The notes under the pieces: generated by a model
What the model saw: only the letters and a program-made list of their open reading frames with translations
What the model was told of the DNA's origin: nothing
The model's database searches: none
Shown here: piece by piece, positions 1 to 63,253 of the stretch
Numbering within the stretch: position 1 is the stretch's first letter
How the letters are laid out: the number at the start of each line of letters is the position of its first letter
Source: Thermoplasmata archaeon
GTDB taxonomy: Archaea > Thermoplasmatota > Thermoplasmata > Thermoplasmatales > ARK-15
Length of the DNA: 63,253 bases
Direction of reading: 5' to 3'
Assembly: GCA_038880255.1 (NCBI GenBank)
Contig: JAVZSA010000002.1
Span: 1-63,253 of the forward strand
Program-made: the position numbers and the translations under genes

Positions 1-131
1 CAGCCTGTGGCATTAACAACAATTGTTTTTGGACCGGAAACCTTTAAAACCCATTTTACAATAATAGGTGCAGCACAACCTGCACATGCTCTGTGACCTG
101 GTGCAAAAAATTCAAAATCTTCATAATTCAT
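1..131 (-). CDS. porB: 2-oxoacid (pyruvate-type):ferredoxin oxidoreductase beta (TPP) subunit, 5' part only; gene runs off the left edge
   Basis: Not in the ORF track. My translation of the minus strand from ATG 131..129 gives MNYEDFEFFAPGHRACAGCGAPIIVKWVLKVSGPKTIVVNATG. The GHxACxGCG motif matches the paralogue at 56131 (GHTACLGCGA). ATGA overlap with the porA stop. Confidence 0.8.
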   Translation of the reverse strand, partial: MNYEDFEFFAPGHRACAGCAAPIIVKWVLKVSGPKTIVVNATG

Positions 132-1327
132 AAGGATCCCTCCACTTCTTTAACTGCCTCTTCATCCACATCTATCCAATTTATTTCTTTAAATTTGCCA
201 TTTATTGCATTTTTGGCAATTTTATAAATATTTTCAAAGGTTTCAATTTTCACGTCCCTTCCACCTAATCCTGTTATGAAGTCCATTATTATGGGTCTAT
301 CTTTTTCCCTATTGTAACTTGCCACTATTTCAGTAAATAATGCACCAGCAAATCCTGGACTTATGTTTCTATCAACTACAGCTAATACCTTTGCATTTTT
401 CGTAATAGATATAATCTCATCCTTAGGGAAAGGTCTGTAAACAGTAATTTTAACAAGCCCTACTTTCTCACCATTTTCCCTAAGTTTCCTAACGGAATCC
501 CTTGCTGTACCTGTCATTGAACCCATAGTAATGAAAATTATATCAGCATCATCCGACATAAAACCTGATACTTTAGAATATTTTCTTTTAAATCTAGAAT
601 TAAATTCTTCAAAAACATTGTCTATTACTTTTTTTGCATGTTCCATTGCTATAAACTGTGAATATCTAATTTCAATATAATGTTCAGGAAAAACAAAGGA
701 TCCGAATGTGGATGGTTTTTCTGGATCCAATATTGGATAATTTATCTTTTTTTCACCCAAGAATTCGTCCACATCTTTTTGGTCAGGAACATTTACAGGT
801 TCCATTGTATGTGTCAAAACAAATGCATCCATTCCCATTAATGCAGGCAAAAGTACATTTTCATTTTCTGCTACTTTAAAGGCAATAAGTGTTAGGTCAA
901 GTGCTTCCTGATTTGTTTCTGCATAAAATTGTATCCAACCGGAATCTCTTTCAGCAATTGTATCTTGATGATCTGCCCAAATATTGACTGGAGCACTAAG
1001 TGCCCTATTACCTATTGCCATAACAATTGGAAGTCTCATCCCACTTGCAATAAATAGCATTTCATGCATAAGTGCTAGCCCTTGACTTGCAGTGGCTGTC
1101 ATTGCCCTTACCCCAGTTGCAGCAGCACCAATTGCTGCCGATAATGCAGAATGTTCACTTTCAACAGGTAAAAATTCAGCATCCATTTCTCCATTTGCAA
1201 TCAATTCTGAAATCTTTTCAGGAAATAATGTTGATGGAGTAATAGGATATGCTGGAATCACCTTAACCCTTGCAAGTTTTGCCGCATATGCGGTACTTTC
1301 ATTCCCTCTTAACATCATCATTGGCAT
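128..1327 (-). CDS. porA: 2-oxoacid (pyruvate-type):ferredoxin oxidoreductase alpha subunit
   Basis: ORF 128..1348. Motifs AYPITPST, VESEHSA, TATASQGLALMHE, WADHQD. Start probably at the Met just after the porD stop (1327), which gives MPMMMLRGNES, parallel to the paralogue's MMKMLTGNYS. Confidence 0.9.
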   Translation of the reverse strand: MPMMMLRGNESTAYAAKLARVKVIPAYPITPSTLFPEKISELIANGEMDAEFLPVESEHSALSAAIGAAATGVRAMTATASQGLALMHEMLFIASGMRLPIVMAIGNRALSAPVNIWADHQDTIAERDSGWIQFYAETNQEALDLTLIAFKVAENENVLLPALMGMDAFVLTHTMEPVNVPDQKDVDEFLGEKKINYPILDPEKPSTFGSFVFPEHYIEIRYSQFIAMEHAKKVIDNVFEEFNSRFKRKYSKVSGFMSDDADIIFITMGSMTGTARDSVRKLRENGEKVGLVKITVYRPFPKDEIISITKNAKVLAVVDRNISPGFAGALFTEIVASYNREKDRPIIMDFITGLGGRDVKIETFENIYKIAKNAINGKFKEINWIDVDEEAVKEVEGSL

Positions 1328-1328
1328 A

Positions 1329-1643
1329 TTATTTTTCCTCCCTGACAAAATCTATTGCCTTTGTTGGGCATTCATTAACACATATTCCACATCCTTTACA
1401 ATAATTATAATTGATAACTGGAACTGGCATTTTTATAAGTTTTGGATTTGCCACAGGATAGTTTTCACCCTCTTTCTTTTCTATAGCAGGTTCTGGACAA
1501 AAGTTCCAACATATCATACACCTAATACATTTTTCATATCGAATGACTGGCCTAAATGTTCGCCATGATCCAGTTTCTTCAAGAGCTGTACTTCCGGGTT
1601 CAATTATTGTTGCTCCCCTACTTATTTTCATTATAATCACCAT
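1329..1643 (-). CDS. porD: 2-oxoacid:ferredoxin oxidoreductase delta subunit (2x[4Fe-4S] ferredoxin-like)
   Basis: 104 aa. GSWRTFRPV, then [12 protein letters not shown] and [12 protein letters not shown] cluster motifs. Overlaps porG and porA. Confidence 0.9.
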
Positions 1644-2197
1644 CCTAAAATTGTTCTATTATAAGATTCCAATGCAGCTTTAGCATTTTCTTCTGGTTTT
1701 GTTGGTGCACTTTCTTTTATGGCACGAACAACACTCTCTATCTTAACATTACCTACAGCTTTGGAATATGCACCAAGAATAGCAGTATTAACAATTGGCG
1801 AAGATTTTGATCCTAACCCTAAATTAACAGCAACATCTGTAGCATCTACAACCGCAACCTTAAAGTTTTTAAAATTAAATTCTTCAGGTTTTTTCTGCGT
1901 ATTAAGTATTATATAACCACCATTTTTAAGACCTTTTAAAACATCCACCTTATCCATTAAGGATGTATCTAATATTACAATAGCATCTGGGTTATATATA
2001 TACATTTTTATGTCTATCTTTTTCTGATCAATTCTTGTATAAGCTTCCACAGGTGCGCCTCTTCTTTCCACACCAAAAAATGGGAAAGACTGTACATCAT
2101 TTCCTTCATAAAAAGCTGCAGTGGCAAGAATATTAGCAGCAGTAACTGCTCCTTGACCACCTCTACCATGAAATCTAACTTCAAACATAGCAACCAC
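1637..2197 (-). CDS. porG: 2-oxoacid:ferredoxin oxidoreductase gamma subunit
   Basis: 186 aa. [21 protein letters not shown] and [10 protein letters not shown] are typical of the gamma subunit. First gene of the porGDAB order. Confidence 0.9.
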
Positions 2198-2266
2198 ATT
2201 GTTATTTCAAATATAAATATTTTCAAAATCAAAAATACTATATTAACAAAAGTAATACTGTTTACC

Positions 2267-3511
2267 ATGAAGGATTATTTTACTATGGATGATTTTGATT
2301 TTAAAGGAAAGCGCGTCCTAGTAAGACTTGATCTAAATTCACCTGTAAACGTGGAAACAGGTGAAATTCTTGATACATCAAGGTTTAATGCACATTTAGA
2401 AACGTTAAAAAGATTGGGGGAGTCAAAGGTAGTTATTTTAGCACATCAATCAAGACCAGGAAAAAAGGACTTTTTAACAACAAAAAGACATGCTGAGGTA
2501 CTTTCAAGACTTTTAAGGAGACCTGTTGAATATGTGGATGGACTTTTTGAATCATTTGTAATTGAAAAAATTAAATCTATGAAGAACGGGGATATGATAA
2601 TGTTAGAAAATACTAGATTCTATTCTGAGGATGTGGTTTTGGCAGATGAACCAATTTCAATTCAGAAAAGATCCCATATTGTAAAAAGGCTATCTCCACT
2701 TTTTGATTATTTTATTAATGATGCATTTGCAGCTATTCATAGACCACAAACTACACTTGTAGGATTTGCTGAGGATATTCCGAACATTGCTGGTGCTTTA
2801 ATGGATAAAGAAATAACAATGCTTTCAAAGTTTTTATTTGATAACTCTAGGCCAAAATTTGCCGTATTAGCTGGAGCAAAGGTGGATGACTCCCTTAAAG
2901 TGGCAAAAAATTTTCTAGAAAAGGGTATTGTTGACAAAATATTTACAGGGGGACTTGTTTCAAATCTTTTCCTAGTTTCAAGGGGTATTGATATCGGAAA
3001 TGTCAATATTGAAACACTTAAAAGAGAATTGGGTAATATTGAACCTTTACTTTCTATTTGCAAAGAATTAAATGAGAAATATGGAGATAAGATTGTAATC
3101 CCCGATAGTTTTGCAATAAAAAAGGATGGCCATAGATATGAAATAGATATATCCGAACTACCTGTAAATGATCCAATAATGGATATTGGATTACAAACAG
3201 TTGCAAAATACTCAGATATGCTTAAAGAAGCAAAGGCAATAATATTGAATGGCCCAATGGGTGTATATGAATTGGAGGAATTTTCAATAGGAACTGAAGA
3301 AATTTTTAGAACAATTGCAAATATTAATTGTTTTAAAGTAGCAGGTGGTGGTCATACAATATCTATGATTTCAAAGCTTGAACTAAACAAAAAATTCACT
3401 CATGTAAGCGTTGGTGGGGGTGCATTAATAAACTTTTTATCCGGTGAAAGTATGCCAGGATTGGAAGCTTTAAAATTATCAAAAAATAAATTCCAGGGGA
3501 TGATGAAATGA
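2267..3511 (+). CDS. pgk: phosphoglycerate kinase
   Basis: ORF 2153..3511. From Met39 (ATG 2267) it reads MKDYFTMDDFDFKGKRVLVRLDLNSPV, later HQSRPG, NDAFAAIHR, GGGHT, VGGGA. The upstream part of the ORF is AT-rich promoter read-through. Confidence 0.9.
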   Translation: MKDYFTMDDFDFKGKRVLVRLDLNSPVNVETGEILDTSRFNAHLETLKRLGESKVVILAHQSRPGKKDFLTTKRHAEVLSRLLRRPVEYVDGLFESFVIEKIKSMKNGDMIMLENTRFYSEDVVLADEPISIQKRSHIVKRLSPLFDYFINDAFAAIHRPQTTLVGFAEDIPNIAGALMDKEITMLSKFLFDNSRPKFAVLAGAKVDDSLKVAKNFLEKGIVDKIFTGGLVSNLFLVSRGIDIGNVNIETLKRELGNIEPLLSICKELNEKYGDKIVIPDSFAIKKDGHRYEIDISELPVNDPIMDIGLQTVAKYSDMLKEAKAIILNGPMGVYELEEFSIGTEEIFRTIANINCFKVAGGGHTISMISKLELNKKFTHVSVGGGALINFLSGESMPGLEALKLSKNKFQGMMK

Positions 3512-3753
3512 AAATTTATAGAGTGATTGGAAATTATAGGCAAGGAAAAAAATTAATTAGAATTACAAAAGAAATAGCTGCTAAAAATAAACAAGAAGCA
3601 GAGGAATACTTTTATTCTTTTTTAGGCAGTGTTTATGGAAAAAATAGAAGGGAAATAAATATTGAAGATGCCTATTCTATTCCATTAAAGGAGGCAACTG
3701 ACCCAAGAGCAAGATATAAAATCAATAAACTTGGTGGTGAACATGGAGAATGA
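3508..3753 (+). CDS. rplX: 50S ribosomal protein LX (L18Ae/L20A family)
   Basis: 81 aa. MKIYRVIGNYRQGKK..TKEI.A....EA.E..YS.LGS fits the archaeal LX pattern. The conserved archaeal order LX-prefoldin alpha-FtsY follows. ATGA overlap with pgk. Confidence 0.7.
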   Translation: MKIYRVIGNYRQGKKLIRITKEIAAKNKQEAEEYFYSFLGSVYGKNRREINIEDAYSIPLKEATDPRARYKINKLGGEHGE

Positions 3754-4180
3754 GAAAACAATAGATAACCTTTTGGCCACTGCAGAACTTTTAAAAAAAC
3801 ATATTGAAAATTTAAATGTGCAGATTGCATATGTGAAGGAACAGATCGATGATCATAATAGGGCTAAAATAACATTAGAAAATTATCTTAAAATTCAGGA
3901 AAATGAGGTTTTGGTAAATGTGGGTGCAGATACATTTCTTTATTTAAATGTAAATGAAAAAAAGAGGGCAATGATTCCTCTGGGGAGTGGTATAGTAATA
4001 GAAAGTAGTATAGAGAGGGCAATTGAAATGTTAAATTCTAGAATAAAGGATATGAATGATATATATTCAAAATTATTGCAGGAAAACGACAAGGCTCAAA
4101 GCCAGTATCTGGCAATTGAAAAAAGAATAGAAGAAATATACAGGGAATATCAAGGTAAGGAAAATGTTCAAAATCCTTAA
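3743..4180 (+). CDS. pfdA: prefoldin alpha subunit
   Basis: About 145 aa. Coiled-coil N and C arms flank a beta-hairpin core (VLVNVGADTFLYLNV...IPLGSGIVIE). ATG 3743 is preceded by GGTGGTGA. Sits between LX and ftsY. Confidence 0.75.
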   Translation: MENEKTIDNLLATAELLKKHIENLNVQIAYVKEQIDDHNRAKITLENYLKIQENEVLVNVGADTFLYLNVNEKKRAMIPLGSGIVIESSIERAIEMLNSRIKDMNDIYSKLLQENDKAQSQYLAIEKRIEEIYREYQGKENVQNP

Positions 4181-5099
4181 AGAAAAACTCAATATTTTTA
4201 AGAAAAAATTAAGCGAAGAAGTATCTTTAGAGGAGTCACAAGGTATTTTTGGGAAAAAAATAAGTGAAAAAAGGCTGGATGAAATATTAGATGAATTTGA
4301 AATTTCTCTTTTAGAGGCTGATGTGGCCTATGATGTGGCTGAAGAAATTAGGTCTAAAATAAAAGAAAATTTGTTGAGTTTAAAAATAAAAATTGGTGTT
4401 GATCCTGAAAAGTTAGTGGAGAAAGTATTAAAGGATACTATATTAAGTATTCTTTCTACTAACAACTTCGATTTAATGGAGAATATAGAAAAATCTGAAA
4501 AACCATATGTGATAATGTTTTTGGGAATAAATGGAACAGGGAAAACGACTACCATAGCAAAGATAGCAAAATTACTATTAGAAAAGAATTTAATTCCTGT
4601 TATTGCCGCAGCAGATACCTTTAGAGCAGGTGCAATAGAACAACTTGAATATCATGCAAATAAATTAAATATTACTCTCATAAAGCATATGCCAGGTAGC
4701 GATCCTGCAAGTGTAGCATATGATGCAATAGCCCATTCAAAGGCAAGAAAAAAAGATGTTGTCCTCATAGATACTGCAGGAAGGATGCAAACAAATAAAA
4801 ATTTAATGGAAGAGATGAAAAAGATAAAGAGAGTAGCAAAACCTAATCATACAATTTTCGTGGGTGATGCTCTAGCAGGAAATGATATTATCAATCAAGC
4901 AAAATCCTTCGATGAAAATGTAGGATTTGATTCAATAATACTTTGTAAAATTGATGCAGATTCAAAGGGAGGGGCTGCAATAAGCCTTTCTTTTGAATTA
5001 AAAAAGCCAATAATTTATTTGGGAACAGGCCAAGATTACAAAGACCTTATAAAATTTGATCCAAAATTTATTTTAGAAAAAATTTTTAACAATATTTAA
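4164..5099 (+). CDS. ftsY: signal recognition particle receptor FtsY
   Basis: 311 aa. GINGTGKTTTIAKIA (G1), DTFRAGA, DTAGRMQ, KIDADSKGG are SRP-GTPase motifs. Confidence 0.9.
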   Translation: MFKILKEKLNIFKKKLSEEVSLEESQGIFGKKISEKRLDEILDEFEISLLEADVAYDVAEEIRSKIKENLLSLKIKIGVDPEKLVEKVLKDTILSILSTNNFDLMENIEKSEKPYVIMFLGINGTGKTTTIAKIAKLLLEKNLIPVIAAADTFRAGAIEQLEYHANKLNITLIKHMPGSDPASVAYDAIAHSKARKKDVVLIDTAGRMQTNKNLMEEMKKIKRVAKPNHTIFVGDALAGNDIINQAKSFDENVGFDSIILCKIDADSKGGAAISLSFELKKPIIYLGTGQDYKDLIKFDPKFILEKIFNNI

Positions 5100-6234
5100 T
5101 TTTAAATTTATTTCTAAAAGCTATTACTTCTCTAGATACATTCTTATTTAATGCTGAAATAATTAATTCTGAAAGTTTTTCTACATCTTTTTCCTTAAAT
5201 CCTAACCTAGTAATTTCATTAGTCCCCATTCTACCCACACAATCGATTATAATTCTTGACTTTTCTAAAATATGGCACAAATCCTTATTTTTTAATAATA
5301 TTTGATGTGATTCTGTGTATTTTCCATCAAATTTTTTAACACCAAAATTATTTTCATCCAATAATTTTGACAAATACTTAGCATTTTTAATTACATTTTT
5401 TGCATATTCTTCACCAAACTTTTGCATTTCAATGGAAGCCTGTACTAAAGCTGCTAACCTATTGAGATGATAATTATCCATTGTTCTCCAAACAACATTT
5501 TTTCTTATTTTTTCAATAAGATAATCATCATTAGTAAGAATTATTCCCCCCTGAGGGCCGAAAAATGATTTATGTGTAGATCCATAAACAATTGATGAAT
5601 ATTTAAAAATGTCTTTTTGAAATTCCTTTCCTGCAATTAATCCCATTACATGGGAAGCATCATAAATTATTTTAAACGAAAATTTTTCCGAAAGTTCATA
5701 TATAAATTTTAGATCATAGGGAAACAAAAAGTAACTTGCTCCAAGAACCAATAAATTAGGCATGAATTTTTTAATCTCAATTTCCAGATTTTCATAATCT
5801 ATATTCCAAGTCTTTTCATTGAATGGTATTGGTTTATATTTTAGTGAGAGTATATCTGGTAAATATTTCTCTGAATATCCATCATACCCTCCATGTTCTG
5901 GCGGTATTGCCATAATCTTTCCATTTTTTTCGACTGATGATAAAAGAGAGATCATTGCTGCAATATGTCCTGAAAGTGGTCTTATTTCAGAATATTTAAC
6001 ATTAAATAAAGATTTAACAATATTTTCTCCATTAAAAATTATTTCATCTATATATTTTGTTCCACCATATGCATTCTTACCATTATCCAACAAAAGTGAA
6101 TATCTGGAAGCAAGATCTGTACCTAAAATTTGTAAAACTTTTTTGCTTAGGATATTTTCACTTGGTAAAAGATTTAATGAATTTAAACGATATTTCGTAT
6201 GTTTTTTTACCAAAATATAAGGATCAAATTTCAT
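5086..6234 (-). CDS. glyA: serine hydroxymethyltransferase family protein (divergent, short)
   Basis: 382 aa. LLPSENILS, RPLSGHIAAM and the PLP-lysine motif GSTHKSFFGPQGG follow the SHMT layout. Several consensus blocks are diverged. Confidence 0.7.
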   Translation of the reverse strand: MKFDPYILVKKHTKYRLNSLNLLPSENILSKKVLQILGTDLASRYSLLLDNGKNAYGGTKYIDEIIFNGENIVKSLFNVKYSEIRPLSGHIAAMISLLSSVEKNGKIMAIPPEHGGYDGYSEKYLPDILSLKYKPIPFNEKTWNIDYENLEIEIKKFMPNLLVLGASYFLFPYDLKFIYELSEKFSFKIIYDASHVMGLIAGKEFQKDIFKYSSIVYGSTHKSFFGPQGGIILTNDDYLIEKIRKNVVWRTMDNYHLNRLAALVQASIEMQKFGEEYAKNVIKNAKYLSKLLDENNFGVKKFDGKYTESHQILLKNKDLCHILEKSRIIIDCVGRMGTNEITRLGFKEKDVEKLSELIISALNKNVSREVIAFRNKFKIKYC

Positions 6235-6395
6235 TTTTTTGTAAATTGATCTTCAAGTTCTGTATTGAGATGATTTAACAATTCTTCAATACTTTCACTT
6301 TCAATAGTTGAAACATCTCCATTTGGTAATATAATCCTAGCTATGAAAGTATCACCGTCTTTAACAATTTCAACATCAAAAATTTTTTTCCTCAT
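6231..6395 (-). CDS. hypothetical small protein (54 aa), translationally coupled to glyA
   Basis: Below the ORF-track cutoff. My translation is MRKKIFDVEIVKDGDTFIARIILPNGDVSTIESESIEELLNHLNTELEDQFTKK. Its TGA overlaps the glyA ATG (ATGA). Confidence 0.35.
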   Translation of the reverse strand: MRKKIFDVEIVKDGDTFIARIILPNGDVSTIESESIEELLNHLNTELEDQFTKK

Positions 6396-6439
6396 TTTTC
6401 CCACTCCCAAAAAAATAATTTTTGGGGATTTTAATCCCC

Positions 6440-6724
6440 TTACCTTTTCAATGAAATTTCAATGGAAGAGACATTACTCTCCCTGTCTTCACTTTTTATT
6501 TTTTCAGTCCCAAGTGCTACTTCATACTTAAGATCATTCAAAAATCTATTTCTGACAATCTCTGCAATATCTACTGCCTTATTGATCGACTTCCCTCTTG
6601 CTTTTATAACTACATTTTTTGCACCATTGTTAAACTGCGTTACCACTGCTAGCACATAATTCATTGTCGGTTTCTTTCCCACATACACTACGTTTTCATC
6701 GCCTTTTCCTATGTTTTCTGGCAT
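6440..6724 (-). CDS. albA: DNA/RNA-binding protein Alba
   Basis: 94 aa. [51 protein letters not shown] is the Alba/Sso10b signature. Confidence 0.9.
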
Positions 6725-6834
6725 AATAAAGACCTCCTTTGTTTGGTATTTACTTTTATGGGATAATAATACTTATACTTTTTGGTAGCAACATACAAAA
6801 TTTTAAAATAAACATACAATATATATTAAATTGA

Positions 6835-7947
6835 ATGGTAACATTAATAATAAGTGTGGACAGAGATAACGATGTGGGTAGGAAGACTGATGAAAATGGT
6901 CCTATCATTGGTAGGGAGAATAATTTAAGGGTGGCAAATAAGTTAATATTGGCTGATCCAGAAGACTCTGATGCAAATGCAATTTTTGGTGCAGTTTCCA
7001 TTTATGATTCTCTTAAAAAAGAAGGGAAAGATGTGGAAGTTATTACTTTAACAGGTGATATATCTGTTGGTATTAAAAGTGATCAAAAGATAAGAGATGA
7101 ATTGTTAAAAATAAAGGATGAAATTAAACCTACAGATGCTATACTTGTTAGTGATGGAGAAGAGGATGAATTTATTTTACCAATAATTACTTCTATTGTT
7201 CCTGTAATACATGTTAAAAGAATAATAGTGAAACAAAGTAAAGGTCTTGAATCATCTTATTACATTCTTGTTAGAGCGTTAAGAGATGAAAAAGTAGCAA
7301 GAAAAATTATGGTTCCCATTGCCTTGATTTTTTTGGCATATAGCGTTTCTGTATTTGGATTATTACTATGGAAATTTTACTTTCCTTCTTCATACTATCC
7401 AGATCCTGGTACCTTTGGAATTGCCTTTGTTCTTTTTACCCTAGGCCTTTACTTTCTTTTGAGGGGCTTTAGGGTAGGAACAAAAATTGAAAATGCATAT
7501 AATAAATTTAAAAAATCATTTATTGAAGCAAAAATTTCAATTACTTCCGATTTACTTGCAATCTTTATAATATTATTTGGTATAATCTCCTCATATGATA
7601 TTTCAATATATTCAAAACAATTATTTCCCTCCATTGCATTATTTTTCCAGAACCTAGTATTATGGATAGTTTTAGCAGTTGTTGTGAGGGAAGCTGGGAT
7701 CGCTATGGATATATTTTTACATAAGAAAGGAAAAATAAGAAATTATCTTATTGGACTCTCCTTAGTAATAGGTTTAGGAATTCTTGTTTATGGTTCAATA
7801 ATGTATATTAGAGTTCTCCTTTCATATATACCCCAAAATTTTAATGAACCAAGTCTAATAATTATTGCAATGGGATTGGTACTATCTATTTTTTCATCTG
7901 TGATGGGAAGAATTCTTTATGAGGAGGAAAAGGATGAATTACAATGA
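6835..7947 (+). CDS. conserved archaeal membrane protein (DUF373-like)
   Basis: 370 aa. Soluble N-domain (ISVDRDNDVG...ADPEDSDANAIFGA...SDGEEDE) followed by several hydrophobic helices. The family assignment is from memory. Confidence 0.6.
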   Translation: MVTLIISVDRDNDVGRKTDENGPIIGRENNLRVANKLILADPEDSDANAIFGAVSIYDSLKKEGKDVEVITLTGDISVGIKSDQKIRDELLKIKDEIKPTDAILVSDGEEDEFILPIITSIVPVIHVKRIIVKQSKGLESSYYILVRALRDEKVARKIMVPIALIFLAYSVSVFGLLLWKFYFPSSYYPDPGTFGIAFVLFTLGLYFLLRGFRVGTKIENAYNKFKKSFIEAKISITSDLLAIFIILFGIISSYDISIYSKQLFPSIALFFQNLVLWIVLAVVVREAGIAMDIFLHKKGKIRNYLIGLSLVIGLGILVYGSIMYIRVLLSYIPQNFNEPSLIIIAMGLVLSIFSSVMGRILYEEEKDELQ

Positions 7948-8593
7948 TTGGAAAAAATATTATAAGAAATTATTAATTGAATTTAATTTTAGTGAAAAAA
8001 AAGATATGAAAAGTGCAGAGTTATTATCTTCATTACTTGAAAATAAATTTTTAAAATTAGATGAACTAAAAACAATTATTAATGGGAAAAAAATTTTTGT
8101 GTTAGGAGATTCGCCATATTTTTCTCTTAGTCCATCAATGATTGAAGGAAAGGTAATAATTTCAGCAGATGATGCAACGAAAAAGATATTAGAATTGGGT
8201 TATAAGCCGGATATAGTAATCACAGATCTCGATTCACCAAATAGATTGATAATGGAAGCATCAATGATGGGATCCATAATAGGAGTTCATGCTCATGGAG
8301 ATAACATTGAGAAATTGAAAATTGTTGAAAGCTTTGAATTAAGATTTGGAACAACCCAAGCTTTTCCTCTTTGGAACGTTTACAATTTTGGAGGATTTAC
8401 TGATGGGGACAGAGCTGTTTTTCTGGCTGAACATTTTAAACCACGATCAATAACAATAGCTGGCTTTAATTTTTATGATCCAAATATGTCTAAAGGAAAG
8501 GACATTTATAAGAAATTTAAAAAATTAATTTTTTCAAAATATTTGTTAGAAGAACTTATTAGAAGAAGTGAAGTTAAAATTGAAATAATATAG
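7934..8593 (+). CDS. 6-hydroxymethylpterin diphosphokinase MptE-like protein (DUF115)
   Basis: ITDLDSP and GVHAHGDN motifs as in archaeal MptE. ATG 7934 is preceded by GAGGAGGAAAAGG. Overlaps the upstream gene end. Confidence 0.6.
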   Translation: MNYNDWKKYYKKLLIEFNFSEKKDMKSAELLSSLLENKFLKLDELKTIINGKKIFVLGDSPYFSLSPSMIEGKVIISADDATKKILELGYKPDIVITDLDSPNRLIMEASMMGSIIGVHAHGDNIEKLKIVESFELRFGTTQAFPLWNVYNFGGFTDGDRAVFLAEHFKPRSITIAGFNFYDPNMSKGKDIYKKFKKLIFSKYLLEELIRRSEVKIEII

Positions 8594-8673
8594 AATTTCT
8601 CTCTTAATTTTAAAAAATTTATTTAAGGATATTTTCCTGTATGCTTATTATTCTAATTTAAAAATATAATAAA

Positions 8674-8696
8674 TTATTAATAAATTTTATTAATAA
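8674..8696. repeat. two tandem copies of the perfect 10-bp palindrome TTATTAATAA separated by 3 nt
   Basis: Read directly at 8674..8683 and 8687..8696, in the intergenic region upstream of nnr. Confidence 0.5.
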
Positions 8697-8763
8697 TGAA
8701 ATATATAAATATCTATAAAAATTTTCATGTGATTTTAAATATTTAAAATAAATTACATAAACT

Positions 8764-10173
8764 ATGTATAAAATGTTAGATGCAAGAATATTGGATAAAA
8801 ATGCTGAATATTTAGGTCTTAATTTAGAGAAATTTATGGATAATGCAGGTATTGCAGTTGCCAATACTGTATTATCAATGAATGCAGATAAAATTTTAGT
8901 GGTTTGCGGTAGTGGAAACAATGGTGGTGATGGTTATGTATCTGCTATTCATCTAAAAAAAATAGGAAAAAAAGTCGATATATTAAAGGTTAAGGAACCA
9001 AAAAGCCCATTATGTATAAAAAAATATAATGATGCAATTTCAAATAATATTAATTTTGTTGAGGATCCAGATTTTTCACAATATGATGTCATTGTTGATG
9101 CAATGTTAGGTATAGGTATTTCAAAAACACCGGAAGAACCCTATAAAACAATAATCGAAAAAATGAATAGGTATGGAAAAAAAATAGTTTCTGTTGATGT
9201 TCCAACTGGTATTGGTACATCTTTACAGGTAAACCCACATATTACAGTTACAATGCAATTTATGAAAGAAGAGATGAATAAGGAAAATTCAGGAGAGATT
9301 ATTGTTGCAGATGTAGGTTTTCCTAAAGAGGTAATAGAAATGATAGGGCCTGGAGATTTTTTAGCTTACAAAGAAAATGCATCTTCCAGCCATAAGGGAG
9401 AGAATGGTGTACTTATAGCAATAGCTGGAAGTATTGAATATTACGGCGCACCCATTTACATGGTTAAGGGTGCCTTAAGGACTGGTGTAGATCTTGTTTT
9501 TCTATTTTCACCGTCAAAAATCCATAACTATATCTCATCAGCTACCTATGATATAATACTTAGGAAAAGTGGTGAGAATTATATTGAATACACTAATGAA
9601 ATGGATGATTTAATAACAAACAAATCAACAGCAATTTCATTGGGGTGTGGTATTGGAAAAAATGAAAAATCATTGGAAAGCTCAATAAAAATTATAGAGA
9701 GAGCTTTAAAAATAAAAAAACCCATTGTAATTGATGCTGATGCCCTTTATGCAGTAAGTAATTTTGATGATTTCTCAAGGAATGCAGTAATAACACCGCA
9801 CCGTGGAGAATTTAAAAAATTGTTTTCGCTTGATCCTGATGAAAATAATGTTGTAAAAGTGGCTAAAAAATATTCTTTAGTGATACTATTAAAGGGGCCG
9901 ATAGATATAGTTACAGATGGGGAAATAGTCAAAAAAAATAGGGAATTTCATCATCCAAGTATGACAAGAGGTGGAACTGGAGATATATTAACTGGTGTTG
10001 TTGGTGGACTGCTTTCTAGAGGAATTGATCCATTACATTCAGCATCGTTGGGCAGTTTTATATCTGGGAGTGCAGGCAAAATTACATATGAAGAAAAGGG
10101 AAATTCTTATTATACATCAGAAATTTTGAAAAATATTCCAAAAATATTTAAAAAATATTACAATAATTTTTAA
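8764..10173 (+). CDS. nnr: bifunctional NAD(P)H-hydrate repair enzyme (epimerase/ADP-dependent dehydratase)
   Basis: 469 aa. N-terminal YjeF_N motif CGSGNNGGDGYV. C-terminal carbohydrate-kinase motifs HKGENG and GGTGDILTG. Confidence 0.85.
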   Translation: MYKMLDARILDKNAEYLGLNLEKFMDNAGIAVANTVLSMNADKILVVCGSGNNGGDGYVSAIHLKKIGKKVDILKVKEPKSPLCIKKYNDAISNNINFVEDPDFSQYDVIVDAMLGIGISKTPEEPYKTIIEKMNRYGKKIVSVDVPTGIGTSLQVNPHITVTMQFMKEEMNKENSGEIIVADVGFPKEVIEMIGPGDFLAYKENASSSHKGENGVLIAIAGSIEYYGAPIYMVKGALRTGVDLVFLFSPSKIHNYISSATYDIILRKSGENYIEYTNEMDDLITNKSTAISLGCGIGKNEKSLESSIKIIERALKIKKPIVIDADALYAVSNFDDFSRNAVITPHRGEFKKLFSLDPDENNVVKVAKKYSLVILLKGPIDIVTDGEIVKKNREFHHPSMTRGGTGDILTGVVGGLLSRGIDPLHSASLGSFISGSAGKITYEEKGNSYYTSEILKNIPKIFKKYYNNF

Positions 10174-10201
10174 TATCAAGTTATTTATTCTATTAAATTA
10201 G

Positions 10202-12961
10202 ATGAGTATTGAAAAGGCAAAAATTAGGTCGGCATTACCTTTTAACGTCCCATATAAAAAGGAAGATATATATTCATTATCCTTTTCTGATTTTATAGCA
10301 AAAATAAATGAAACTTATAATTCCATAGTCCCATTAAAACCTTCAACGCCTTCTAAAATAACTACTGATAAAATGGTAATACCGATGGATCCTATTTTAC
10401 CAATATTTCTAAAAAGGCCTGTAGTTAATTTTAATCAAATTTTACAGGATATTTCAAAGTTCACAAATCCTTTTTTAATTCCTTCCGGAGATCCTGATTC
10501 CATTTGGTCTCTTGATGTTATTTTTGAAAAATTGTTCAAAAGCAATTCCATAAATATAATTAAAAAATCGGTTTATTATTGTGATTTTTGTGGTACACAA
10601 CTTTCCAATAGGGATATTCATTTTGAAAAAGGTGAATTAAAAAAATTATATGCTAAAATAAAAATTTCTGAAAACACATATTTTATTTTTGAAGGACCTG
10701 AGGAAGTGGTATTACATCTTGATGGTATAAATATAAATCCTGATAGTATATTTATTTTACAAAATTTAGGAGAAGAAAAATGGATAATAGAAAAAAATGT
10801 TTTCGAAAGATTAAAGGAAAAAACTATTATTTTTCCATCTAAAATGGAAGAGAAAAAGGGTAAAGAGATTGTTGATGAATTTAAAATTGTCAAGGCCACA
10901 TTTATTCAGGAAATGCCAACTAAGTTTTTATCATCGGATATAAGTGATAATGATGCTATTATCATAGGCGAAGATGGAAAAAAAATACCTGTTGAGATTA
11001 TTGATCATGAATCTATTGAGGGAAATGTTCCTCATTGCAATTATTGCAATAAAAAGGTGACAAAAAAGAGGTTAAAAGGGGTATATCTAAAATTTAATAA
11101 CTTGAATTTTAGTATATTTCCAAAAAATTTTATAAGAATAAATGAAAAGAATATTTTAATTTCAAAGGATTTTAAAAATTTTCCTAAACTCCCTATAGTA
11201 GAATGCGATAAATGTGGAAGATTTGAATATGGCCAAAATGAAAAATCATGTATATGCGGTGGATTGATGACAAAAAAATACTCCTATGATCCCTCAATTT
11301 TACCATTAGGTGTTTACACAATGGTACAATCATATAAAAATAAGGGTATTTTAAATCATAAAGAGTTTAAGCATAGATTTCTTATGCTTGCTTTTATGTC
11401 TGAATTAAAGGCAAATTTTTTTTCTGATATATTTATTTATTATACCGATTTGAAGAATTATGATAATTTTTCAAATGAGGATCCTGAGGTAATAAGATTA
11501 TCATTCATATGTAAAAAAAATGGGAAATTCCACGAGAGTGATGTTAGGAGATTTAAAAAATTAAAAAATATGTTTGTTAACATTATTTCTTATAGTGAGA
11601 TTCATGGAGTTAGGGATGTTGAAAATATAATTGATCTGTGGATTTTTTCAGAATTGGAAAAATTTAAAGAGGAAATATTAAATTTCCTTGAAAATTACAA
11701 TTTCGGAGCCATTATAAGGAATTATGAATTTTTAATTTATAAATTTTCTAGAGATTACTTGCAAATGTTAAGAAAAAATAAAATTAATTCACAGGCATTT
11801 AATGAACTTCTAATATTATCTTACCCATTCTTTCCAAATTCCACAAAAAAATTCGCAAATAAATTTGGTATTGATCTTAATGATTTTAAAATAGGTAAAT
11901 TTTCCATAAATCAAACAATTGAAAAATTGGAAATGCAATTAAAGATGGGAAAAAGGGAAATATTGAAAATTAAAAGAAATAAGGAATTACCGGAATCAAT
12001 TCCTTTAAAAAAATTAATTATTGAAGTGGATTTTAAATATATTCCATTATTAATAAATATTAAACAGGAATTGATGAAATATTTTAACGCTTTTAATATT
12101 GAGATTACAGAAAAATGGCAAGGTCTTGAATATAGAGCTAAATTAAATAAAGATAAACTAGGAGAAATATACAAACCTCTCGCAAATATAATAGAAAATG
12201 TTCTTAGTAAAATTGATGCAAAAAAATTAAAAGAAGAAATCCAAAAGCATAATTATGAAATAGGTGTTGAAGGTAATTTAATCATTATCACACCTCAAAT
12301 GGTGGACTTCGTTTATGAATTACCGAAAAATTTTGAAATGATAGATTTAACAAATATTAAATTATTTGTAAATTTTGAAAAAGATGAGGAAATTATTAAT
12401 TTTGACATTGTAAAGAGATTATCAAGAAATATTTCATGGATGAGGAAAAAGGCTGGAATAGAGTATGATGATTTTATTGATGTTTCAATTTCAAATTCAA
12501 CACTAATAAAGAATAGTTTAAAGGGTTATATTCAAAAATTTAAGGAAAATTTAAAAATAAGAAACATCAATTTTTCTGATAGGATAACAGAATCTTTGAT
12601 TTTGACATTTAATAACATTGTTGAGGGTGAAATAGAAATTGGGATATCCCCCGTTTATAGAAAGTATAAAATTAAAGCAATTTCAAAACTTCCTGGACTT
12701 ACAAATGAAGATGCTGAAAATATATATAATGCTGGCTTTACAACAATAGATGAAATTAGAAAAAAAGATCCAAAACTAATTTCTGAAAAATCAAATGTAC
12801 CTTTATCAAAAATAAAAATAATAAAAGATTATTTAAATAATATTTTAAGCTTTAAGGTTTTGATCATAAAAGAAAAGTATTATTGTCCTATGTGTGAATC
12901 CGAACTAAATAGTATGGAAAAAAATTGCCCAAAATGTCAAGTTACTCTGGATTGGTCTTAA
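10202..12961 (+). CDS. class Ia aminoacyl-tRNA synthetase (IleRS)-like protein lacking HIGH/KMSKS, with C-terminal HhH and zinc ribbon
   Basis: 919 aa. Cys knuckles YYCDFCGTQLS, PHCNYCNKK, VECDKCG..CICGG. Anticodon-domain-like DLWIFSELEKF...FSRDYLQMLR and LSYPFFPNS. IleRS-like C-terminal extension. Then LPGLTNEDAENIYNAGFTTIDEI and CPMC..CPKC. See finding. Confidence 0.5.
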   Translation: MSIEKAKIRSALPFNVPYKKEDIYSLSFSDFIAKINETYNSIVPLKPSTPSKITTDKMVIPMDPILPIFLKRPVVNFNQILQDISKFTNPFLIPSGDPDSIWSLDVIFEKLFKSNSINIIKKSVYYCDFCGTQLSNRDIHFEKGELKKLYAKIKISENTYFIFEGPEEVVLHLDGININPDSIFILQNLGEEKWIIEKNVFERLKEKTIIFPSKMEEKKGKEIVDEFKIVKATFIQEMPTKFLSSDISDNDAIIIGEDGKKIPVEIIDHESIEGNVPHCNYCNKKVTKKRLKGVYLKFNNLNFSIFPKNFIRINEKNILISKDFKNFPKLPIVECDKCGRFEYGQNEKSCICGGLMTKKYSYDPSILPLGVYTMVQSYKNKGILNHKEFKHRFLMLAFMSELKANFFSDIFIYYTDLKNYDNFSNEDPEVIRLSFICKKNGKFHESDVRRFKKLKNMFVNIISYSEIHGVRDVENIIDLWIFSELEKFKEEILNFLENYNFGAIIRNYEFLIYKFSRDYLQMLRKNKINSQAFNELLILSYPFFPNSTKKFANKFGIDLNDFKIGKFSINQTIEKLEMQLKMGKREILKIKRNKELPESIPLKKLIIEVDFKYIPLLINIKQELMKYFNAFNIEITEKWQGLEYRAKLNKDKLGEIYKPLANIIENVLSKIDAKKLKEEIQKHNYEIGVEGNLIIITPQMVDFVYELPKNFEMIDLTNIKLFVNFEKDEEIINFDIVKRLSRNISWMRKKAGIEYDDFIDVSISNSTLIKNSLKGYIQKFKENLKIRNINFSDRITESLILTFNNIVEGEIEIGISPVYRKYKIKAISKLPGLTNEDAENIYNAGFTTIDEIRKKDPKLISEKSNVPLSKIKIIKDYLNNILSFKVLIIKEKYYCPMCESELNSMEKNCPKCQVTLDWS

Positions 12962-13587
12962 CCATACTTTAATGCCCTTATATTTTCTTCCATATTACCA
13001 AGAAATATTCCAGTGGCTGCACAAACTATATCCACATAATCTCTAATAAATTTTATTGTATCTTTGTTTATTCCACCATCAACGGCTATTTCAAAATTGT
13101 AATTGTTATCTTCTTTAATTTTTTTTAATTGTACGATTTTTGGGATCATATCCTTTATAAACTGCTGTCCAGAAAATCCTGGATGAACTGTCATGATAAG
13201 AACAAGATCAACCATATTTAAATATTCTTTTATTCCAGAAAGCTCTGTTTCTGGATTTACAGCAATACCTTTTTTGGCATTTTTAATTTTTTTCAAAGAT
13301 TCTAAAAAATTTTCAGATTCCACATGGACAGTTATAATATCCGCACCAGAATTTTCGAACCTTTCAACATAAAGATCAGGTCTTTTTATCATCAAATGAG
13401 CTTCAATCTGTTTATTAGAAATTTTTTTGAGATTTTTTATAAAATCTGGACCAACTGTAATATTTGGAACAAAATTTCCATCCATTACATCCACATGATA
13501 TAAATCTATACCATATTTTTCAATTTCTTTAACTGTTTCCCTTAAACAAGTTAAATCAAAAGATACTATTGATGCAGCTAATTTCAT
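12958..13587 (-). CDS. rpe: ribulose-phosphate 3-epimerase
   Basis: 209 aa. HVDVMDGNFVPNITVGP, HLMI, VHPGFSGQ, VDGGI. Confidence 0.9.
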   Translation of the reverse strand: MKLAASIVSFDLTCLRETVKEIEKYGIDLYHVDVMDGNFVPNITVGPDFIKNLKKISNKQIEAHLMIKRPDLYVERFENSGADIITVHVESENFLESLKKIKNAKKGIAVNPETELSGIKEYLNMVDLVLIMTVHPGFSGQQFIKDMIPKIVQLKKIKEDNNYNFEIAVDGGINKDTIKFIRDYVDIVCAATGIFLGNMEENIRALKYG

Positions 13588-13804
13588 AAATTGGAATAAA
13601 AATACAACATTAGAAATTTTTTTATATTTTTAAATTAAAATAAAAAATATCTTAATATAATATCGTATTTGATCCGATAAAAGATTAATTTTATGTTGAT
13701 TTTTTAAAAATAATTTTATTATTTATATAATTTAAATTTTAATTCATTTTATTGAGATATAAAATTAGAAAATTTAAAATCAGTATTCTATTATATACTA
13801 TCTG

Positions 13805-15703
13805 TTGATAAACTTTAAAAAGTATAAAAATTTAAGATCATACGTTTTACTTATTGTAATTACACTACTTGGCATTTTACTTCGAATTTTACCTTCCTAC
13901 AGGTATTCAATATGGGGTGTAGACTTTGGTATATATTATGCTCTTACTACAGCTTTTGTAAATCTTGGCCTTATTTTTAATTCATTACCATCAATATGGG
14001 GTAGTTCAGGATATGGAAATTTTCCAATGTTCTATTGGACAATGGTATTAATACATGATCTAACAGGTTTTAGTGTAAATATGCTTCTTCTTAGGGTACC
14101 TCCAATATTTGCTGGATTTACAATTCCTATCATATATTTTATATCTAAAAAGATTACAAAATCAGATGCTATAGGCATTTTATCAGCTCTTTTTCTTGCC
14201 ATAAATCCACTTGAGATATTTGAAACTTCAATGGTGGGTCTTCTTGTTTTTGGCCATTTGTTTTTATTACTTTCGATCTTATTATTTTTATATTCAAGAG
14301 ATAATATAAAGTTTTATTTTCCATTAATATTCTCTTCAATTGCATTGATATTTTCACACCATTTAAGTACCTATATGTATATTTTGTCGATTTTTGGAAT
14401 AATTTATATAACAAAAATTGTAAATAATTCCTACAAAAATTACTATTTGGAAATTATATATTTAATAACATTTATATCTGGTACATTTGCCTATTGGTTC
14501 ATTAAAGTACCTTCAATGTACGCATTTATGGAACAAGCCTTTCTGGGGATTTTTCCTTGGTATATAGTTGTTATGATTTTTTACATTCTTGTATTTTTAC
14601 TATTTTTTATGTCAAAGTATATTAGGAAAATTGTAGAAAAAATTTCTATTAAAGAGATAGAAATGAAAGATTCTTTTACTTTCTTTCTTACATTATTTTT
14701 AGTATTTACAATTTTTATATTACTTGCTACAATTGGGATTAAAGGTATAAAAATTACATATTTAGGCTTAGTTTATTCAATTCCTTTTATTTTAACTATT
14801 GGTTTAATCGGAATAGGTATAAACAGAATTAAAAAATATTATAATGCAAAAATAATAATTTTAGGATGGATTTTCTTTCTTTCCATTTCTCTTCTATATT
14901 CCACAATTACATGGAATGGTGTTCTCATACCTTATAGATACCTTGAATATCTCTTTGAACCCTTTTCAATATTAGCAGGTATAGGATTTTATGAAATATA
15001 CAATTATAAAACAACACATCAACCTAAAGATGAAAGAAAATATTATTATTTACCACCTGAAAGTTTTATAAAAGCACCAGTGATTAGTCAAGAAATAAGA
15101 ACTTCTGCCCCAATGATGTTCTTTAATGAAAGAAATTTCAAAAAACTTGTACAAGTTGAAAATACAGATTTAAAATCAATTTTTCTAATATTTTTAATAA
15201 TATTTGTTATGATTTCATTAGTCACTGCATATCCATTTATAAATCAGGTAAGTGAAGTATCCCAAAACTATGTAACACCAGTAATGATGAGTGGAATATA
15301 TTGGATAGAAAAAAATGGAAATAAAAATTACAGTGTTGCAACAGATGCTGTCGATGGTCTTTACTTAGAGGCCCTGGGGTTTAATTCTAGTTTTGAATAT
15401 ACTTATTACTTATGGAATTCATCAAACTGGAAGGATGCAATTTATGAATTAAATGGTTTTAATGGAACTTATCCCAAAATAGGATATGTCCTTATAAATT
15501 CAAATATGTACTATAATGGTGTATATGGATATGAACTATCCACACATCCCTCCTATGATCCACCAATTTATATATCAAATTCCTCATTCGAAAAATTTTT
15601 TTCAGAACCATTCGAAAAGGTTTATTATAATAGTACTTATGATAATTCCCAATGGGTATATGTGTTTATAGTAAATTGGACCTATATTGAGAAAAATGGA
15701 TAA
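13805..15703 (+). CDS. GT-C fold glycosyltransferase-like polytopic membrane protein (PMT/ArnT/AglB-like architecture)
   Basis: 632 aa. About 12 or more hydrophobic helices, then a soluble Asn/Tyr-rich C-domain with several N-x-S/T sequons. Begins at TTG, with no in-frame ATG near the N-terminus. Confidence 0.55.
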   Translation: MINFKKYKNLRSYVLLIVITLLGILLRILPSYRYSIWGVDFGIYYALTTAFVNLGLIFNSLPSIWGSSGYGNFPMFYWTMVLIHDLTGFSVNMLLLRVPPIFAGFTIPIIYFISKKITKSDAIGILSALFLAINPLEIFETSMVGLLVFGHLFLLLSILLFLYSRDNIKFYFPLIFSSIALIFSHHLSTYMYILSIFGIIYITKIVNNSYKNYYLEIIYLITFISGTFAYWFIKVPSMYAFMEQAFLGIFPWYIVVMIFYILVFLLFFMSKYIRKIVEKISIKEIEMKDSFTFFLTLFLVFTIFILLATIGIKGIKITYLGLVYSIPFILTIGLIGIGINRIKKYYNAKIIILGWIFFLSISLLYSTITWNGVLIPYRYLEYLFEPFSILAGIGFYEIYNYKTTHQPKDERKYYYLPPESFIKAPVISQEIRTSAPMMFFNERNFKKLVQVENTDLKSIFLIFLIIFVMISLVTAYPFINQVSEVSQNYVTPVMMSGIYWIEKNGNKNYSVATDAVDGLYLEALGFNSSFEYTYYLWNSSNWKDAIYELNGFNGTYPKIGYVLINSNMYYNGVYGYELSTHPSYDPPIYISNSSFEKFFSEPFEKVYYNSTYDNSQWVYVFIVNWTYIEKNG

Positions 15704-15734
15704 AAATTTATTTGTGAATTCTAATTCTTGATTT

Positions 15735-16955
15735 ATGGCATCAAAATTGGATGGAGAACAAAAAATTTACTGGGCTGAAAGTAGAATGGGAATTATTTCT
15801 TCTATAAGAGAAAGATTTAGAATTGAAAAACCTTTGAAAGGAATAAGAGTGGGAATGGCTTTGCACCTTGAGGCAAAAACAGCTGTACTTGCAAAAGTAC
15901 TTAAAGAAGGAGGTGCTGATGTTTATATAACTTCGTGCAACCCTCTTACGACAGATGATGATGTTGCTCTAAAGTTATCGGAGGAAATGAAGGTATTTGG
16001 GAAGAGAGGGCAAACAAAAACGGAGTATTATGAAAGTCTTAACAAAGTTCTTGATGCAAATCCGCATATAATAATCGATGATGGTGGAGATCTTACCACA
16101 CTTCTCCATACTGAAAGGGATATGGAAATTTTAGGAGGAAATGAAGAAACAACCACAGGGGTATTAAGATTGAAAATGATGGAAAAACAAGGTGTGTTGA
16201 AATTTCCAATGTTCGATGTAAATGATGCTGACATGAAGCACCTTTTTGATAATAGATATGGAACTGGGCAGAGTACTATCGATGGTATTATGAATGCTAC
16301 TAATATATTAATTGCAGGAAAAAATGTTATTGTTGCAGGATATGGATGGTGTGGAAGAGGAATTGCAATGAGAATTAGAGGAATGGGTGGTAAAGTGACT
16401 GTTACAGAAATAGATGATATAAAGGCCATAGAAGCATATATGGATGGTTTTAATGTAGATAGGATGGATAATGCAATAAGAAATGCTGATATTGTAATTA
16501 CAGCTACTGGTGTAAAAGATGTGGTAAGGAAAGAACATTTTTTAAAAGCTAAAAACGGTTGCATTTTTGCAAATTCTGGACATTTTGATGTTGAGATAAA
16601 TAAAAATGATCTGGCGTCATTATCTGTTAATACAAGGAAAGTAAGAAAATACGTTGATGAATATACACTTACAGATGGAAGGAAGCTCTATCTCCTCGGT
16701 GAGGGTAGATTAATAAATTTAGTTGGTGGTCAGGGTCATCCTATAGAAATTATGGATCTCTCATTTTCTATTCAGGCACTTACTGCAGAATTTATAATAA
16801 AAAATCATAATAAACTGGAAAAAAAGGTATACCCTGTTCCCAGTGAAATAGATCATAATGTTGCAAAAATTGCCTTGAAAAATTTTGGTATTGAAAAGGA
16901 CGAACTTACAGATGAACAAATTGAATATATAAGATCATGGAATGTGGGAACATGA
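15735..16955 (+). CDS. ahcY: adenosylhomocysteinase
   Basis: 406 aa. HLEAKTA, SCNPLTTDD, DDGGD, NAD motif AGYGWCGRG, NSGHFDVEI. Confidence 0.9.
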   Translation: MASKLDGEQKIYWAESRMGIISSIRERFRIEKPLKGIRVGMALHLEAKTAVLAKVLKEGGADVYITSCNPLTTDDDVALKLSEEMKVFGKRGQTKTEYYESLNKVLDANPHIIIDDGGDLTTLLHTERDMEILGGNEETTTGVLRLKMMEKQGVLKFPMFDVNDADMKHLFDNRYGTGQSTIDGIMNATNILIAGKNVIVAGYGWCGRGIAMRIRGMGGKVTVTEIDDIKAIEAYMDGFNVDRMDNAIRNADIVITATGVKDVVRKEHFLKAKNGCIFANSGHFDVEINKNDLASLSVNTRKVRKYVDEYTLTDGRKLYLLGEGRLINLVGGQGHPIEIMDLSFSIQALTAEFIIKNHNKLEKKVYPVPSEIDHNVAKIALKNFGIEKDELTDEQIEYIRSWNVGT

Positions 16956-17581
16956 TTTTCCTGGTGCTTAGTGATATTCATTCACAAATTACGCACTATT
17001 TTATTGAGGAACTTGCATCCAAACACAATGCTGATGCAGTAATACTTTTGGGTGACTTAACCAATTTTGGACCCCCAGAATTTATACTTAATTTAATGGT
17101 AAAAGATTTGCCTGTATTAGCTATACCTGGCAATTGTGATCCGCCAGCAGTATTAAATTATTTTGAAAAAGCGAAAATGATAAATATGCACAAAAGAGTT
17201 TATAATTTTTCAGGAATAAAAATTGTTGGATTAGGTGGTGCTGACTATAGTTTCATAAATCTAGGTATTGGTTATACGGATGAGATCGCCTATGATTTTC
17301 TTCATACAAATCTTGATGAAAAATCAATTCTAATACTTCATCAACCACCGTATGGTATACTTGACAATGTTCATGGAAAACATGCAGGTAATAAAGGTAT
17401 TAGAAAGGCAGTGGATGAAAAAAGACCATATATTGTTATGTCCGGTCATATTCATGAAGAGAGAGGTAAATTGACAATTGAAAATAGACTGTTTTTTAAT
17501 CCAGGACCTGCAAAGGACGGATATTTTGCAATACTCAAATTAGATGATGACAAAATAAATTTGGATCTTTTAAAAAGATAG
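16952..17581 (+). CDS. calcineurin-like metallophosphoesterase
   Basis: MIFLVLSDIHS, GDLTNFG, GNCD, SGHIHE. ATG 16952 overlaps the ahcY stop (ATGA). Confidence 0.75.
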   Translation: MIFLVLSDIHSQITHYFIEELASKHNADAVILLGDLTNFGPPEFILNLMVKDLPVLAIPGNCDPPAVLNYFEKAKMINMHKRVYNFSGIKIVGLGGADYSFINLGIGYTDEIAYDFLHTNLDEKSILILHQPPYGILDNVHGKHAGNKGIRKAVDEKRPYIVMSGHIHEERGKLTIENRLFFNPGPAKDGYFAILKLDDDKINLDLLKR

Positions 17582-17583
17582 TT

Positions 17584-18348
17584 TTATCTTTTTTCCAAAT
17601 CTTCACCACCAAAATATGACAATTGAATGTTAGAATAAACATCTTCCATACCTTTTAAATCCTTGGATGAAACAAATACAGGTTTAAAATTTATTCCGAG
17701 TGATTCCATTGCCTTAAACATTTCCAATGCATACTCTTTAACTATTCCTTCCTTTTCCTCCCTTAATTCTTCATAAAGATTTTCAATATTTTCCACCCTA
17801 AATCTCAAAGCATTTATATCATATTCTCCCAATAGATCAATTTTATTAATTATGTTTAAATAGGGTATATAAAACCTAAAATAAACTGATGCTGAAAGTA
17901 TTGCCAATGATACATATCCTGATGGTGAAATGGCAAGCATTGGATCCATTAAAAACAACATAAAACTTTCTTTTTCAGAAAGACTTTTTACAATTATATT
18001 TCCTGATGTTCTAAATGAAAATAACTCCATTTGACCAGGTGTGTCAATAATTACATAATCAGCATCAATAGAATCTATTTCATTTTTTATTTCATCAATT
18101 TTTGAAGCTATTAGATCAGATGCAAGTATTTGTGCACCGTTTGGTCCAAGGGAAAATTCTTCCATGACATCCTGCAATTGAATCCAATCTCTAACATCCA
18201 CATCAGGCTGGTATGGTATTTTTTCCGCTCCTGGATCAAAATTTACTGATATGGCGTAATAGTCATTATTTAACATCCATTCCTTAAAAGCAGATGTAAA
18301 TGTGGATTTACCTACGCCAGCAGGTCCTACAACATAAATATAAATCAT
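17584..18348 (-). CDS. GPN-loop GTPase
   Basis: 254 aa. Walker A GPAGVGKST, the GPN motif LGPNGA, DTPGQME. ATGA overlap with the upstream PolD gene. Confidence 0.8.
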   Translation of the reverse strand: MIYIYVVGPAGVGKSTFTSAFKEWMLNNDYYAISVNFDPGAEKIPYQPDVDVRDWIQLQDVMEEFSLGPNGAQILASDLIASKIDEIKNEIDSIDADYVIIDTPGQMELFSFRTSGNIIVKSLSEKESFMLFLMDPMLAISPSGYVSLAILSASVYFRFYIPYLNIINKIDLLGEYDINALRFRVENIENLYEELREEKEGIVKEYALEMFKAMESLGINFKPVFVSSKDLKGMEDVYSNIQLSYFGGEDLEKR

Positions 18349-21300
18349 ATAAAATCCTCCAATTTTTTTCCATTTGATTTTTGCTTTTCCTCAACAAATA
18401 ATGTTCTTATAGCTTCTTCAGCAAAAAGTAGTCTCTGTTTTGTATATCTACTTATTTTATATTTTTCAGAGATTTCCTTTGCCATATCTAGGTATTTTGT
18501 GATACCTCCTTCCGATATTGTTAATATAATATTTCCACCGCATTCACATTTACCACTTAACGTTATCCTTCTATATTTTCTATTACATTTAGAACATCTA
18601 AATTCTTGAGTACCATACTTTCGCATATTTCCCATTATATCAGGAATAAAATGATGTGAAACTATCCTATTTGCTACATCTATTTCATTAACAGCCCTTA
18701 ATTTTTCGGCAAGTATTAGTTGTGCATACGTTTTATTTTGCATTTCACCCAAAGTTTTATAAGCACTTTCATTGACCCCTACATTTATGTTTTCAGTATC
18801 GTTTGTAAAACCATAATTTGAATAAACATTTTCATTACCTAATCTATTCTTAATTATTTCCATAATTGATGATATCTCAGCAGGTTTTGCACCTCTTATA
18901 GTACTTTCATAGAATTCCAAGGGATATTTGTACATGATATCAACATTCAATGCCTCTTTATCAATTTCCTTTGGATCAACACGAATAGAAAGGAAAAGAG
19001 GAGCATCCATTAAGCCTCCCCTTGAAGAAGGAAGAAAATGCCTAGAAAAGTTTATTAAAGCATCGAGAACGAGCATAACAGAATCCTCATCCCCATCACA
19101 ATTTCTCCTTTTAGCAGCGTGATAAAATGGATGAGCAAAACAGGCTTGTGCATCTGTAAATCCTATAATACGGGCTAAAATGGCGCCGGAAGTATGTGGT
19201 GATAGCCCCATAACAAGATGACCAATCATATCCTCCACACTTTTAGCCTTATAATATGGCTCTAGACCATAATATCTTTCTAAAAGATCATCTATAAACT
19301 TGGATACATTAAATAAATACTCTGCTCCTTTTTTAGAAATTATAATGTCTTGAGGTAATAACTGTAAAATTTGATTTGGATCTTTAAGTTCATTTCCATA
19401 AATATCACTCTTATATCCAAATTCCCTTGCCTTCTCTATGCTTAATCCTACTTCATTCGGTCTAAAATGTGTAATTGCTAAATTACTCATATCAAATCTA
19501 GAAGTCCCATCCTTAAATACCCAAACACCATGTTTTGCTCTTAAAATACCTTTTTCAAGTGGTTCTGGAAGACTTTCCTTTGAAATAAGCCCTTTCACAC
19601 CCTTTACATCAAAATTATTCTCTTCTATACCTAGATTTTCAAAGGCATTTTTGAACTCTTCTATTATGGGAATTTCTAAAACCTCATTTTTACCAGAATA
19701 ATATGTTCTTGTATTACACCTTTCACATTTCACTTTATATGTTTTCGTTTTGCATTTTGGACAAATTCTTATCCCAACATTTACTTGAACTTTTTCAGAT
19801 GAATTTTCTTTAAGTAATGTGATAGACCTCCTTTTTCCTATTGTCTCCCCAATTGGAAAAAGGACATTTACAGGAGGACGCATCTTCCTTTCAGCAGCCT
19901 TTTCAGGTCTGCCCATTCTTGCACCAACCCTCGTTGGAGCTCTTGGATAAATATTGATTCCAGAAATTTTTTTAATAAAATCTATGGTATCTGTAGCATC
20001 ATTAATTTCCTTTTTTGATTCAATAATTTTCCCATTTTTATATTCAAGTCCCAGCAAAAATAATATAGATTCCCCATATTTTTCAATTATATAAAAATCC
20101 CTTTCTTTATGAAGTGCACCAAGTGAGCATAAAATTTCCTTAATTGTAGCATCTTTCTCAATATATAGGTAACCATTTTCAAAGTGACCTTTATGGATCA
20201 AATGATTTCTCAGCTTTTTTAATTCATCCAAAGATATATCATGCCAGAATAGATTGTAATCCGGATGTAATGGAATATCATACTTTAATGATAATTTTAA
20301 ATAATTTTCAAAATTTTCATTTTCAACATTTTCTATTCCTTTACTTTTTGCAATTTCAAGCCACCAATCTTTAGTAAATGCACCCCTTTTCAATGGATAA
20401 TTATTTTCTAAAAACTCCCCAAATGGTATTAAAATTTCTCCATTATCATAAATTTTTTTAACTTTATCCTTAAGTTTAATTGCCTCTTTATAATCATTTA
20501 TTTGGACTAAATCTCCATTCTCTAACAAGACAATAGGACCCTCAATACTATCGCAAGATGTTATACCAGCAGCTTTACCAGGAAATTCAAGTTTTAGCTG
20601 TGTTCCTATGGCTATAAAATTGTCCATGAGTACCATAGATGCTGGATTAATGGATACCGTTGCTAGGCCTCCAGTACGGCATCTACCATATCTAAGTCTA
20701 AAGCCTCCTTTCATTTCAGAATGTGAAAAAACTGGTCTACCTGCTACAAGATCTTCTATATATCTTTCAGACGCTTCACTCGAATTTTCACCATTTTCTT
20801 CTTTTATTAATTTTTCTAAAAATTCCCAACCACCAATGTTCATCTTTTCAACAATACCTTTCAATTTCCTTGCTTTCTGTATTATACCTTCTGCCACTAC
20901 AAGGCACATACCACCCCTTACCCTATTTGTTTCCACCTCAGGAAGATCCCTAAAACCAGAAACTTCAGATTCCAATGTACCTTCCCCGTCTATACACACT
21001 GGACAATTTCTTACAGTTATTTCTATTTCCTCTGGTGTTGGTTGGTACTGTAAATGTTCCAAATTGCCATAAATCTGAATTTCTTCCTTATATCTTTCAA
21101 TAATTTCATCAGTGGGTTTAAAATTACCTATTCCCAGATCCTTTCTTACCAAATCACCTATCAAAACACTTAATGCCTGAGCAGTTCCTCCAGCACCTCT
21201 AATTGGTCCAGAATAATATATTGATAAATATTCTGTATTATCTCTGTTCTTTTTCAATTTAATTTCAGTAATACCTTCCAATGGAGCTACAAGTATACCC

Positions 21301-21608
21301 TCAGTTAATATTGCAAGACCAACTCTAATTGAAATATCAAGTGCCTTTTGTTTATTATCTGAAAATCTTTTAGCTATTTCCCTTGCAGCCATTATACTTA
21401 CAGTTTCCCTATCATATTTTTTTGAGAATTCTCTTATAATCTTTGCTATACCTTCAATTCCAATTAAATTTTCTACCCTAGATGCCAAATCCTCTGCCAT
21501 TGGAATTTCAACATGTTCTTCAGGATCCTTTCCTTTTGATCTTGCAAGTTCAGCTATTTCATAACATTTTTCAACTTTTAATTTTAAATCATTAAAATAA
21601 TCTTCCAT
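18345..21608 (-). CDS. polC: DNA polymerase II (PolD) large subunit DP2
   Basis: 1087 aa. Typical DP2 blocks (GPIRGAGGTAQA, CPVCIDGEGT, RMGRPEKA, RRNCDGDED) and C-terminal Zn fingers CSKC..CECGG. No intein-like insertion seen. Confidence 0.95.
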   Translation of the reverse strand: MEDYFNDLKLKVEKCYEIAELARSKGKDPEEHVEIPMAEDLASRVENLIGIEGIAKIIREFSKKYDRETVSIMAAREIAKRFSDNKQKALDISIRVGLAILTEGILVAPLEGITEIKLKKNRDNTEYLSIYYSGPIRGAGGTAQALSVLIGDLVRKDLGIGNFKPTDEIIERYKEEIQIYGNLEHLQYQPTPEEIEITVRNCPVCIDGEGTLESEVSGFRDLPEVETNRVRGGMCLVVAEGIIQKARKLKGIVEKMNIGGWEFLEKLIKEENGENSSEASERYIEDLVAGRPVFSHSEMKGGFRLRYGRCRTGGLATVSINPASMVLMDNFIAIGTQLKLEFPGKAAGITSCDSIEGPIVLLENGDLVQINDYKEAIKLKDKVKKIYDNGEILIPFGEFLENNYPLKRGAFTKDWWLEIAKSKGIENVENENFENYLKLSLKYDIPLHPDYNLFWHDISLDELKKLRNHLIHKGHFENGYLYIEKDATIKEILCSLGALHKERDFYIIEKYGESILFLLGLEYKNGKIIESKKEINDATDTIDFIKKISGINIYPRAPTRVGARMGRPEKAAERKMRPPVNVLFPIGETIGKRRSITLLKENSSEKVQVNVGIRICPKCKTKTYKVKCERCNTRTYYSGKNEVLEIPIIEEFKNAFENLGIEENNFDVKGVKGLISKESLPEPLEKGILRAKHGVWVFKDGTSRFDMSNLAITHFRPNEVGLSIEKAREFGYKSDIYGNELKDPNQILQLLPQDIIISKKGAEYLFNVSKFIDDLLERYYGLEPYYKAKSVEDMIGHLVMGLSPHTSGAILARIIGFTDAQACFAHPFYHAAKRRNCDGDEDSVMLVLDALINFSRHFLPSSRGGLMDAPLFLSIRVDPKEIDKEALNVDIMYKYPLEFYESTIRGAKPAEISSIMEIIKNRLGNENVYSNYGFTNDTENINVGVNESAYKTLGEMQNKTYAQLILAEKLRAVNEIDVANRIVSHHFIPDIMGNMRKYGTQEFRCSKCNRKYRRITLSGKCECGGNIILTISEGGITKYLDMAKEISEKYKISRYTKQRLLFAEEAIRTLFVEEKQKSNGKKLEDFI

Positions 21609-21614
21609 AATTGA

Positions 21615-21941
21615 TCAATTTTTTAAAAGTTCAGATAATAAAAGCTTATCACTTAATGATGCTTTAACAACAATCTTTCTTGTTATATAGGCTGAAAGTG
21701 CATCAATCTCCTTGGATAATATTTTATTAAATGTTTCAACACTCATTTCAACTACTATATCTGGATCATCAATTGGTTCAATAAAATTTAATGATCCATT
21801 TTCAAGGTGGAGATAATATTTTCCATCATCTTTAAAATTTAAAACAATCTTTCTGTCCAAATCAAATATTTCATCCCGTAATTTTTTATCTACATTTACC
21901 CTCTTATTGAATTTATCCACAAGCTCATTCAATTTTTCCAT
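21615..21941 (-). CDS. SCP2 (sterol-carrier-like) domain protein
   Basis: Pattern ...LNFKDDGKYYLHLENGSL...DIVVEMSVETFNKILSKEIDALSAYITRKIVVKASLSD fits the SCP2 fold signature. Start taken at MEKLNEL. Confidence 0.6.
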   Translation of the reverse strand: MEKLNELVDKFNKRVNVDKKLRDEIFDLDRKIVLNFKDDGKYYLHLENGSLNFIEPIDDPDIVVEMSVETFNKILSKEIDALSAYITRKIVVKASLSDKLLLSELLKN

Positions 21942-22581
21942 CCTTATCACCATAGTAAAACAAATCAAAACTTGTATTAATTTTTTTCAATGTCAACCAT
22001 GATGTTCTCACTATTGGAGGAAATTCTTTATTTTCTTTAAAATAATTTTTTAAGAATTCAATTGTTTTAGGATCTGAAGGATAACCTGATCCAAAATTAC
22101 CATATATTTTTTTAAGCTCTTCTATTCTTCTATCCCTTTCAACCTTTGCTATAATTGATGCTGCAGATACTATTGGAAAATCCCTATCCGCATGGTGTTT
22201 TGATATTATTTCAACATCTATATCTAGATTCTTTCTTATTTTTTCAGCAAATCTATCTTCATCAACGTCAGCAGAATCCACCACATATAAATTTTTACCA
22301 ATTTTCTTAATTATTTCTGCAAAGTATAATGCCTCAATTTCATTCAGATTTAGTTTTTTTCTCATGTTATCAATTTCCTGAGGTTCCAAAAAAATTATTT
22401 CAAATGATACTGAATTATCTAAAATTATATTGTATAGATATTCTCTCTTTTTTTTAGATAAAAGTTTTGAATCTTTAACACCAATTTGAGAAAATTTTAA
22501 CTCATCACCACATAGACCACATATTACCATTGGCCCTATTACTGGTCCCCTCCCCGCTTCATCTATACCACAATATATCAT
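21925..22581 (-). CDS. rnhB: ribonuclease HII
   Basis: 218 aa. GIDEAGRGPVIGPMV, DSKLLS, ADxxxxIVSAASIIAKVERD. Confidence 0.9.
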   Translation of the reverse strand: MIYCGIDEAGRGPVIGPMVICGLCGDELKFSQIGVKDSKLLSKKKREYLYNIILDNSVSFEIIFLEPQEIDNMRKKLNLNEIEALYFAEIIKKIGKNLYVVDSADVDEDRFAEKIRKNLDIDVEIISKHHADRDFPIVSAASIIAKVERDRRIEELKKIYGNFGSGYPSDPKTIEFLKNYFKENKEFPPIVRTSWLTLKKINTSFDLFYYGDKDGKIE

Positions 22582-22946
22582 TTTCCTGACTTTTCTTTAA
22601 TTATTTCCTCTAAATTGTCCATAACAAAACCGAGAACAATGTCTACCCTTGGATATATTTCATCCTCTGTGATTTCATTATTGTAGAAATTTTTAATCGC
22701 ATCAAATATGGACTCACCAATCACATCCTCAGAATCCATACCTGCTTCCATATTTTTTAGTGCCAAGTTCACCACATCATCCATAAATTTCCCAGTTATT
22801 TCAAATTCATCATTTTTGGAAGTAAATATTCCATGTCTCTCCATGTCTAATAAGAATGCAAGTGTAAATTCACTTAATGTTTCTTCCAAAAAATCAATAT
22901 ATTCATCTTTTTCGCTTTTTCCTTTCTTTTCAGTTTTATTAGCCAT
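22578..22946 (-). CDS. hypothetical acidic protein
   Basis: 122 aa, Asp/Glu-rich, no motif recognised. First gene of the rnhB-polD operon, with ATGA overlap to rnhB. Confidence 0.4.
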   Translation of the reverse strand: MANKTEKKGKSEKDEYIDFLEETLSEFTLAFLLDMERHGIFTSKNDEFEITGKFMDDVVNLALKNMEAGMDSEDVIGESIFDAIKNFYNNEITEDEIYPRVDIVLGFVMDNLEEIIKEKSGK

Positions 22947-22983
22947 GGTTTCCTAAAAGATTTAACATATAAAATTTTTCCTA

Positions 22984-23655
22984 TCATAAATTATTTTTTA
23001 TAATCTTCAAAAATTCAATAAATTCATTGCGTTCAACCCTACCAGTATTAACATTCCTTGGACTCGGATGATAATGCATAAATATTTTTATATTATTAAC
23101 CTCGATAATTTTTCTATTTGAAAATTCATCCTTTATTCTAATTCCCCTATTGTTAAAGTACATTTTAAGTGATTGAAAAGCAACTCTACCCAAAACAAGT
23201 ATTACTCTTAAATTTTTCATATTATTAATTTCAAATTCTAAATATGGGAGACAATTTTTCATTTCTTCTGTTGAAGGTTTATCATTTGGTGGAACACATT
23301 TGACTGCAGCAGTAATATATGTTTCAAAATAAATTAAACCATCATCCCTCCTGATAGATATTGGTTGATTCGTGATACCCACATCATATAAACAGGAAAC
23401 TAAAAATTCTGCACTTTTATCACCCGTAAAAATTCTACCAGTTCTGTTTCCACCGGTAGCAGCAGGAGCAAGCCCAAGAATCAATAATTTTCCATTTATA
23501 TCTCCAAATCCAGGCACAGGTTTACTCCAATAAGTTTCGCCAAAAAATCTATTCTTTCTTTCAGCTACGCTTTTCCTAAATTTCACAAGTCTCGGGCACT
23601 TTTCACATTTTATTAATTCATTATTCATCTCTTCTAAGTTTTTAAACATATTCAA
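22984..23655 (-). CDS. uracil-DNA glycosylase superfamily protein (Fe-S type, family 4/5-like)
   Basis: 223 aa. CEKCPRL near the N-terminus, GLAPAATGGNRTGRIFTGD active-site block, HPSPRN near the C-terminus. Confidence 0.8.
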   Translation of the reverse strand: MNMFKNLEEMNNELIKCEKCPRLVKFRKSVAERKNRFFGETYWSKPVPGFGDINGKLLILGLAPAATGGNRTGRIFTGDKSAEFLVSCLYDVGITNQPISIRRDDGLIYFETYITAAVKCVPPNDKPSTEEMKNCLPYLEFEINNMKNLRVILVLGRVAFQSLKMYFNNRGIRIKDEFSNRKIIEVNNIKIFMHYHPSPRNVNTGRVERNEFIEFLKIIKNNL

Positions 23656-25628
23656 TACAACCTAATAGATTCTAAATTTCTTGGTGCAACAGAATTAAAT
23701 CCAAATTTATAGTTAAACGTTCCGGCAAGATATTCACAATTCTCATTGTCCCCATGACATGTAATTATCCTATTTGGTTTCGGTACCATGGATGTAATGA
23801 ATTGTATAAGTTGTTTTCTATCAGCATGTCCTGAAAAACCTTCTACTGTTATTACCTGCATATTTATGTCTATATTTACCATTGTACCCTTATTTGGGAG
23901 AGTTATATTTTTAATACCACTCTGAATTTTCCTTCCCAAAGTACCTTCAGCCTGATATCCAACAAATACTAACGCATTTTTTGGATCTTCAGCAAGATGT
24001 ATGAAATAATCAATAACAGGCCCACCATTCATCATACCAGAAGTGGCAAGTATTATAGCAGGGTTTGCATCACTTAAAATTTTTTCTCTTGTTTCAGAAA
24101 CATCTACTCTTACAAATATATCGGAAAGGAATGGATTATCATTTTTCTTGAACATCCTTTCTCTAAGATCCCTATTTAAGTATTCAGGATATGCTGCATG
24201 AATCGCAGTAGCCTCCCATATCATACCATCAATATAAACTGGTACCTTTTGTATTTCATTTTTTCTAATATAATCCTCTATAACCACCATTACTTCCTGA
24301 CTTCTTCCAACGGCAAAAACAGGTATAAGTACTTTTCCGCCTCTATTCAACACATCTTGTATTACATTTTTAAGGTTTTCACTCGCCTCTTTTCTAGATG
24401 GTTGAAAATCATTTTTTCCACCATAGGTTGATTCAATTACTACAGCTTCTGCTCTCGGAAATCTATTTGTAGCAGAGGAGAACAACCATGTTTTCTCAAA
24501 TTTTATATCACCAGTAATTACAATATTGTACAGACCATCACCTATATGAAAATGTGCAATTGAAGATCCAAGGATATGCCCAGCATTATGAAATGTTAAT
24601 CTTACATCTGATGTAATATCTGTGGTTTCTCCATATTCCACTGTAATTGTTCTTCTAAGCATTTCTTTTATATCTTTAAAATCATAAGGTACCTTGTTCC
24701 CCTCAGCATGCGCCAACTTTATGTAATCCATCTGCAATAAAACTGCCAAATCTCTAGTTGGGGGTGTTAAGTATACAGGACCTCTATAATTGTATTTATA
24801 AAGTAATGGTATTAAGCCAGAATGATCTATATGGGCATGTGTGAGCACTACTGCATCTAAATATTTAAATGGATTATTTTCATTTTGAAAAGCATCTTGT
24901 GACCAAATTTCAGGCAAATAAAGATAAGGTATTCCTGACCATGGTTCATTTGTTTGAACATTTGCTACATTGACACCACAATCTACTAAAATGCGGCTGT
25001 TTCTGGTCATCAAAAGTGTTGATGACCTACCCACTTCTCTATATCCACCAAGAGCTATTAATCTTATCCAATTCTCTCCCTTTAAAGGTGGTTTATTTAA
25101 CTTTTTCCCAATTTCTCTAAGGAATTCTCTTCTCATGTCCTTATTTTCTTTAAGAAATTCTCTTACTTCACTCACTATCCTTGATGGAATGGGAGGTGTT
25201 CTTATCACTTTAGGCGCCCATTTTATCCTTTTTTTAATTTCGTTAAGTAATGATCCGTCCTTGCCTATCACAAGCCCTGGAGCCTCAGCAACTATTACTA
25301 CTTCACATGTTTCAGGTTCAAAATAAATTTCAGTAATACCTGCTTCACTTGGTACTATTTTCATTATTTCTTTCCTAGCCTCATCTTCTTCCATTAGTAT
25401 TGATGGATCAGGTCTTATAGCTATCCTTCTTTTAATTTTCTGAGCGATCTGTTTTACAACATCTGGATTTTCTGTAAAAAAATCAATATCTTTGGTGTAA
25501 ACAACAATTAGTGAAGCTTCAAAATCTATACTAGTTAATGTAACTGATGGGGCAAATTCCAAAACTTCCATTTTCGCCTGTTCTAGTATATCCTCCCATT
25601 CGTCTTCTGCCATTATAACGCCTTCCAA
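23652..25628 (-). CDS. beta-CASP ribonuclease aCPSF1 (FttA-type transcription termination factor)
   Basis: 658 aa. Two N-terminal KH-like segments, MBL motif HAHIDHSG, beta-CASP region, C-terminal GFSGHAD and CHGD. Confidence 0.9.
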   Translation of the reverse strand: MEGVIMAEDEWEDILEQAKMEVLEFAPSVTLTSIDFEASLIVVYTKDIDFFTENPDVVKQIAQKIKRRIAIRPDPSILMEEDEARKEIMKIVPSEAGITEIYFEPETCEVVIVAEAPGLVIGKDGSLLNEIKKRIKWAPKVIRTPPIPSRIVSEVREFLKENKDMRREFLREIGKKLNKPPLKGENWIRLIALGGYREVGRSSTLLMTRNSRILVDCGVNVANVQTNEPWSGIPYLYLPEIWSQDAFQNENNPFKYLDAVVLTHAHIDHSGLIPLLYKYNYRGPVYLTPPTRDLAVLLQMDYIKLAHAEGNKVPYDFKDIKEMLRRTITVEYGETTDITSDVRLTFHNAGHILGSSIAHFHIGDGLYNIVITGDIKFEKTWLFSSATNRFPRAEAVVIESTYGGKNDFQPSRKEASENLKNVIQDVLNRGGKVLIPVFAVGRSQEVMVVIEDYIRKNEIQKVPVYIDGMIWEATAIHAAYPEYLNRDLRERMFKKNDNPFLSDIFVRVDVSETREKILSDANPAIILATSGMMNGGPVIDYFIHLAEDPKNALVFVGYQAEGTLGRKIQSGIKNITLPNKGTMVNIDINMQVITVEGFSGHADRKQLIQFITSMVPKPNRIITCHGDNENCEYLAGTFNYKFGFNSVAPRNLESIRLY

Positions 25629-25642
25629 TTCTTAGAATTAAT

Positions 25643-26278
25643 TTAAATTAGCTTTAGCTTTTTCATTCTTTTCTTTATTTCTTCATCATCCAATTTAACA
25701 AATCCTTCTTTATCGGTAATTGTGGCCACATCTATTCCATCACCTGAAGCCGCATCTCTCTTCATTGCAGCATTAACCCCCCTTATTGCCAAATTAATAC
25801 CATCATCAAGTGTAATTTGATCGTTGTATGAATCTTCAAGAACCCCATAAACAAATAATGATCCTGAACCTGCACTAACAAATTTATCTTCGATAGATCC
25901 TCCTGCTGCATCCAATGAAAAAACATGATAACCCCTTAAATCATAACCTCCTATTATAAGACTTACGTAATATGGGTAAAATTTACTTTGATTAAGTATA
26001 TTTGAAAGCATTGTAGCCGCTGCCTGAACACTCATTGGTACCTTGTTTTTTAATCTGTACAATTCTGCTTCTGCCCTCATATACCTAACAAGTACCTGCA
26101 GATCACCAACTAGACCTGCAGTTGTCATGCCTATGTATTTGTCTATCATGAATAGTTTTTGTGTAATTTTGTGAGCAATAAATGTTTCCATAGTAGCTCT
26201 TCTTTCTGTAGCAAGTATTACACCTTCCTTCGTTACTATACCAACTGTAGTAGTACCCGTTTTTAATTTTTCTTCCAT
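25643..26278 (-). CDS. psmB: proteasome subunit beta
   Basis: 211 aa. Short propeptide then the catalytic TTTVGI. GSGS block. Confidence 0.9.
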
Positions 26279-26452
26279 AAAAATTCACCCTTTCTAAAAC
26301 TAGATAATTATACAATATTTAAAACTTCTTTTTAAAATTGTTGTGTTTAATAAAACTAATTATTATTCTGTTATTGTTAGAAATCTATTTAATCATAAAA
26401 GTATTTTTCAATAAATTTTAAAATAAAAATAATCATTAAAAAATCAAGAAAT

Positions 26453-26481
26453 AAAAAAAATATAATGGGTTTTAAGCCCAT
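26453..26481 (-). terminator. candidate terminator of gdhA: short hairpin spanning the stop codon followed by T8
   Basis: Minus strand reads ATGGG-CTTAAAA-CCCAT TATA TTTTTTTT. An oligo-T run is the usual archaeal termination signal. Confidence 0.4.
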
Positions 26482-27722
26482 CCTCTAATTTTAACAGCAT
26501 CTGCTACTCTTTTAACAGCAACAACATACGCTGCTGTTCTTGGTTCTATTTTATATTTATCCATTGCTTCCATAACATCCCAAAATGCCTTTGTCATCTT
26601 TTGATCCAATCTTTGATAAACCTCGTCAAGTGTCCAGTAAAATCCATTTATATTTTGTACCCATTCAAAATATGATACTGTTACACCACCTGCATTTGCT
26701 AGGAAATCTGGAATATCAAGTATTCCCTTCTTGTAAAGTATCTCATCAGCTTCTGGTGTTGTAGGTCCATTTGCAAGTTCAAGAACAATTTTTGCCTTAA
26801 TTTTATTTGCATTGTTTCCTGTAATTTGATTTTCTAAAGCTGCAGGTATTAAAACATCCACCTTAAGCTCAAGAAGTTCCTCATTTGTGATATTTTTTGC
26901 TCCCGGATAATTAATAACTGATCCTGTTTTTTCTTTATGTTGTAAAACCTTCTGGAAATCTAAACCCTTCTCATCGTAAATTCCACCTTTTGAATCACTT
27001 ACAGCAACAACTTTTGCTCCAAACATTTCAGTAACAAGCTTATGAGCAAATTGACCAGCATTACCATAACCTTGTATTGCCACAGTGGCTTTACTTAAAT
27101 CTAATTTAATCTTTTTCGCTGCTTCTCTCAAACAAAACATTCCACCTCTTGCAGTGGCATCTCCTCTTCCTAAAGAACCACCCACCTCAATGGGTTTACC
27201 TGTTATAACACCTGGAGCATTATAACCTACTATTTTTGAATATTCATCCATCATCCAAGCCATTATTTGGGGTGTAGTATAAACATCAGGTGCAGGTATG
27301 TCTTTTTCTGGACCTATAAATCTACCTATAGCCCTTATATATCCTCTTGATAATCTTTCTATTTCAGCTTCACTCATAGATTTTGGATCACAAATTACAC
27401 CACCTTTAGCACCACCATATGGAATATCCACTACTGCTGTTTTCCATGTCATCCATGCTGCTAATGCCTTTACTGTGTCCAGAGTTTCTTGTGGATGAAA
27501 CCTTATTCCACCTTTTGTAGGTCCCCTAGCATCATTGTATTGAACTCTAAATCCTTTAAAAACCTTAATAGTTCCATCATCCATCTTTACTGGTATAGTT
27601 ACTTCAAGGATCCTCATGGGCTCTCTCAAAATTGCATGCACACCTGGTTCTAAATTCATCACTTTTGCAGCTTTGTCAAGTTGCTCTTGCGCTATTTTAA
27701 ACGGATTTAATTCTTCAGCCAT
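26472..27722 (-). CDS. gdhA: glutamate dehydrogenase
   Basis: 416 aa. [19 protein letters not shown] (catalytic Lys region), QGYGNAG Rossmann motif. Confidence 0.95.
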
Positions 27723-27857
27723 ATTTTATCACCCCAATGGGCAAAACTATATTGCAATGAAATATATTAATTATTCTCGGACAATTGCTAGCAACTGTCA
27801 TTATATATTATCGAAATTTCAATAATATTTAATAATGAATTTTTATTAAACAAAATT

Positions 27858-28370
27858 ATGGAAGTGAAACAACTTGTTGAAGCTGCACTTTTTTCATCTG
27901 ATGAACCGGTAAAAATTTCTGATCTAACAAAATATTTAAGAATAGATAATAAAAGTGCATATAAAGCTATAAAAGAATTGCAAAAGGAGTACAATGAAAG
28001 AAATTCCTCAATTGAAATTGTTAGGATAGGCAAGAGATATGTAATGCAATTAAAGGAAGAGTATAGGGAAATGGTGAATGTATTTGGAAAACCTGAACTT
28101 GACAAGGATGTATTAAAGACACTTGCAATCATTGCTTATTATCAACCTATAAAACAGAGTGATCTAAGAGAATTGGTAGGCGAAAAAATATATGAACATG
28201 TTAAAATACTTAAAGGAAAAAAACTCATAAAATCAAAAAATTATGGGAAAACGACCCTCCTTTCATTAACAAAAAATTTCAACACATATTTTGGTATAAG
28301 TGCAATGGATTCTCAGAGCATTAAAAAGTATCTTGCAGATAAATTGAACCTGAATCTGGAGGGGAGATAA
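27858..28370 (+). CDS. scpB: segregation and condensation protein B
   Basis: 170 aa. VEAALFSSDEPVKISDL, LAIIAYYQPIKQSDLRELVG winged-helix repeats. Confidence 0.8.
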   Translation: MEVKQLVEAALFSSDEPVKISDLTKYLRIDNKSAYKAIKELQKEYNERNSSIEIVRIGKRYVMQLKEEYREMVNVFGKPELDKDVLKTLAIIAYYQPIKQSDLRELVGEKIYEHVKILKGKKLIKSKNYGKTTLLSLTKNFNTYFGISAMDSQSIKKYLADKLNLNLEGR

Positions 28371-29699
28371 ATGAATGTGCTTTTAATTGGAGGTGGAGGA
28401 AGAGAACATGCTATAGCTTCCGCAATAAAGAAGAGTAATGGATATATTTATTCTGTAATGGAAAATAGAAATCCTGGAATTTTAAGAATTTCAGAGGATT
28501 TTTTAATAACTAATGATTTTAGTAAATTAGAAAAATGGGAACCTATTAAAAATGGGAAAATAGATTTTGCAATTGTTGGACCTGAGGGACCATTGGAATT
28601 GGGTATCGTTAATAATTTAATGTCCCTTGGCATACCAAGTGCCTCACCTACAAAAGAAGCTGCACAGATAGAAACAAGTAAAAAATTTTTAAGAGATCTT
28701 ATGAAAAAATATTCAATTCCTGGAAACCTTGAGAGCCATTATTTTTCTAATAAGGATGCCCTTTTAGAATTTTTCAGAGATTTCAATGATGAATTTGTTG
28801 TAAAACCTGTAGGTCTCACAGGAGGTAAAGGTGTTAAGGTACAGGGTGACCACTTTCAAAAAAAAGAAGAAGGAATAGAATATGCATTAGAGGTATTAAA
28901 AAAAGGGATAGGGGAGGGAAAGGGTGTTCTAATTGAGGAAAAGATGGTAGGAGAAGAATATACACTTCAGGCCTTTACAGATGGTATCTCACTTATTCCA
29001 TTACCTTTGGTTCAGGACTTTAAACGAGCATTTGAAAATGATCAGGGGCCTAATACTGGTGGAATGGGATCATATTCTATGGATGACCAACTTCTACCAT
29101 TTATTGATTCAAATACAAAGGAAAAATCTATTGATATCCTAAATAAAATTATAGGTTCTTTAAAAAAGGAGGGAATTGTTTATAGAGGTACTATATATGG
29201 GCAATTTATGTTAACAAAAAGTGGTCCCAAAGTAATAGAAATTAATTCCAGATTTGGAGACCCTGAAGCAATAAATGTATTGTCAGTTTTTGATGGCGAT
29301 TTCTTGAATGTAATTGAGGGAATGGCATTGGGCAAACTTTCATCCAAATATGTAAAATTCAAGAATGAATCTACTGTCGTAAAATATTTGGTTCCACCCG
29401 GATATGGTATTTCAGCTCAATCAGGATTGGAATTTGAAGTAGATGAATCTAAAATAAATGAAGAGGGAGGATTGTTATACTTTGGCTCTGTGGAGGAAAA
29501 AAATGGGAAATTCTTTACAACACACTCTAGAACTTTAGCGATTGTAGGTAAACATAAAAATTTATATGATGCAGAAAAAATTGCAGAGAACTGTACAAAG
29601 TATGTTAGAGGGAATTTGTACCACAGGAGTGATATAGGAAAAAGGGAAACAATAGAGAAAAAGATTAGAAGAATGCAAGAAATTTTAAAAGATCCCTAA
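28371..29699 (+). CDS. purD: phosphoribosylamine-glycine ligase
   Basis: 442 aa. MNVLLIGGGGREHA, ATP-grasp blocks VVKPVGLTGGKGV, NSRFGDPE. Confidence 0.9.
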   Translation: MNVLLIGGGGREHAIASAIKKSNGYIYSVMENRNPGILRISEDFLITNDFSKLEKWEPIKNGKIDFAIVGPEGPLELGIVNNLMSLGIPSASPTKEAAQIETSKKFLRDLMKKYSIPGNLESHYFSNKDALLEFFRDFNDEFVVKPVGLTGGKGVKVQGDHFQKKEEGIEYALEVLKKGIGEGKGVLIEEKMVGEEYTLQAFTDGISLIPLPLVQDFKRAFENDQGPNTGGMGSYSMDDQLLPFIDSNTKEKSIDILNKIIGSLKKEGIVYRGTIYGQFMLTKSGPKVIEINSRFGDPEAINVLSVFDGDFLNVIEGMALGKLSSKYVKFKNESTVVKYLVPPGYGISAQSGLEFEVDESKINEEGGLLYFGSVEEKNGKFFTTHSRTLAIVGKHKNLYDAEKIAENCTKYVRGNLYHRSDIGKRETIEKKIRRMQEILKDP

Positions 29700-30347
29700 A
29701 AATTTTTCCATACTAGTTACAAGTTCATATGCTACTACCCAAGCAGGTAATGGTAAATGGTATATGGAAATATTCAAAAAAGAATTTAAATTTGATATGA
29801 AATCACCTGAAGGAAAACCTCCAATCAGAAAAAACATATTATCTTCAATAATCTCATCTATTTTTATTTTATTACCTTTTTCATTCAAAACAACTATTTT
29901 TGAAGGCTTTATTTTTTGGATTAATCCATTTATATCCATATCAAAAATTGAAAGAAGTGGTTTATTGGAACTCGGTACATAATGGTTGTGGAATAGGTCT
30001 TCCATTAAACCAATAAACCTGTTATAACTCTTTGGTATTCTTGTGGATGGATCAAAAAAAATTACCTTATTTTCTCTTGTATGCACATAGACCCTCAGAT
30101 TTCCTGAAAGGTTCAAAGGTGATTCAAGTGTATTTAGAAGAAAATATTGAACAATATCTGGTCTTCCTCTTCTATTCTCTTCCCCTGGAAAATATTTTTT
30201 TATTGCAGCATGGTGAAAATTTGAATCAAGCAATATATTACCAGGTTTCTTTCCTCTTCTCCTAGCTTGCTTTAAAACTGATTGATGACCCCAGAGTTCC
30301 TGAGGGACAGTTTCAAGTTCTGAATCCACCAGCGCAATATGAAACAT
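29685..30347 (-). CDS. nep1: ribosomal RNA small subunit methyltransferase Nep1 (EMG1 family)
   Basis: 220 aa. LLDSNFHH, RPDIVQYFLLNTLESPLN, SPOUT-type C-terminal half. Confidence 0.85.
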   Translation of the reverse strand: MFHIALVDSELETVPQELWGHQSVLKQARRRGKKPGNILLDSNFHHAAIKKYFPGEENRRGRPDIVQYFLLNTLESPLNLSGNLRVYVHTRENKVIFFDPSTRIPKSYNRFIGLMEDLFHNHYVPSSNKPLLSIFDMDINGLIQKIKPSKIVVLNEKGNKIKIDEIIEDNMFFLIGGFPSGDFISNLNSFLNISIYHLPLPAWVVAYELVTSMEKFLGIF

Positions 30348-30349
30348 AC

Positions 30350-30664
30350 TTAACCAAAAATTGAGCCCATTCCTTCTAATGAACTTTCATCCTGTTCTTT
30401 GAATTTCTTATAAATTTTTTCCATTTCAGTTTGTGAAGGAATAATGGCAAAATCTTTTGAAATCTCTTTAGCTCTACTAATGCCTTCCTCACTACCTTCC
30501 ACTAGAATATATATGTTTTCTTCATTTAATCCAAGTGATAAAGCTTCCCTTCTTATAATTGTCTGTCTTGAAACAATATCGTCTTTGTATAATTCCTCAA
30601 TTTTCTTAGATTTATTTTTTTCAACCTTTAATATGATATACATATGTTTCAAGATTATTTTCAT
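30350..30664 (-). CDS. hypothetical protein with ribosomal-stalk-like acidic/hydrophobic C-terminal tail
   Basis: 104 aa (possibly starts at Met8, 30643). Ends ...KEQDESSLEGMGSIFG. 2-nt gap to nep1. Confidence 0.45.
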   Translation of the reverse strand: MKIILKHMYIILKVEKNKSKKIEELYKDDIVSRQTIIRREALSLGLNEENIYILVEGSEEGISRAKEISKDFAIIPSQTEMEKIYKKFKEQDESSLEGMGSIFG

Positions 30665-30676
30665 GTATTAATATTT

Positions 30677-30919
30677 TCAGTACATCGTCAAATTATATTT
30701 TTCCTTTAGATTTATAAAATCATCCCGAGTGTTGATTTTCAATACCTTGCTTATTTCCTTCATTAAATCACTAATGGAATTGTCCCAGATCTCTCTAGCT
30801 AAAAAAAGTCTACCTTCACAATCATTAAAGTAAATATCTTCTCCATACTCTTTAAAACATCTAAGAATTTCTGCTGCAGATTCCTCATCACCTTTCCATT
30901 CTTTAATACATTCTTTCAT
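30677..30919 (-). CDS. hypothetical small protein (80 aa), nuo-operon tail
   Basis: ATGA overlap with the upstream 120-aa ORF. No motif recognised. Three Cys, none in a cluster pattern. Confidence 0.4.
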   Translation of the reverse strand: MKECIKEWKGDEESAAEILRCFKEYGEDIYFNDCEGRLFLAREIWDNSISDLMKEISKVLKINTRDDFINLKEKYNLTMY

Positions 30920-31278
30920 AGATCGTCACACCTCTGCATATTAAAGTAAGGATATTTTACATCATACCTATTTATTGCATATTCAAGTCTATGTATGTAT
31001 CCATAAGCTGATTTTTTAGCATCTCCAATATTTTCCCTATTTAAAAGAAATGATTCAGGATATTCTTTAGCCAATTCTAAAATCTTTTCCTTTGCTTCGC
31101 AAATTGAAATTTTTTGTTCAAGAGCTTCAATATGTATTTCTGCCAATTTTGAAAGACCTTCTCTTATCCTATTTCCATACAATTTTTTCATCTTTTTTAA
31201 ACATTTATAGGTCTCATTAATTTCACCGTATATCAATGTTGTATTTAGCATAGAAATATAAAACAATTCCATTATCAT
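30916..31278 (-). CDS. hypothetical protein (120 aa), nuo-operon tail
   Basis: ATG 31278..31276 overlaps the nuoN TGA (31277..31275) as ATGA. Helical, no motif recognised. Confidence 0.4.
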   Translation of the reverse strand: MIMELFYISMLNTTLIYGEINETYKCLKKMKKLYGNRIREGLSKLAEIHIEALEQKISICEAKEKILELAKEYPESFLLNRENIGDAKKSAYGYIHRLEYAINRYDVKYPYFNMQRCDDL

Positions 31279-32669
31279 GGATTTACACCTCCCACAAACC
31301 ACATATTATGAATATAACCGAAGATAAATGGAGTCAATATACCCACCACAATTGTTAATATGGAGAGAATAAAGACAGCATATTCCACATTCCTATGATA
31401 TGTGATTGTTGTTGTGGAATCTTTCCAGTACATATACATTATAACCCTGAAATAATAATAAACAGATATTGCGGAATTTAAAACAGCAATTATTGCTAAC
31501 CACCAAAGATTTCCTTCAATAAGGCTAAGGAATAGGAAATATTTACCCATAAAACCTAATGTTGGAGGTATGCCTGCAAGGGAAAATAATAATATTGCAA
31601 ATGATAATGCTAATAAAGGCCTTTTTTTACCAAGTCCTGCCATACTTTCAAGTGAAGAACCTGAGGACTCAAAATCTTCCATTGTAAGAAATGCTCCACC
31701 TTTCATTAATATATATGCCATTGAGAAAAGAAGAATTGATGAGAGAGCTAATGAAAGTGCTTGATCTGTAGTTATTGTGAAAATTAAGGAAATATATCCT
31801 GCATTCGCCACACTGCTGTATGCAAGCATCCTTTTTACATCCTTTTGAACAAGGGCAGTTACATTTCCATATGTCATTGTAAGAATTGAAATTATTATGA
31901 AAAATAATTGGACATAATAGGAAAGTGAAATATCAAAAGTAAATATAAAGATCCTCACCATAATTGCAAGCGCCATCAATTTACTCGATGTGGACAAAAG
32001 TGCAGCAACTGGAGATCTTGCGCCTGTATATGTGTCTATTGCCCAACTATGAAATGGGAAAAGTGAGAGTTTAAAACCAAAACCTACAAGAAGTAATATA
32101 AGGGAAAGAAGGAATAATTCAGAATTTGATACAACACCCAACATAAATGTATTTGTGGATATAAAATAGAATGAAATACCAAAAATTATAAAAGCAGAGG
32201 ATAACGCGCCTATTACAAAAAATTTCATTGATGATTCCAAAGTTTTTCTTGATTTTGGATAGGATGCAAGTACATATGTAGACAAACTTGATGCTTCGAA
32301 TGTAATGAATATTGAAATTAAGTTGTTTGAATATGCTGCAAGAATCATAGCTCCTGTTGAAAACATTAGTAATGAATAGAATATTTCCGGATGTGAATAA
32401 TCAAAATGCATTGATGATATAGCTATTATTAACATTATAAATACGAATAAAATTGAGAAAATAGTACCTGCATCATCAAATACAAATAGCGTATCTGTGT
32501 AAACATTTCCAAAATTGAATATTAAAAATATGAAGGAAATAGATCCACCTAAGATTGTTATGTACGAAAAATGTTTATTATTGTTTGTTAAAAATGACCA
32601 TAGTATGGCAATAATACCAAATGAAAATAATATGAATGCTGGTAAAATTTTTAGGATAAGAATTTCCAT
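31275..32669 (-). CDS. nuoN: NADH-quinone oxidoreductase-type complex, subunit N
   Basis: Polytopic antiporter-like protein at the end of nuoLMN. Start taken at MEILILK (TAATG overlap with the nuoM stop). Confidence 0.85.
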   Translation of the reverse strand: MEILILKILPAFILFSFGIIAILWSFLTNNNKHFSYITILGGSISFIFLIFNFGNVYTDTLFVFDDAGTIFSILFVFIMLIIAISSMHFDYSHPEIFYSLLMFSTGAMILAAYSNNLISIFITFEASSLSTYVLASYPKSRKTLESSMKFFVIGALSSAFIIFGISFYFISTNTFMLGVVSNSELFLLSLILLLVGFGFKLSLFPFHSWAIDTYTGARSPVAALLSTSSKLMALAIMVRIFIFTFDISLSYYVQLFFIIISILTMTYGNVTALVQKDVKRMLAYSSVANAGYISLIFTITTDQALSLALSSILLFSMAYILMKGGAFLTMEDFESSGSSLESMAGLGKKRPLLALSFAILLFSLAGIPPTLGFMGKYFLFLSLIEGNLWWLAIIAVLNSAISVYYYFRVIMYMYWKDSTTTITYHRNVEYAVFILSILTIVVGILTPFIFGYIHNMWFVGGVNP

Positions 32670-34081
32670 TATGCAACACCTCCCAAATAGTATTGGAATA
32701 GAGAGTATATAGGAGTTGGATAAATTCCAAAAATTAATACCAAAAGGAATAGTATAAGCATTGGCCAAAATTCCCTTGGTATCATATCATCAATCTTCCC
32801 CAGATAATTATTGTATGGACCATATATCACCCTCTGAAGAGCCCATATATGATAACTAGCAGAAACTACTAGACCAAAAACAATAAGGAATGAAATGTAG
32901 GTTAATGTTTGCCAAGATCCTATCACAACAGAAAATTCTGCTACAAATCCGGCAAGGCCTGGTAAACCCAAGGATGCAAGAAAACCTCCAGTCATTAAAA
33001 ATGCAAGATTTGGCATCATTTTTGTAAGACCTCCAAGATCTCTTATGGCTCTTGTGCCTGTAGATCTTTCAATTGAACCTATAGTGCCAAAAATAATAGG
33101 TATTATTAGCCCATGTGCAAACATCATAAACATCCCACCAATGAGGGCCAGCACTGATCCAGAAACAAAATAAACGCCCAAGGATATTGATATGAATCCC
33201 ATATGACCTATACTTGTGTAGGCAGCCATTTTCTTTAAATCCTTTTGAGATAGAGCTGAAAATGCAGCATATATGAGGGTTAAAATTCCTAAAGATAATA
33301 TGAACCATCCTAAACTAACATCTTTAAAATGTATAAATATGGCAAAAAGACCATATGCACCCATTTTAGAAAGTAATCCTGAAAAAATCATGGATGATGT
33401 TGTAGGTGATTCAACGTATACATCTGGAGCCCAAGTATGTAGTGGAAATGTTGGCAACTTTATAAAAAATGCCAGGAAAAACCCTAGAACTACCACATAA
33501 TAGATATTACCTGAGGGTAAATTAGTAAAGAATGCATTAAAATCAAAATTAAATTTATTATTAATCAAATAGTATTGGTAGGAAACTATAAATATTGAAA
33601 CAAGCATTAAAACTGAACCAACATGAGTATAAATTAGAAATTTAAGTGCTGTATAATCCTTTCTTTTCTCTCCCCATTTTCCTATCATAAAGTAAGATGG
33701 TATTAAAACTAACTCCCAGAATATGTAAAAAATGAATATATTTTGAGTAAGAAACACTCCAAAGAGTGAAAATTCAAGAAACAAAATATATGAAAAGTAT
33801 GATGGTTCAATTGTTTTTTCCTGGTAAACTATTGCAATAAATACTATTATAGATACAAGCAATATTAGGGGATAGGAAAGGTATGTAACAGAAAGAGACA
33901 AGTCTATGCCTAAAAATTGTGAAGTTGTAAAAATGGTATTAATATAAAAATAAAAGATCACAGCAAAAATTACCATAATAAAGGATAATATTGATGATAC
34001 AAATTTTGCATTTTTACCGCTGAATAGAGGTATTATTGAAAATATGAGAGGTAATAGTAAAAGAAAAGGTAACAATATCAT
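32669..34081 (-). CDS. nuoM: complex I subunit M
   Basis: 470 aa antiporter-like. WELVLIPSYFMI, LHTWAPDVYVESPT. Confidence 0.9.
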   Translation of the reverse strand: MILLPFLLLLPLIFSIIPLFSGKNAKFVSSILSFIMVIFAVIFYFYINTIFTTSQFLGIDLSLSVTYLSYPLILLVSIIVFIAIVYQEKTIEPSYFSYILFLEFSLFGVFLTQNIFIFYIFWELVLIPSYFMIGKWGEKRKDYTALKFLIYTHVGSVLMLVSIFIVSYQYYLINNKFNFDFNAFFTNLPSGNIYYVVVLGFFLAFFIKLPTFPLHTWAPDVYVESPTTSSMIFSGLLSKMGAYGLFAIFIHFKDVSLGWFILSLGILTLIYAAFSALSQKDLKKMAAYTSIGHMGFISISLGVYFVSGSVLALIGGMFMMFAHGLIIPIIFGTIGSIERSTGTRAIRDLGGLTKMMPNLAFLMTGGFLASLGLPGLAGFVAEFSVVIGSWQTLTYISFLIVFGLVVSASYHIWALQRVIYGPYNNYLGKIDDMIPREFWPMLILFLLVLIFGIYPTPIYSLFQYYLGGVA

Positions 34082-34082
34082 T

Positions 34083-35960
34083 TTAAATCACCCCCAAAAT
34101 TTTACCTAGTAACAAAAATATTATTAGACCTAATATTAAAATTGTGGCATAATTTTGAACAATCCCTGTTTGTAATTTTCTTGTTATTGATGCAAAATAA
34201 TTGACACTCCTTCCAACCAAATTAACAAATCCATCCACCACATATTTATCAAACATTGATATTGTGTGGGATATGAAGACAATTATCCTATCCGCAATTA
34301 TGTTTGTATATAGATAATCAAGATAATACTTATATTTCACAATTGTATAAAAAATTCCTGATCTTCTTGCAACAGCTTCCGGTGAAAATCTCTTAGAACC
34401 ATAAAATATCCAAGCTAAATAAATGCCAAGAATAACCAATACGAGAGGTAATAACTCTATGTAAAGAGGTATTGTAATTGAGATTTTTTCACCGAAATAA
34501 TTATAGAATTGTTCTTGAAATACACCATAAATTAATGAAAGTATTGAAAGTATTATAAGAGGAATTAGCATCACCCAAGGTGGATCCTTAGCATGTTCTG
34601 CAGCATAACTTTTTGGTTTCCCAAGGGCAACTGTGAAAAACATTCTAAATGTATAAAGTGTAGTAAGAAAAGCACCAATAAGCAATAACAACCAGGAATA
34701 GAAAATACCTGGATTTTGTGTGGAAAAAAGATATGAGAGTGATATAATTTCGTCTTTACTGAAATAACCTGCGGTAGGTGGAAATCCTACCAATGTAAGG
34801 GCTCCTATAAACATAGTAGAAATTGTTATTGGCATCTTTTTCCACAAGCCTCCCATCTTTCTAATATCCCTTATATCAAGAAGTGAATACAGAATTGCGC
34901 CAGCTGAAAGAAACAGTAAAGCCTTGAGGAATGCATGCACTATAAGGTGATAAATACTTATAGATATGGTACTTTGATTTGCAACAATACCAAGTCCCAA
35001 TGCAGCCAACATATACCCTAACTGACTTATTGTTGAATAGGCAAGAATTCTTTTTATATCATTCATTACCAATCCCATTGTGCCTGCGAGAAATGCAGTG
35101 AATGCCCCTATATATAAAACTAAGTAACCTGCCCATGGAAGTGCAAATATGTATATTGGAAAGATTCTTGCAACGAGGTAAATACCCGCTGTTACCATTG
35201 TTGCAGCATGAATTAATGCAGAAACTGTTGTGGGGCCTTCCATTGCGTCAGGTATCCATACATGAAGAGGAAATTGTGCCGATTTCCCTGCAGCTCCTCC
35301 TAAAATTAATGCTCCTGCAAGTGCAAGCTGAAATTTATCAACATTATGAGCATTTTGTATTATTGTGGATACTGAGAGTGGATTTCCAAATTTGATAAAC
35401 TGCCAATAAAGTACTGCAAGTCCGAGAATTAATAAAACATCCCCTACCCTTGTAACAATGAATGCTTTTTTAGCAGCAGATGCAGCGTTTGGCTTAAACC
35501 ACCAAAATCCAATTAAAAGATAAGAACATAGTCCCACCAATTCCCAAAAGAGGAAAAACATTACCATATTTGCACTCAAAACAACACCAAGCATTCCCCC
35601 TGTGAATAGTGTTGTTTCAGCAAAATAAATATGTTTATTTGGATCTTTACCCATATAACCTATTGCAAACATATGTATAAGGAATGATACACCTGAAACC
35701 ATAAGGGCCATTGATATGGATAATGGATCAATATATATTCCCCAAGTAAAATTATAAAACCAAGAGGATTCATAATCAAAATATTTACCAATATAGTAAA
35801 TATAAAATGACAATAAAAATGATATGAAAATTGAGATTGTTGCTATTATTCCAGAGAGATTAATGATTTCCCTTTTTATTTTTCCTAATAAAAGAATTAC
35901 TGGAAACATTATAAGTGGAATAAGGAAAATTAAAATTCCGGCCAATACATAATCGTACAT
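34083..35960 (-). CDS. nuoL: complex I subunit L
   Basis: 625 aa antiporter-like with the long C-terminal extension. FWELVGLCSYLLIGFW, LHVWIPDAMEGPT. Confidence 0.9.
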   Translation of the reverse strand: MYDYVLAGILIFLIPLIMFPVILLLGKIKREIINLSGIIATISIFISFLLSFYIYYIGKYFDYESSWFYNFTWGIYIDPLSISMALMVSGVSFLIHMFAIGYMGKDPNKHIYFAETTLFTGGMLGVVLSANMVMFFLFWELVGLCSYLLIGFWWFKPNAASAAKKAFIVTRVGDVLLILGLAVLYWQFIKFGNPLSVSTIIQNAHNVDKFQLALAGALILGGAAGKSAQFPLHVWIPDAMEGPTTVSALIHAATMVTAGIYLVARIFPIYIFALPWAGYLVLYIGAFTAFLAGTMGLVMNDIKRILAYSTISQLGYMLAALGLGIVANQSTISISIYHLIVHAFLKALLFLSAGAILYSLLDIRDIRKMGGLWKKMPITISTMFIGALTLVGFPPTAGYFSKDEIISLSYLFSTQNPGIFYSWLLLLIGAFLTTLYTFRMFFTVALGKPKSYAAEHAKDPPWVMLIPLIILSILSLIYGVFQEQFYNYFGEKISITIPLYIELLPLVLVILGIYLAWIFYGSKRFSPEAVARRSGIFYTIVKYKYYLDYLYTNIIADRIIVFISHTISMFDKYVVDGFVNLVGRSVNYFASITRKLQTGIVQNYATILILGLIIFLLLGKILGVI

Positions 35961-35961
35961 T

Positions 35962-36264
35962 TTACCACCTCAGATCCATCAGGGATTTTAAACCTATTCC
36001 CTTTGTTTCTCTATATAATGCTACAAATAATGCAAATCCTACGGCAGATTCGGCTGCTGCTATTGCTATTGAGAATAGAACAAAAAGAATACCGTTGGCA
36101 TTGGCCAATTTTACTGCCCAAGCAACTATGTTTAAGTTCCCACTGTTTATAAGTATTTCAATACTTATGATTAATCTAATTCCACCTTTAACTGTTAGTA
36201 TACCATATAAACCAACTGTAAACATCATTAAGCTAATGGTTAAAACATATATCATCGGTATCAT
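35962..36264 (-). CDS. nuoK: complex I subunit K
   Basis: 100 aa, three TM helices. SIEILINSGNLN, AAAESAVGFAL. Confidence 0.9.
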   Translation of the reverse strand: MIPMIYVLTISLMMFTVGLYGILTVKGGIRLIISIEILINSGNLNIVAWAVKLANANGILFVLFSIAIAAAESAVGFALFVALYRETKGIGLKSLMDLRW

Positions 36265-36497
36265 CTTTTCTCCTCCTTTGAGGCAAGATAGAATGATCCT
36301 AACATTGAACCAACTAAAAGAAATGCCATAACAAGGAAAATTGAAGCATAGTACTTTAACGATAACAATGCAACAGAACTAAGATTTTCAACACCCCAAG
36401 AAATATTTCCAATATTTGAAGGGAAAAATAGATAAACAAAAATAAAGAAAAGAATTGATAATATTATTGCTGCAAAATTAATTTTCAACTTCCTCAC
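36261..36497 (-). CDS. nuoJ: complex I subunit J, C-terminal half (separate ORF, GTG start)
   Basis: 78 aa, two TM helices. Overlaps the N-half ORF by 20 nt in another frame. ATGA-type overlap with nuoK. Confidence 0.6.
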   Translation of the reverse strand: MRKLKINFAAIILSILFFIFVYLFFPSNIGNISWGVENLSSVALLSLKYYASIFLVMAFLLVGSMLGSFYLASKEEKR

Positions 36498-36726
36498 CTC
36501 TTGTAAGCATTATTGTAAATAAAATAAGTATAATGACTGCACCCACATATACAAGAATTTGTACCATAGCAAGAAATTGAGCATTTAATATAACATATAA
36601 TGAAGAAATTGAAAGGAGGAAAAATGTTAATGCTAAGGCAGCACGTAATAGATTTTTTTCACTTACTGCCCATATACCAAATGCCACACCTATTAGACCA
36701 ACAATAAGGAATATAATTTCAATCAT
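36478..36726 (-). CDS. nuoJ: complex I subunit J, N-terminal half
   Basis: 82 aa, three TM helices. NLLRAALALTFFLLSISSLYVILNAQFLAMVQILVYVGAVIIL is typical of the NuoJ N-terminus. Confidence 0.7.
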   Translation of the reverse strand: MIEIIFLIVGLIGVAFGIWAVSEKNLLRAALALTFFLLSISSLYVILNAQFLAMVQILVYVGAVIILILFTIMLTRGEEVEN

Positions 36727-37126
36727 GTCTCATCAGCTCCTTCTCACTTCTTGATAACCTATCAGGCAAATAATCCAAATCCTTGTCAAAATAGGCAAGT
36801 TCAAATTCATTTGATAATCTTATGGAACCTGTGGGGCAGACTTCTTGACATAACCCACAATAGGTACATACGCCAATGTTTACTGCAGGATAAATTTTTC
36901 TTTTATTTTTTCCATTATCATAATCGTAAAAAACCATATGATCTGCATGATTTGGGCATATTTGGGAACATAATGTACATCCTATACAAGTATCAAGATT
37001 TAGGATTACCCTCCCCCTAAACCTTTTGGTATGCCAAGGTATATTTTCTTCTGGATATTGTACAGTTACAGGTTTCCTAAATAGATGTTTTAATACTTGG
37101 ACCATTCCCTTAATTATACCCTTCAT
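36719..37126 (-). CDS. nuoI: complex I subunit I (2x[4Fe-4S])
   Basis: CIGCTLCSQICP and CTYCGLCQEVCP. Start taken at MKGIIKG, immediately after the nuoH stop. The track ORF extends upstream to 37204. Confidence 0.9.
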   Translation of the reverse strand: MKGIIKGMVQVLKHLFRKPVTVQYPEENIPWHTKRFRGRVILNLDTCIGCTLCSQICPNHADHMVFYDYDNGKNKRKIYPAVNIGVCTYCGLCQEVCPTGSIRLSNEFELAYFDKDLDYLPDRLSRSEKELMRHD

Positions 37127-37128
37127 TT

Positions 37129-38190
37129 CTAATACACCCCCAGAGTAACAAGAAGAACACTCCAGATAAGATTTATAATCGAAAGTGGAAGGAGGATCTT
37201 CCAACCAAAATTCATGAATTTATCTACTCTAATCCTGGGAAGAGCTATCCAAAGTGTCAAAAATATAAACATAAATATGAATGCCTTAATTAAAAGCCAG
37301 AAATAACCAGAACCAAAAATTATGAAATCACTGCCACCACCTAGATAAACAACAGAAATGAAAAGGGAAGCCAAAAAGACACTTCCAAAAACACCGAGAT
37401 AAAATACACCAAATCTTAAACCTGAATATTCAACATTAAATCCTGATACAAGTTCACTTTCGCTTTCTGGTAGATCAAATGGTACTACAGCCATTTTTGC
37501 CACCATGGAAACAAAAAAGACAAAAAAGCCTATTGGCTCTAAAATTGCTATAGGCCAAGGATTTTTTGCTATATATGCCAAATTTAATGAATTTCCGTAT
37601 CCTGAGAGAAGGATTACAACACCCAATGCTGAAATTACCATTGGTATTTCATAACTCAAATCCTGAGCTGCTGCCCTAAGAGCACCTAACATTGAAAATT
37701 TATTCCCTGAGGATAATCCAGCTATTATTTCACCTATTGGCGCAATTGCCGAAAATCCTATAATAAGAAGAAGTGTGTATTTTACATTTACAAATGTAAG
37801 ATCTATACCTAAAAGATTCCCATAGGGAATTATAAGATAAGATAAAACTAAAAATGTAAAAACAATATATGGAGCGAATCTAAATAAAATTGGATCGGCC
37901 CTATCAGGAATAATGTCCTCCTTTCCAAATATTTTTAATGCATCTGCAATTAGCTGAAATATTCCGTATGGGCCTACTCTATTTGGGCCTATCCTTTGTT
38001 GGAGGTCTGCCATATATTTTCTAAAAATGTAAATTACAACTATTATTGTAATGGATGCTGCCAACAATATTAATATGGAAGCTATTAAATAAACAAGTAT
38101 TTCCTGTAAATATTCTCCATATATACCGTATACACCAAAATTTATTCCTATATATTTTAAAATGAAATTTATAAAATCCAGTATATTCAT
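37129..38190 (-). CDS. nuoH: complex I subunit H
   Basis: 353 aa. QQRIGPNRVGPYG, ADALK, AAQDLSYEI, PFDLPESESELVSGFNVEYSG. Confidence 0.9.
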   Translation of the reverse strand: MNILDFINFILKYIGINFGVYGIYGEYLQEILVYLIASILILLAASITIIVVIYIFRKYMADLQQRIGPNRVGPYGIFQLIADALKIFGKEDIIPDRADPILFRFAPYIVFTFLVLSYLIIPYGNLLGIDLTFVNVKYTLLLIIGFSAIAPIGEIIAGLSSGNKFSMLGALRAAAQDLSYEIPMVISALGVVILLSGYGNSLNLAYIAKNPWPIAILEPIGFFVFFVSMVAKMAVVPFDLPESESELVSGFNVEYSGLRFGVFYLGVFGSVFLASLFISVVYLGGGSDFIIFGSGYFWLLIKAFIFMFIFLTLWIALPRIRVDKFMNFGWKILLPLSIINLIWSVLLVTLGVY

Positions 38191-39317
38191 CTGTCCACCT
38201 CCCCAAAAACTGGATCGAGTGTGGATAGAGTAGCCACCATATCCGCAATCTTTAATCCCCTTACCATTATATTTGTGGCGGAAAGGTTATGGAATGCTGG
38301 AGATCTTATCCTTACCCTGTAAGGTCTATATGTACCATCACCCACAATATATACCCCAAATTCTCCTCTTGGTGATTCTGTTCTAGAATAAACTTCACCC
38401 TTTCCTTTTATTTTTAAAAGGCCTTGTTTCCTGTAAACAGGATTAAAATATTCACCATCAGGCATTTTATCAAAAGCTTGTTTTGCAATTCTTAATGATT
38501 GTTTCATCTCCTCAATCCTTACCTTATATCTTGCATAGTTATCGCAATCGGATGATGTGGGAATTTCAAACTCCACCTTATCATAGTAAAGATATGGAAA
38601 TTTTTTCCTAATATCATATTTAATACCACTAGCCCTCAATACTGGCCCTGTTATGCTATAATTCATTGCATCTTCTGGTGAAAGGTAACCTATTCCTTTC
38701 ATCCTTTGAATAAATATTTCATTTTCATCAAATATTTTCTGTATTTCATCTAATCTTTTGGGAAATTCATTATAAAATTCCAAAAATTTTTCTTTAAATT
38801 CTCCCGGTATATCTTTATAAACACCACCAATACTTATATAATTATATGTTAGCCTAGCACCTGAAAGCATTTCAAAGATTTGAACTATTTTTTCTCTTTC
38901 CCTAAAGGTATAGAAAAATGGCGTTATCATACCAAGATCGAGACCCATTGTTCCCAGCCAAATAAGATGACTGGCAATTCTATTTAGTTCAGCCACCATC
39001 ATTCTTATCCATTGTGCCCTTTCTGGAACTGAGATATCAGCCAGTTTTTCCACAGCGAGAACATAACCTAGCTCCATGTTATGGTTACTAATATAATCCA
39101 ATCTATCAATATATATTAGAACTGATGGATAAAACTTACTTTCAGATAATTTTTCCGCATTTCTGTGTAGATATCCAATGATTGGCTGTGCCTCCACTAT
39201 TGTTTCACCATTTAATTTTACTTTCAGCCTCAGTACACCATGCGTGGATGGATGTTGAGGCCCAAAATTAACATCAATAATCCTTTCTTCCATCTTACCA
39301 CCCATCTTTTGGATCAA
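38187..39317 (-). CDS. nuoD: complex I subunit D
   Basis: 376 aa. NFGPQHPSTHGVLRL, ESPRGE, DPVFGEVDR. The true start may be the Met at 39293, just after the nuoC stop. Confidence 0.9.
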   Translation of the reverse strand: MIQKMGGKMEERIIDVNFGPQHPSTHGVLRLKVKLNGETIVEAQPIIGYLHRNAEKLSESKFYPSVLIYIDRLDYISNHNMELGYVLAVEKLADISVPERAQWIRMMVAELNRIASHLIWLGTMGLDLGMITPFFYTFREREKIVQIFEMLSGARLTYNYISIGGVYKDIPGEFKEKFLEFYNEFPKRLDEIQKIFDENEIFIQRMKGIGYLSPEDAMNYSITGPVLRASGIKYDIRKKFPYLYYDKVEFEIPTSSDCDNYARYKVRIEEMKQSLRIAKQAFDKMPDGEYFNPVYRKQGLLKIKGKGEVYSRTESPRGEFGVYIVGDGTYRPYRVRIRSPAFHNLSATNIMVRGLKIADMVATLSTLDPVFGEVDR

Positions 39318-39747
39318 AACTTACTGTGTCTGTACCATCCTCATTCATATTAACATACTGTTCCTTACTCATATCGTAATCTTTACGTAATGGATGACCT
39401 ACCCAACCCTCTGGAAGAAATATTCTTCTTAAATCCGGATGCCCTTCAAATTTTATTCCCATTAAATCATAGATTTCCCTTTCAAACCAATTAGCAGAAG
39501 CCCAAAGAGAAGTAGCACTTGGAAGAATATCATCCTTTGTTCTTACCTTTAAAACAATAATCTTATTTTCCATATATGAAGAAAGATGATAAACTACCTC
39601 TCTGTAATCAATATAATCAACTGCACTCATTAGAACTAGATAATTATAACCTTTTTCTTTCAAATCTTTTAAATGTTCTATTAATGATTCTTTATCAACA
39701 AGGATATAATCGTTACCATCCTTCATTTTTCCTTGATCTAAAATCAT
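39295..39747 (-). CDS. nuoC: complex I subunit C
   Basis: 150 aa. [25 protein letters not shown]. Confidence 0.9.
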
Positions 39748-40202
39748 CTTCCTGCCTCCCCTTTTCTAATTTTTTCCTGTAATTTGTTGATTGCATAAAT
39801 CAATGCCTCTGGAGTGGGAGGACAACCAGGGACATAAACATCAACAGGGATTATCTTATCCACACCCATAACAACTGAATATGCTCCTTGATATGGGCCT
39901 CCAGATGTAGCACAGGATCCATAAGCGATAACATACCTTGGTGATGCCATCTGTTCGTAAAGTCTTCTCACCCTTGGTGCCATCTTTTTTGTAACTGTTC
40001 CTGCAACTATCATCAAATCTGCCTGCCTAGGTGAAGCTCTAAAAATTTCACTACCAAATCTACCAATATCATAATGTGATCCCTGCGTACCCATCATTTC
40101 TATAGCACAACAGGCAAGTCCAAAAGTAAACGGCCATACAGAATTACTTCTTCCCCAATTTATAATTTCTTCTAATTTGGCAAAAAAAATTGAATCTGTC
40201 AT
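39744..40202 (-). CDS. nuoB: complex I subunit B (N2 cluster)
   Basis: 152 aa. [32 protein letters not shown]. Confidence 0.95.
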
Positions 40203-40203
40203 T

Positions 40204-40584
40204 TTATTTCCACTCCATATAACCTTTTTCTACTGCATATAATAAGCCAACAAGCATTATACCTATAAAAGTAAATGAAATTAAGTATTCTGGTATTAAA
40301 TTTCTTGCATCAAATGCCCAAGGTATTAAAAGCACAACAGCCACATCAAATACAGTAAACATAATTGCAACGAAATAATACTGTAAATGAATAGGGCCCT
40401 TGGCATCTCCTATAGTTTTTTCACCACATTCATAGGTATCATTCCTATATTTTTCTTTATGCTTCATAGAAATCTTATTTTCAATCCAAAGAAGCATAAA
40501 CACGGCAAACATTGTAAATAGGAATGCTACTGCTACAATTAAATATCCACCTAACATAGATATCTCACTAAACCTATAATACAA
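40204..40584 (-). CDS. nuoA: complex I subunit A
   Basis: 126 aa. YECGE motif and [15 protein letters not shown]. Start may be the internal Met10. Confidence 0.8.
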
Positions 40585-40695
40585 TTCAATATTTTAAAGA
40601 TTTCATTTTAACAAATCTAAAATTTTAAAATTTTTTTCTTAAATAATTGTATTTTATTGAAATTTTATGTTTATTTTTATAAAAAATTTTAAAAT

Positions 40696-40709
40696 GAAAA
40701 ATTTATTAA
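40696..40709 (+). promoter_or_regulatory. candidate BRE/TATA (GAAAAA TTTATTAA) for the C/D sRNA
   Basis: The TATA-like octamer 40702..40709 lies at about -29..-22 relative to the first stem nucleotide (40731), the usual archaeal spacing. The AT-rich background lowers its specificity. Confidence 0.3.
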
Positions 40710-40730
40710 GCAATTTGACATAAATAAATT

Positions 40731-40790
40731 GCCACAATGATGATCCCAATAAATACTGAAGGATGATGAAAGACGGGCGGGCTGAGTGGC
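40731..40790 (+). ncRNA. C/D box sRNA (2'-O-methylation guide)
   Basis: GCCAC-A-ATGATGA(C)-TCCCAATAAATA(12)-CTGA(D')-AGG-ATGATGA(C')-AAGACGGGCGGG(12)-CTGA(D)-GTGGC. Perfect boxes, 12-nt guides, 3-nt D'-C' spacer, complementary 5-bp terminal stem, intergenic location. Confidence 0.8.
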
Positions 40791-40805
40791 ATAAATGTGA
40801 ATAAT

Positions 40806-41090
40806 ATGAAGGTATTAGTAATTTATTTTGATGAAAGTGATTCCTCTGTATTAAAGTATGTTAAGGATATTACTTCGGACATACTAGTTTACACTCCAGA
40901 TGAAAAAATTTCATACATTGGTTATGAAAATATTCATGGAAATATTTTAGAAATTTTAGATAAAATAAAGGGAACTGTGGACGTAATAGCTCTAAAAAAA
41001 AGGGAAAATTATCCAGTTGGAGATAAGTTTATTGGAAATTTAATAGAAACAATAAAATCAAAAGATTATAAGGTATTAGTTATACAGTGA
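40806..41090 (+). CDS. hypothetical small alpha/beta protein
   Basis: Track ORF from GTG 40797. ATG 40806 gives MKVLVIYFDESDSS... No motif recognised. Lies between the sRNA and the IS remnant. Confidence 0.4.
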   Translation: MKVLVIYFDESDSSVLKYVKDITSDILVYTPDEKISYIGYENIHGNILEILDKIKGTVDVIALKKRENYPVGDKFIGNLIETIKSKDYKVLVIQ

Positions 41091-41094
41091 ACTA

Positions 41095-41455
41095 CCCTAA
41101 CGGATGGGTTTCTGCCTTGCCCGTAACTTTGGGGCTTCTCTCTTCAACTGCAATGCTTGCTTTCACAGGAATATGATTTATGTATCCGAACATGCTACTT
41201 GTAGATGCATAGTCCTCTGCGAAAATCTAGCCTAGGTTCCTTAAACAAAGCCCTTCTTCCTTTATCTTATTTGCAGCACCTACATCTCTATCAAATATTG
41301 AATGGCATGAAGGGCATAACTTATTCCTCTTATTATTTGTTTGAGGAAATCAATAATCTATCCATGAAGATCTGCCTTCTATATCTCACGACCTGTATGA
41401 AATGGTATTGTAATGCATATACAGAATGCATTCTTTTCTCCAAGTACAACTATAG
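41095..41455 (-). pseudogene. tnpB: IS200/IS605-family TnpB (OrfB) C-terminal remnant, interrupted by stops/frameshifts
   Basis: My minus-strand translation is ...FPQTNNKRNKLCPSCHSIFDRDVGAANKIKEEGLCLRNLG* then, in the same frame, IFAEDYASTSSMFGYINHIPVKASIAVEERSPKVTGKAETHPLG*. This shows a CxxC zinc-finger pair plus a DRDvxAAxNI RuvC-III-like block and a TnpB-like tail. Locally higher GC than the flanks. Confidence 0.55.
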
Positions 41456-41471
41456 ATAACTTTGCGCGCTT

Positions 41472-42131
41472 TCATCCCCTTGCCAAGTCAAGGGGACTTC
41501 CCGCTCGCTGAGTTAATTTTTTAGCTTCAACAACTATAAAAGATCCCTTATCATTTCCTGATTCCCATTTTTCCTTGATTTGAACTCCAGGTTCATTAAA
41601 TAAGGTTTGTGCCCATCTAACTACTTCAAATTTTGAATCTTGTAAAAGCTCTTTTATCTGTTTTGAAGAATAAAATTTTGCCTCTTTATAGAATACATTG
41701 TTTTCTTTTAATTTTTCATAATATTTTCCATATTTACTTTCAGATTCAATAAATGCTAAATAAAGTTTACCATCTTTCTTGATTATTCTATTTATTTCAT
41801 TCAATACCTTTTTAGGATCATTTAAAAAACATATGGTGACTATCAATGTTGCATAATCGAATGTTTCATCTTTAAAAGGTATTTTCTCACCAAACGCCAA
41901 TAAAACTTCAATTCCTCTCATTTTTGCTATTCTCAACATATTTAGACTGATATCTATACCAAATTTTGTACCTAAAATTTGTGCAAATCTTCCAGTTCCT
42001 ACACCAATTTCTATACCTATTTTTTTATTTTTTATAAATGACTTTAATAAATTTACTTCATTTTCAAAAATTATCCAATTTTTCTCAAACCAAATTTCAT
42101 ATTCTTTAAAATTTCTATCAAATATATTCAT
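41472..42131 (-). CDS. class I SAM-dependent methyltransferase (Methyltransf_11-like), 3' end apparently remodelled by IS-derived sequence
   Basis: 219 aa. Motif I IEIGVGTGRF, post-I GIDIS, DGKLYLAF. The C-terminal ...TQRAGSPLDLARG is encoded by the GC-rich hairpin region. Confidence 0.8.
   Translation of the reverse strand: MNIFDRNFKEYEIWFEKNWIIFENEVNLLKSFIKNKKIGIEIGVGTGRFAQILGTKFGIDISLNMLRIAKMRGIEVLLAFGEKIPFKDETFDYATLIVTICFLNDPKKVLNEINRIIKKDGKLYLAFIESESKYGKYYEKLKENNVFYKEAKFYSSKQIKELLQDSKFEVVRWAQTLFNEPGVQIKEKWESGNDKGSFIVVEAKKLTQRAGSPLDLARG
41476..41495. repeat. GC-rich hairpin CCCCTTG-CCAAGT-CAAGGGG (IS200/IS605 end-like palindrome)
   Basis: Read directly. 7-bp perfect stem with a 6-nt loop, embedded in the last codons of the methyltransferase ORF, next to the TnpB remnant. 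Confidence 0.5.
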
Positions 42132-42705
42132 CGAATATCCTCTTTATTATTTGATCCACGATATATCTAGGTAATCCCACCTCATAGGATACATAATTGT
42201 TATCCCAGGATTTTATAAATTCATAGAATATTGTTCTCTCTATTTCAGAGTTTATTTTTGGAATTATTTCATTATCTATCTTAGAAAGTATTTTCCTTTT
42301 CAAACTTATTTTTTCAGCAATTTTATCTTCCAGTTCTTTAATTTCACTATCAATTTTTTTAAGCATTTCAATTGGATTTCCATCCAATTCAAAATTGTCA
42401 ACTGAAATATCTAGACTTTTTTTCCTTATATCAAAAAAATAAGGGGTTAAATAAATATTTAAAATAAAACTTTCATCAAGACTATAAATTTTCCTATTTG
42501 GGCCCACATCGCTCTTTTCTGTGCCTTTCATCCTTACAATTTTTGTTTTTTCCAGTAAATAAAGATGTTTCATCACCGCTTGTTGTGATATTCCCAATTC
42601 CCTTGAAAGTTGTAGAGGGTAAATCTCTCCATGGATTAACCTGGAGAGTATTTCCCTCCTCGTCTTATTTTCTATAGCTGAAAGTATTGAATCTATATCT
42701 GTCAT
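42118..42705 (-). CDS. ArsR-family winged-helix transcription regulator with C-terminal coiled coil
   Basis: 195 aa. NKTRREILSRLIHGEIYPLQLSRELGISQQAVMKHLYLLEKTKIV. Directly downstream of hsp20. Confidence 0.7.
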   Translation of the reverse strand: MTDIDSILSAIENKTRREILSRLIHGEIYPLQLSRELGISQQAVMKHLYLLEKTKIVRMKGTEKSDVGPNRKIYSLDESFILNIYLTPYFFDIRKKSLDISVDNFELDGNPIEMLKKIDSEIKELEDKIAEKISLKRKILSKIDNEIIPKINSEIERTIFYEFIKSWDNNYVSYEVGLPRYIVDQIIKRIFDEYI

Positions 42706-42708
42706 AGT

Positions 42709-43251
42709 TCAATCTATCTTTACCCTGGTTCCACCCTTCTTTTTTGGTTGTTCCTTTTCTATTGTCACATCCAATATACCATTATGATAGGATGCCTTTG
42801 CTGTTTCTGGCTTTACTCTTTCTGGGAGTTCAATCACTTTGTAGTACTTCCTTTCAGGAACATCTGTCTTTATTATGATTGTATTTTCATCTACTTGAAG
42901 GTTTATCTGTTCCTTTTCAACTCCAGGAAGTTCTGCTGTAACATAAACATTCTTTTCATCATCTGAAACATCCACTAAAGGTTCCCTATAGCCTTCAAGT
43001 TCACCAATGCCAACTTTAGGAACGTTGCCAAATTCCTCTATTCTAGGTTTACCATCCGGTCCAATTTTCATTGTAAATCCATAAACGAAGGGCCCCTGAA
43101 CATCACTCATATGCCTTGAAAGCTCGTTTAATATTCTAGATATCCTTTCATTCATTCTCTTAAATTCTTCTTCAAAGTCATCAAAGAAATAATCGAAATC
43201 AAATTCATCTTCATCCCTTCTCCTTTTGAAGACCATTTTTATCACCTCCAT
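42709..43251 (-). CDS. hsp20: small heat shock protein (Hsp20/alpha-crystallin)
   Basis: 180 aa. VDVSDDEKNVYVTAELPGVEKEQINLQV...ASYHNGILDVTIEK. Confidence 0.9.
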   Translation of the reverse strand: MEVIKMVFKRRRDEDEFDFDYFFDDFEEEFKRMNERISRILNELSRHMSDVQGPFVYGFTMKIGPDGKPRIEEFGNVPKVGIGELEGYREPLVDVSDDEKNVYVTAELPGVEKEQINLQVDENTIIIKTDVPERKYYKVIELPERVKPETAKASYHNGILDVTIEKEQPKKKGGTRVKID

Positions 43252-43310
43252 ATTAACATTAGGTTGTTCAATAATGGTTAATATCTAGTAATATATAAAT
43301 TTTTCTTTAC

Positions 43311-44051
43311 TCATTTTATTACTATTATAATAAAAGCTGTATGCAAAATACCTGTATTTAATGGCCTCATTTCTCTTTGGCCATAAATCCATTCCCTTTC
43401 CATTATCTCATATATACTATTTTTTCTAAATTCAAAATTTTTTAGTTCCCGAACAAAATCTATGACCTGTGTTATGTTTGGTAAAAAAACAATTAACCTT
43501 CCATTAAATTTTAGAGAATTATAATAATCTTTTAAATAAATTTTAGGGTCTGGAATATCCACAAAAATTGCATCAAATTCATTATAATTTGTATTTAACT
43601 CATTATCAATTTTATATGGCTTGAAATAATCAATCCAACCTAACCAATCAAGTACATTTTTTACATGCACCAAATTTTTTTCAGATATGTCGTAGCCAAG
43701 TAATGTTGATGGTCTAATATAGTAAAGAATACCAACTGTAAGAAAACCGGAACCCACACCAATTTCAGCTACCTTACTGCTTGATGATATCCCTGATTTC
43801 CCAATCATATAAATCATATCTTTTAAAATGATTGTTTGTGTAATTCTTTCCATGTTAGAAAGTATATCCTCCAGAGTTGGTTTAACTATTAGGAAATTTA
43901 ATCCTAAAATGTTTATTTTATCACCATAGTTGTAATCTCTAAATTTCTCTGTATCAATTACCCCTAATCCAGGGATCCACTCCTTTTTACCACTCATTTT
44001 AAGAACATAAACCTTTCCATTCAATAATCCAATCAAATCTCCATAATTCAT
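43311..44051 (-). CDS. trmI: tRNA (adenine-N1)-methyltransferase TrmI (GCD14 family)
   Basis: N-terminal beta domain (GDLIGLLNGKVYVL...), motif I VAEIGVGSGFLT, FDAIFVDIPDP. Start taken at Met15. Confidence 0.75.
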   Translation of the reverse strand: MNYGDLIGLLNGKVYVLKMSGKKEWIPGLGVIDTEKFRDYNYGDKINILGLNFLIVKPTLEDILSNMERITQTIILKDMIYMIGKSGISSSSKVAEIGVGSGFLTVGILYYIRPSTLLGYDISEKNLVHVKNVLDWLGWIDYFKPYKIDNELNTNYNEFDAIFVDIPDPKIYLKDYYNSLKFNGRLIVFLPNITQVIDFVRELKNFEFRKNSIYEIMEREWIYGQREMRPLNTGILHTAFIIIVIK

Positions 44052-44397
44052 AAGAAAATTATTAAAAAAATGAATATTAATATTTGGTATCAACTTCTTT
44101 AATAAAAAAATTATGAAATAGAGGTTAGAAAAATATTCAAATTAAACAATCATAATAAGTTTAAAATGTTTCAAAAAGAATTTGCTATTTTCTTTAATAC
44201 CTTACGCAAAGAAGATAGATAAACAAAAAAAAATGTAATAGAATATAGATAATTTCGTTAATCTTATATGTAAGGGTAAGAAACTTTGATTTAAAACAAT
44301 TGTTATTTGAAATGAAGATATTGTATTAAATGTAATTTGTCATTGAAATCATAACCCTACCGTAATGATTAAATAAAAAAATTGAATTTAAAAAATT

Positions 44398-44883
44398 ATG
44401 GGAATAACAATAGTGGAAATTGAAAAACCTGATCCTGAAATAAATGTAATTGTGGGTCAAACCCATTTTATTAAAACAGCTGAAGATCTTTATGAAGCAT
44501 TAATAACCTCTTCACCAAATGCAAAATTCGGGCTTGCATTCTGTGAAGCTTCAGGAAAAAGGCTAGTTAGATATGAAGGAAATGATGAAATACTTGTAAA
44601 ATATGCAATAAAAAATGCATTGAATGTTGGAGCTGGGCATTTCTTTATAATAATGCTTAAGAATGTATATCCAATAAATGTTCTTAATAATATAAAAAAT
44701 GTTCAGGAAATTTTAACATTATATGCTGCAACATCAAACCCATTAAAAATTGTATTATTTGAAGATAATGAAATGCGTGCTATTTTAGGGATAATGGATG
44801 GTTTTAAGCCGTTAGGAGTGGAGGGGGAGGAGGATAAAAAAGAAAGAAAAGAATTTTTAAGGAAGATAGGATATAAGCTTTAA
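44398..44883 (+). CDS. adenosine-specific kinase family protein (PF04008-like)
   Basis: 161 aa. VIVGQTHFIKTAEDLYEAL, FCEASGKRLVRYEGND, GAGHFFII, PINVLN, GVEGEEDKKERKEFLRKIGYK. The family is recalled from memory. Confidence 0.6.
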   Translation: MGITIVEIEKPDPEINVIVGQTHFIKTAEDLYEALITSSPNAKFGLAFCEASGKRLVRYEGNDEILVKYAIKNALNVGAGHFFIIMLKNVYPINVLNNIKNVQEILTLYAATSNPLKIVLFEDNEMRAILGIMDGFKPLGVEGEEDKKERKEFLRKIGYKL

Positions 44884-45615
44884 ATGTACTTGAATTCAAT
44901 TTATGACATAGAATGGAAATATTACGATATGCTTTATGGTGATTTAGTTGATGATGTAAATTTTTATAGAAATAAAATATCCAAAGGCTCAACTCTCGAA
45001 TTGATGTGCGGTACAGGAAGAATCATTGGAAATTTAAAACATTTAAATGATCGATGGGGCTTGGACAATGATGAAAGAATGCTTTCTCAAGTTAAATTGA
45101 AAGATAAGAATGTTAATACAGTATTGGGGGATGCAAGAAATTTTTCCATATTAAAGAAATTTGATAATATAATAATTGGCCTCAATTCTTTGTTGTTATT
45201 TAAAACTGAAGAAAAAGTAAAAGTACTTGAAAATGCTAAGAACCATTTAAAAGACAATGGAAATATTTTTATTGATATTGTGATGCCACCTGATTTTGAG
45301 GAAGGTGTTGTATATTTAGGAGATTATAAAAGAAAAAACAATCTTGAAATTTACAGATTTTTTGTACCAATATTTTCAAATGATATGAAAACCTTGCAGT
45401 TAACCTATATCTATGATATTTTTGAAATGGGAGAATATAGAAGGGAATCATCCATTTTATATTTGTACCCTGAGAATTATGATGAAATTAAAGAAATAGT
45501 AACGTATGCTGGATTAAAGATTAAAAAAATTTTTGGAGGATACAACGGAGAGAAATTTTTAAAGGAAAAGAGTGAAAGAATGTTAATTATATTAGAAAAA
45601 GTGAAAGGCCTATGA
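44884..45615 (+). CDS. class I SAM-dependent methyltransferase
   Basis: 243 aa. Motif I LELMCGTGRI, GLDNDERML, LKDNGNIFIDI. Confidence 0.7.
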   Translation: MYLNSIYDIEWKYYDMLYGDLVDDVNFYRNKISKGSTLELMCGTGRIIGNLKHLNDRWGLDNDERMLSQVKLKDKNVNTVLGDARNFSILKKFDNIIIGLNSLLLFKTEEKVKVLENAKNHLKDNGNIFIDIVMPPDFEEGVVYLGDYKRKNNLEIYRFFVPIFSNDMKTLQLTYIYDIFEMGEYRRESSILYLYPENYDEIKEIVTYAGLKIKKIFGGYNGEKFLKEKSERMLIILEKVKGL

Positions 45616-46064
45616 ATGATGAAAAATTTTTGAAAACAATAGAACTTTTGATTGAAAAAAATGATGAAATCCCTGTGATAGTAGAAGGAAAAAGGGATTT
45701 AATTTCATTGCGTAAGGTAGGCCTAAAGGGACAAATCATAATTTTCAACAATGGTAAAAAAATAATAGAATTTACTGAAGAAATCATAAAGAATTATAGA
45801 GAAATAATCATACTATTTGATAGGGATAGAAAAGGTAAATTACTTACAGAAACAATATCTAGGATACTTAGTTCAAGGGGTATTCACGTTATATTAGAAT
45901 TTCGTGAGATGATATTTAATTATTCAGATGCAAAATCTATTGAAGAAATCTACACTTATTATGAAAATTCTTTGGAAAGAAAAATTAATGGTAAAAGGTG
46001 GAAAAATGATAGTTTTGGGTATAGAAGGAACAGCCCATACTCTAGGAATAGGAATAATGGATGA
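45612..46064 (+). CDS. small Toprim-domain protein
   Basis: 150 aa. VIVEGKRD (Toprim Glu) and ILFDRDRKG (DxD). The 3' end overlaps kae1 by 59 nt. Confidence 0.65.
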
Positions 46065-47616
46065 TGAAAAAATACTTGCTAATGTAATTGAAATGTTCTT
46101 GCCCGAAAAGGGGGGAATACATCCAAGAGAGGCAGCTATACACCATTCAAATGTTTTTGTACAGACCCTAAAAAAAGCATTAGCAATTGCAAAATTAAAT
46201 CTCAAAGATGTAGAACTTGTTTCTTTTTCAAAGGGTCCTGGATTAGGACCATGTTTAAGGACAGTGGCAACAGCAGCAAGAGCAATATCACTTAAATTAA
46301 ACGTACCAATTATCGGAGTAAATCATAGTATTGCACATCTTGAAATAGGAAAATTGACTGGAGGTGCAGAGGATCCAATAATGACATATGTTTCAGGAGG
46401 AAATACACAAATAATATCATATTTCAGAGGTAGATATAGGGTATTTGGAGAAACACTTGATATGGGTATTGGAAATCTATTGGATAAATTTGCTAGAGAA
46501 ATGGGTTTACCTTTCCCTGGTGGACCTAAAATTGAGGAATTGGCAAAAAAGGGAAATAAATATTATCCTCTCCCATATTCCATCAAAGGAATGGACGTAT
46601 CATTTTCCGGTATATTAACTGCAGCTAAATCCCTTGCAAATGAAGGTGTTTCAATTGAAAATCTTTCCTATTCTCTTCAGGAAACAGTATTTTCAATGAT
46701 GACAGAGGTAACTGAAAGAGCCCTGGCTCATCTGCATAAGGATGAAGTATTGCTAGCCGGTGGTGTAGCAAGGAACAAGAGACTTTTTGAAATGATGAAA
46801 AAAATGACAGATGAAAGAGGAGCTAATTTATACGCACCACCACCTGATTTATGTGTTGATAATGGGGTTATGATTGCATATTTAGGTGAAATAATGTATA
46901 AAAGTGGTATAAGAATGAAAATTGAGGATACTGTTGTAGATCAAAAGTTCAGGGCAGATTCAATTGAGGCCCCCTGGGTAATTGAAAAATTACACTACAA
47001 AAATTATGATGAACTTCCAGGTGCTGAGGCAAAAATAACAGAATCACAGTATGTTGGTATAAAAACAATAAAAAAAGAGAGAATTAGTAAGGGATACAGA
47101 ATAAATGATTTGGATTTATTTTTAAGGAAGGAGAGAACAAAAAGGGAGGCAAAGATTCTAAATATGATGAAAAAATTTGGGATTAATGCTCCTTATATTC
47201 TTGACATAGATTTACAGAATTATACAATTTATTTAACTAAGATAAATGGGAGAACTTTAAGGGAAATTTTTGATAATTTAAATGAAGAAATAAAAAGATA
47301 TTTTGATAAAAAAATAGGAGAATATGTAGCAATTTTGCATAAAAATGGTATTTCACACGGTGATTTAACAACAAGTAATATTATGTATGATGGTGAGAAA
47401 ATTTATTTTATAGATCCTTCAATGGGGGAATTAAATTCAAAGATAGAGGAATTTGGAACTGATCTTCACCTTTTAAAGGAATCACTTTACAGCACACATG
47501 AAAATGGTATGAACCATTTTAACATAATTCTTCAAAGTTACATTGAGAATTATCCGGATGGAATTGAAAATGTTCATAGAATGAAAGAAATAGAAATGAG
47601 GAGGAGATACTCATGA
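46006..47616 (+). CDS. kae1-bud32: bifunctional tRNA t6A synthesis protein Kae1-Bud32 fusion
   Basis: From [20 protein letters not shown] and ASKHA-fold blocks (Kae1), then the RIO-like kinase half with HGDLTTSN and DPSMG. Upstream track residues are read-through. Confidence 0.9.
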
Positions 47617-48167
47617 TAATTGTAACACACAATCAAAATAAGTATATGGAATATGAAGAAATGTTTTTAGAAAAGGGCATGGAACTTGAATGGTTTAATT
47701 ATGAATATCCAGAAATACAATCGGATTCATTGAAAGAAATTGCAGAGTTTTCAATGAAATATGTTAGTAAATTAATTAACAAACCATTTTTTTTAGAAGA
47801 TACTGGCTTGTTTATATCAACATTAAATGGCTTTCCAGGACCATATTCATCATATGTACAGTCAAAAATAGGGAATAAAGGTATATTAAAACTTCTTGAA
47901 GGTGCAGATGATAGAAATGCAAAATTCATTTCTATAATTGGATTTTTTGATGGGAAGGATTTTCACTTTTTTGAAGGTGTGCTTAATGGCCAAATATCCC
48001 TAGAAGAAAAGGGAAAAAATGGCTTTGGATATGATCCAATTTTTGTACCAAATGGAAAAAATAAAACATTGGCAGAAATGGATATTTCAGAAAAAAATGC
48101 TATTTCACATAGAAAAAATGCCTTAGATAAAATGATTGATTATTTAAGAAAAAATATTTTATATTAA
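47613..48167 (+). CDS. rdgB: non-canonical purine NTP pyrophosphatase (HAM1/RdgB)
   Basis: 184 aa. [28 protein letters not shown]. Confidence 0.9.
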
Positions 48168-48284
48168 AATTTTTAATATTGTAATAAAATTTTTAAATAT
48201 ATATTTTAAAATTCTAAAAAATATAAAATGTATTTATAAAACTTAAGGAAAGAATAAAATAGTGCTATGCAATCCATTTAAACA

Positions 48285-48659
48285 ATGAATTTCAGGATGT
48301 GGAGAGAATATATTATATACATTTCTTTCGTAATAATGGCGATAGGATTAATATTTTTAATATTAACAACATTAGGGATATTTTCAAATTATCCACCAAG
48401 TTATGTAAAAAGTTTTCATAATATTATTGGTGACTGGATTTATTGGATATTTTTTATTTCAATCATAGCCTTTTTTATCGGCCTATACTATTTTTACGAC
48501 ACACTTAAAAAACTAAGAAAATTCAAGGAATATATAAATTCTGAAAGTAAATCAAAATTCTTGAAAAATCTAAAGGATTTGGAAATAATTTCATATAAAC
48601 TTGGTCCAAATCATGAAAAAATACTTGAAGAAAAGAAGAAAGAGTGGAAGATTCATTGA
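48285..48659 (+). CDS. hypothetical membrane protein
   Basis: 124 aa. Two clear TM helices followed by a Lys-rich helical tail. No motif recognised. Confidence 0.45.
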   Translation: MNFRMWREYIIYISFVIMAIGLIFLILTTLGIFSNYPPSYVKSFHNIIGDWIYWIFFISIIAFFIGLYYFYDTLKKLRKFKEYINSESKSKFLKNLKDLEIISYKLGPNHEKILEEKKKEWKIH

Positions 48660-49462
48660 ATTATCTCCTTGACAAATTCTGGCAATAAATTGTTATCATG
48701 AATTTTAGCATTATAATATTTAGTTTTAAATTCAGAATCTCTTTTTCTTTTTATTTCATTATCCGATGCAAAGGTGAAGCTCCATAGAGAAGAAGGATAT
48801 GTTGGAATTGTGGCAAGATAAACAGAAACATATTTGAAAACTTTTTTCATATTATTGTAAGCAATTTTCAAATGTTCAGGATATAAAAAAGGTGTACCTG
48901 TTTGCGATCCTAATATACCCCCCGGTTTTAATATATTTTTTACATTTCTATAAAATTCTTCCGTGAATAATGTACTGGCAGGACCTACTGGATCGGTTGA
49001 ATCTATAAGAACAACGTCAAACTTCATATTAGTATTTTTTACAAAATTAGATCCATCATCAATAACCAAATTTAATCTTTTATCATTAAATGAATTGCTC
49101 AATGTAGGCAAATACTTCTTTGATACTTCCACCACCATTTCATCTATTTCTACTAAATGGACATTTTCAACCTTATGTTTAAGACACTCCCTAGCAAGAC
49201 CACCATCCCCTCCTCCTATAATCAAAATTTCTTTTGGTGATTCTAAGGAAAAGAGTGGAATATGGGCAAGCATTTCATGGTAAATAAATTCATCCCTTTC
49301 TGTCAATTGAAAAGTTCCATCAAGGAATAGCACTTTTCCATAGGTAGCATTTTCCACCAATTCTATTTTTTGATACTTTGATTTTCCAGAAAATAATAAT
49401 TTAATGGCCTTTACTTGTAACCTAACATCTTTTGTTTGAAATTCACCATACCAAGTTTTCAT
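48653..49462 (-). CDS. speE: spermidine synthase (polyamine aminopropyltransferase)
   Basis: 269 aa. LFLDG..QLTERDEFIYHEML, IIGGGDGG, VEID, DSTDPVGPA. Confidence 0.9.
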   Translation of the reverse strand: MKTWYGEFQTKDVRLQVKAIKLLFSGKSKYQKIELVENATYGKVLFLDGTFQLTERDEFIYHEMLAHIPLFSLESPKEILIIGGGDGGLARECLKHKVENVHLVEIDEMVVEVSKKYLPTLSNSFNDKRLNLVIDDGSNFVKNTNMKFDVVLIDSTDPVGPASTLFTEEFYRNVKNILKPGGILGSQTGTPFLYPEHLKIAYNNMKKVFKYVSVYLATIPTYPSSLWSFTFASDNEIKRKRDSEFKTKYYNAKIHDNNLLPEFVKEIIQ

Positions 49463-49495
49463 AAATCATGAATAGAAATAATATTATTAAAAATA

Positions 49496-49568
49496 TGCCG
49501 TGGGCCGGGATTGAACCGGCGGCCTCCAGATCTTCAGTCTGGCGCTCTCCCAGCTGAGCTACCACGGC
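49496..49568 (-). tRNA. tRNA-Phe (anticodon GAA)
   Basis: The reverse complement folds as a cloverleaf: GCCGTGG-TA-GCTC-AGCTGGGA-GAGC-G-CCAGA-CTGAAGA-TCTGG-AGGCC-GCCGG-TTCAATC-CCGGC-CCACGGC-A. 73 nt, no intron, CCA not encoded. Confidence 0.92.
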
Positions 49569-49680
49569 TCCATACTTTTATCAAACATTCATAATTAATT
49601 TTTCAGGATTATTTCATTTTCTATTAACACTATTATGTCTATGATTTATATATACTTTTCAATCAAAAATTTTTCTATTT

Positions 49681-50064
49681 TTATTTTATAAATATCACAT
49701 TAAATTTACCTACATTTTCCAAATATATTGTAATATCTGGATTATCTAAATTTACATCTTTTCCCAACTTTTCTTTTATTATTTGGCCAAGAATTCTGTT
49801 ATCTTCCATTTTTCTTCTTCTTTTAGATCTAACTGCAAATGTTTTAAAATTTATTTTTCTTAAGATTTCAGGAACTTCCTCCAATGATTCTATAATATAT
49901 GAGTCATAACCACCATTAATTTCACCATTATACATTATTAACATTTTATTTTCTTCAATAAAGTAAATAAATTCACCATCCTTATTTAAAAATTCTTCCT
50001 TCAGTGTATTCACAAAATTTTTAAGTTCGTTTCTATTTTTAAAATAAAATAATTTCATCTTCAT
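49681..50064 (-). CDS. stand-alone THUMP-domain protein
   Basis: 127 aa. C-terminal half TFAVRSKRRRK...LGQIIKEKLGKDVNLDNPDITIYLE matches the THUMP core pattern (tFxVrxkr...vGxxi...VdLxnPd). ATGA overlap with the upstream gene. Confidence 0.55.
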   Translation of the reverse strand: MKMKLFYFKNRNELKNFVNTLKEEFLNKDGEFIYFIEENKMLIMYNGEINGGYDSYIIESLEEVPEILRKINFKTFAVRSKRRRKMEDNRILGQIIKEKLGKDVNLDNPDITIYLENVGKFNVIFIK

Positions 50065-52124
50065 CTTATATGCCCTAGGGTAAAAGATCCCATAATTATT
50101 CCACTCTTAGATGGAGAAATTTCTATCCAGGATCTGCTCTGTGCCTCAGTAATTCCATTAACTTGTAAATATACCTTGCCCATTTCCAATTTGAATTCAA
50201 TTGTACCATCCATCAAATGTGAAACAAGTTGTATTGCATTCTCTTCGTGGAGTCCCTTTTCCAAAAGATATAATGAAACTGCCCTTTCTTTTTTTCTTTT
50301 AGTAGTAAATGGTTGCAAAAATCTTACAACAGTAGGTGCATCAAGAAATGTCAATATTGTTGAAAGTGAGAAAAATGCTAATCTATAATACTTATAATTT
50401 GATTTCAATTCAGAAACTATTTTGTCTATACCTTCAACTATGCCATTTATATCTGTCTGTGAATCTATATAAATAACATTTTTCCTATCAGATTTTTCAC
50501 CTATTGTCTTTGAATAAGCATCCAAATATTTAACGAGACCATTTTCCACATATGTATCCCATGTGGGAAGAACATATTTTACATCCTCTTCAAATATTTC
50601 TATTGTTTTATCTGTGAGGATTACCAGCGCAGGAATTCCTTTTTTTAAGCCTTCTGCAAGGAAAGAATAAATTAGTACCTCCTTACCTGTATAAGCAGGA
50701 CCATAAACTATTATGTTTGATCCAAGTGGAAATCCGCCATAAAGAAGATCGTCCAACCTTCTAGTTCCGGTTTTTACCTTCTGTTCTTTTATTTCTGAAA
50801 CAATCTCTTCCTGAGACATTGCAATTTCCTTTTCTATTATTCCTTTTGTTCTAGCATCTAATTCTTTTTCCTTTTCTCTCAAATATTTTTCCTTTTCCCT
50901 CAGTTGCTCTTCTTTTCTTTTTATTAATTCATTTAAATCCTCTATTTTATGTTCTTTTTCCAATTTTTTCAATTCCTCTATCTCAATTTTTTGCGATTCA
51001 AGTTCGCGCATCATTTGTTCTACCTTCTTCTCCCTAAATAATAGATCCTGCTCCCTTCTTGAAAATTCCTCTTCCTTGAATTTCAATTTTTCTTTAAGAT
51101 CTTTAATTTCCTTTTCTAGTATTTCTACCTGACTTTTTAAATTCTGATTTTCCATTTTAATTTTTTCAACATTTAATATTTCTTCTGTTTTATTTAAAAT
51201 ATCAGTATTGCCTGATGAAATTACTTTAATTAAAGAATTCAACCTATCTACTTCAGACTTAAGAATTTCTTTTTCAATTTCCAATTTTTTAATATTTTCA
51301 GCATCAATTGGTACTTGCTTTAGCTGAAATAATTTTTCCTTTTCCCCCAGCTCCTTTAATTGTTTTTCTAATAAAATTTCCTGTTCCTTAACTTTCATTT
51401 CCCTTTGAGATAGATCTTTAATATTTTCAGGCTGTGATGAAACCCAATCCTCCCATAACTCTTTTTGAATTTCTACCCTGTTTTGAAGACTCTCTATTTC
51501 AGCCCTTAATTCTGCATTTTCCATTAAAAGATTTTCAATTTTTTTATTAAGTTCATCATAATCTTTGGCATCTAAAAAATACTTAGCCTGATTTAATATT
51601 TCCTTAAACTTTTCATTTTCAATTTTTAATTCAAAAATTTGATTTTCCAATTCATTTATTTTTTCAGAATATTCAACTAATAATAAAATAAGATTTTCTT
51701 TATTTTTTATATCGTAAATAAAATTCAAGCGATCCAGTATGTTTTTAGTTACAAGCTTAATATTTTCCTTTAAAATCTTTAAATCCTCATAACTTTTTTT
51801 AATTTCTTCACTTTTTTCTTCTATTTCTTTCTTCTTCTCAAGTAACTCCTCCTTTAATTCAACTATTTTGGCATTTTCCAAATTACCTGTCTCAAGTTCA
51901 ATCTCTTTTATTCTTTCCTCTTCGCCCTTCAACCACTTTTCTAATCCATTAATCTCTTCAAATATATTTTCATAATTTTTAGGTTCATTTTCTCCTTTTA
52001 AAGATTCAATAATAAATTCTAAAAGGAGTGAATTGTATTCCTCTTTACTATACTTTTTACCACATTTCTTACATTGAAGTGTATTTTCGTCTATTTCGCC
52101 CCCACATTGATTACATTTTACCAT
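50061..52124 (-). CDS. zinc-ribbon / long coiled-coil / KaiC(RecA)-like domain protein with degenerate Walker A
   Basis: 687 aa. CNQCGG..CKKCG at the N-terminus, about 400 aa of Glu/Lys heptad-rich sequence, then DDLLYGGFPLGSNIIVYGPAYTGKEVLIYSFLAEGL (KaiC/RecA-like, but GKE rather than GKT/S). Confidence 0.6.
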   Translation of the reverse strand: MVKCNQCGGEIDENTLQCKKCGKKYSKEEYNSLLLEFIIESLKGENEPKNYENIFEEINGLEKWLKGEEERIKEIELETGNLENAKIVELKEELLEKKKEIEEKSEEIKKSYEDLKILKENIKLVTKNILDRLNFIYDIKNKENLILLLVEYSEKINELENQIFELKIENEKFKEILNQAKYFLDAKDYDELNKKIENLLMENAELRAEIESLQNRVEIQKELWEDWVSSQPENIKDLSQREMKVKEQEILLEKQLKELGEKEKLFQLKQVPIDAENIKKLEIEKEILKSEVDRLNSLIKVISSGNTDILNKTEEILNVEKIKMENQNLKSQVEILEKEIKDLKEKLKFKEEEFSRREQDLLFREKKVEQMMRELESQKIEIEELKKLEKEHKIEDLNELIKRKEEQLREKEKYLREKEKELDARTKGIIEKEIAMSQEEIVSEIKEQKVKTGTRRLDDLLYGGFPLGSNIIVYGPAYTGKEVLIYSFLAEGLKKGIPALVILTDKTIEIFEEDVKYVLPTWDTYVENGLVKYLDAYSKTIGEKSDRKNVIYIDSQTDINGIVEGIDKIVSELKSNYKYYRLAFFSLSTILTFLDAPTVVRFLQPFTTKRKKERAVSLYLLEKGLHEENAIQLVSHLMDGTIEFKLEMGKVYLQVNGITEAQSRSWIEISPSKSGIIMGSFTLGHIR

Positions 52125-52126
52125 AT

Positions 52127-52342
52127 TTATTTAGAAGCTATCCTTAAAATATTATTTCCTCTAACTATAACTACACCCAATTTTCTTACAGTGTCATTTA
52201 TCTTCTCCTCTGTATCATCTATAATGAGATTCATATACTCATCAAAACCGATCAACGTTCCTTCTAAAATCCTACTATCCTTCATTAACATTGAAATCCT
52301 TTTATTCATAAACTCTTCAATTACTTTAATTGGCATTGCCAT
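52127..52342 (-). CDS. Sm-like archaeal protein (SmAP/LSm)
   Basis: 71 aa. Sm1 LKDSRILEGTLIGFDEYMNLIIDD and Sm2 VVIVRGNNI. GGTGA lies upstream of the ATG. Confidence 0.9.
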   Translation of the reverse strand: MAMPIKVIEEFMNKRISMLMKDSRILEGTLIGFDEYMNLIIDDTEEKINDTVRKLGVVIVRGNNILRIASK

Positions 52343-52351
52343 TAAATCACC

Positions 52352-52507
52352 TCAATTGTTTGGATATGGCCCCTTATCATCCACTTCATCATCATCGTTA
52401 AAAACCACTTGTACCAATTCGCGCATAAGAGATTTAAGTTCATCTACTTCTTTTCTAAGTTTTTTTACTTCATTATCCAATTTTTCTAATTCATTATTTT
52501 TCCTCAT
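52352..52507 (-). CDS. hypothetical small coiled-coil/acidic protein (51 aa)
   Basis: Below the track cutoff. My translation is MRKNNELEKLDNEVKKLRKEVDELKSLMRELVQVVFNDDDEVDDKGPYPNN. Fills the gap between csl4 and the Sm gene on the same strand. Confidence 0.35.
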   Translation of the reverse strand: MRKNNELEKLDNEVKKLRKEVDELKSLMRELVQVVFNDDDEVDDKGPYPNN

Positions 52508-52518
52508 AAATTTTCCTC

Positions 52519-53097
52519 TCATAATGGTTTATTTTTTACTTTTATTTTAATATTTCCATAATCAACTGCAATTTTTCTAGTCTCATTTCTACCACAATAC
52601 TCACAGTATAAAACATTGTCCTTCCTTTTAAGGGGTTTCCTACATTTCATACAGAGTGCCCTCACAACACCTAGATTTGGTTCAGATGTGGTGAGTTGTA
52701 GGGATGGTTTAGATTTAATTACTTTTGCCCTTACAATATCGCCAATCCTAAACATTTTGCCTATTTCATCAACATACTTATCCGATACTTTAGAAATATG
52801 TATAATACCATCCTGTCTGCCCCCAACAATTTCTCTTTCCATACCTTCTATCCCTACCACCGTGACTATTACAAACTCGTTATAAAGTTCCTGTACTATT
52901 CCATAAACAATTTCACCAATTTTTAAAATTGGCAATTCCTGAATTGGTCTCACATTTATTGTCATATGTTTTTGATTAATTTCCACTTTACCAAGAACAC
53001 TTGAATATATTTTTCCTTCCATTTCTAAGACATTAGTTCCTGGAACATATTCTTCTATTGTACCAAGAAATTCTCCTGGAGATACTATTTTATCCAT
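52519..53097 (-). CDS. csl4: exosome complex RNA-binding protein Csl4
   Basis: 192 aa. N-terminal domain, S1 domain (GIIHISKVSDKYVDEIGKMFRIGDIVRAKVI), C-terminal Zn ribbon CMKC..CEYCG. Confidence 0.85.
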   Translation of the reverse strand: MDKIVSPGEFLGTIEEYVPGTNVLEMEGKIYSSVLGKVEINQKHMTINVRPIQELPILKIGEIVYGIVQELYNEFVIVTVVGIEGMEREIVGGRQDGIIHISKVSDKYVDEIGKMFRIGDIVRAKVIKSKPSLQLTTSEPNLGVVRALCMKCRKPLKRKDNVLYCEYCGRNETRKIAVDYGNIKIKVKNKPL

Positions 53098-53683
53098 ATT
53101 TTTTCACCTTTATTTTTATTAATTTTGCATCAATTTCTTTTATATTCATTTCATGAAATTTAAAACTATAAGGAATTTTAAATTTATAATCTTTTTCCAA
53201 AACTATCTCTCCCTTATTTTTGATAAATTTTTTAATATATTTTATTGCTTCTTTGTGATGTAATGTATAGATTGTATTTGAAATTTCTAGAGCTTTCATA
53301 ATAAAATATCTATCTGCCCCAGGTAACTGATAACCAAATGGTGGATTCATTAAAACTGTGTCTACTTTTATATTAAAATCCATTACATTTATATTGTGAA
53401 ACTTTACATTCATCTCTTTAAGGTTTCTTTTAGCTATATTTATTACATCTTCATCAATCTCTACACAATGCACTTCTTTGGCACCAATAAGATAAGCCCC
53501 TAATGAAAAAGATCCATTTCCACATCCAAGATCAGCTACAACTTTGCCTTTTATATCATCAATTGCAATAAAAATTATATCGGCTACAATATTTGCTGGA
53601 GTTTCATACTGTTCTAGTAATGGATTCTTTTTTTCAATCTTTTCCAAAGATTCTATCTTTAATTCAAGTTCTTTTTTGTCCAT
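53090..53683 (-). CDS. METTL5-like (COG2263-type) RNA N6-adenine methyltransferase
   Basis: 197 aa. LEQYETPANI, motif I VADLGCGNGSF, motif IV VLMNPPFG. The classic neighbour of csl4 in archaea. Confidence 0.75.
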   Translation of the reverse strand: MDKKELELKIESLEKIEKKNPLLEQYETPANIVADIIFIAIDDIKGKVVADLGCGNGSFSLGAYLIGAKEVHCVEIDEDVINIAKRNLKEMNVKFHNINVMDFNIKVDTVLMNPPFGYQLPGADRYFIMKALEISNTIYTLHHKEAIKYIKKFIKNKGEIVLEKDYKFKIPYSFKFHEMNIKEIDAKLIKIKVKKYG

Positions 53684-53685
53684 TC

Positions 53686-53970
53686 TTATTCTCTAATTAT
53701 TCCACTATCAAAAATTTTTATAATTTTTTGGGCCATAGATATTGACTCTTTTTTTGAATAACCTTTTTCCATAAATATATCAACAATGTTCTTATATGCT
53801 CGCTGCCATTTCCAAGTAGACCTTACATAATATGTTTTTATTAAAACCTCTATTACATCATTGCAAATTTCCAGATTATAATTTTCTTTCAATCTTTCTT
53901 TCCAGATTTTATAAATAAATCCTGGGATCACTATTGGTTCAATATAACTTTCTTCAAGTAATTCATTCAC
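53686..53970 (-). CDS. hypothetical protein
   Basis: 94 aa, no motif recognised. First gene of the methylase-csl4-Sm operon. Confidence 0.4.
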   Translation of the reverse strand: MNELLEESYIEPIVIPGFIYKIWKERLKENYNLEICNDVIEVLIKTYYVRSTWKWQRAYKNIVDIFMEKGYSKKESISMAQKIIKIFDSGIIRE

Positions 53971-54096
53971 AAAACTTTTATTTTCTCCATTTATAAAAAT
54001 TTTTCTTTAACAAAATATTATATCAGGTTAATTATTTATATCACTTAGCTTGAAAAATTTTTAATATGATTATACAATTAGGAATCGGTGCTAAAA

Positions 54097-54654
54097 ATGC
54101 TTGAAATTAGATTCCACGGAAGAGGTGGTCAAGGTGCTGTAATTGCCTCAGAGATTCTTGCCACTGCAGCTTTTTATGAAGGAAAACATGTTTCTTCATT
54201 TCCATACTTTGGTGTGGAAAGAAGAGGAGCACCAGTAACTGCATTTACAAGAATAGACACAAAGCCAATTAGAGTAAAGTCACAGATATACAATCCTGAT
54301 CATGTAATAGTCTTAGATCATTCACTGGTAAATACTGTAAATGTTACAGCAGGATTAAAAAATGATGGATTAATACTCATTAATACAGTTAAAAATCCTG
54401 AAGATTTTAAGTTTAATATAAAGACTGTAGCTACTGTAAATGCCTCTGAAATAGCATTAAAACATAGTTTGGGATCGCATTCTGCTCCAATAGTAAATAC
54501 TTCAATTCTTGGTGCTTATGCCGCTGTTAGTGGTGTTATTTCTTTAGATTCGCTTAAGAAGGCAATAAATGAAAATGTCTCAAGAATGGTTGAAGAAAAT
54601 TTTGCCTCAGCAGAAGAGGCATATAAATCTGTGAAGGTGATAAGAAATGAATGA
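54097..54654 (+). CDS. 2-oxoacid:ferredoxin oxidoreductase gamma subunit (second cluster; POR/VOR-type)
   Basis: [35 protein letters not shown] 54097 is preceded by GGTG. The track ORF begins at GTG 54088. Confidence 0.85.
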   Translation: MLEIRFHGRGGQGAVIASEILATAAFYEGKHVSSFPYFGVERRGAPVTAFTRIDTKPIRVKSQIYNPDHVIVLDHSLVNTVNVTAGLKNDGLILINTVKNPEDFKFNIKTVATVNASEIALKHSLGSHSAPIVNTSILGAYAAVSGVISLDSLKKAINENVSRMVEENFASAEEAYKSVKVIRNE

Positions 54655-54952
54655 TTTTCCTACACCAATAGCTACAGTGCCTAGTACTAATAATAAAACA
54701 GGTGGATGGAGGACATTTAAACCTGTTATACTTTATGATAAATGCATAAGATGCATGATATGTTGGAAATTTTGTCCTGAACCAGCTATTAAAATTGTAG
54801 AGAATAATAAATATCCTGCAAAAAATCAAGCAATATCAAAACTTGATGCCCCAGAAATCGATTATGACTATTGTAAGGGATGTGGAATATGTGCAAATGA
54901 GTGTCCTGCAAAATGTATTGATATGGTATTTGAGGAAAAATTGGAGGAATGA
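54647..54952 (+). CDS. 2-oxoacid:ferredoxin oxidoreductase delta subunit (second cluster)
   Basis: 101 aa. [33 protein letters not shown]. Confidence 0.9.
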   Translation: MNDFPTPIATVPSTNNKTGGWRTFKPVILYDKCIRCMICWKFCPEPAIKIVENNKYPAKNQAISKLDAPEIDYDYCKGCGICANECPAKCIDMVFEEKLEE

Positions 54953-54958
54953 GTTCAT

Positions 54959-56137
54959 ATGATGAAAATGCTGACAGGAAATTATTCATCTGCATGGGGG
55001 GCAAAACTTGCTAGAGCACAGGTAGTGGCTGCATACCCAATTACACCTCAAACTACTATTGTTGAAAAGATTGCAGAATTTATTGCTAACGGTGAATTTG
55101 AAGGAAAATATATAAGAGTGGAAAGTGAGCATTCTGCAATGGCTGCCTGTATAGCTGCTGAAAATACTGGAGTTAGAACATTTACAGCAACTTCTTCTCA
55201 TGGTTTGGCACTCATGCATGAAATGTTACATTGGGCAGCTGGTGCAAGATTACCTATTGTAATGAGTGTAGTTAATAGGGCCTTAGGCCCGCCTTGGTCA
55301 ATATGGAGTGATCAACAAGACACAATTTCTCAAAGAGACACTGGTTGGATACAAATTTATACTGAAAATAATCAGGAAGTTCTTGATAGTATATTAATGG
55401 CGTACAGAATTTCAGAAAATGAGAATGTTCTTTTACCATCAATGGTAGTTGAAGATGCATTTATACTCTCACATACAATGGAACCTGTAGATATACCAGA
55501 TCAAGATATTGTTGATAAATTCCTTCCAAAGTATGAACCAAAATATAAACTGGACCCAAAGATGCCCGTAGGGTTTGGATCATTAGTGATGCCAGAAGGC
55601 CCATTCATGGAATACAAGCGTAAGGGGGAGGAGGCTATGAAAAATGCATTGAAAATAATTGATGATGTTGATATATTATTTAAAGAAACATTTGGAAGGA
55701 GCTATGGTGGAACAATTGAAGAATATAAATTGGAAGATGCGGAATATGTTCTTGTCATAATGGGAAGTGTTGCTTCAACTGCAAAGGAAGTGGTAGACAA
55801 ACTTAGACTGGAGGGAAAAAAGGTAGGTTTATTACGGGTTAGATCATTTAGACCATTCCCCTACGATAAATTGAAGAATTTACTTAGGAATAGGAAATCA
55901 ATTGGAGTTTTTGATAGAAGCTATACATTTGGTTATGGAGCTGCGCTTTTCACAGAGGTAAGAAGTGCACTTTACGGATTTTCTACACCTGTAAAAGGTT
56001 ATATAGGCGGTCTAGGTGGAAGGGATATAACTGAAAATATTATAGAAAAGATTTTCTTGGATTTGATTAAGATTGGTGAATCTGGTATTGATATGGATTA
56101 TGATTGGGTTGGGTTGATTGGAGATAAGAGGTGGTAA
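54959..56137 (+). CDS. 2-oxoacid:ferredoxin oxidoreductase alpha subunit (second cluster)
   Basis: 392 aa. Collinear with the alpha subunit at 128..1327 (AYPITPQT, VESEHSA, TATSSHGLALMHE, WSDQQD). Confidence 0.9.
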   Translation: MMKMLTGNYSSAWGAKLARAQVVAAYPITPQTTIVEKIAEFIANGEFEGKYIRVESEHSAMAACIAAENTGVRTFTATSSHGLALMHEMLHWAAGARLPIVMSVVNRALGPPWSIWSDQQDTISQRDTGWIQIYTENNQEVLDSILMAYRISENENVLLPSMVVEDAFILSHTMEPVDIPDQDIVDKFLPKYEPKYKLDPKMPVGFGSLVMPEGPFMEYKRKGEEAMKNALKIIDDVDILFKETFGRSYGGTIEEYKLEDAEYVLVIMGSVASTAKEVVDKLRLEGKKVGLLRVRSFRPFPYDKLKNLLRNRKSIGVFDRSYTFGYGAALFTEVRSALYGFSTPVKGYIGGLGGRDITENIIEKIFLDLIKIGESGIDMDYDWVGLIGDKRW

Positions 56138-57048
56138 GTTTGAAAAACTTAACAATTCCTGAAGAAGAATTTATGCTTCCTGGGCATACTGCTTGCCTAG
56201 GGTGTGGTGCTACACTTGCAATGAGGTATACTTTGAAGGCCCTGGGTAAGAATACAATAGTTACGATTCCCGCATGCTGTTGGGCTGTAATTCCGGGAGT
56301 ATTTCCTTCTAGAACATTGGAAGTACCATTATTATATACTGCCTTTGAAGTTACTGGGGCTGCTGTTTCCGGTATAAGAGAAGCTCTTGATGTACAGGGA
56401 ATTTCAGATGTAAATGTTGTGGGATTTGCAGGTGATGGAGGTACTGCAGATATAGGAATTCAATCATTGAGTGGTGCTGTTGAAAGAGGGGAGGACATAT
56501 TTTACATAATGTATGATAATGAGGCGTATATGAATACTGGAATCCAGAGATCATCATCAACACCTAAGGGCGCATGGACCACCACTACACAGGTAGGAAA
56601 AATTAGGGATTGGAAAAAAGAGAAGAAAAAAAATATGGTGGAAATAATGGCGGCACACGGAATACCTTATACGGCCACAGCTTCCATAGCATTTCCTGAA
56701 GATTACATAAAAAAACTTGAAAAGGGAAAGAAAATAAAGGGTCCTAAATTTTATCACGTTTTTTCCACATGTCCTACTGGCTGGCTTGTATCACCAAATA
56801 AAAGCGTTGAAGTTGCAAGATTAGCAGTGGAATCAAAAATTTTTCCTCTCTATGAAGTTGAAAATGGAGTTTATAATATTACATATTATCCCAAAAAAGA
56901 TGTAAAAATAAAGGATTATTTTTCACTTCAAGGAAGGTTCAGACATTTAACAGACGATGAAATCAATGAAATACAAAATGAAGTTGATGAAAGTTGGAGA
57001 ATTTTAGTTGAAAAGGAAAAATGGTCAAAATCTTTAATGAAGGTGTAA
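56131..57048 (+). CDS. 2-oxoacid:ferredoxin oxidoreductase beta subunit (second cluster)
   Basis: 305 aa. GHTACLGCGA, GFAGDGGTADIG (TPP motif), YDNEAYMNTG. Confidence 0.9.
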   Translation: MVSLKNLTIPEEEFMLPGHTACLGCGATLAMRYTLKALGKNTIVTIPACCWAVIPGVFPSRTLEVPLLYTAFEVTGAAVSGIREALDVQGISDVNVVGFAGDGGTADIGIQSLSGAVERGEDIFYIMYDNEAYMNTGIQRSSSTPKGAWTTTTQVGKIRDWKKEKKKNMVEIMAAHGIPYTATASIAFPEDYIKKLEKGKKIKGPKFYHVFSTCPTGWLVSPNKSVEVARLAVESKIFPLYEVENGVYNITYYPKKDVKIKDYFSLQGRFRHLTDDEINEIQNEVDESWRILVEKEKWSKSLMKV

Positions 57049-57052
57049 TGAA

Positions 57053-58918
57053 ATGAGTGTTTATGATGTCCTTTTAAAGGATGAGGGGAAATATTTTCTT
57101 TTAGGAAATGAGGCAATTGTTAGAGGTATGATTGAGGCAGGTGTAGGATTTGCTGCTACCTATCCAGGAACACCGTCAAGTGAAGTGGGGGACGTTCTTT
57201 CAAAAATTGCAAAACAAGCCAACATTTATTTTGAGTACTCTACAAATGAAATCGTGGCATTGGAAACTGTAGCTGCTGCAGCTGCTTCTGGAGTTAGGGC
57301 ATTTACTTTTATGAAACATGTCGGTGTTAATGTGGCAGCTGATGCATTAATGAGTGTTTCATATACAGGAACAAATTCTGGCCTTGTTATTATGTCTGGA
57401 GACGATCCTTCAATGTTTTCTTCACAAAATGAACAGGATAATAGACATTATGCAGAAATTTCATATATGCCATTAATTGAACCTTCCAATCCACAGGAGG
57501 CAAAGGATTTTCTTATTTATTCATTTGATCTTTCAGAAAAATTTGGAACACCGGTTCTATTTAGAACAACAACTAGAATTAGTCATTTAAGGGGATTAGT
57601 AAACTATGGAAAAAAAGCAAAAATAAACTCTAAAGGTCATTTTCAAAAAAATTTTGAAAGATTTACACTTCTCCCATCTAATGCCTATAAACAAAAGGAT
57701 CTTTTATTAAAAAGATACAATCAATTAAGGGAGGAATCAGAAATTTCACCATTAAACAGGGAGGAAATAAAGGGCACTGAAATTGGGATTATTACTTCAG
57801 GAGCTGCATATAATTCAGTTAAAGATGCAATTATTGAATTAAATCAAGAATTTGATATATTAAAGCTAGGATTTACGTTTCCCTTACCTGAAAAAAAGAT
57901 TGCTAAATTTTTGAATTCTCATAAAAAGATAATAATATTTGAGGAACTTGATCCTTTCCTTGAATCAAAGGTGAGAATGATTGCACAATTTTACGGCATA
58001 AAAAATGAAATTTATGGAAAACTTGATGGTTTTGTACAATGGAATTATGAATTTAATCCTGATAATGTAATGGATTCATTTGCTAAATTACTTAATATAC
58101 AAATAAAAAGAAATGATGTTTATGGTGAAATAAAATTACCTCAAAGACCTCCTGTTCTTTGTCCTGGCTGTCCTCACAGAGCTACATTTTATGCTTTAAA
58201 ACTTGTTGTAAAACAGTTAAGACTAAAGGATCCAATATTTCCAAATGACATTGGATGTTATAGTCTTGGATATCAAAAACCATACCAAATGTCTGATTAT
58301 CTTCTTTGCATGGGTTCATCCGTTGGATCAGGATGTGGATTTTCCCAGGCAACAGATCAACCTGTTATTGCATTTATTGGAGATTCAACATTTTTCCATG
58401 CAGGTATACCAGGTTTGATTAATGCTGTGCATAACGGTCATAGATTAGTTTTATTAATCCTTGATAATAGAACAACAGCAATGACTGGCCATCAACCAAA
58501 CCCTGGTTTACCATTTAATGCCTATAGGGAACCTGCAAAGGAAATTTCTATAGAAGAAATTGTAAAGGGAATAGGGGTAAACTATGTAAAAACGGTGGAT
58601 CCATACGATTTAAAAGAAACGATGATTGCAATAAGGGAGGCTGTAAATACAAATGGTGTATCTGTAATAATTGCAAAAAGAGAATGTGCATTGCTCAGAG
58701 ATGATAGAATGAGAAAAAATAATACCTGGGTAACATATACAATAAATCAGGAAAAATGCACAAAATGTATGAATTGTGTTAAAAATTTCACTTGCCCTGC
58801 AATATATGTTGATAAGGATGGTAGTGTTAAAATAGATCCAGTGTTATGTGATGGATGCGGTGTTTGTTCATCATCCCTTGTTTGTGCTTTTCATGCAATT
58901 GAAAAGGTGGAACCATGA
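57053..58918 (+). CDS. iorA: indolepyruvate:ferredoxin oxidoreductase alpha subunit
   Basis: 621 aa. GNEAIVRG, YPGTPSSE, CPGCPHR, GDSTFFHAG, C-terminal CTKCMNC...CDGCGVC ferredoxin module. Confidence 0.9.
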   Translation: MSVYDVLLKDEGKYFLLGNEAIVRGMIEAGVGFAATYPGTPSSEVGDVLSKIAKQANIYFEYSTNEIVALETVAAAAASGVRAFTFMKHVGVNVAADALMSVSYTGTNSGLVIMSGDDPSMFSSQNEQDNRHYAEISYMPLIEPSNPQEAKDFLIYSFDLSEKFGTPVLFRTTTRISHLRGLVNYGKKAKINSKGHFQKNFERFTLLPSNAYKQKDLLLKRYNQLREESEISPLNREEIKGTEIGIITSGAAYNSVKDAIIELNQEFDILKLGFTFPLPEKKIAKFLNSHKKIIIFEELDPFLESKVRMIAQFYGIKNEIYGKLDGFVQWNYEFNPDNVMDSFAKLLNIQIKRNDVYGEIKLPQRPPVLCPGCPHRATFYALKLVVKQLRLKDPIFPNDIGCYSLGYQKPYQMSDYLLCMGSSVGSGCGFSQATDQPVIAFIGDSTFFHAGIPGLINAVHNGHRLVLLILDNRTTAMTGHQPNPGLPFNAYREPAKEISIEEIVKGIGVNYVKTVDPYDLKETMIAIREAVNTNGVSVIIAKRECALLRDDRMRKNNTWVTYTINQEKCTKCMNCVKNFTCPAIYVDKDGSVKIDPVLCDGCGVCSSSLVCAFHAIEKVEP

Positions 58919-59517
58919 AAAATATTAATATTTCACTTGTTGGTGTTGGAGGTCAGGGGGTAGTTTCCACAGGCATTATACTCGGGAATACAATTTCCAA
59001 AAAAGGGATAAATGTTGTAATGTCTGAAATACATGGAATGGCCCAACGTGGTGGTATAGTAACAGTTGATATGAGAATTGGTGATGTTTATGGGCCAATA
59101 ATACCAAAGGGAAAACTAGATTTAATAATTGGCTTTGAGGCTATGGAAACTCTAAGAGCTTTAAAAAGGGCAACAAATGCAACTAAAATAATAATGAATA
59201 TGGAAAAAATAATTCCTTTTACAGTGAATATAGGTGATGAAAAATATCCTGATATTGAAGAAATTATAAAAAATGTGAATATTAAAAATATTGTGGGTAT
59301 TGATGCGATTTCAATTGCTAAAAAAAATGGAAATTTACAATCTGTTAATATGGTACTTCTAGGTGCCGCATTCGCCACAGATCTTTTACCAATTGAGCAA
59401 ATGGATATAGAAGAATCAATAAAAACTCAATTTCCAAAATATTCTTGGGAATCAAATATAAACTCATTTAGGGATGGAATGGATCAATATAGGATACTTA
59501 CAAAAGCATATCTATAA
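58915..59517 (+). CDS. iorB: indolepyruvate:ferredoxin oxidoreductase beta subunit
   Basis: 200 aa. VGVGGQGVVS, SEIHGMAQRGG. ATGA overlap with iorA. Confidence 0.9.
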   Translation: MKNINISLVGVGGQGVVSTGIILGNTISKKGINVVMSEIHGMAQRGGIVTVDMRIGDVYGPIIPKGKLDLIIGFEAMETLRALKRATNATKIIMNMEKIIPFTVNIGDEKYPDIEEIIKNVNIKNIVGIDAISIAKKNGNLQSVNMVLLGAAFATDLLPIEQMDIEESIKTQFPKYSWESNINSFRDGMDQYRILTKAYL

Positions 59518-60466
59518 AACTTTCCAACCTAATTTTTGTTCTTTCATCAAGTTTACCTGGCCTATTTCCTTCAATTGTAAGTACTGGAACATCAAGGTTT
59601 TCCTTTATTACAAGATCTACAATTTGCCTGTGACAAAAGCTTTGAACATAATGAATAATGCCTTCTATCTTTCTTTTGGATATTTCATTTTTAATGTCCC
59701 TAATTCTATCATAAACAGAATACGGATATGTATAGTTTAAATATTTATCTATCCAATCCGCATCTGGAAATGGCATAGAAAATTGCCTCTGTACTTCATT
59801 AAAAACTACATGGGCACCATTTCTTTCTAAAAATTCATAAATATCTGTAAAAATTGGTGGAACCCCTATATATCCAATTCTTATGTTATAATCAATAACA
59901 TTCCTTTTTTCTAAATTTTTTATAAAATTATTAGCCTCCTTCATATAAAATTCAATATCACCTAAAAAATCACTTGTATTTACTAGGAAATAATGGTTTT
60001 CACTTCCTTTTACTATATCTTTAACAGTCATTTCATCAATTTTCCATGCAATTTTCCTTGCATCATTTACTTTATCAATTATTTCTTTAAGATCTTCCTC
60101 TTTCACCTTTAATTTTTCAATAAGAGATTCAATTTCATATGTTAATTTTTTTCGGGATTTATCGTATGGAAAAGAAAATGGTATTATTTTAATACCCTTG
60201 AAGTAAAGAAAATCTAAAAGTGATTCTGTATTGCTACAATCTCCTCTCACCACACCTATAACAGCATCAAAGTTACCTTCAATTGCTGATGTGTATAATC
60301 CTTTTATCCAAGAACAAGAATTATAGGGAAAACCATCAATTTCAGCTTTCTCTACCATTTCTTCACTTTTGTTGGAAGTTATAAAAATATTGTTTAGATC
60401 CTTTGGTACATGTCTTCCGGCAAAAATTGGTTCTATTGGCACTGTTGTTGTCAATCCTATTTTCAT
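59498..60466 (-). CDS. 2-hydroxyacyl-CoA dehydratase (HGD-D/BcrBC) family protein, stand-alone
   Basis: 322 aa. CSWIKGLY, RGDCSN, VQSFCHRQ, LTIEGNRPG..DERTKIRLESFIDML resemble the D-component family. No partner or activator gene nearby. Confidence 0.6.
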   Translation of the reverse strand: MKIGLTTTVPIEPIFAGRHVPKDLNNIFITSNKSEEMVEKAEIDGFPYNSCSWIKGLYTSAIEGNFDAVIGVVRGDCSNTESLLDFLYFKGIKIIPFSFPYDKSRKKLTYEIESLIEKLKVKEEDLKEIIDKVNDARKIAWKIDEMTVKDIVKGSENHYFLVNTSDFLGDIEFYMKEANNFIKNLEKRNVIDYNIRIGYIGVPPIFTDIYEFLERNGAHVVFNEVQRQFSMPFPDADWIDKYLNYTYPYSVYDRIRDIKNEISKRKIEGIIHYVQSFCHRQIVDLVIKENLDVPVLTIEGNRPGKLDERTKIRLESFIDMLL

Positions 60467-60533
60467 ATTTTTAGGTTAATATTTCTAAAATTTAAAGGTG
60501 ATGTTTATTATCATCCTATTATTTCATCTATAT

Positions 60534-61160
60534 ATGAAAAAGGTTCTTTTATTAGGTTTTGGCCCATTTTCAAAATTTGTTGAAAATCCATCACAAATTA
60601 TTGTTGAAAGGTTAAAGGATAAAAAAATAGATGACTTGCAAATCTTTGGAAAAATTTTACCGGTAACATATTCGGAAGTGGAAAAAATAATAAGGGATGA
60701 AATTAAAAATATAAGACCTCAACTTGTTTTGGGTATAGGGCTTGCTGCTGGAAGAAATAAGATTACTTTAGAAAAAATAGCAATTAATTATAAATTTTCA
60801 TCTACACCTGATAATACTGGTAAAATAGAGAAGGGAAGAAAAATTAATGCAAAGGGTCCAGATGGTATATTTACAAATTTAAATGTTGAAAAAATTGTTG
60901 AAATTTTAAATAGGGAAAATATTCCAGCGGATATTAGTCTTACAGCCGGTGGATACATATGTAATCTAACAATGTATAACATTATGGAAAATGCAAAAAT
61001 ATTTAATTTTAAAGGAGGATTTGTTCATTTACCTTGCCATAGAGAATTGGTTTCAAAAAATAGAGAACTTAATTACCCATATATGGAATTGGAAATTATG
61101 GAAAAAGCAATAATTGAAATAATTAAATTTTCTTTAAATAAAAAAATTAAATCTAAATGA
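60534..61160 (+). CDS. pcp: pyroglutamyl-peptidase I (pyrrolidone-carboxylate peptidase)
   Basis: MKKVLLLGFGPF..NPS, catalytic Cys in AGGYICN, His in GGFVHLP. Start at ATG 60534. Confidence 0.9.
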   Translation: MKKVLLLGFGPFSKFVENPSQIIVERLKDKKIDDLQIFGKILPVTYSEVEKIIRDEIKNIRPQLVLGIGLAAGRNKITLEKIAINYKFSSTPDNTGKIEKGRKINAKGPDGIFTNLNVEKIVEILNRENIPADISLTAGGYICNLTMYNIMENAKIFNFKGGFVHLPCHRELVSKNRELNYPYMELEIMEKAIIEIIKFSLNKKIKSK

Positions 61161-61168
61161 ACATTTAA

Positions 61169-62266
61169 TTATTTTTTCTTAAATATCATAACATATTCAT
61201 GTTTAAATATATAATAATCGTTTTTTAAAGCTCTATATCTCCATAACTCTTTTTGATACCTTTTTGCACGGGTTTCTTCAAAATTTTTAACCACTATACT
61301 CTTGAGAATTAAACCTCTTTTCTTCACTTCCTCCATTGTGTAAAAACCCAATGGTATCCATTCACCATCAGAGTATTTATCACCAATAACAAGAACTAAG
61401 TATCTTTCATTTTCAAGAAATGGTAATAGGTTGTCCAATACTTCACCAAACATTTTTAAAAATTCTTCAGTATTTTTTGCATTTGATAAATCATTATCAT
61501 TATCTGAAAATTTTATTATATTATGATATGGGGGATGAAGGATAAGAAAATTCACATTTTTGATGTTATATTTTGATAAAATATTCTCTATACTTATTTT
61601 TCTGCTATCACCAACATAAATATCAGTAATTACATTGTGAATATTTTCTTCCTTCTCAATTAATTCTTTGGCCTTCTCAGCTATTTTTGCATTTAGTTCA
61701 ATGCCTATCCCATTTCTCCCTATTCTCCTACATTCAATTAATGTAGTTCCACTACCTAAGAATGGATCTAAAACCCATTCGTTCTTTTTTGTATATCTCA
61801 TCATTGTTTGATAGGGGATTTGTGGAATAAAATTTCCCCAATACCAAGCTAGATGTTGCCCAGAACTTTCTCTTTTATTAAATATCCAAAGACTATCGGT
61901 TAAAATATTTTCATAATCTTTCCATCTGTTTATGTTTATATCATTATATTTATTTGTTTCTTTTGAAGTAATATACTTTATTAATATTTTTATATAATAT
62001 TTTCTTCTTTCAATTGTGAATGAATTTGTTATTTTGTCTAAATAAAATATTATTTTTCCATTTTCAGAATTTAAATTTTTTTTACCGTATAATTCTGATT
62101 TATCATCATTTTTTAGTATCTTTTTTTTGAAATAATCTAATTTTTTTGTCATATAATCATAATCATTAATATTCATTAAAGAATTTAAAAAATTTAAAAT
62201 ACTATCTATATCCATTTTAGAGATTAATTTTTCATTTAAATCCTTTTTTTTCTCCATATTGATCAT
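61169..62266 (-). CDS. N4/N6 DNA methyltransferase-like protein with unusual motif order and an uncharacterised N-terminal region
   Basis: 365 aa. HLAWYWGNFIPQIPYQTMMRYTKKNEWVLDPFLGSGTTLIECRRIGRNGIGIELN (motifs X/I) precedes LILHPPYHNII (motif IV) and LVLVIGDKY. No nuclease gene recognised nearby. Confidence 0.7.
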   Translation of the reverse strand: MINMEKKKDLNEKLISKMDIDSILNFLNSLMNINDYDYMTKKLDYFKKKILKNDDKSELYGKKNLNSENGKIIFYLDKITNSFTIERRKYYIKILIKYITSKETNKYNDININRWKDYENILTDSLWIFNKRESSGQHLAWYWGNFIPQIPYQTMMRYTKKNEWVLDPFLGSGTTLIECRRIGRNGIGIELNAKIAEKAKELIEKEENIHNVITDIYVGDSRKISIENILSKYNIKNVNFLILHPPYHNIIKFSDNDNDLSNAKNTEEFLKMFGEVLDNLLPFLENERYLVLVIGDKYSDGEWIPLGFYTMEEVKKRGLILKSIVVKNFEETRAKRYQKELWRYRALKNDYYIFKHEYVMIFKKK

Positions 62267-62446
62267 TTTATTTCTTTATTGCTTTTTATTATTTAATTGA
62301 TTTTGTTCTAAATTTAAAATTTTAAATAAAAATTTTTCATTCAAAAATTTTAAATATGGATGAATATTAGTAGTTTAACAAGGCAATGGCGTTTGCCTTA
62401 ATTCCCTTGTGGTGATAACGCCTACAATAAAAAGATTGGTGAAATC

Positions 62447-62665
62447 ATGGAAAATAATATATTATGTACAATTAAGTTCTTATTAGAAAAGGAATATAAT
62501 CAATTAATTCAAAGGATCGAATTTATGGAAAAGAATAAAATATTACTCATGGATGAACTATCAGATTTAAAAAAGCAGGTTTCTGAAACTAAAAATGATT
62601 TAAAGAATTTAGAAGAAATATTAAATTTTTTAGAAGAAGACAATTATACACTTGAGAAATTATGA
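62447..62665 (+). CDS. hypothetical small coiled-coil protein (72 aa)
   Basis: Heptad-like Leu/Glu/Lys pattern. Divergent from the methyltransferase. ATGA overlap with the next ORF. Confidence 0.35.
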   Translation: MENNILCTIKFLLEKEYNQLIQRIEFMEKNKILLMDELSDLKKQVSETKNDLKNLEEILNFLEEDNYTLEKL

Positions 62666-63036
62666 AAAATGATATTGAAATTTTAAAAGTTGCAGAAAGA
62701 TATGGATTATCATTAGATGATATTAAAAGAAATTTAATTAATGATAATTGTACTGTTACATTAGAAGAATTAGATAACCTTTATAAATTAATATTAGAAA
62801 AAAGAGAAATACTTAAAAATATTATGATGGAACCGTTTGAAATTGAAGGAGAAGTATCTTCATTAAAATTTCAATATTATTTACTCTTAAAACAATGTGA
62901 AAGTTTATCAATAAAAATAAGCGGTTTATTAAGTCATAATAGGACGCTTAGAAAAATAAAAAAGCTTAAAAGTATAGATGATAAAGAAATTGAAAAATTA
63001 ATAGAAAAATATATGTTTTCTTTGAGAAGAATTTAA
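62662..63036 (+). CDS. hypothetical protein (124 aa)
   Basis: Helical, Lys/Glu/Leu-rich, no motif recognised. Translationally coupled to the 72-aa ORF. Confidence 0.35.
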   Translation: MKNDIEILKVAERYGLSLDDIKRNLINDNCTVTLEELDNLYKLILEKREILKNIMMEPFEIEGEVSSLKFQYYLLLKQCESLSIKISGLLSHNRTLRKIKKLKSIDDKEIEKLIEKYMFSLRRI

Positions 63037-63253
63037 TTAGTTATAAAATTTTATAAATTAATAATTTTATAGTTAAACAAAATTATGAACTTTATTAACA
63101 TTATATTTGATATAAAAGTTATTATAACAAAAATTGTAACAATTCTTATTGGTTCAATATTTTTTATGGATTTTAATATTTAGAAATAATAGTACAAATT
63201 CTTACAATTATGTGTGAATAATTTCGAATAAAATATACTTTTATTTTCCAATT

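What the first reader, a model, noticed from the sequence alone, without database searches (positions are those of the whole stretch)
10202..12961. Collinear but catalytically degenerate IleRS-like paralogue with an added HhH + zinc-ribbon tail
The 919-aa ORF reads as a class Ia (Ile/Val/Leu-type) aminoacyl-tRNA synthetase skeleton whose catalytic signatures are gone. Residues 12-35 (LPFNVPYKKEDIYSLSFSDFIAKI) sit where GPPxxxGxxHxGHxxxxxxKD normally lies, so HIGH is replaced by YSLS. YYCDFCGTQLSNRD (aa 125-138), PHCNYCNKKV (278-287) and VECDKCG...CICGG (334-354) mimic the connective-peptide Zn knuckles (WCPRCxTALS, PxCWRC, CPKCGG). KNGKFHESD (439-447) occupies the KMSKS position. DLWIFSELEKFKEEILNFLENYNFGAIIRNYEFLIYKFSRDYLQMLR plus LSYPFFPNS resembles the anticodon-binding-domain signature (DRWILSxL..Y.F.....F....LSxxYL...KDR; APxxPF). 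The next ~250 aa resemble the archaeal/eukaryal IleRS C-terminal extension, including an RExxRxxQxxRK-like VKRLSRNISWMRKKAGIEYDD. A non-synthetase tail follows: the helix-hairpin-helix-like LPGLTNEDAENIYNAGFTTIDEI and a CPMC...CPKC ribbon. A synthetase scaffold that keeps tRNA-recognition modules, loses the active site and gains a nucleic-acid-binding tail suggests a pseudo-synthetase, possibly a tRNA/RNA-binding regulator, chaperone or sensor. I do not recognise this as a described family.
Basis: partly seen in the sequence, partly recalled or inferred. Interest (0 to 1): 0.75.

Follow-up and report, generated by a model that had tools for sequence, protein, structure and literature searches.

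The report
Non-catalytic IleRS-like protein, Thermoplasmata
This archaeal gene encodes a well-conserved copy of the enzyme that loads isoleucine onto tRNA; the copy has lost everything needed for catalysis but keeps the parts that grip the tRNA anticodon and carries an extra nucleic-acid/protein-binding tail, so it most likely binds tRNA rather than charges it, and it belongs to a larger, apparently undescribed group of such proteins.

Summary
The 919-aa ORF (10202..12961 +) is real. It is conserved in Thermoplasmata MAGs at 42-62% identity, with dN/dS about 0.1 or lower. It is homologous to type-2 (archaeal/eukaryal) IleRS: hhalign E=8e-45 over residues 110-819, and Foldseek E=3e-40 to IleRS2 and yeast IleRS.

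HIGH is absent. The GxDxHG segment and a 31-residue block holding KMSKS are deleted. The editing motifs are gone. Both Zn knuckles are kept, as are ARD1 (Anticodon_1), ARD2/INS and ARD3 (DUF5915).

Residues shown experimentally to read A35/U36 in IleRS2 are conserved. The G34 pocket keeps its Arg/Lys residues but loses the universal Gln.

The HhH + Zn-ribbon tail is not unique to this protein. The protein nests (90% bootstrap) in a Thermoplasmatota clade of IleRS proteins carrying HhH/Zn-ribbon tails, nearly all ending in DUF835 (inactivated KaiC). Some members keep the catalytic motifs and many do not. The window's subfamily is the most reduced and has no DUF835.

Best reading: a non-catalytic pseudo-synthetase that binds tRNA(Ile)-type anticodon arms. 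Its downstream role as sensor, adaptor or regulator is only inferred.

Co-existence of a canonical ileS in the same genome could not be tested. I found no description in the literature searched.

The parts
10202..12961 (+). Complete CDS of the IleRS-like pseudo-synthetase (919 aa plus stop). It starts 28 nt after the stop of the upstream nnr (YjeF) gene, and its last 4 nt overlap the convergent rpe gene.
   Evidence: ORF. The same protein occurs on 23 or more contigs in at least 9 MAG assemblies. Homologues at 42-62% identity over the full length. dN 0.22-0.28 against saturated dS.
10202..10549 (+). aa 1-116: degenerate first half of the Rossmann (HUP) fold. HIGH is absent (its position reads KKED) and the GxDxHG amino-acid-binding segment is deleted. 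P13 and D30 are retained.
   Evidence: Alignments. AF2 model at pLDDT about 55-92 here, with beta-alpha elements. No sequence-profile hit for aa 1-109.
10550..11071 (+). aa 117-290: CP1 with a shortened editing-domain remnant (149 aa between knuckle Cys, against 220 in canonical P0095), bracketed by Zn knuckle 1 (C127/C130 and C279/C282). The editing motifs TTTPWT and GTGxVHxAPGHG are replaced by FEGPEE and PTKFLSS.
   Evidence: Weak NCBIfam LeuRS hit over aa 108-246.
11072..11281 (+). aa 291-360: CP2 region with Zn knuckle 2 (C335/C338 and C350/C352-G-G).
   Evidence: The Cys are invariant or nearly so across 37 sequences. Alignment to CPKCGG.
11282..11533 (+). aa 361-444: degenerate second half of the Rossmann fold. 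A 31-residue block containing the KMSKS loop is deleted after about aa 415. R432 of the conserved G-x-D-x-L-R motif that follows KMSKS in the canonical IleRS set is retained.
11534..11896 (+). aa 445-565: helical anticodon-recognition domain ARD1 (Pfam Anticodon_1). It retains N460, Y464, S516, Y519 and R524, the equivalents of PmIleRS2 N647, F651, S713, Y716 and R721, which read A35/U36.
   Evidence: Pfam. Residue mapping. Mutational data in bioRxiv 10.64898/2026.02.03.703510.
11897..12652 (+). aa 566-817: type-2 IleRS C-terminal tRNA-binding module, ARD2 with INS plus ARD3 (Pfam DUF5915). R742, R748 and K749 are retained (equivalents of R958, R964 and K965). The Gln of the G34 pocket (Q961) is replaced by S745.
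   Evidence: Pfam. PDB profile hit 8c8u over query 451-794. hhalign. Column analysis.
12653..12847 (+). aa 818-882: helix-hairpin-helix, (HhH)2-like domain.
   Evidence: HHH_5 E=1.3e-3 in the window protein and above the gathering score in relatives P0055 and P0060-P0065. Family profile against the RadA N-terminal domain E=1.2e-4, NusA 0.024, Hel308-type helicase 0.041. AF2 gives five helices at pLDDT 83-91.
12848..12958 (+). aa 883-919: C-terminal four-Cys zinc ribbon (C895-x2-C898 ... C909-x2-C912).
   Evidence: The four Cys are invariant in 10 of 10 short-family sequences. Zn_ribbon Pfam hits above or near the gathering score in relatives. The same ribbon sits after the HhH in full-size P0060 and P0068.

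Best explanation
The gene encodes a maintained, non-catalytic descendant of an archaeal type-2 isoleucyl-tRNA synthetase, that is, a pseudo-synthetase.

Shown:
- It is collinear with IleRS from about residue 110 to 819 and is predicted to adopt the IleRS fold.
- It lacks HIGH, KMSKS, the amino-acid-binding segment and the editing motifs, so it cannot activate isoleucine, charge tRNA or edit.
- It keeps both structural Zn knuckles and the whole anticodon-side tRNA platform (ARD1, ARD2/INS, ARD3), including the Arg that is essential for reading A35/U36.
- It carries a C-terminal (HhH)2 + Zn-ribbon module.
- It is under purifying selection.
- It belongs to a monophyletic Thermoplasmatota clade of tail-bearing IleRS and IleRS-like proteins, nearly all of which end in an inactivated-KaiC (DUF835) signalling domain.

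Inferred:
- The protein binds the anticodon arm of tRNA(Ile)-type (NAU-anticodon) tRNAs without charging them. Specificity at position 34 is altered, because the G34-pocket Gln is lost.
- It uses the HhH/Zn-ribbon tail to contact a partner (protein, DNA or RNA).
- It therefore acts as a tRNA(Ile)-dependent adaptor, sensor or regulator rather than as an enzyme.
- A canonical ileS elsewhere in the genome supplies Ile-tRNA(Ile).
For: Homology and fold:
- Family profile against PDB IleRS2, E=9.5e-15.
- hhalign of the family against canonical IleRS: probability 100%, E=8e-45, 703 aligned columns.
- AF2 model with pLDDT 87 and pTM 0.73.
- Foldseek top hits are IleRS2 8c8v (E=2.9e-40) and yeast IleRS-tRNA(Ile) 8wnd (E=1.3e-32, TM 0.61), ahead of ValRS and LeuRS.

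Loss of catalysis:
- No tRNA-synt_1 hit and no NCBIfam IleRS hit.
- HIGH and KMSKS are absent in all 10 short-family sequences but present in the canonical sequences.
- GFDMHGLP and the KMSKS block are deleted.
- The editing motifs are replaced and the editing domain is shortened.

Retention of the tRNA platform:
- Anticodon_1 and DUF5915 pass their gathering scores.
- N460, Y464, S516 and R524, and R742, R748 and K749, are conserved at positions shown by mutagenesis to be needed for anticodon recognition.
- Invariant residues are about twice as dense in the C-terminal half.

Selection:
- The ORF is intact in 5 or more lineages at 42-62% identity. pS is 0.72-0.79 and dN is 0.22-0.28 in every domain.

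Clade membership:
- The short family has 100% bootstrap support and all tail-bearing proteins together have 90%.
- Relatives carry HhH, Zn ribbon and DUF835.
- DUF835 is classed as iKaiC (PMC5847659).
Against: - No binding or activity data exist. tRNA binding is inferred from conserved residues only.
- The universally conserved Gln of the G34 pocket is lost, and the R964 equivalent is Lys in two lineages. Anticodon recognition may therefore be altered or relaxed.
- The window protein lacks the DUF835 output domain, and no DUF835 gene lies within the 63 kb window. A signalling role cannot simply be transferred from the larger relatives.
- The degenerate N-terminal half is as conserved within the close family as the tRNA-binding half. 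That hints at a function not captured by 'tRNA binding'.
- A co-resident canonical ileS was not demonstrated.
- The MSA used for the good AF2 model contained canonical IleRS sequences, so the fold of residues 1-109 may be biased toward IleRS.
- Gene neighbourhoods are housekeeping and give no functional link.
Confidence: 0.6

Rival explanations
1. It is a very divergent but still active IleRS, possibly the only one in the genome.
For: It has full IleRS collinearity and fold and intact anticodon-reading residues. No other ileS lies in the 63 kb window, and I could not demonstrate one elsewhere.
Against: HIGH and KMSKS are both absent. The GxDxHG segment and the KMSKS loop are physically deleted, and there is no tRNA-synt_1 or NCBIfam IleRS hit. 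These elements are required for adenylate formation in class I synthetases (established knowledge). Canonical IleRS proteins with intact motifs do exist in related hot-spring Thermoplasmata MAGs (P0095 and P0353).
Confidence: 0.02
2. It is the tRNA-sensing component of a starvation or translation-status signalling pathway. It would be analogous to the HisRS-like domain of GCN2: it binds uncharged tRNA(Ile) and relays the signal through its tail to a separately encoded KaiC-type or other partner.
For: Relatives in the same clade fuse the IleRS-like body to DUF835, an inactivated KaiC-like domain found as an output domain of archaeal response regulators. Many of those relatives have also lost the catalytic motifs, which suggests the body is used for binding and not for catalysis. 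The anticodon platform is retained. A KaiC-domain protein is encoded in the window at 50061..52124.
Against: This protein has no output domain. The isoleucine and ATP pocket and the acceptor-end sites are destroyed, so there is no obvious way to tell charged from uncharged tRNA. The KaiC-domain gene is 37 kb away with no demonstrated link. No conserved signalling neighbour was seen.
Confidence: 0.15
3. It is a DNA- or chromatin-associated, or otherwise non-tRNA, nucleic-acid-binding protein in which the IleRS body is only a scaffold and the HhH + Zn ribbon is the functional end. One example would be a regulator that binds a tRNA-like mRNA element or DNA.
For: The (HhH)2 domain resembles the RadA/Rad51 N-terminal and Hel308 HhH domains. 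The Zn ribbon is strictly conserved. All domains, including the degenerate ones, are conserved.
Against: The most deeply conserved residues across the wider family are the IleRS anticodon-contact residues and the INS subdomain, not the tail. HhH identity within the family is 52-58%, no higher than elsewhere. Motif-intact IleRS enzymes carry the same tail, so the tail is compatible with a tRNA-centred function.
Confidence: 0.12
4. It is an aminoacyl-tRNA-dependent transferase or trans-editing factor, like the IleRS homologue SbzA, that uses Ile-tRNA(Ile) as a substrate.
For: SbzA shows that IleRS homologues can be repurposed this way (review PMC9437257). The tRNA platform is retained.
Against: Both the synthetic-site and editing-site motifs are lost or deleted. 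No biosynthetic gene cluster lies around the gene; the neighbours are nnr and rpe. Outside the Zn Cys there is no conserved set of polar residues in the N-terminal half that would suggest a new active site.
Confidence: 0.04
5. It is a decaying gene remnant with no function.
For: Every catalytic signature is lost.
Against: A full-length intact ORF is present in five or more lineages diverged to 42% identity, and a 100%-identical protein occurs on 23 or more contigs. dN is far below saturated dS in every domain. The confident fold prediction points the same way.
Confidence: 0.01

Closest known systems
Type-2 (archaeal/eukaryal) isoleucyl-tRNA synthetase, e.g. Priestia megaterium IleRS2 (PDB 8C8U/8C8V) and yeast IleRS (8WND)
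   Same: The domain order is the same: HUP, CP1/ED, CP2, HUP, ARD1, ARD2(INS), ARD3. It also shares both Zn knuckles, the anticodon A35/U36-reading residues and the overall fold.
   Different: It has no HIGH, no KMSKS, no amino-acid pocket segment and no editing motifs, and its editing domain is shortened. About 200 residues are deleted in total. An HhH + Zn-ribbon tail is added and the G34-pocket Gln is lost.
Tail-bearing IleRS and IleRS-like proteins of Thermoplasmatota (IleRS, HhH, Zn ribbon, sometimes TPR, then DUF835/iKaiC), e.g. P0060, P0066, P0068 and P0093 (Ca. Sysuiplasma acidicola). As far as I could find they are undescribed as a group.
   Same: They form one clade on the ARD1-ARD3 tree (90% bootstrap). 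They share the HhH then Zn-ribbon order directly after ARD3, and many members have likewise lost HIGH and KMSKS.
   Different: Those proteins are 1174-2329 aa and keep a full-size catalytic body recognisable by Pfam tRNA-synt_1, and all but one of those tabulated (P0065) end in DUF835. The window protein is the most reduced form at 919 aa, with no tRNA-synt_1 hit and no DUF835.
LeuRS-I of Sulfolobaceae (Weitzel et al. 2020, as summarised in PMC9437257)
   Same: It is an archaeal class Ia synthetase duplicate with a disrupted CP1 editing domain and a divergent C-terminus. It binds tRNA but does not aminoacylate, and its role is unknown and presumed to depend on tRNA.
   Different: LeuRS-I still forms leucyl-adenylate, so its synthetic site is intact. 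Here the adenylation site itself is destroyed. The parent enzyme (Ile against Leu), the lineage and the HhH/Zn-ribbon tail also differ.
HisRS-like domain of GCN2, and HisZ
   Same: These are catalytically dead aaRS-derived modules kept for ligand or tRNA binding and used for regulation (established knowledge).
   Different: They derive from a class II HisRS. GCN2 is a eukaryotic kinase fusion, whereas here there is no fused output domain, although relatives carry iKaiC. The resemblance is an analogy only, and no homology is implied.
SbzA, an IleRS homologue acting as an Ile-tRNA-dependent transferase (PMC9437257)
   Same: It is an IleRS-derived paralogue with a function outside translation.
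   Different: SbzA is a bacterial biosynthetic-cluster enzyme with catalytic activity. Here there is no cluster and no candidate active site.

Membership tests
Functional isoleucyl-tRNA synthetase (class Ia) | HIGH signature (H-x-G-H/T/N) after the first Rossmann strand | tested here: not met
   The position reads KKED. HIGH is absent in all 10 short-family sequences and recognisable in most canonical comparators.
Functional isoleucyl-tRNA synthetase (class Ia) | KMSKS loop | tested here: not met
   A 31-residue block containing KMSKS is deleted.
Functional isoleucyl-tRNA synthetase (class Ia) | Amino-acid-binding segment (G-x-D-x-H-G) | tested here: not met
   GFDMHGLPIEVKV is deleted. There is no Pfam tRNA-synt_1 hit and no NCBIfam IleRS hit.
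Functional isoleucyl-tRNA synthetase (class Ia) | CP1 editing domain with the Thr-rich (TTTPWT) and GTGxVHxAPGHG motifs | tested here: not met
   The motifs are replaced by FEGPEE and PTKFLSS. The domain is shortened from 220 to 149 residues between the knuckle Cys.
Functional isoleucyl-tRNA synthetase (class Ia) | Two structural Zn-binding Cys knuckles in CP1/CP2 | tested here: met
   C127/C130/C279/C282 and C335/C338/C350/C352 are invariant or nearly so.
Functional isoleucyl-tRNA synthetase (class Ia) | Helical anticodon-binding domain (Anticodon_1/ARD1) with the Arg that reads A35/U36 | tested here: met
   Pfam E=7.5e-8, above the gathering score. R524 (the R721 equivalent) and N460, Y464 and S516 are conserved.
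Functional isoleucyl-tRNA synthetase (class Ia) | Type-2 C-terminal ARD2/ARD3 (DUF5915) with the G34 pocket (Q961, R964, K965) | tested here: inconclusive
   DUF5915 scores 27.6 bits against a cutoff of 27, and the region is well aligned by hhalign. R748 and K749 are kept, but the Gln is replaced by Ser.
Functional isoleucyl-tRNA synthetase (class Ia) | Overall IleRS fold | tested here: met
   Foldseek E=2.9e-40 to 8c8v, with IleRS ranked above ValRS and LeuRS. Caveat: the MSA behind the model included canonical IleRS sequences.
Tail-bearing IleRS/IleRS-like clade of Thermoplasmatota (defined here) | HhH domain followed by a four-Cys Zn ribbon directly after ARD3 | tested here: met
Tail-bearing IleRS/IleRS-like clade of Thermoplasmatota (defined here) | Groups with the clade on the ARD1-ARD3 phylogeny | tested here: met
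   90% bootstrap for all 31 tail-bearing sequences in an NJ tree. The internal branching order is unresolved.
Tail-bearing IleRS/IleRS-like clade of Thermoplasmatota (defined here) | C-terminal DUF835 (iKaiC) domain | tested here: not met
   The protein ends at the Zn ribbon. A DUF835 HMM finds nothing in the six-frame translation of the window. P0054 and the P0002-P0005 group also lack it.
Non-catalytic aaRS paralogue (pseudo-synthetase, LeuRS-I type) | A canonical synthetase of the same specificity co-exists in the genome | tested here: inconclusive
   None lies in the 63 kb window. Three routes to the rest of the genome failed. Co-existence is expected, because IleRS is universally essential.
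Non-catalytic aaRS paralogue (pseudo-synthetase, LeuRS-I type) | Binds the cognate tRNA but does not aminoacylate it | not testable with these tools
   This needs biochemistry. The sequence predicts both properties.
GCN2-type tRNA sensor | Pseudo-aaRS module physically coupled to a signalling output domain | tested here: not met
   The window protein has no output domain. It is met only by the larger relatives that carry DUF835.

The most novel reading that the evidence does not exclude
The window protein and its larger relatives (IleRS-like body, HhH, Zn ribbon, inactivated KaiC) would form a previously unrecognised archaeal system. In it, a catalytically dead IleRS body serves as a tRNA(Ile) receptor that couples tRNA(Ile) availability, modification or charging status to KaiC-type signalling or to gene regulation. 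This would be an archaeal functional counterpart of the GCN2 HisRS-like sensor. The 919-aa form would be a stand-alone receptor that docks to its partner through the HhH/Zn-ribbon tail.
Probability: 0.15. Interest if true: 0.85.

Novelty: new variant of a known kind. Interest (0 to 1): 0.62.

Why it matters
Catalytically dead synthetase paralogues are known, for example GCN2's HisRS-like domain, HisZ and LeuRS-I. An IleRS-derived one is not listed in the reviews or the large IleRS census I could read.

This is also not an isolated oddity. It is the most reduced member of a Thermoplasmatota clade in which IleRS acquired HhH/Zn-ribbon tails (nearly all members also ending in an inactivated-KaiC domain), and many members then lost the catalytic motifs.

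That pattern gives a natural series running from an active enzyme with a tail, to a full-size dead enzyme with a tail, to a minimal dead scaffold. The series could be used to ask what a synthetase body does when it no longer charges tRNA.

How archaea sense amino-acid or tRNA status is poorly understood (my own knowledge). If the body acts as a tRNA(Ile) receptor wired to KaiC-like signalling, this family would be a concrete handle on that question.

At minimum, database annotation should change. The family is currently 'DUF5915 domain-containing protein', and some dead full-size relatives are labelled isoleucine--tRNA ligase.

Tried and rejected
1. Canonical ileS in the window: the 1087-aa ORF at 18345..21608 is the PolD large subunit, not IleRS. 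phmmer with canonical IleRS against the six-frame translation hits only the finding itself.

2. Co-occurrence of a canonical ileS in the same MAG. All routes failed.
- The third homologue search, seeded with P0228, returned Woesearchaeota IleRS.
- The single genome-collection scan used a concatenated query of the window protein plus P0095. The tool picked over-specific peptides and found only a Clostridia IleRS2.
- Assemblies carrying canonical P0095 or P0353 (GCA_038852645.1, ERZ27247235) did not match any of the assemblies I could list for family members.

3. Word-indexed search with the wider alignment A2 did not return P0054-P0058 and added only canonical IleRS.

4. First AF2 run with 5 sequences: the N-terminal half was unusable (pLDDT 58). 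It was replaced by the 37-sequence run.

5. Within-species dN/dS: uninformative, because the contigs were retrieved by exact protein identity, giving 2-4 synonymous differences only.

6. DUF835 or a KaiC partner next to the gene: none. The only KaiC-domain gene is 37 kb away.

7. Synteny as a functional clue:
- nnr upstream and rpe downstream in the close lineages.
- An AspRS-type gene upstream in the P0005 and P0054 lineages.
- arcTGT and a RAM-domain gene around P0066.
- FEN1 and NUDIX around the intact P0093.
No neighbour is conserved across the clade.

8. Rejected explanations: active divergent IleRS, trans-editing factor and decaying pseudogene (see the rival explanations).

9. First NJ/bootstrap script timed out and was rerun with numpy.

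Full report
OBSERVATION

The window is about 30% G+C. It carries ordinary Thermoplasmata housekeeping genes: PFOR, PGK, FtsY, SHMT, PolD, RNase HII, FttA, proteasome, Nuo, Kae1-Bud32 and others.

It begins 28 nt after nnr (YjeF). Its last 4 nt overlap the convergent rpe gene.

The identical protein is encoded on 23 or more contigs from at least nine NCBI MAG assemblies. NCBI names it only 'DUF5915 domain-containing protein [Thermoplasmata archaeon]', and one cluster member is labelled Aciduliprofundum sp..

IS IT IleRS-LIKE?

Yes, on four independent lines.
1. Pfam finds Anticodon_1 (aa 478-564, E=7.5e-8) and DUF5915, the C-terminal domain of archaeal/eukaryal IleRS (aa 633-792, E=2.5e-6). Both are above their gathering scores. 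There is no tRNA-synt_1 hit.
2. A profile of the five close family members hits PDB IleRS2 chains at E=9.5e-15. Query 451-794 aligns to chain 639-1011, with a second weak stretch of 122-240 to 176-301.
3. hhalign of that profile against an alignment of twelve canonical IleRS sequences gives probability 100% and E=8e-45. There are 703 aligned columns, query 110-819 to template 163-1052.
4. An AlphaFold2 model from a 37-sequence alignment is confident (pLDDT 87.3, pTM 0.73). Its best Foldseek matches in the PDB are P. megaterium IleRS2 (E=2.9e-40) and yeast IleRS bound to tRNA(Ile) (E=1.3e-32, TM 0.61). Other IleRS structures follow, then ValRS, then LeuRS.

Caveats: the first 109 residues have no sequence-profile support, and the MSA for the model included canonical IleRS.

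ARE THE CATALYTIC ELEMENTS GONE?

I aligned the protein with canonical and intermediate sequences.
- The HIGH position reads KKED. It is anchored on the invariant D30, the Asp of the K-D that follows HIGH.
- The GxDxHG amino-acid-binding segment (GFDMHGLPIEVKV in a canonical Thermoplasmata IleRS) is deleted.
- A 31-residue block containing KMSKS is deleted.
- The editing-site motifs TTTPWT and GTGxVHxAPGHG are replaced by FEGPEE and PTKFLSS.
- The editing domain is shortened from 220 to 149 residues between the knuckle cysteines.
- About 200 residues are missing in all.

It aligns downstream of the deletion.

Both IleRS Zn knuckles are invariant or nearly so across 37 sequences. They are C127/C130 with C279/C282, and C335/C338 with C350/C352.

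WHAT IS KEPT?

The anticodon side of the enzyme is kept. A 2026 preprint reports a PmIleRS2-tRNA complex with mutagenesis (bioRxiv 10.64898/2026.02.03.703510).
- R721 in ARD1 is essential for reading A35/U36, helped by N647, F651 and S713.
- R964 in ARD3 is essential for reading G34, helped by Q961 and K965.

I mapped these through the alignment and the 37-sequence alignment.
- The ARD1 set corresponds to N460, Y464, S516 and R524. All four are conserved across the short family; N460 is conserved in 8 of 10 sequences and the others in 10 of 10.
- In ARD3, R742 and K749 are invariant, and R748 (the R964 equivalent) is Arg or Lys.
- The Gln is Q in every canonical and every motif-intact sequence examined. 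In nine of the ten short-family sequences it is replaced by S, A, E, K or N.

Across the wider short family (23-28% identity), invariant residues are about twice as dense in the C-terminal half as in the N-terminal half. Nearly half of the N-terminal invariants are the zinc cysteines.

IS IT A LIVE GENE?

Yes. Homologues at 62, 61, 59 and 42% identity are full length with no disruptions. Between lineages the synonymous sites are saturated (pS 0.72-0.79) while dN is 0.22-0.28. That gives dN/dS of roughly 0.1 or lower in every domain, including the degenerate catalytic body.

THE WIDER FAMILY

An exhaustive profile search of 1.84 billion representatives found 573 hits.
- Closest are further short forms: P0054 (934 aa, no DUF835) and P0055-P0058 (999-1091 aa).
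- P0055-P0058 have the same degenerate body, Anticodon_1, DUF5915, HhH and Zn ribbon, plus a C-terminal DUF835.
- Next come proteins of 1174-2329 aa from Thermoplasmatota MAGs. They have a strong tRNA-synt_1 domain, Anticodon_1 and DUF5915, then one to three HhH units, often a Zn ribbon, sometimes TPR, and in all but one of those tabulated a terminal DUF835.
- Galperin and colleagues class DUF835 as an inactivated KaiC domain that serves as an output domain of archaeal response regulators (PMC5847659).

A motif survey shows two groups among the large proteins.
- P0060, P0071, P0084, P0086 and P0093 (Ca. Sysuiplasma acidicola) keep HxGT and xMSK(S/T).
- P0064-P0068, P0070, P0072, P0073, P0075, P0079, P0083, P0085, P0087 and P0089 have lost both.

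I built a neighbour-joining tree on ARD1-ARD3 with 200 bootstraps.
- The short family is monophyletic at 100%.
- The DUF835-less short forms group at 90%.
- All 31 tail-bearing sequences group at 90%, next to canonical Thermoplasmata IleRS.
- The internal order is unresolved. I cannot say how many times the motifs were lost.

So the HhH + Zn-ribbon tail predates the loss of catalysis. The window protein is the most reduced member of the clade, and its subgroup has no DUF835. No DUF835 gene lies in the window.

CONTEXT

- In the window lineage and two sister lineages the gene lies between nnr and a convergent rpe.
- In the P0005 and P0054 lineages an AspRS-type gene with a DUF5611 gene lies divergently upstream.
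- The dead full-size P0066 lies between archaeosine TGT and a stand-alone RAM-domain gene.
- The intact tailed IleRS of Sysuiplasma lies between FEN1 and a NUDIX gene.

Nothing is conserved across the clade, so context gives no functional lead.

INTERPRETATION

Shown: this is a conserved, IleRS-derived protein that cannot perform adenylation, transfer or editing. It preserves the Zn-stabilised architecture and the anticodon-recognition platform, and it carries an (HhH)2 + Zn-ribbon tail.

Inferred:
- It binds the anticodon arm of NAU-anticodon tRNAs, that is tRNA(Ile), possibly with changed preference at position 34.
- The tail tethers that complex to a partner.
- A canonical ileS exists elsewhere in the genome.

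The sensor idea draws on the DUF835-bearing relatives. It is attractive but weak for this protein, which has no output domain and no obvious way to sense the acyl end.

The rivals are judged unlikely for the reasons given in their entries. They are active divergent IleRS, Ile-tRNA-dependent transferase, trans-editing factor and pseudogene. A non-tRNA nucleic-acid-binding role through the tail cannot be excluded.

COMPARISON WITH KNOWN SYSTEMS

- The protein is not a member of the functional IleRS family. Four defining catalytic features were tested and not met.
- It works most like the non-aminoacylating archaeal LeuRS-I, which binds tRNA and has a disrupted CP1 (PMC9437257). It is more degenerate, because LeuRS-I still makes adenylate.
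- Conceptually it resembles the HisRS-like module of GCN2.
- For IleRS, that review lists only IleRS2 and SbzA as duplicates.
- The 96,000-sequence IleRS census does not mention HhH tails, inactive forms or Thermoplasmata.
- Full-text searches for DUF5915, and for KaiC-like with IleRS, found nothing.

I therefore rate it a new variant of a known kind (aaRS-derived pseudo-enzyme).

WHAT FAILED

I could not show a canonical ileS in the same genome. This is the main open point and is trivially checkable with the assemblies listed.

Noticed in passing
Related proteins P0060, P0064-P0075, P0079, P0083-P0093 (not in the window); loci L023, L024, L027, L028: Thermoplasmatota encode IleRS proteins of 1174-2329 aa extended by HhH repeats, Zn ribbons and sometimes TPR, nearly all ending in DUF835 (inactivated KaiC). 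Some keep HIGH and KMSKS (for example Ca. Sysuiplasma acidicola, 1228 aa). Many have lost both yet are annotated 'isoleucine--tRNA ligase' or 'class I tRNA ligase family protein'.
   Followed up: partly
window 50061..52124 (-): A 687-aa protein whose only Pfam match is a KaiC/DUF7504 domain at aa 450-647. The N-terminal 450 residues have no match. No link to the pseudo-IleRS was established.
   Followed up: no
window 62373..62431 (+): Fluoride riboswitch (crcB motif), 41.5 bits against a gathering score of 34.
   Followed up: no
window 43311..44093 (-), 45928..47616 (+), 29685..30347 (-): Three RNA-modification genes lie in the window: a Trm61/GCD14-like methyltransferase, a Kae1-Bud32 fusion (t6A37 synthesis, a modification of ANN-decoding tRNAs including tRNA-Ile) and Nep1/EMG1. 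There is no evidence of linkage to the finding.
   Followed up: no
window 13805..15703 (+): A 632-aa, apparently multi-pass membrane protein with no Pfam match. It lies just beyond rpe and is present at the same place in all MAG copies of this locus.
   Followed up: no
L003 737..2026, L020 28..1314, L021 347..1633, L026 1..898: In the more divergent lineages (P0005, P0048, P0054) the pseudo-IleRS gene is divergently paired with an AspRS-type class II synthetase gene, which is followed by a DUF5611 gene in L003 and L021. In the window lineage nnr occupies that position instead.
   Followed up: partly
L023 4486..6375 and 11153..11401 (same arrangement in L024): The full-size, motif-dead, DUF835-bearing relative P0066 is flanked by archaeosine tRNA-guanine transglycosylase upstream. 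Downstream lie a stand-alone RAM (AsnC_trans_reg) domain gene, an acyl-CoA dehydrogenase and an aminotransferase. This may hint at amino-acid metabolism, but was not tested.
   Followed up: no
window 12958..12961: The last sense codon and the stop codon of the pseudo-IleRS gene overlap by 4 nt with the 3' end of the convergent rpe gene (12958..13587, -). The same tail-to-tail arrangement is kept in L001, L002, L003 and L026.
   Followed up: no

Follow-up and report, generated by a model that had tools for sequence, protein, structure and literature searches.

The window, i.e. the whole stretch of DNA that we analysed, comprises 63,253 nucleotides from a Thermoplasmata archaeon. It carries a string of seven genes on the minus strand, given here in their 5' to 3' order.

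53686..53970, minus strand: hyp94, a helical protein of 94 amino acids (aa), first of the string (ORF; no Pfam match, no family)
53090..53683, minus strand: METTL5-like (COG2263-type) RNA methyltransferase, 197 aa (PDB sequence search; Pfam MTS)
52519..53097, minus strand: Csl4, RNA-binding subunit of the exosome cap, 192 aa (NCBIfam NF034126, 200 bits for a cut-off of 90)
52352..52522, minus strand: cc56, a small coiled-coil/acidic ORF in the interval between csl4 and the Sm gene (ORF; tblastn in relatives)
52127..52342, minus strand: Sm-like archaeal protein (SmAP), 71 aa (PF01423, 72.4 bits), 2 nt upstream of the gene for the 687-aa protein
50061..52124, minus strand: 687-aa protein with a zinc ribbon, a WLxGE motif, a coiled coil and a pseudo-KaiC domain
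49681..50064, minus strand: stand-alone NFLD-THUMP protein, 127 aa (PF02926), whose start overlaps the stop of the preceding gene

The gaps between consecutive genes are, in order, 2, -8, -4, 9, 2 and -4 nt, a spacing tight enough to suggest that the seven genes may be co-transcribed. The last overlap is read directly from the sequence: the TGA of the 687-aa ORF and the ATG of the THUMP ORF share the letters ATGA. ORF calls and this direct reading agree with the preliminary description on the positions of both ORFs and on their overlap. Sm, Csl4 and the METTL5-like methylase, which it had named as neighbours, were all recovered by profile or by PDB sequence search. The methylase matches PH1948 (E 4e-41), human METTL5 (E 1.3e-28) and Ta1320 (E 1.9e-27). 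The 51-aa ORF reported between csl4 and the Sm gene is present, but it lies in the same frame as the 56-aa cc56 and is that ORF read from a later start. With tblastn, an equivalent of cc56 was recovered at the corresponding site in the taxonomic family of the window and in some other loci of the Aciduliprofundum/DHVE2 branch, while hyp94 is kept upstream of the methylase in this family, in Aciduliprofundum boonei and in other DHVE2 loci.

The 687-aa protein closes with a KaiC/RecA-fold domain, in which the following elements can be located.

50064..50789, minus strand: KaiC/RecA-fold domain, residues 446-687, reaching the very C-terminus (PF06745; profile; AlphaFold2/Foldseek)
50679..50702, minus strand: degenerate P-loop GPAYTGKE, residues 475-482, with Gly and Lys kept and Glu in place of Thr/Ser
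50604..50630, minus strand: strand 2, ALVILTDKT, with Asp505-Lys506 at the position of the KaiC catalytic Glu-Glu (profile alignment to KaiC)
50358..50390, minus strand: Walker B-equivalent strand YYRLAFFSLST, with Phe585 at the position of the KaiC/RecA Walker B Asp (profile alignment)

The membership of this domain in the KaiC/RecA superfamily, claimed from the initial reading of the sequence, was borne out by sequence, profile and predicted fold. Residues 450-647 match PF06745 with 58.9 bits (cut-off 26.6), and a profile of the pseudo-KaiC family aligns to KaiC with E 1.7e-35. The AlphaFold2 model of residues 440-687 has a pLDDT of 93.7. Its top Foldseek matches are PH0284 (PDB 2dr3; TM 0.76-0.85), KaiC CI, SSO2452 (2w0m) and PH0186 (2zts), with E of 1e-15 to 1e-16 and TM of about 0.8 to PH0284, KaiC and SSO2452. 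The RecA-type alpha/beta core, common to all four of these proteins, and the N-terminal TGxxxLD...GGxP helix-loop are both present, which places the domain in the superfamily at the level of the fold. The opening motif, TGxxxLDxLLxGGxP, is also that of KaiC-like and RadA-paralogue proteins. The P-loop region gave in addition a weak PAXNEB match (E 1e-5) that fell short of its 28-bit cut-off, with 25.3 bits.

The catalytic positions tell a different story. PH0284, PH0186, SSO2452 and KaiC CI have the canonical GxxGxGK[ST], the catalytic Glu and the Walker B Asp, whereas the 687-aa protein has GK-E, D-K and a variable residue. Glu482 stands where RecA and KaiC have Thr in the alignment, so that the canonical Walker A, GxxxxGK[ST], is absent; of the 148 family representatives that were aligned, 125 have Glu or Asp in place of this Thr/Ser, and the family as a whole reads GPxxxGK[E/D]. 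The v-t-f-E-E-s of KaiC aligns to v-l-t-D-K-s, where the catalytic Glu is missing and Asp505 and Lys506 are conserved across the family. Similarly, v-v-i-D-S aligns to l-v-f-r-S, and the Walker B Asp position is R, L, F, E or D depending on the family member. The Arg of the KaiC arginine finger (KxRG hairpin) would correspond to Ile658, in a part of the alignment that scores low (4.5 bits). The substituted P-loop and the missing acidic residues noted in this protein are thus a property of the whole family and not a local mutation. Other positions are retained: Gly475, Gly480 and Lys481 are almost invariant, and Glu/Asp482, Asp505 and Glu/Asp622 are strongly conserved. Identity across the class is 47-63%, many positions do not vary at all, and neither does the C-terminal end; the domain is, to judge from the alignments, under strong purifying selection.

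Having lost the Thr/Ser that binds Mg, both catalytic Glu residues and the Asp of Walker B, the domain is unlikely to hydrolyse ATP. It is most likely a non-hydrolysing hub for oligomerisation or binding, which would have given up these residues but kept its fold, its glycine-rich loop and the lysine of the P-loop. Alternatively, it could be a working, unconventional nucleotide switch or a slow KaiC-type ATPase or kinase, i.e. a signalling or timing hub in which Glu482 or Asp505 binds the metal; such a function has been proposed for KaiC-like ATPases of archaea. The conservation of the P-loop Gly and Lys, of Glu/Asp482, of Asp505 and of Glu/Asp622 suggests that a ligand-binding pocket is maintained. 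Moreover, a regulatory role in archaeal type IV pili has been suggested for KaiC-family ATPases (PMC4858521), and the gene adjoins a type IV pilus locus in one clade. Yet three canonical catalytic elements have been exchanged, jointly and family-wide, Ile or Val is probably at the arginine-finger position (again in the weak stretch of the alignment), and no KaiB-like partner was seen in the neighbourhoods examined. We regard an active switch as unlikely.

Ahead of the pseudo-KaiC domain lies a stalk region of about 400 aa, with three recognizable elements.

52062..52115, minus strand: CxxC-x10-CxxC zinc ribbon, residues 4-21 (C4, C7, C18 and C21 in the translation)
51918..51944, minus strand: LEKWLKGEE, residues 61-69, one copy of the (A)LxxWLxG(E/D) motif
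50961..51980, minus strand: coiled-coil stalk, residues ~49-388, with breaks at Pro232 and Pro272 (heptad analysis against shuffles)

The ribbon was described correctly, with its four cysteines at residues 4, 7, 18 and 21, and the long coiled coil stands far above chance: heptad-like windows cover 317 of the 416 residues between 30 and 445, against 117 +/- 48 (maximum 231) in 200 shuffles. The heptad repeats extend over about 340 aa, and 56% of residues 31-445 are charged or amide. None of the four structural relatives PH0284, PH0186, SSO2452 and KaiC CI has such a stalk and zinc ribbon ahead of the domain. Across the family the C-terminal domain is constant and the N-terminal modules differ, being a zinc ribbon, a helix-hairpin-helix (HhH) or membrane segments. 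The ribbon is kept in the orthologues of the DHVE2 branch and is present in 21 of 150 family representatives, while the (A)LxxWLxG(E/D) motif occurs in one to four copies ahead of the coiled coil in 22 of the 27 members inspected.

The 127-aa protein encoded downstream had been matched to the THUMP core, and Pfam, an orthologue profile and the predicted fold agree that it is a genuine NFLD-THUMP module. Residues 73-118 match PF02926 with 29.1 bits (cut-off 20.6), three orthologues from the same taxonomic family score 23.5-27.3 bits, and a profile built from the orthologues matches ThiI (E 1e-4). It carries the F-x-V-R and V-D-L-x-x-P-D core of THUMP modules. The AlphaFold2 model (pLDDT 94.0) has ThiI, PH1313, Trm11, Trm14 or CDAT8 as all of its best 12 Foldseek matches, and the whole module of ThiI, Trm11, Trm14, CDAT8 and THUMPD1/Tan1 is reproduced (TM 0.6-0.77). 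Unlike ThiI, Trm11, Trm14 and CDAT8, however, it has no fused catalytic domain. The THUMP modules of these tRNA enzymes, whose structures are solved, dock on tRNA. We considered whether the THUMP protein and the methylase of the string might be a split Trm11 replacing a missing one. This was rejected: contig C11 has a full-length Trm11-type ORF (332 aa; TIGR01177 positions 1-329, E 2.9e-72), and the methylase is METTL5-like. Tan1/THUMPD1 has a NAT10/TmcA-type acetyltransferase as partner; as regards a similar adaptor role here, no PF13718 domain was found in this genome, which is 93% complete.

The pairing of the two genes proved to be conserved locally. They are adjacent in 15 of 15 relatives in the window's own taxonomic family, which consists of vent archaea, and not in the other families of the DHVE2 branch or in the rest of the class. 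In A. boonei and other DHVE2 genera, the gene downstream of the orthologue is Kae1-Bud32 or an ORF of about 100 aa that is not THUMP; in some genera, this ORF gave only weak, sub-threshold matches to CheF-arch. A small THUMP-like gene occurs elsewhere in the genome: in A. boonei it adjoins DUF1805/ScpB, and in another genus it is close to FtsZ/L10e; Pfam confirms such an unlinked gene in one DHVE2 genus and not in A. boonei. One could suppose that the 687-aa and THUMP proteins form an obligate two-subunit complex, as their ATGA overlap and their unbroken adjacency within the family would favour. But the orthologues outside this family lack the THUMP neighbour while a small THUMP-like gene lies elsewhere, and in most of the class the large protein is encoded beside other genes. 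We find an obligate complex very improbable, and the THUMP protein would rather be an independent small factor, predicted to bind tRNA, that is a neighbour only in the window's family.

The RNA-gene context extends further than the THUMP pairing. Of 30 DHVE2-type loci, 29 have an Sm gene directly upstream of the orthologue, and in the remaining one the contig is cut at this point. The Sm/Csl4 context in which the pair had been described therefore holds across the Aciduliprofundum/DHVE2 branch but is confined to it, and different genes flank the orthologue in the rest of the class. The domain combination of the 687-aa protein is not rare: it belongs to a class-wide family, which databases label DUF7504, DUF7090 or KaiC. 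Of the 301 Thermoplasmata genomes searched, 235 yielded an orthologue, among them those of methanogen relatives and vent thermophiles. A literature search for DUF7504, DUF7090 and their Pfam accessions found no publication on the family.

In other lineages, tight same-strand neighbours of the orthologue include the tRNA-modification genes Kae1-Bud32 (13 nt), TrmI/GCD14 (4 nt), TruD (2 nt) and QueC (14 nt upstream). We also made a crude census of neighbours, restricted to our own ORF calls, to the 25 commonest Pfam/NCBIfam families and to related genomes that are not independent; among the families listed, TiaS is nearby in about 20 loci, and four to five positions away from the orthologue in these loci, carboxylases and ABC transporters predominate. 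Some lineages have neighbours unrelated to RNA, namely an HdrA-like protein, the PolD small subunit, CTP synthase, membrane proteins and SHMT.

The recurrence of tRNA-modification neighbours in separate lineages suggests a role in tRNA or RNA maturation. It lends a measure of independent support to the RNA-related role put forward in the initial reading, where the pair might form a filament or scaffold that handles RNA. One may argue instead that the RNA context is coincidental: the protein would have a structural, tethering or cytoskeleton-like function in the membrane, the chromosome or cell division, and its housekeeping neighbours would reflect the dense packing of such genes in small archaeal genomes. 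Consistent with this, other lineages have membrane segments or an HhH, a typically DNA-binding module, at the N-terminus; the PolD small subunit, the HdrA-like protein and the type IV pilus locus are among the neighbours outside the DHVE2 branch; and the links with Sm and THUMP are limited to particular lineages. However, tRNA-modification genes are tight same-strand neighbours in at least four different arrangements, while the more distant genes are metabolic. A coincidental context seems to us rather doubtful.

We propose, with about even confidence, that the 687-aa protein is a non-catalytic hub on a stalk, with a structural or organising role in the maturation of RNA, and especially of tRNA. 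By analogy with PH0284 and KaiC, the pseudo-KaiC domain would probably form a ring, presumably hexameric, or at least an oligomer. Long coiled coils would project from this hub, with one WLxGE motif along the stalk and the zinc ribbon at its tip. As other lineages have HhH or membrane segments there, the tip probably serves to target or anchor the protein. In the window's family, the gene would be co-transcribed with those for the METTL5-like methylase, Csl4 and Sm, and translationally coupled to the THUMP gene. The hub would hold or present RNA or modification enzymes rather than power a reaction. Several points weigh against this model. The set of neighbours changes from lineage to lineage, and part of it has nothing to do with RNA. 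In small archaeal genomes, information-processing genes lie clustered, and the tight packing here may simply come from a genome of 1.28 Mb. Finally, the invariant Gly and Lys of the P-loop, together with Asp505, could mean that nucleotide is still bound, or even slowly turned over.

Makarova, Galperin and Koonin (mBio, 2017) reportedly described inactivated KaiC derivatives in archaea, DUF835 and MEDS. These KaiC-fold domains without ATPase motifs are thought to be binding or signalling modules and are the same in kind as the domain studied here. The 687-aa family (Pfam KaiC/DUF7504/DUF7090) differs from them in its fixed GK[E/D], in the C-terminal position of the domain and in its coiled-coil stalk. 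It is a further kind of inactivated KaiC-like protein, distinct from DUF835/MEDS. A functional parallel may be found in the Elp4/5/6 subcomplex of Elongator (Pfam PAXNEB), a ring of RecA folds whose nucleotide-site motifs are degenerate and which binds tRNA on behalf of a modification enzyme. The 687-aa protein resembles it in its RecA fold with degenerate motifs and its tRNA-modification gene context, the ring and the binding of tRNA being only predicted; there is no specific homology beyond the shared RecA core. A bolder version of our proposal, to which we give little credence, is that the family would be a Thermoplasmata-wide, catalytically dead RecA-fold ring that binds tRNA or tRNA-modification enzymes and organises what they do. 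It would be a functional analogue of the eukaryotic Elp4/5/6 ring, carried on a long coiled-coil stalk, with Sm and THUMP as lineage-specific accessory RNA binders.

An orthologue of the gene was found in about four-fifths of the Thermoplasmata genomes searched, yet it has no known function. It offers a clear example of a P-loop domain that has been stripped of its chemistry while selection on it remained strong. Should the recurring tRNA-modification neighbourhood have a functional meaning, the protein would point to an unrecognised organiser of archaeal tRNA or RNA maturation. The coupling to THUMP is a local arrangement and carries less weight than the class-wide family. Across the class, we also observed a conserved convergent neighbour of about 147 aa, which neither inspection nor Pfam identifies as THUMP. 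It does not always accompany the gene, the present branch being an exception: here, in the genome of the window, it is encoded on a different contig (C14:7914-8336), flanked by an AsnC regulator and TFS.

The C-terminal domain of the 687-aa protein (residues 446-687) matched the Pfam KaiC family with 58.9 bits, and also DUF7504 and DUF7090. A profile of 54 sequences of this domain retrieved KaiC (E 1.7e-35), PH0284 (2e-27), SSO2452 and ArlH/FlaH. The AlphaFold2 model of residues 440-687 had a pLDDT of 93.7, and its best Foldseek matches were PH0284 (TM 0.76-0.85), the CI domain of KaiC, SSO2452 and PH0186. Judged by profiles and predicted structure, the assignment to the KaiC/RecA superfamily is secure, as the preliminary description had proposed. 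That description had also reported a lost P-loop Thr/Ser and missing acidic residues. Alignments to RecA and KaiC agree: the Walker A Thr/Ser is Glu482, the Walker B Asp is Phe585, and the catalytic Glu-Glu of KaiC aligns to Asp505-Lys506.

Among 148 aligned family representatives, taken from 50% identity clusters, the P-loop Gly is conserved in 141 and the Lys in 136, and this Lys is followed by Glu in 110 and by Asp in 15. Residues seen at the Walker B position are R/L/F/E/D. By alignment, the active-site replacements characterise the family as a whole; they are not damage to this one gene. The arginine finger may tentatively also be gone, as hinted at by one weak stretch of alignment to KaiC. 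The domain is still strongly conserved: identity over the class is 47-63%, many positions never vary, and neither does the C-terminal end, GSFxLxHIR. The simplest reading is that the domain is a pseudo-ATPase retained for oligomerisation or ligand binding. A less likely rival explanation is that it is an unconventional nucleotide switch, which the retained Gly and Lys and the conserved acidic residue of the P-loop would favour and the joint replacement of the catalytic elements speaks against.

We found orthologues (E <= 1e-25) in 235 of the 301 Thermoplasmata genomes searched, a tally that is the only one to include an unpublished genome (G129). They are scarce in one family (1/35 genomes) and unmatched in about half of another; as these genomes are samples, orthologues may still exist there. 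A library of 1.8 billion proteins yielded 136 representatives below 1e-30, and every neighbour in the ESM Atlas was a Thermoplasmatota cluster of KaiC/DUF7504 type. The source genome (1.28 Mb, ~30% G+C) falls within the Aciduliprofundum/DHVE2 branch; Aciduliprofundum boonei was among the related genomes searched, and the nearest contigs in public databases carry the labels Aciduliprofundum or Thermoplasmata MAG. We found no paper on DUF7504 or DUF7090; inactivated KaiC derivatives were reportedly described in a 2017 mBio paper. The family is one of widespread, inactivated KaiC-like proteins.

The architecture is fixed at one end and variable at the other. In 126 of the 150 representatives listed, the domain ends at the C-terminus or one residue short of it, while the part N-terminal to it ranges from nothing to ~1000 aa. 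A zinc ribbon occurs in 21 of these 150; HhH motifs or hydrophobic stretches resembling membrane segments are found in others. In the 687-aa protein the ribbon is a CxxC-x10-CxxC at residues 4-21, followed by LEKWLKGEE at residues 61-69 (51918-51944, minus strand). This belongs to an (A)LxxWLxG(E/D) motif found in 1-4 copies between N-terminal module and coiled coil in 22 of the 27 members inspected, and spanning very distant ones (e.g. members P0030, P0078, P0087, P0110 and P0126). It resembles a docking peptide that would bind some partner. The stalk has heptad-like windows over 317 of 416 residues (30-445), against 117 +/- 48 in shuffles, and is broken at Pro232 and Pro272. Just ahead of Pro232, a W-x-x-W motif (LWEDWVSSQP, residues 227-235) is kept in the window's family, in the heptad break between two segments of comparable length (98-231 and 273-388), which could be an elbow letting the stalk fold back on itself.

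The gene lies in a string of seven minus-strand ORFs running from 53970 to 49681, with successive gaps of 2, -8, -4, 9, 2 and -4 nt:

53686-53970, minus strand: 94-aa protein, first ORF, no family
second ORF, minus strand: METTL5-like methylase (PH1948, E 4e-41; human METTL5, E 1.3e-28)
third ORF, minus strand: Csl4 (NF034126, 200 bits)
52352-52522, minus strand: 56-aa coiled-coil ORF between csl4 and the Sm gene, no family
directly ahead of the 687-aa ORF, minus strand: Sm protein (PF01423, 72 bits)
50061-52124, minus strand: 687-aa ORF, sixth in the string
last ORF, minus strand: 127-aa THUMP protein, its ATG overlapping the TGA of the 687-aa gene

A TATA-like TTTTTATAAA precedes the first start codon by ~20 nt, and an oligo-T run follows the stop codon of the THUMP gene. 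Every element of the original observation is therefore present. The 56-aa ORF lies between csl4 and Sm throughout the window's family and also at some DHVE2 loci outside it, and the 94-aa ORF is retained ahead of the methylase in many loci of this branch; both look like real small genes. A tRNA-Phe (GAA) gene (49496-49568, minus strand), preceded by a TATA-like box, lies 112 nt 3' of the THUMP stop, followed by speE.

The THUMP call was likewise upheld. The 127-aa protein scored 29.1 bits against the Pfam THUMP cut-off of 20.6, and three orthologues from the window's family scored 23.5-27.3 bits. A profile of 14 orthologues matched ThiI (E 1e-4) and THUMPD1. The AlphaFold2 model (pLDDT 94.0) had confident structure matches only to the NFLD-THUMP modules of ThiI, PH1313, Trm11, Trm14 and CDAT8; by this model, it comprises an entire tRNA-docking module and no catalytic domain. 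Only one other ORF of the genome (378 aa) matched Pfam THUMP. We dropped a split Trm11, formed with the operon methylase, since the genome has a full-length Trm11-type gene, and a Tan1-NAT10-type pair, since no TmcA-type domain was found in the 93%-complete genome.

An obligate complex of the 687-aa and THUMP proteins would be a rival explanation, and here the conservation of the pair matters. In the window's family, the string from methylase through THUMP is intact in every locus examined, and the THUMP gene occurs in 15/15 relatives searched. In contrast, in A. boonei and its relatives the KaiC-like gene is followed by Kae1-Bud32 and then an ITPase gene, sometimes with a ~100-aa non-THUMP ORF ahead of Kae1-Bud32. 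The small THUMP-like ORF of A. boonei, not confirmed by Pfam THUMP, is at an unrelated site adjoining DUF1805 and ScpB; a Pfam-confirmed one in another genus lies near FtsZ and L10e. Sm is directly upstream of the KaiC-like gene in 29 of 30 DHVE2-type loci (the remaining contig ends there), and neither Sm nor exosome genes were found nearby in the other 50 class-level loci. Since THUMP adjacency is kept in the window's family and other neighbours are found outside, the pairing holds at the level of the family; the link to Sm is confined to a single branch of the class.

Across independent gene arrangements, tight same-strand neighbours are repeatedly tRNA-modification genes:

THUMP: window's family
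Kae1-Bud32: 13-nt gap
TrmI/GCD14: 4-nt gap, six loci, GatD next
TruD: 2-nt gap, two loci
QueC: 14-15 nt upstream, two loci

Kae1-Bud32 makes t6A and TrmI/GCD14 makes m1A58. TiaS lies just past a small convergent gene in ~20 loci. A census of two flanking genes (60 loci) gave Sm, HdrA-like, GCD14, Kae1-Bud32, TiaS and the PolD small subunit as recurrent families, and pyruvate/acetyl-CoA carboxylases and ABC transporters at 4-5 genes away. At a rough estimate, tRNA modification accounts for just a few per cent of the genes of an archaeon, so that finding five of its families in a set of about a dozen distinct tight neighbours seems more than coincidental; this is a lead from a crude census of phylogenetically related loci, with families noticed before being counted.

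The fold, the lost catalytic residues, the stalk, the variable N-terminal module and the gene contexts are shown by the analysis. Beyond these, the dead KaiC domain probably forms a ring or other oligomer, by analogy with PH0284 and KaiC, from which the coiled coils would project. The distal WLxGE motif and zinc ribbon (or HhH or membrane segment) would attach the assembly to its target, and the assembly might organise RNA or tRNA maturation factors without consuming ATP. The Elp4/5/6 ring, which has a RecA fold with degenerate nucleotide-site motifs and binds tRNA, is a useful analogy; it does not imply membership, the sole link being a sub-threshold PAXNEB match over the P-loop. Alternatively, the protein could be a structural tether unrelated to RNA, a rival favoured by the restriction of the Sm and THUMP links to particular lineages and opposed by the recurring tRNA-modification neighbours. 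The link to tRNA or RNA maturation is suggestive but unproven. The preliminary description was right in its observation and domain calls, and its interpretation is partly supported.

Several other observations concern paralogues and neighbours. In one family of the class (f7; loci L021 and L022 of genomes G030 and G033, and others) a short form of 320-330 aa has a short coiled coil and the dead KaiC domain without zinc ribbon; glyA, pdxT and gcvT come next, and about half of this family has no match. The window's genome has three tandem single-domain KaiC-like paralogues (245, 186 and 247 aa; contig C14:3195-5234, locus L111), one with 197 bits to Pfam KaiC, beside a radical-SAM gene whose product has a wyosine-formation domain. 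A conserved ~147-aa protein without Pfam family is encoded convergently with the KaiC-like gene at 21 of ~50 class-level loci (e.g. L101:6760-7200, minus strand). Its homologue in the window's genome (E 2e-36) is on another contig (C14:7914-8336), between an AsnC regulator and TFS, and we therefore dropped it as a constant partner. A role for KaiC-family ATPases in regulating the type IV pili of archaea has been discussed (PMC4858521). In one clade (L084, L090-L093, L098, L100, L101, L104; ~7600-12700), a type IV pilus-like locus, which encodes a T2SSE ATPase and a DUF7289 protein and has other conserved genes, lies beyond the KaiC-like gene and its small convergent neighbour, and an HdrA2-like gene is divergently upstream.
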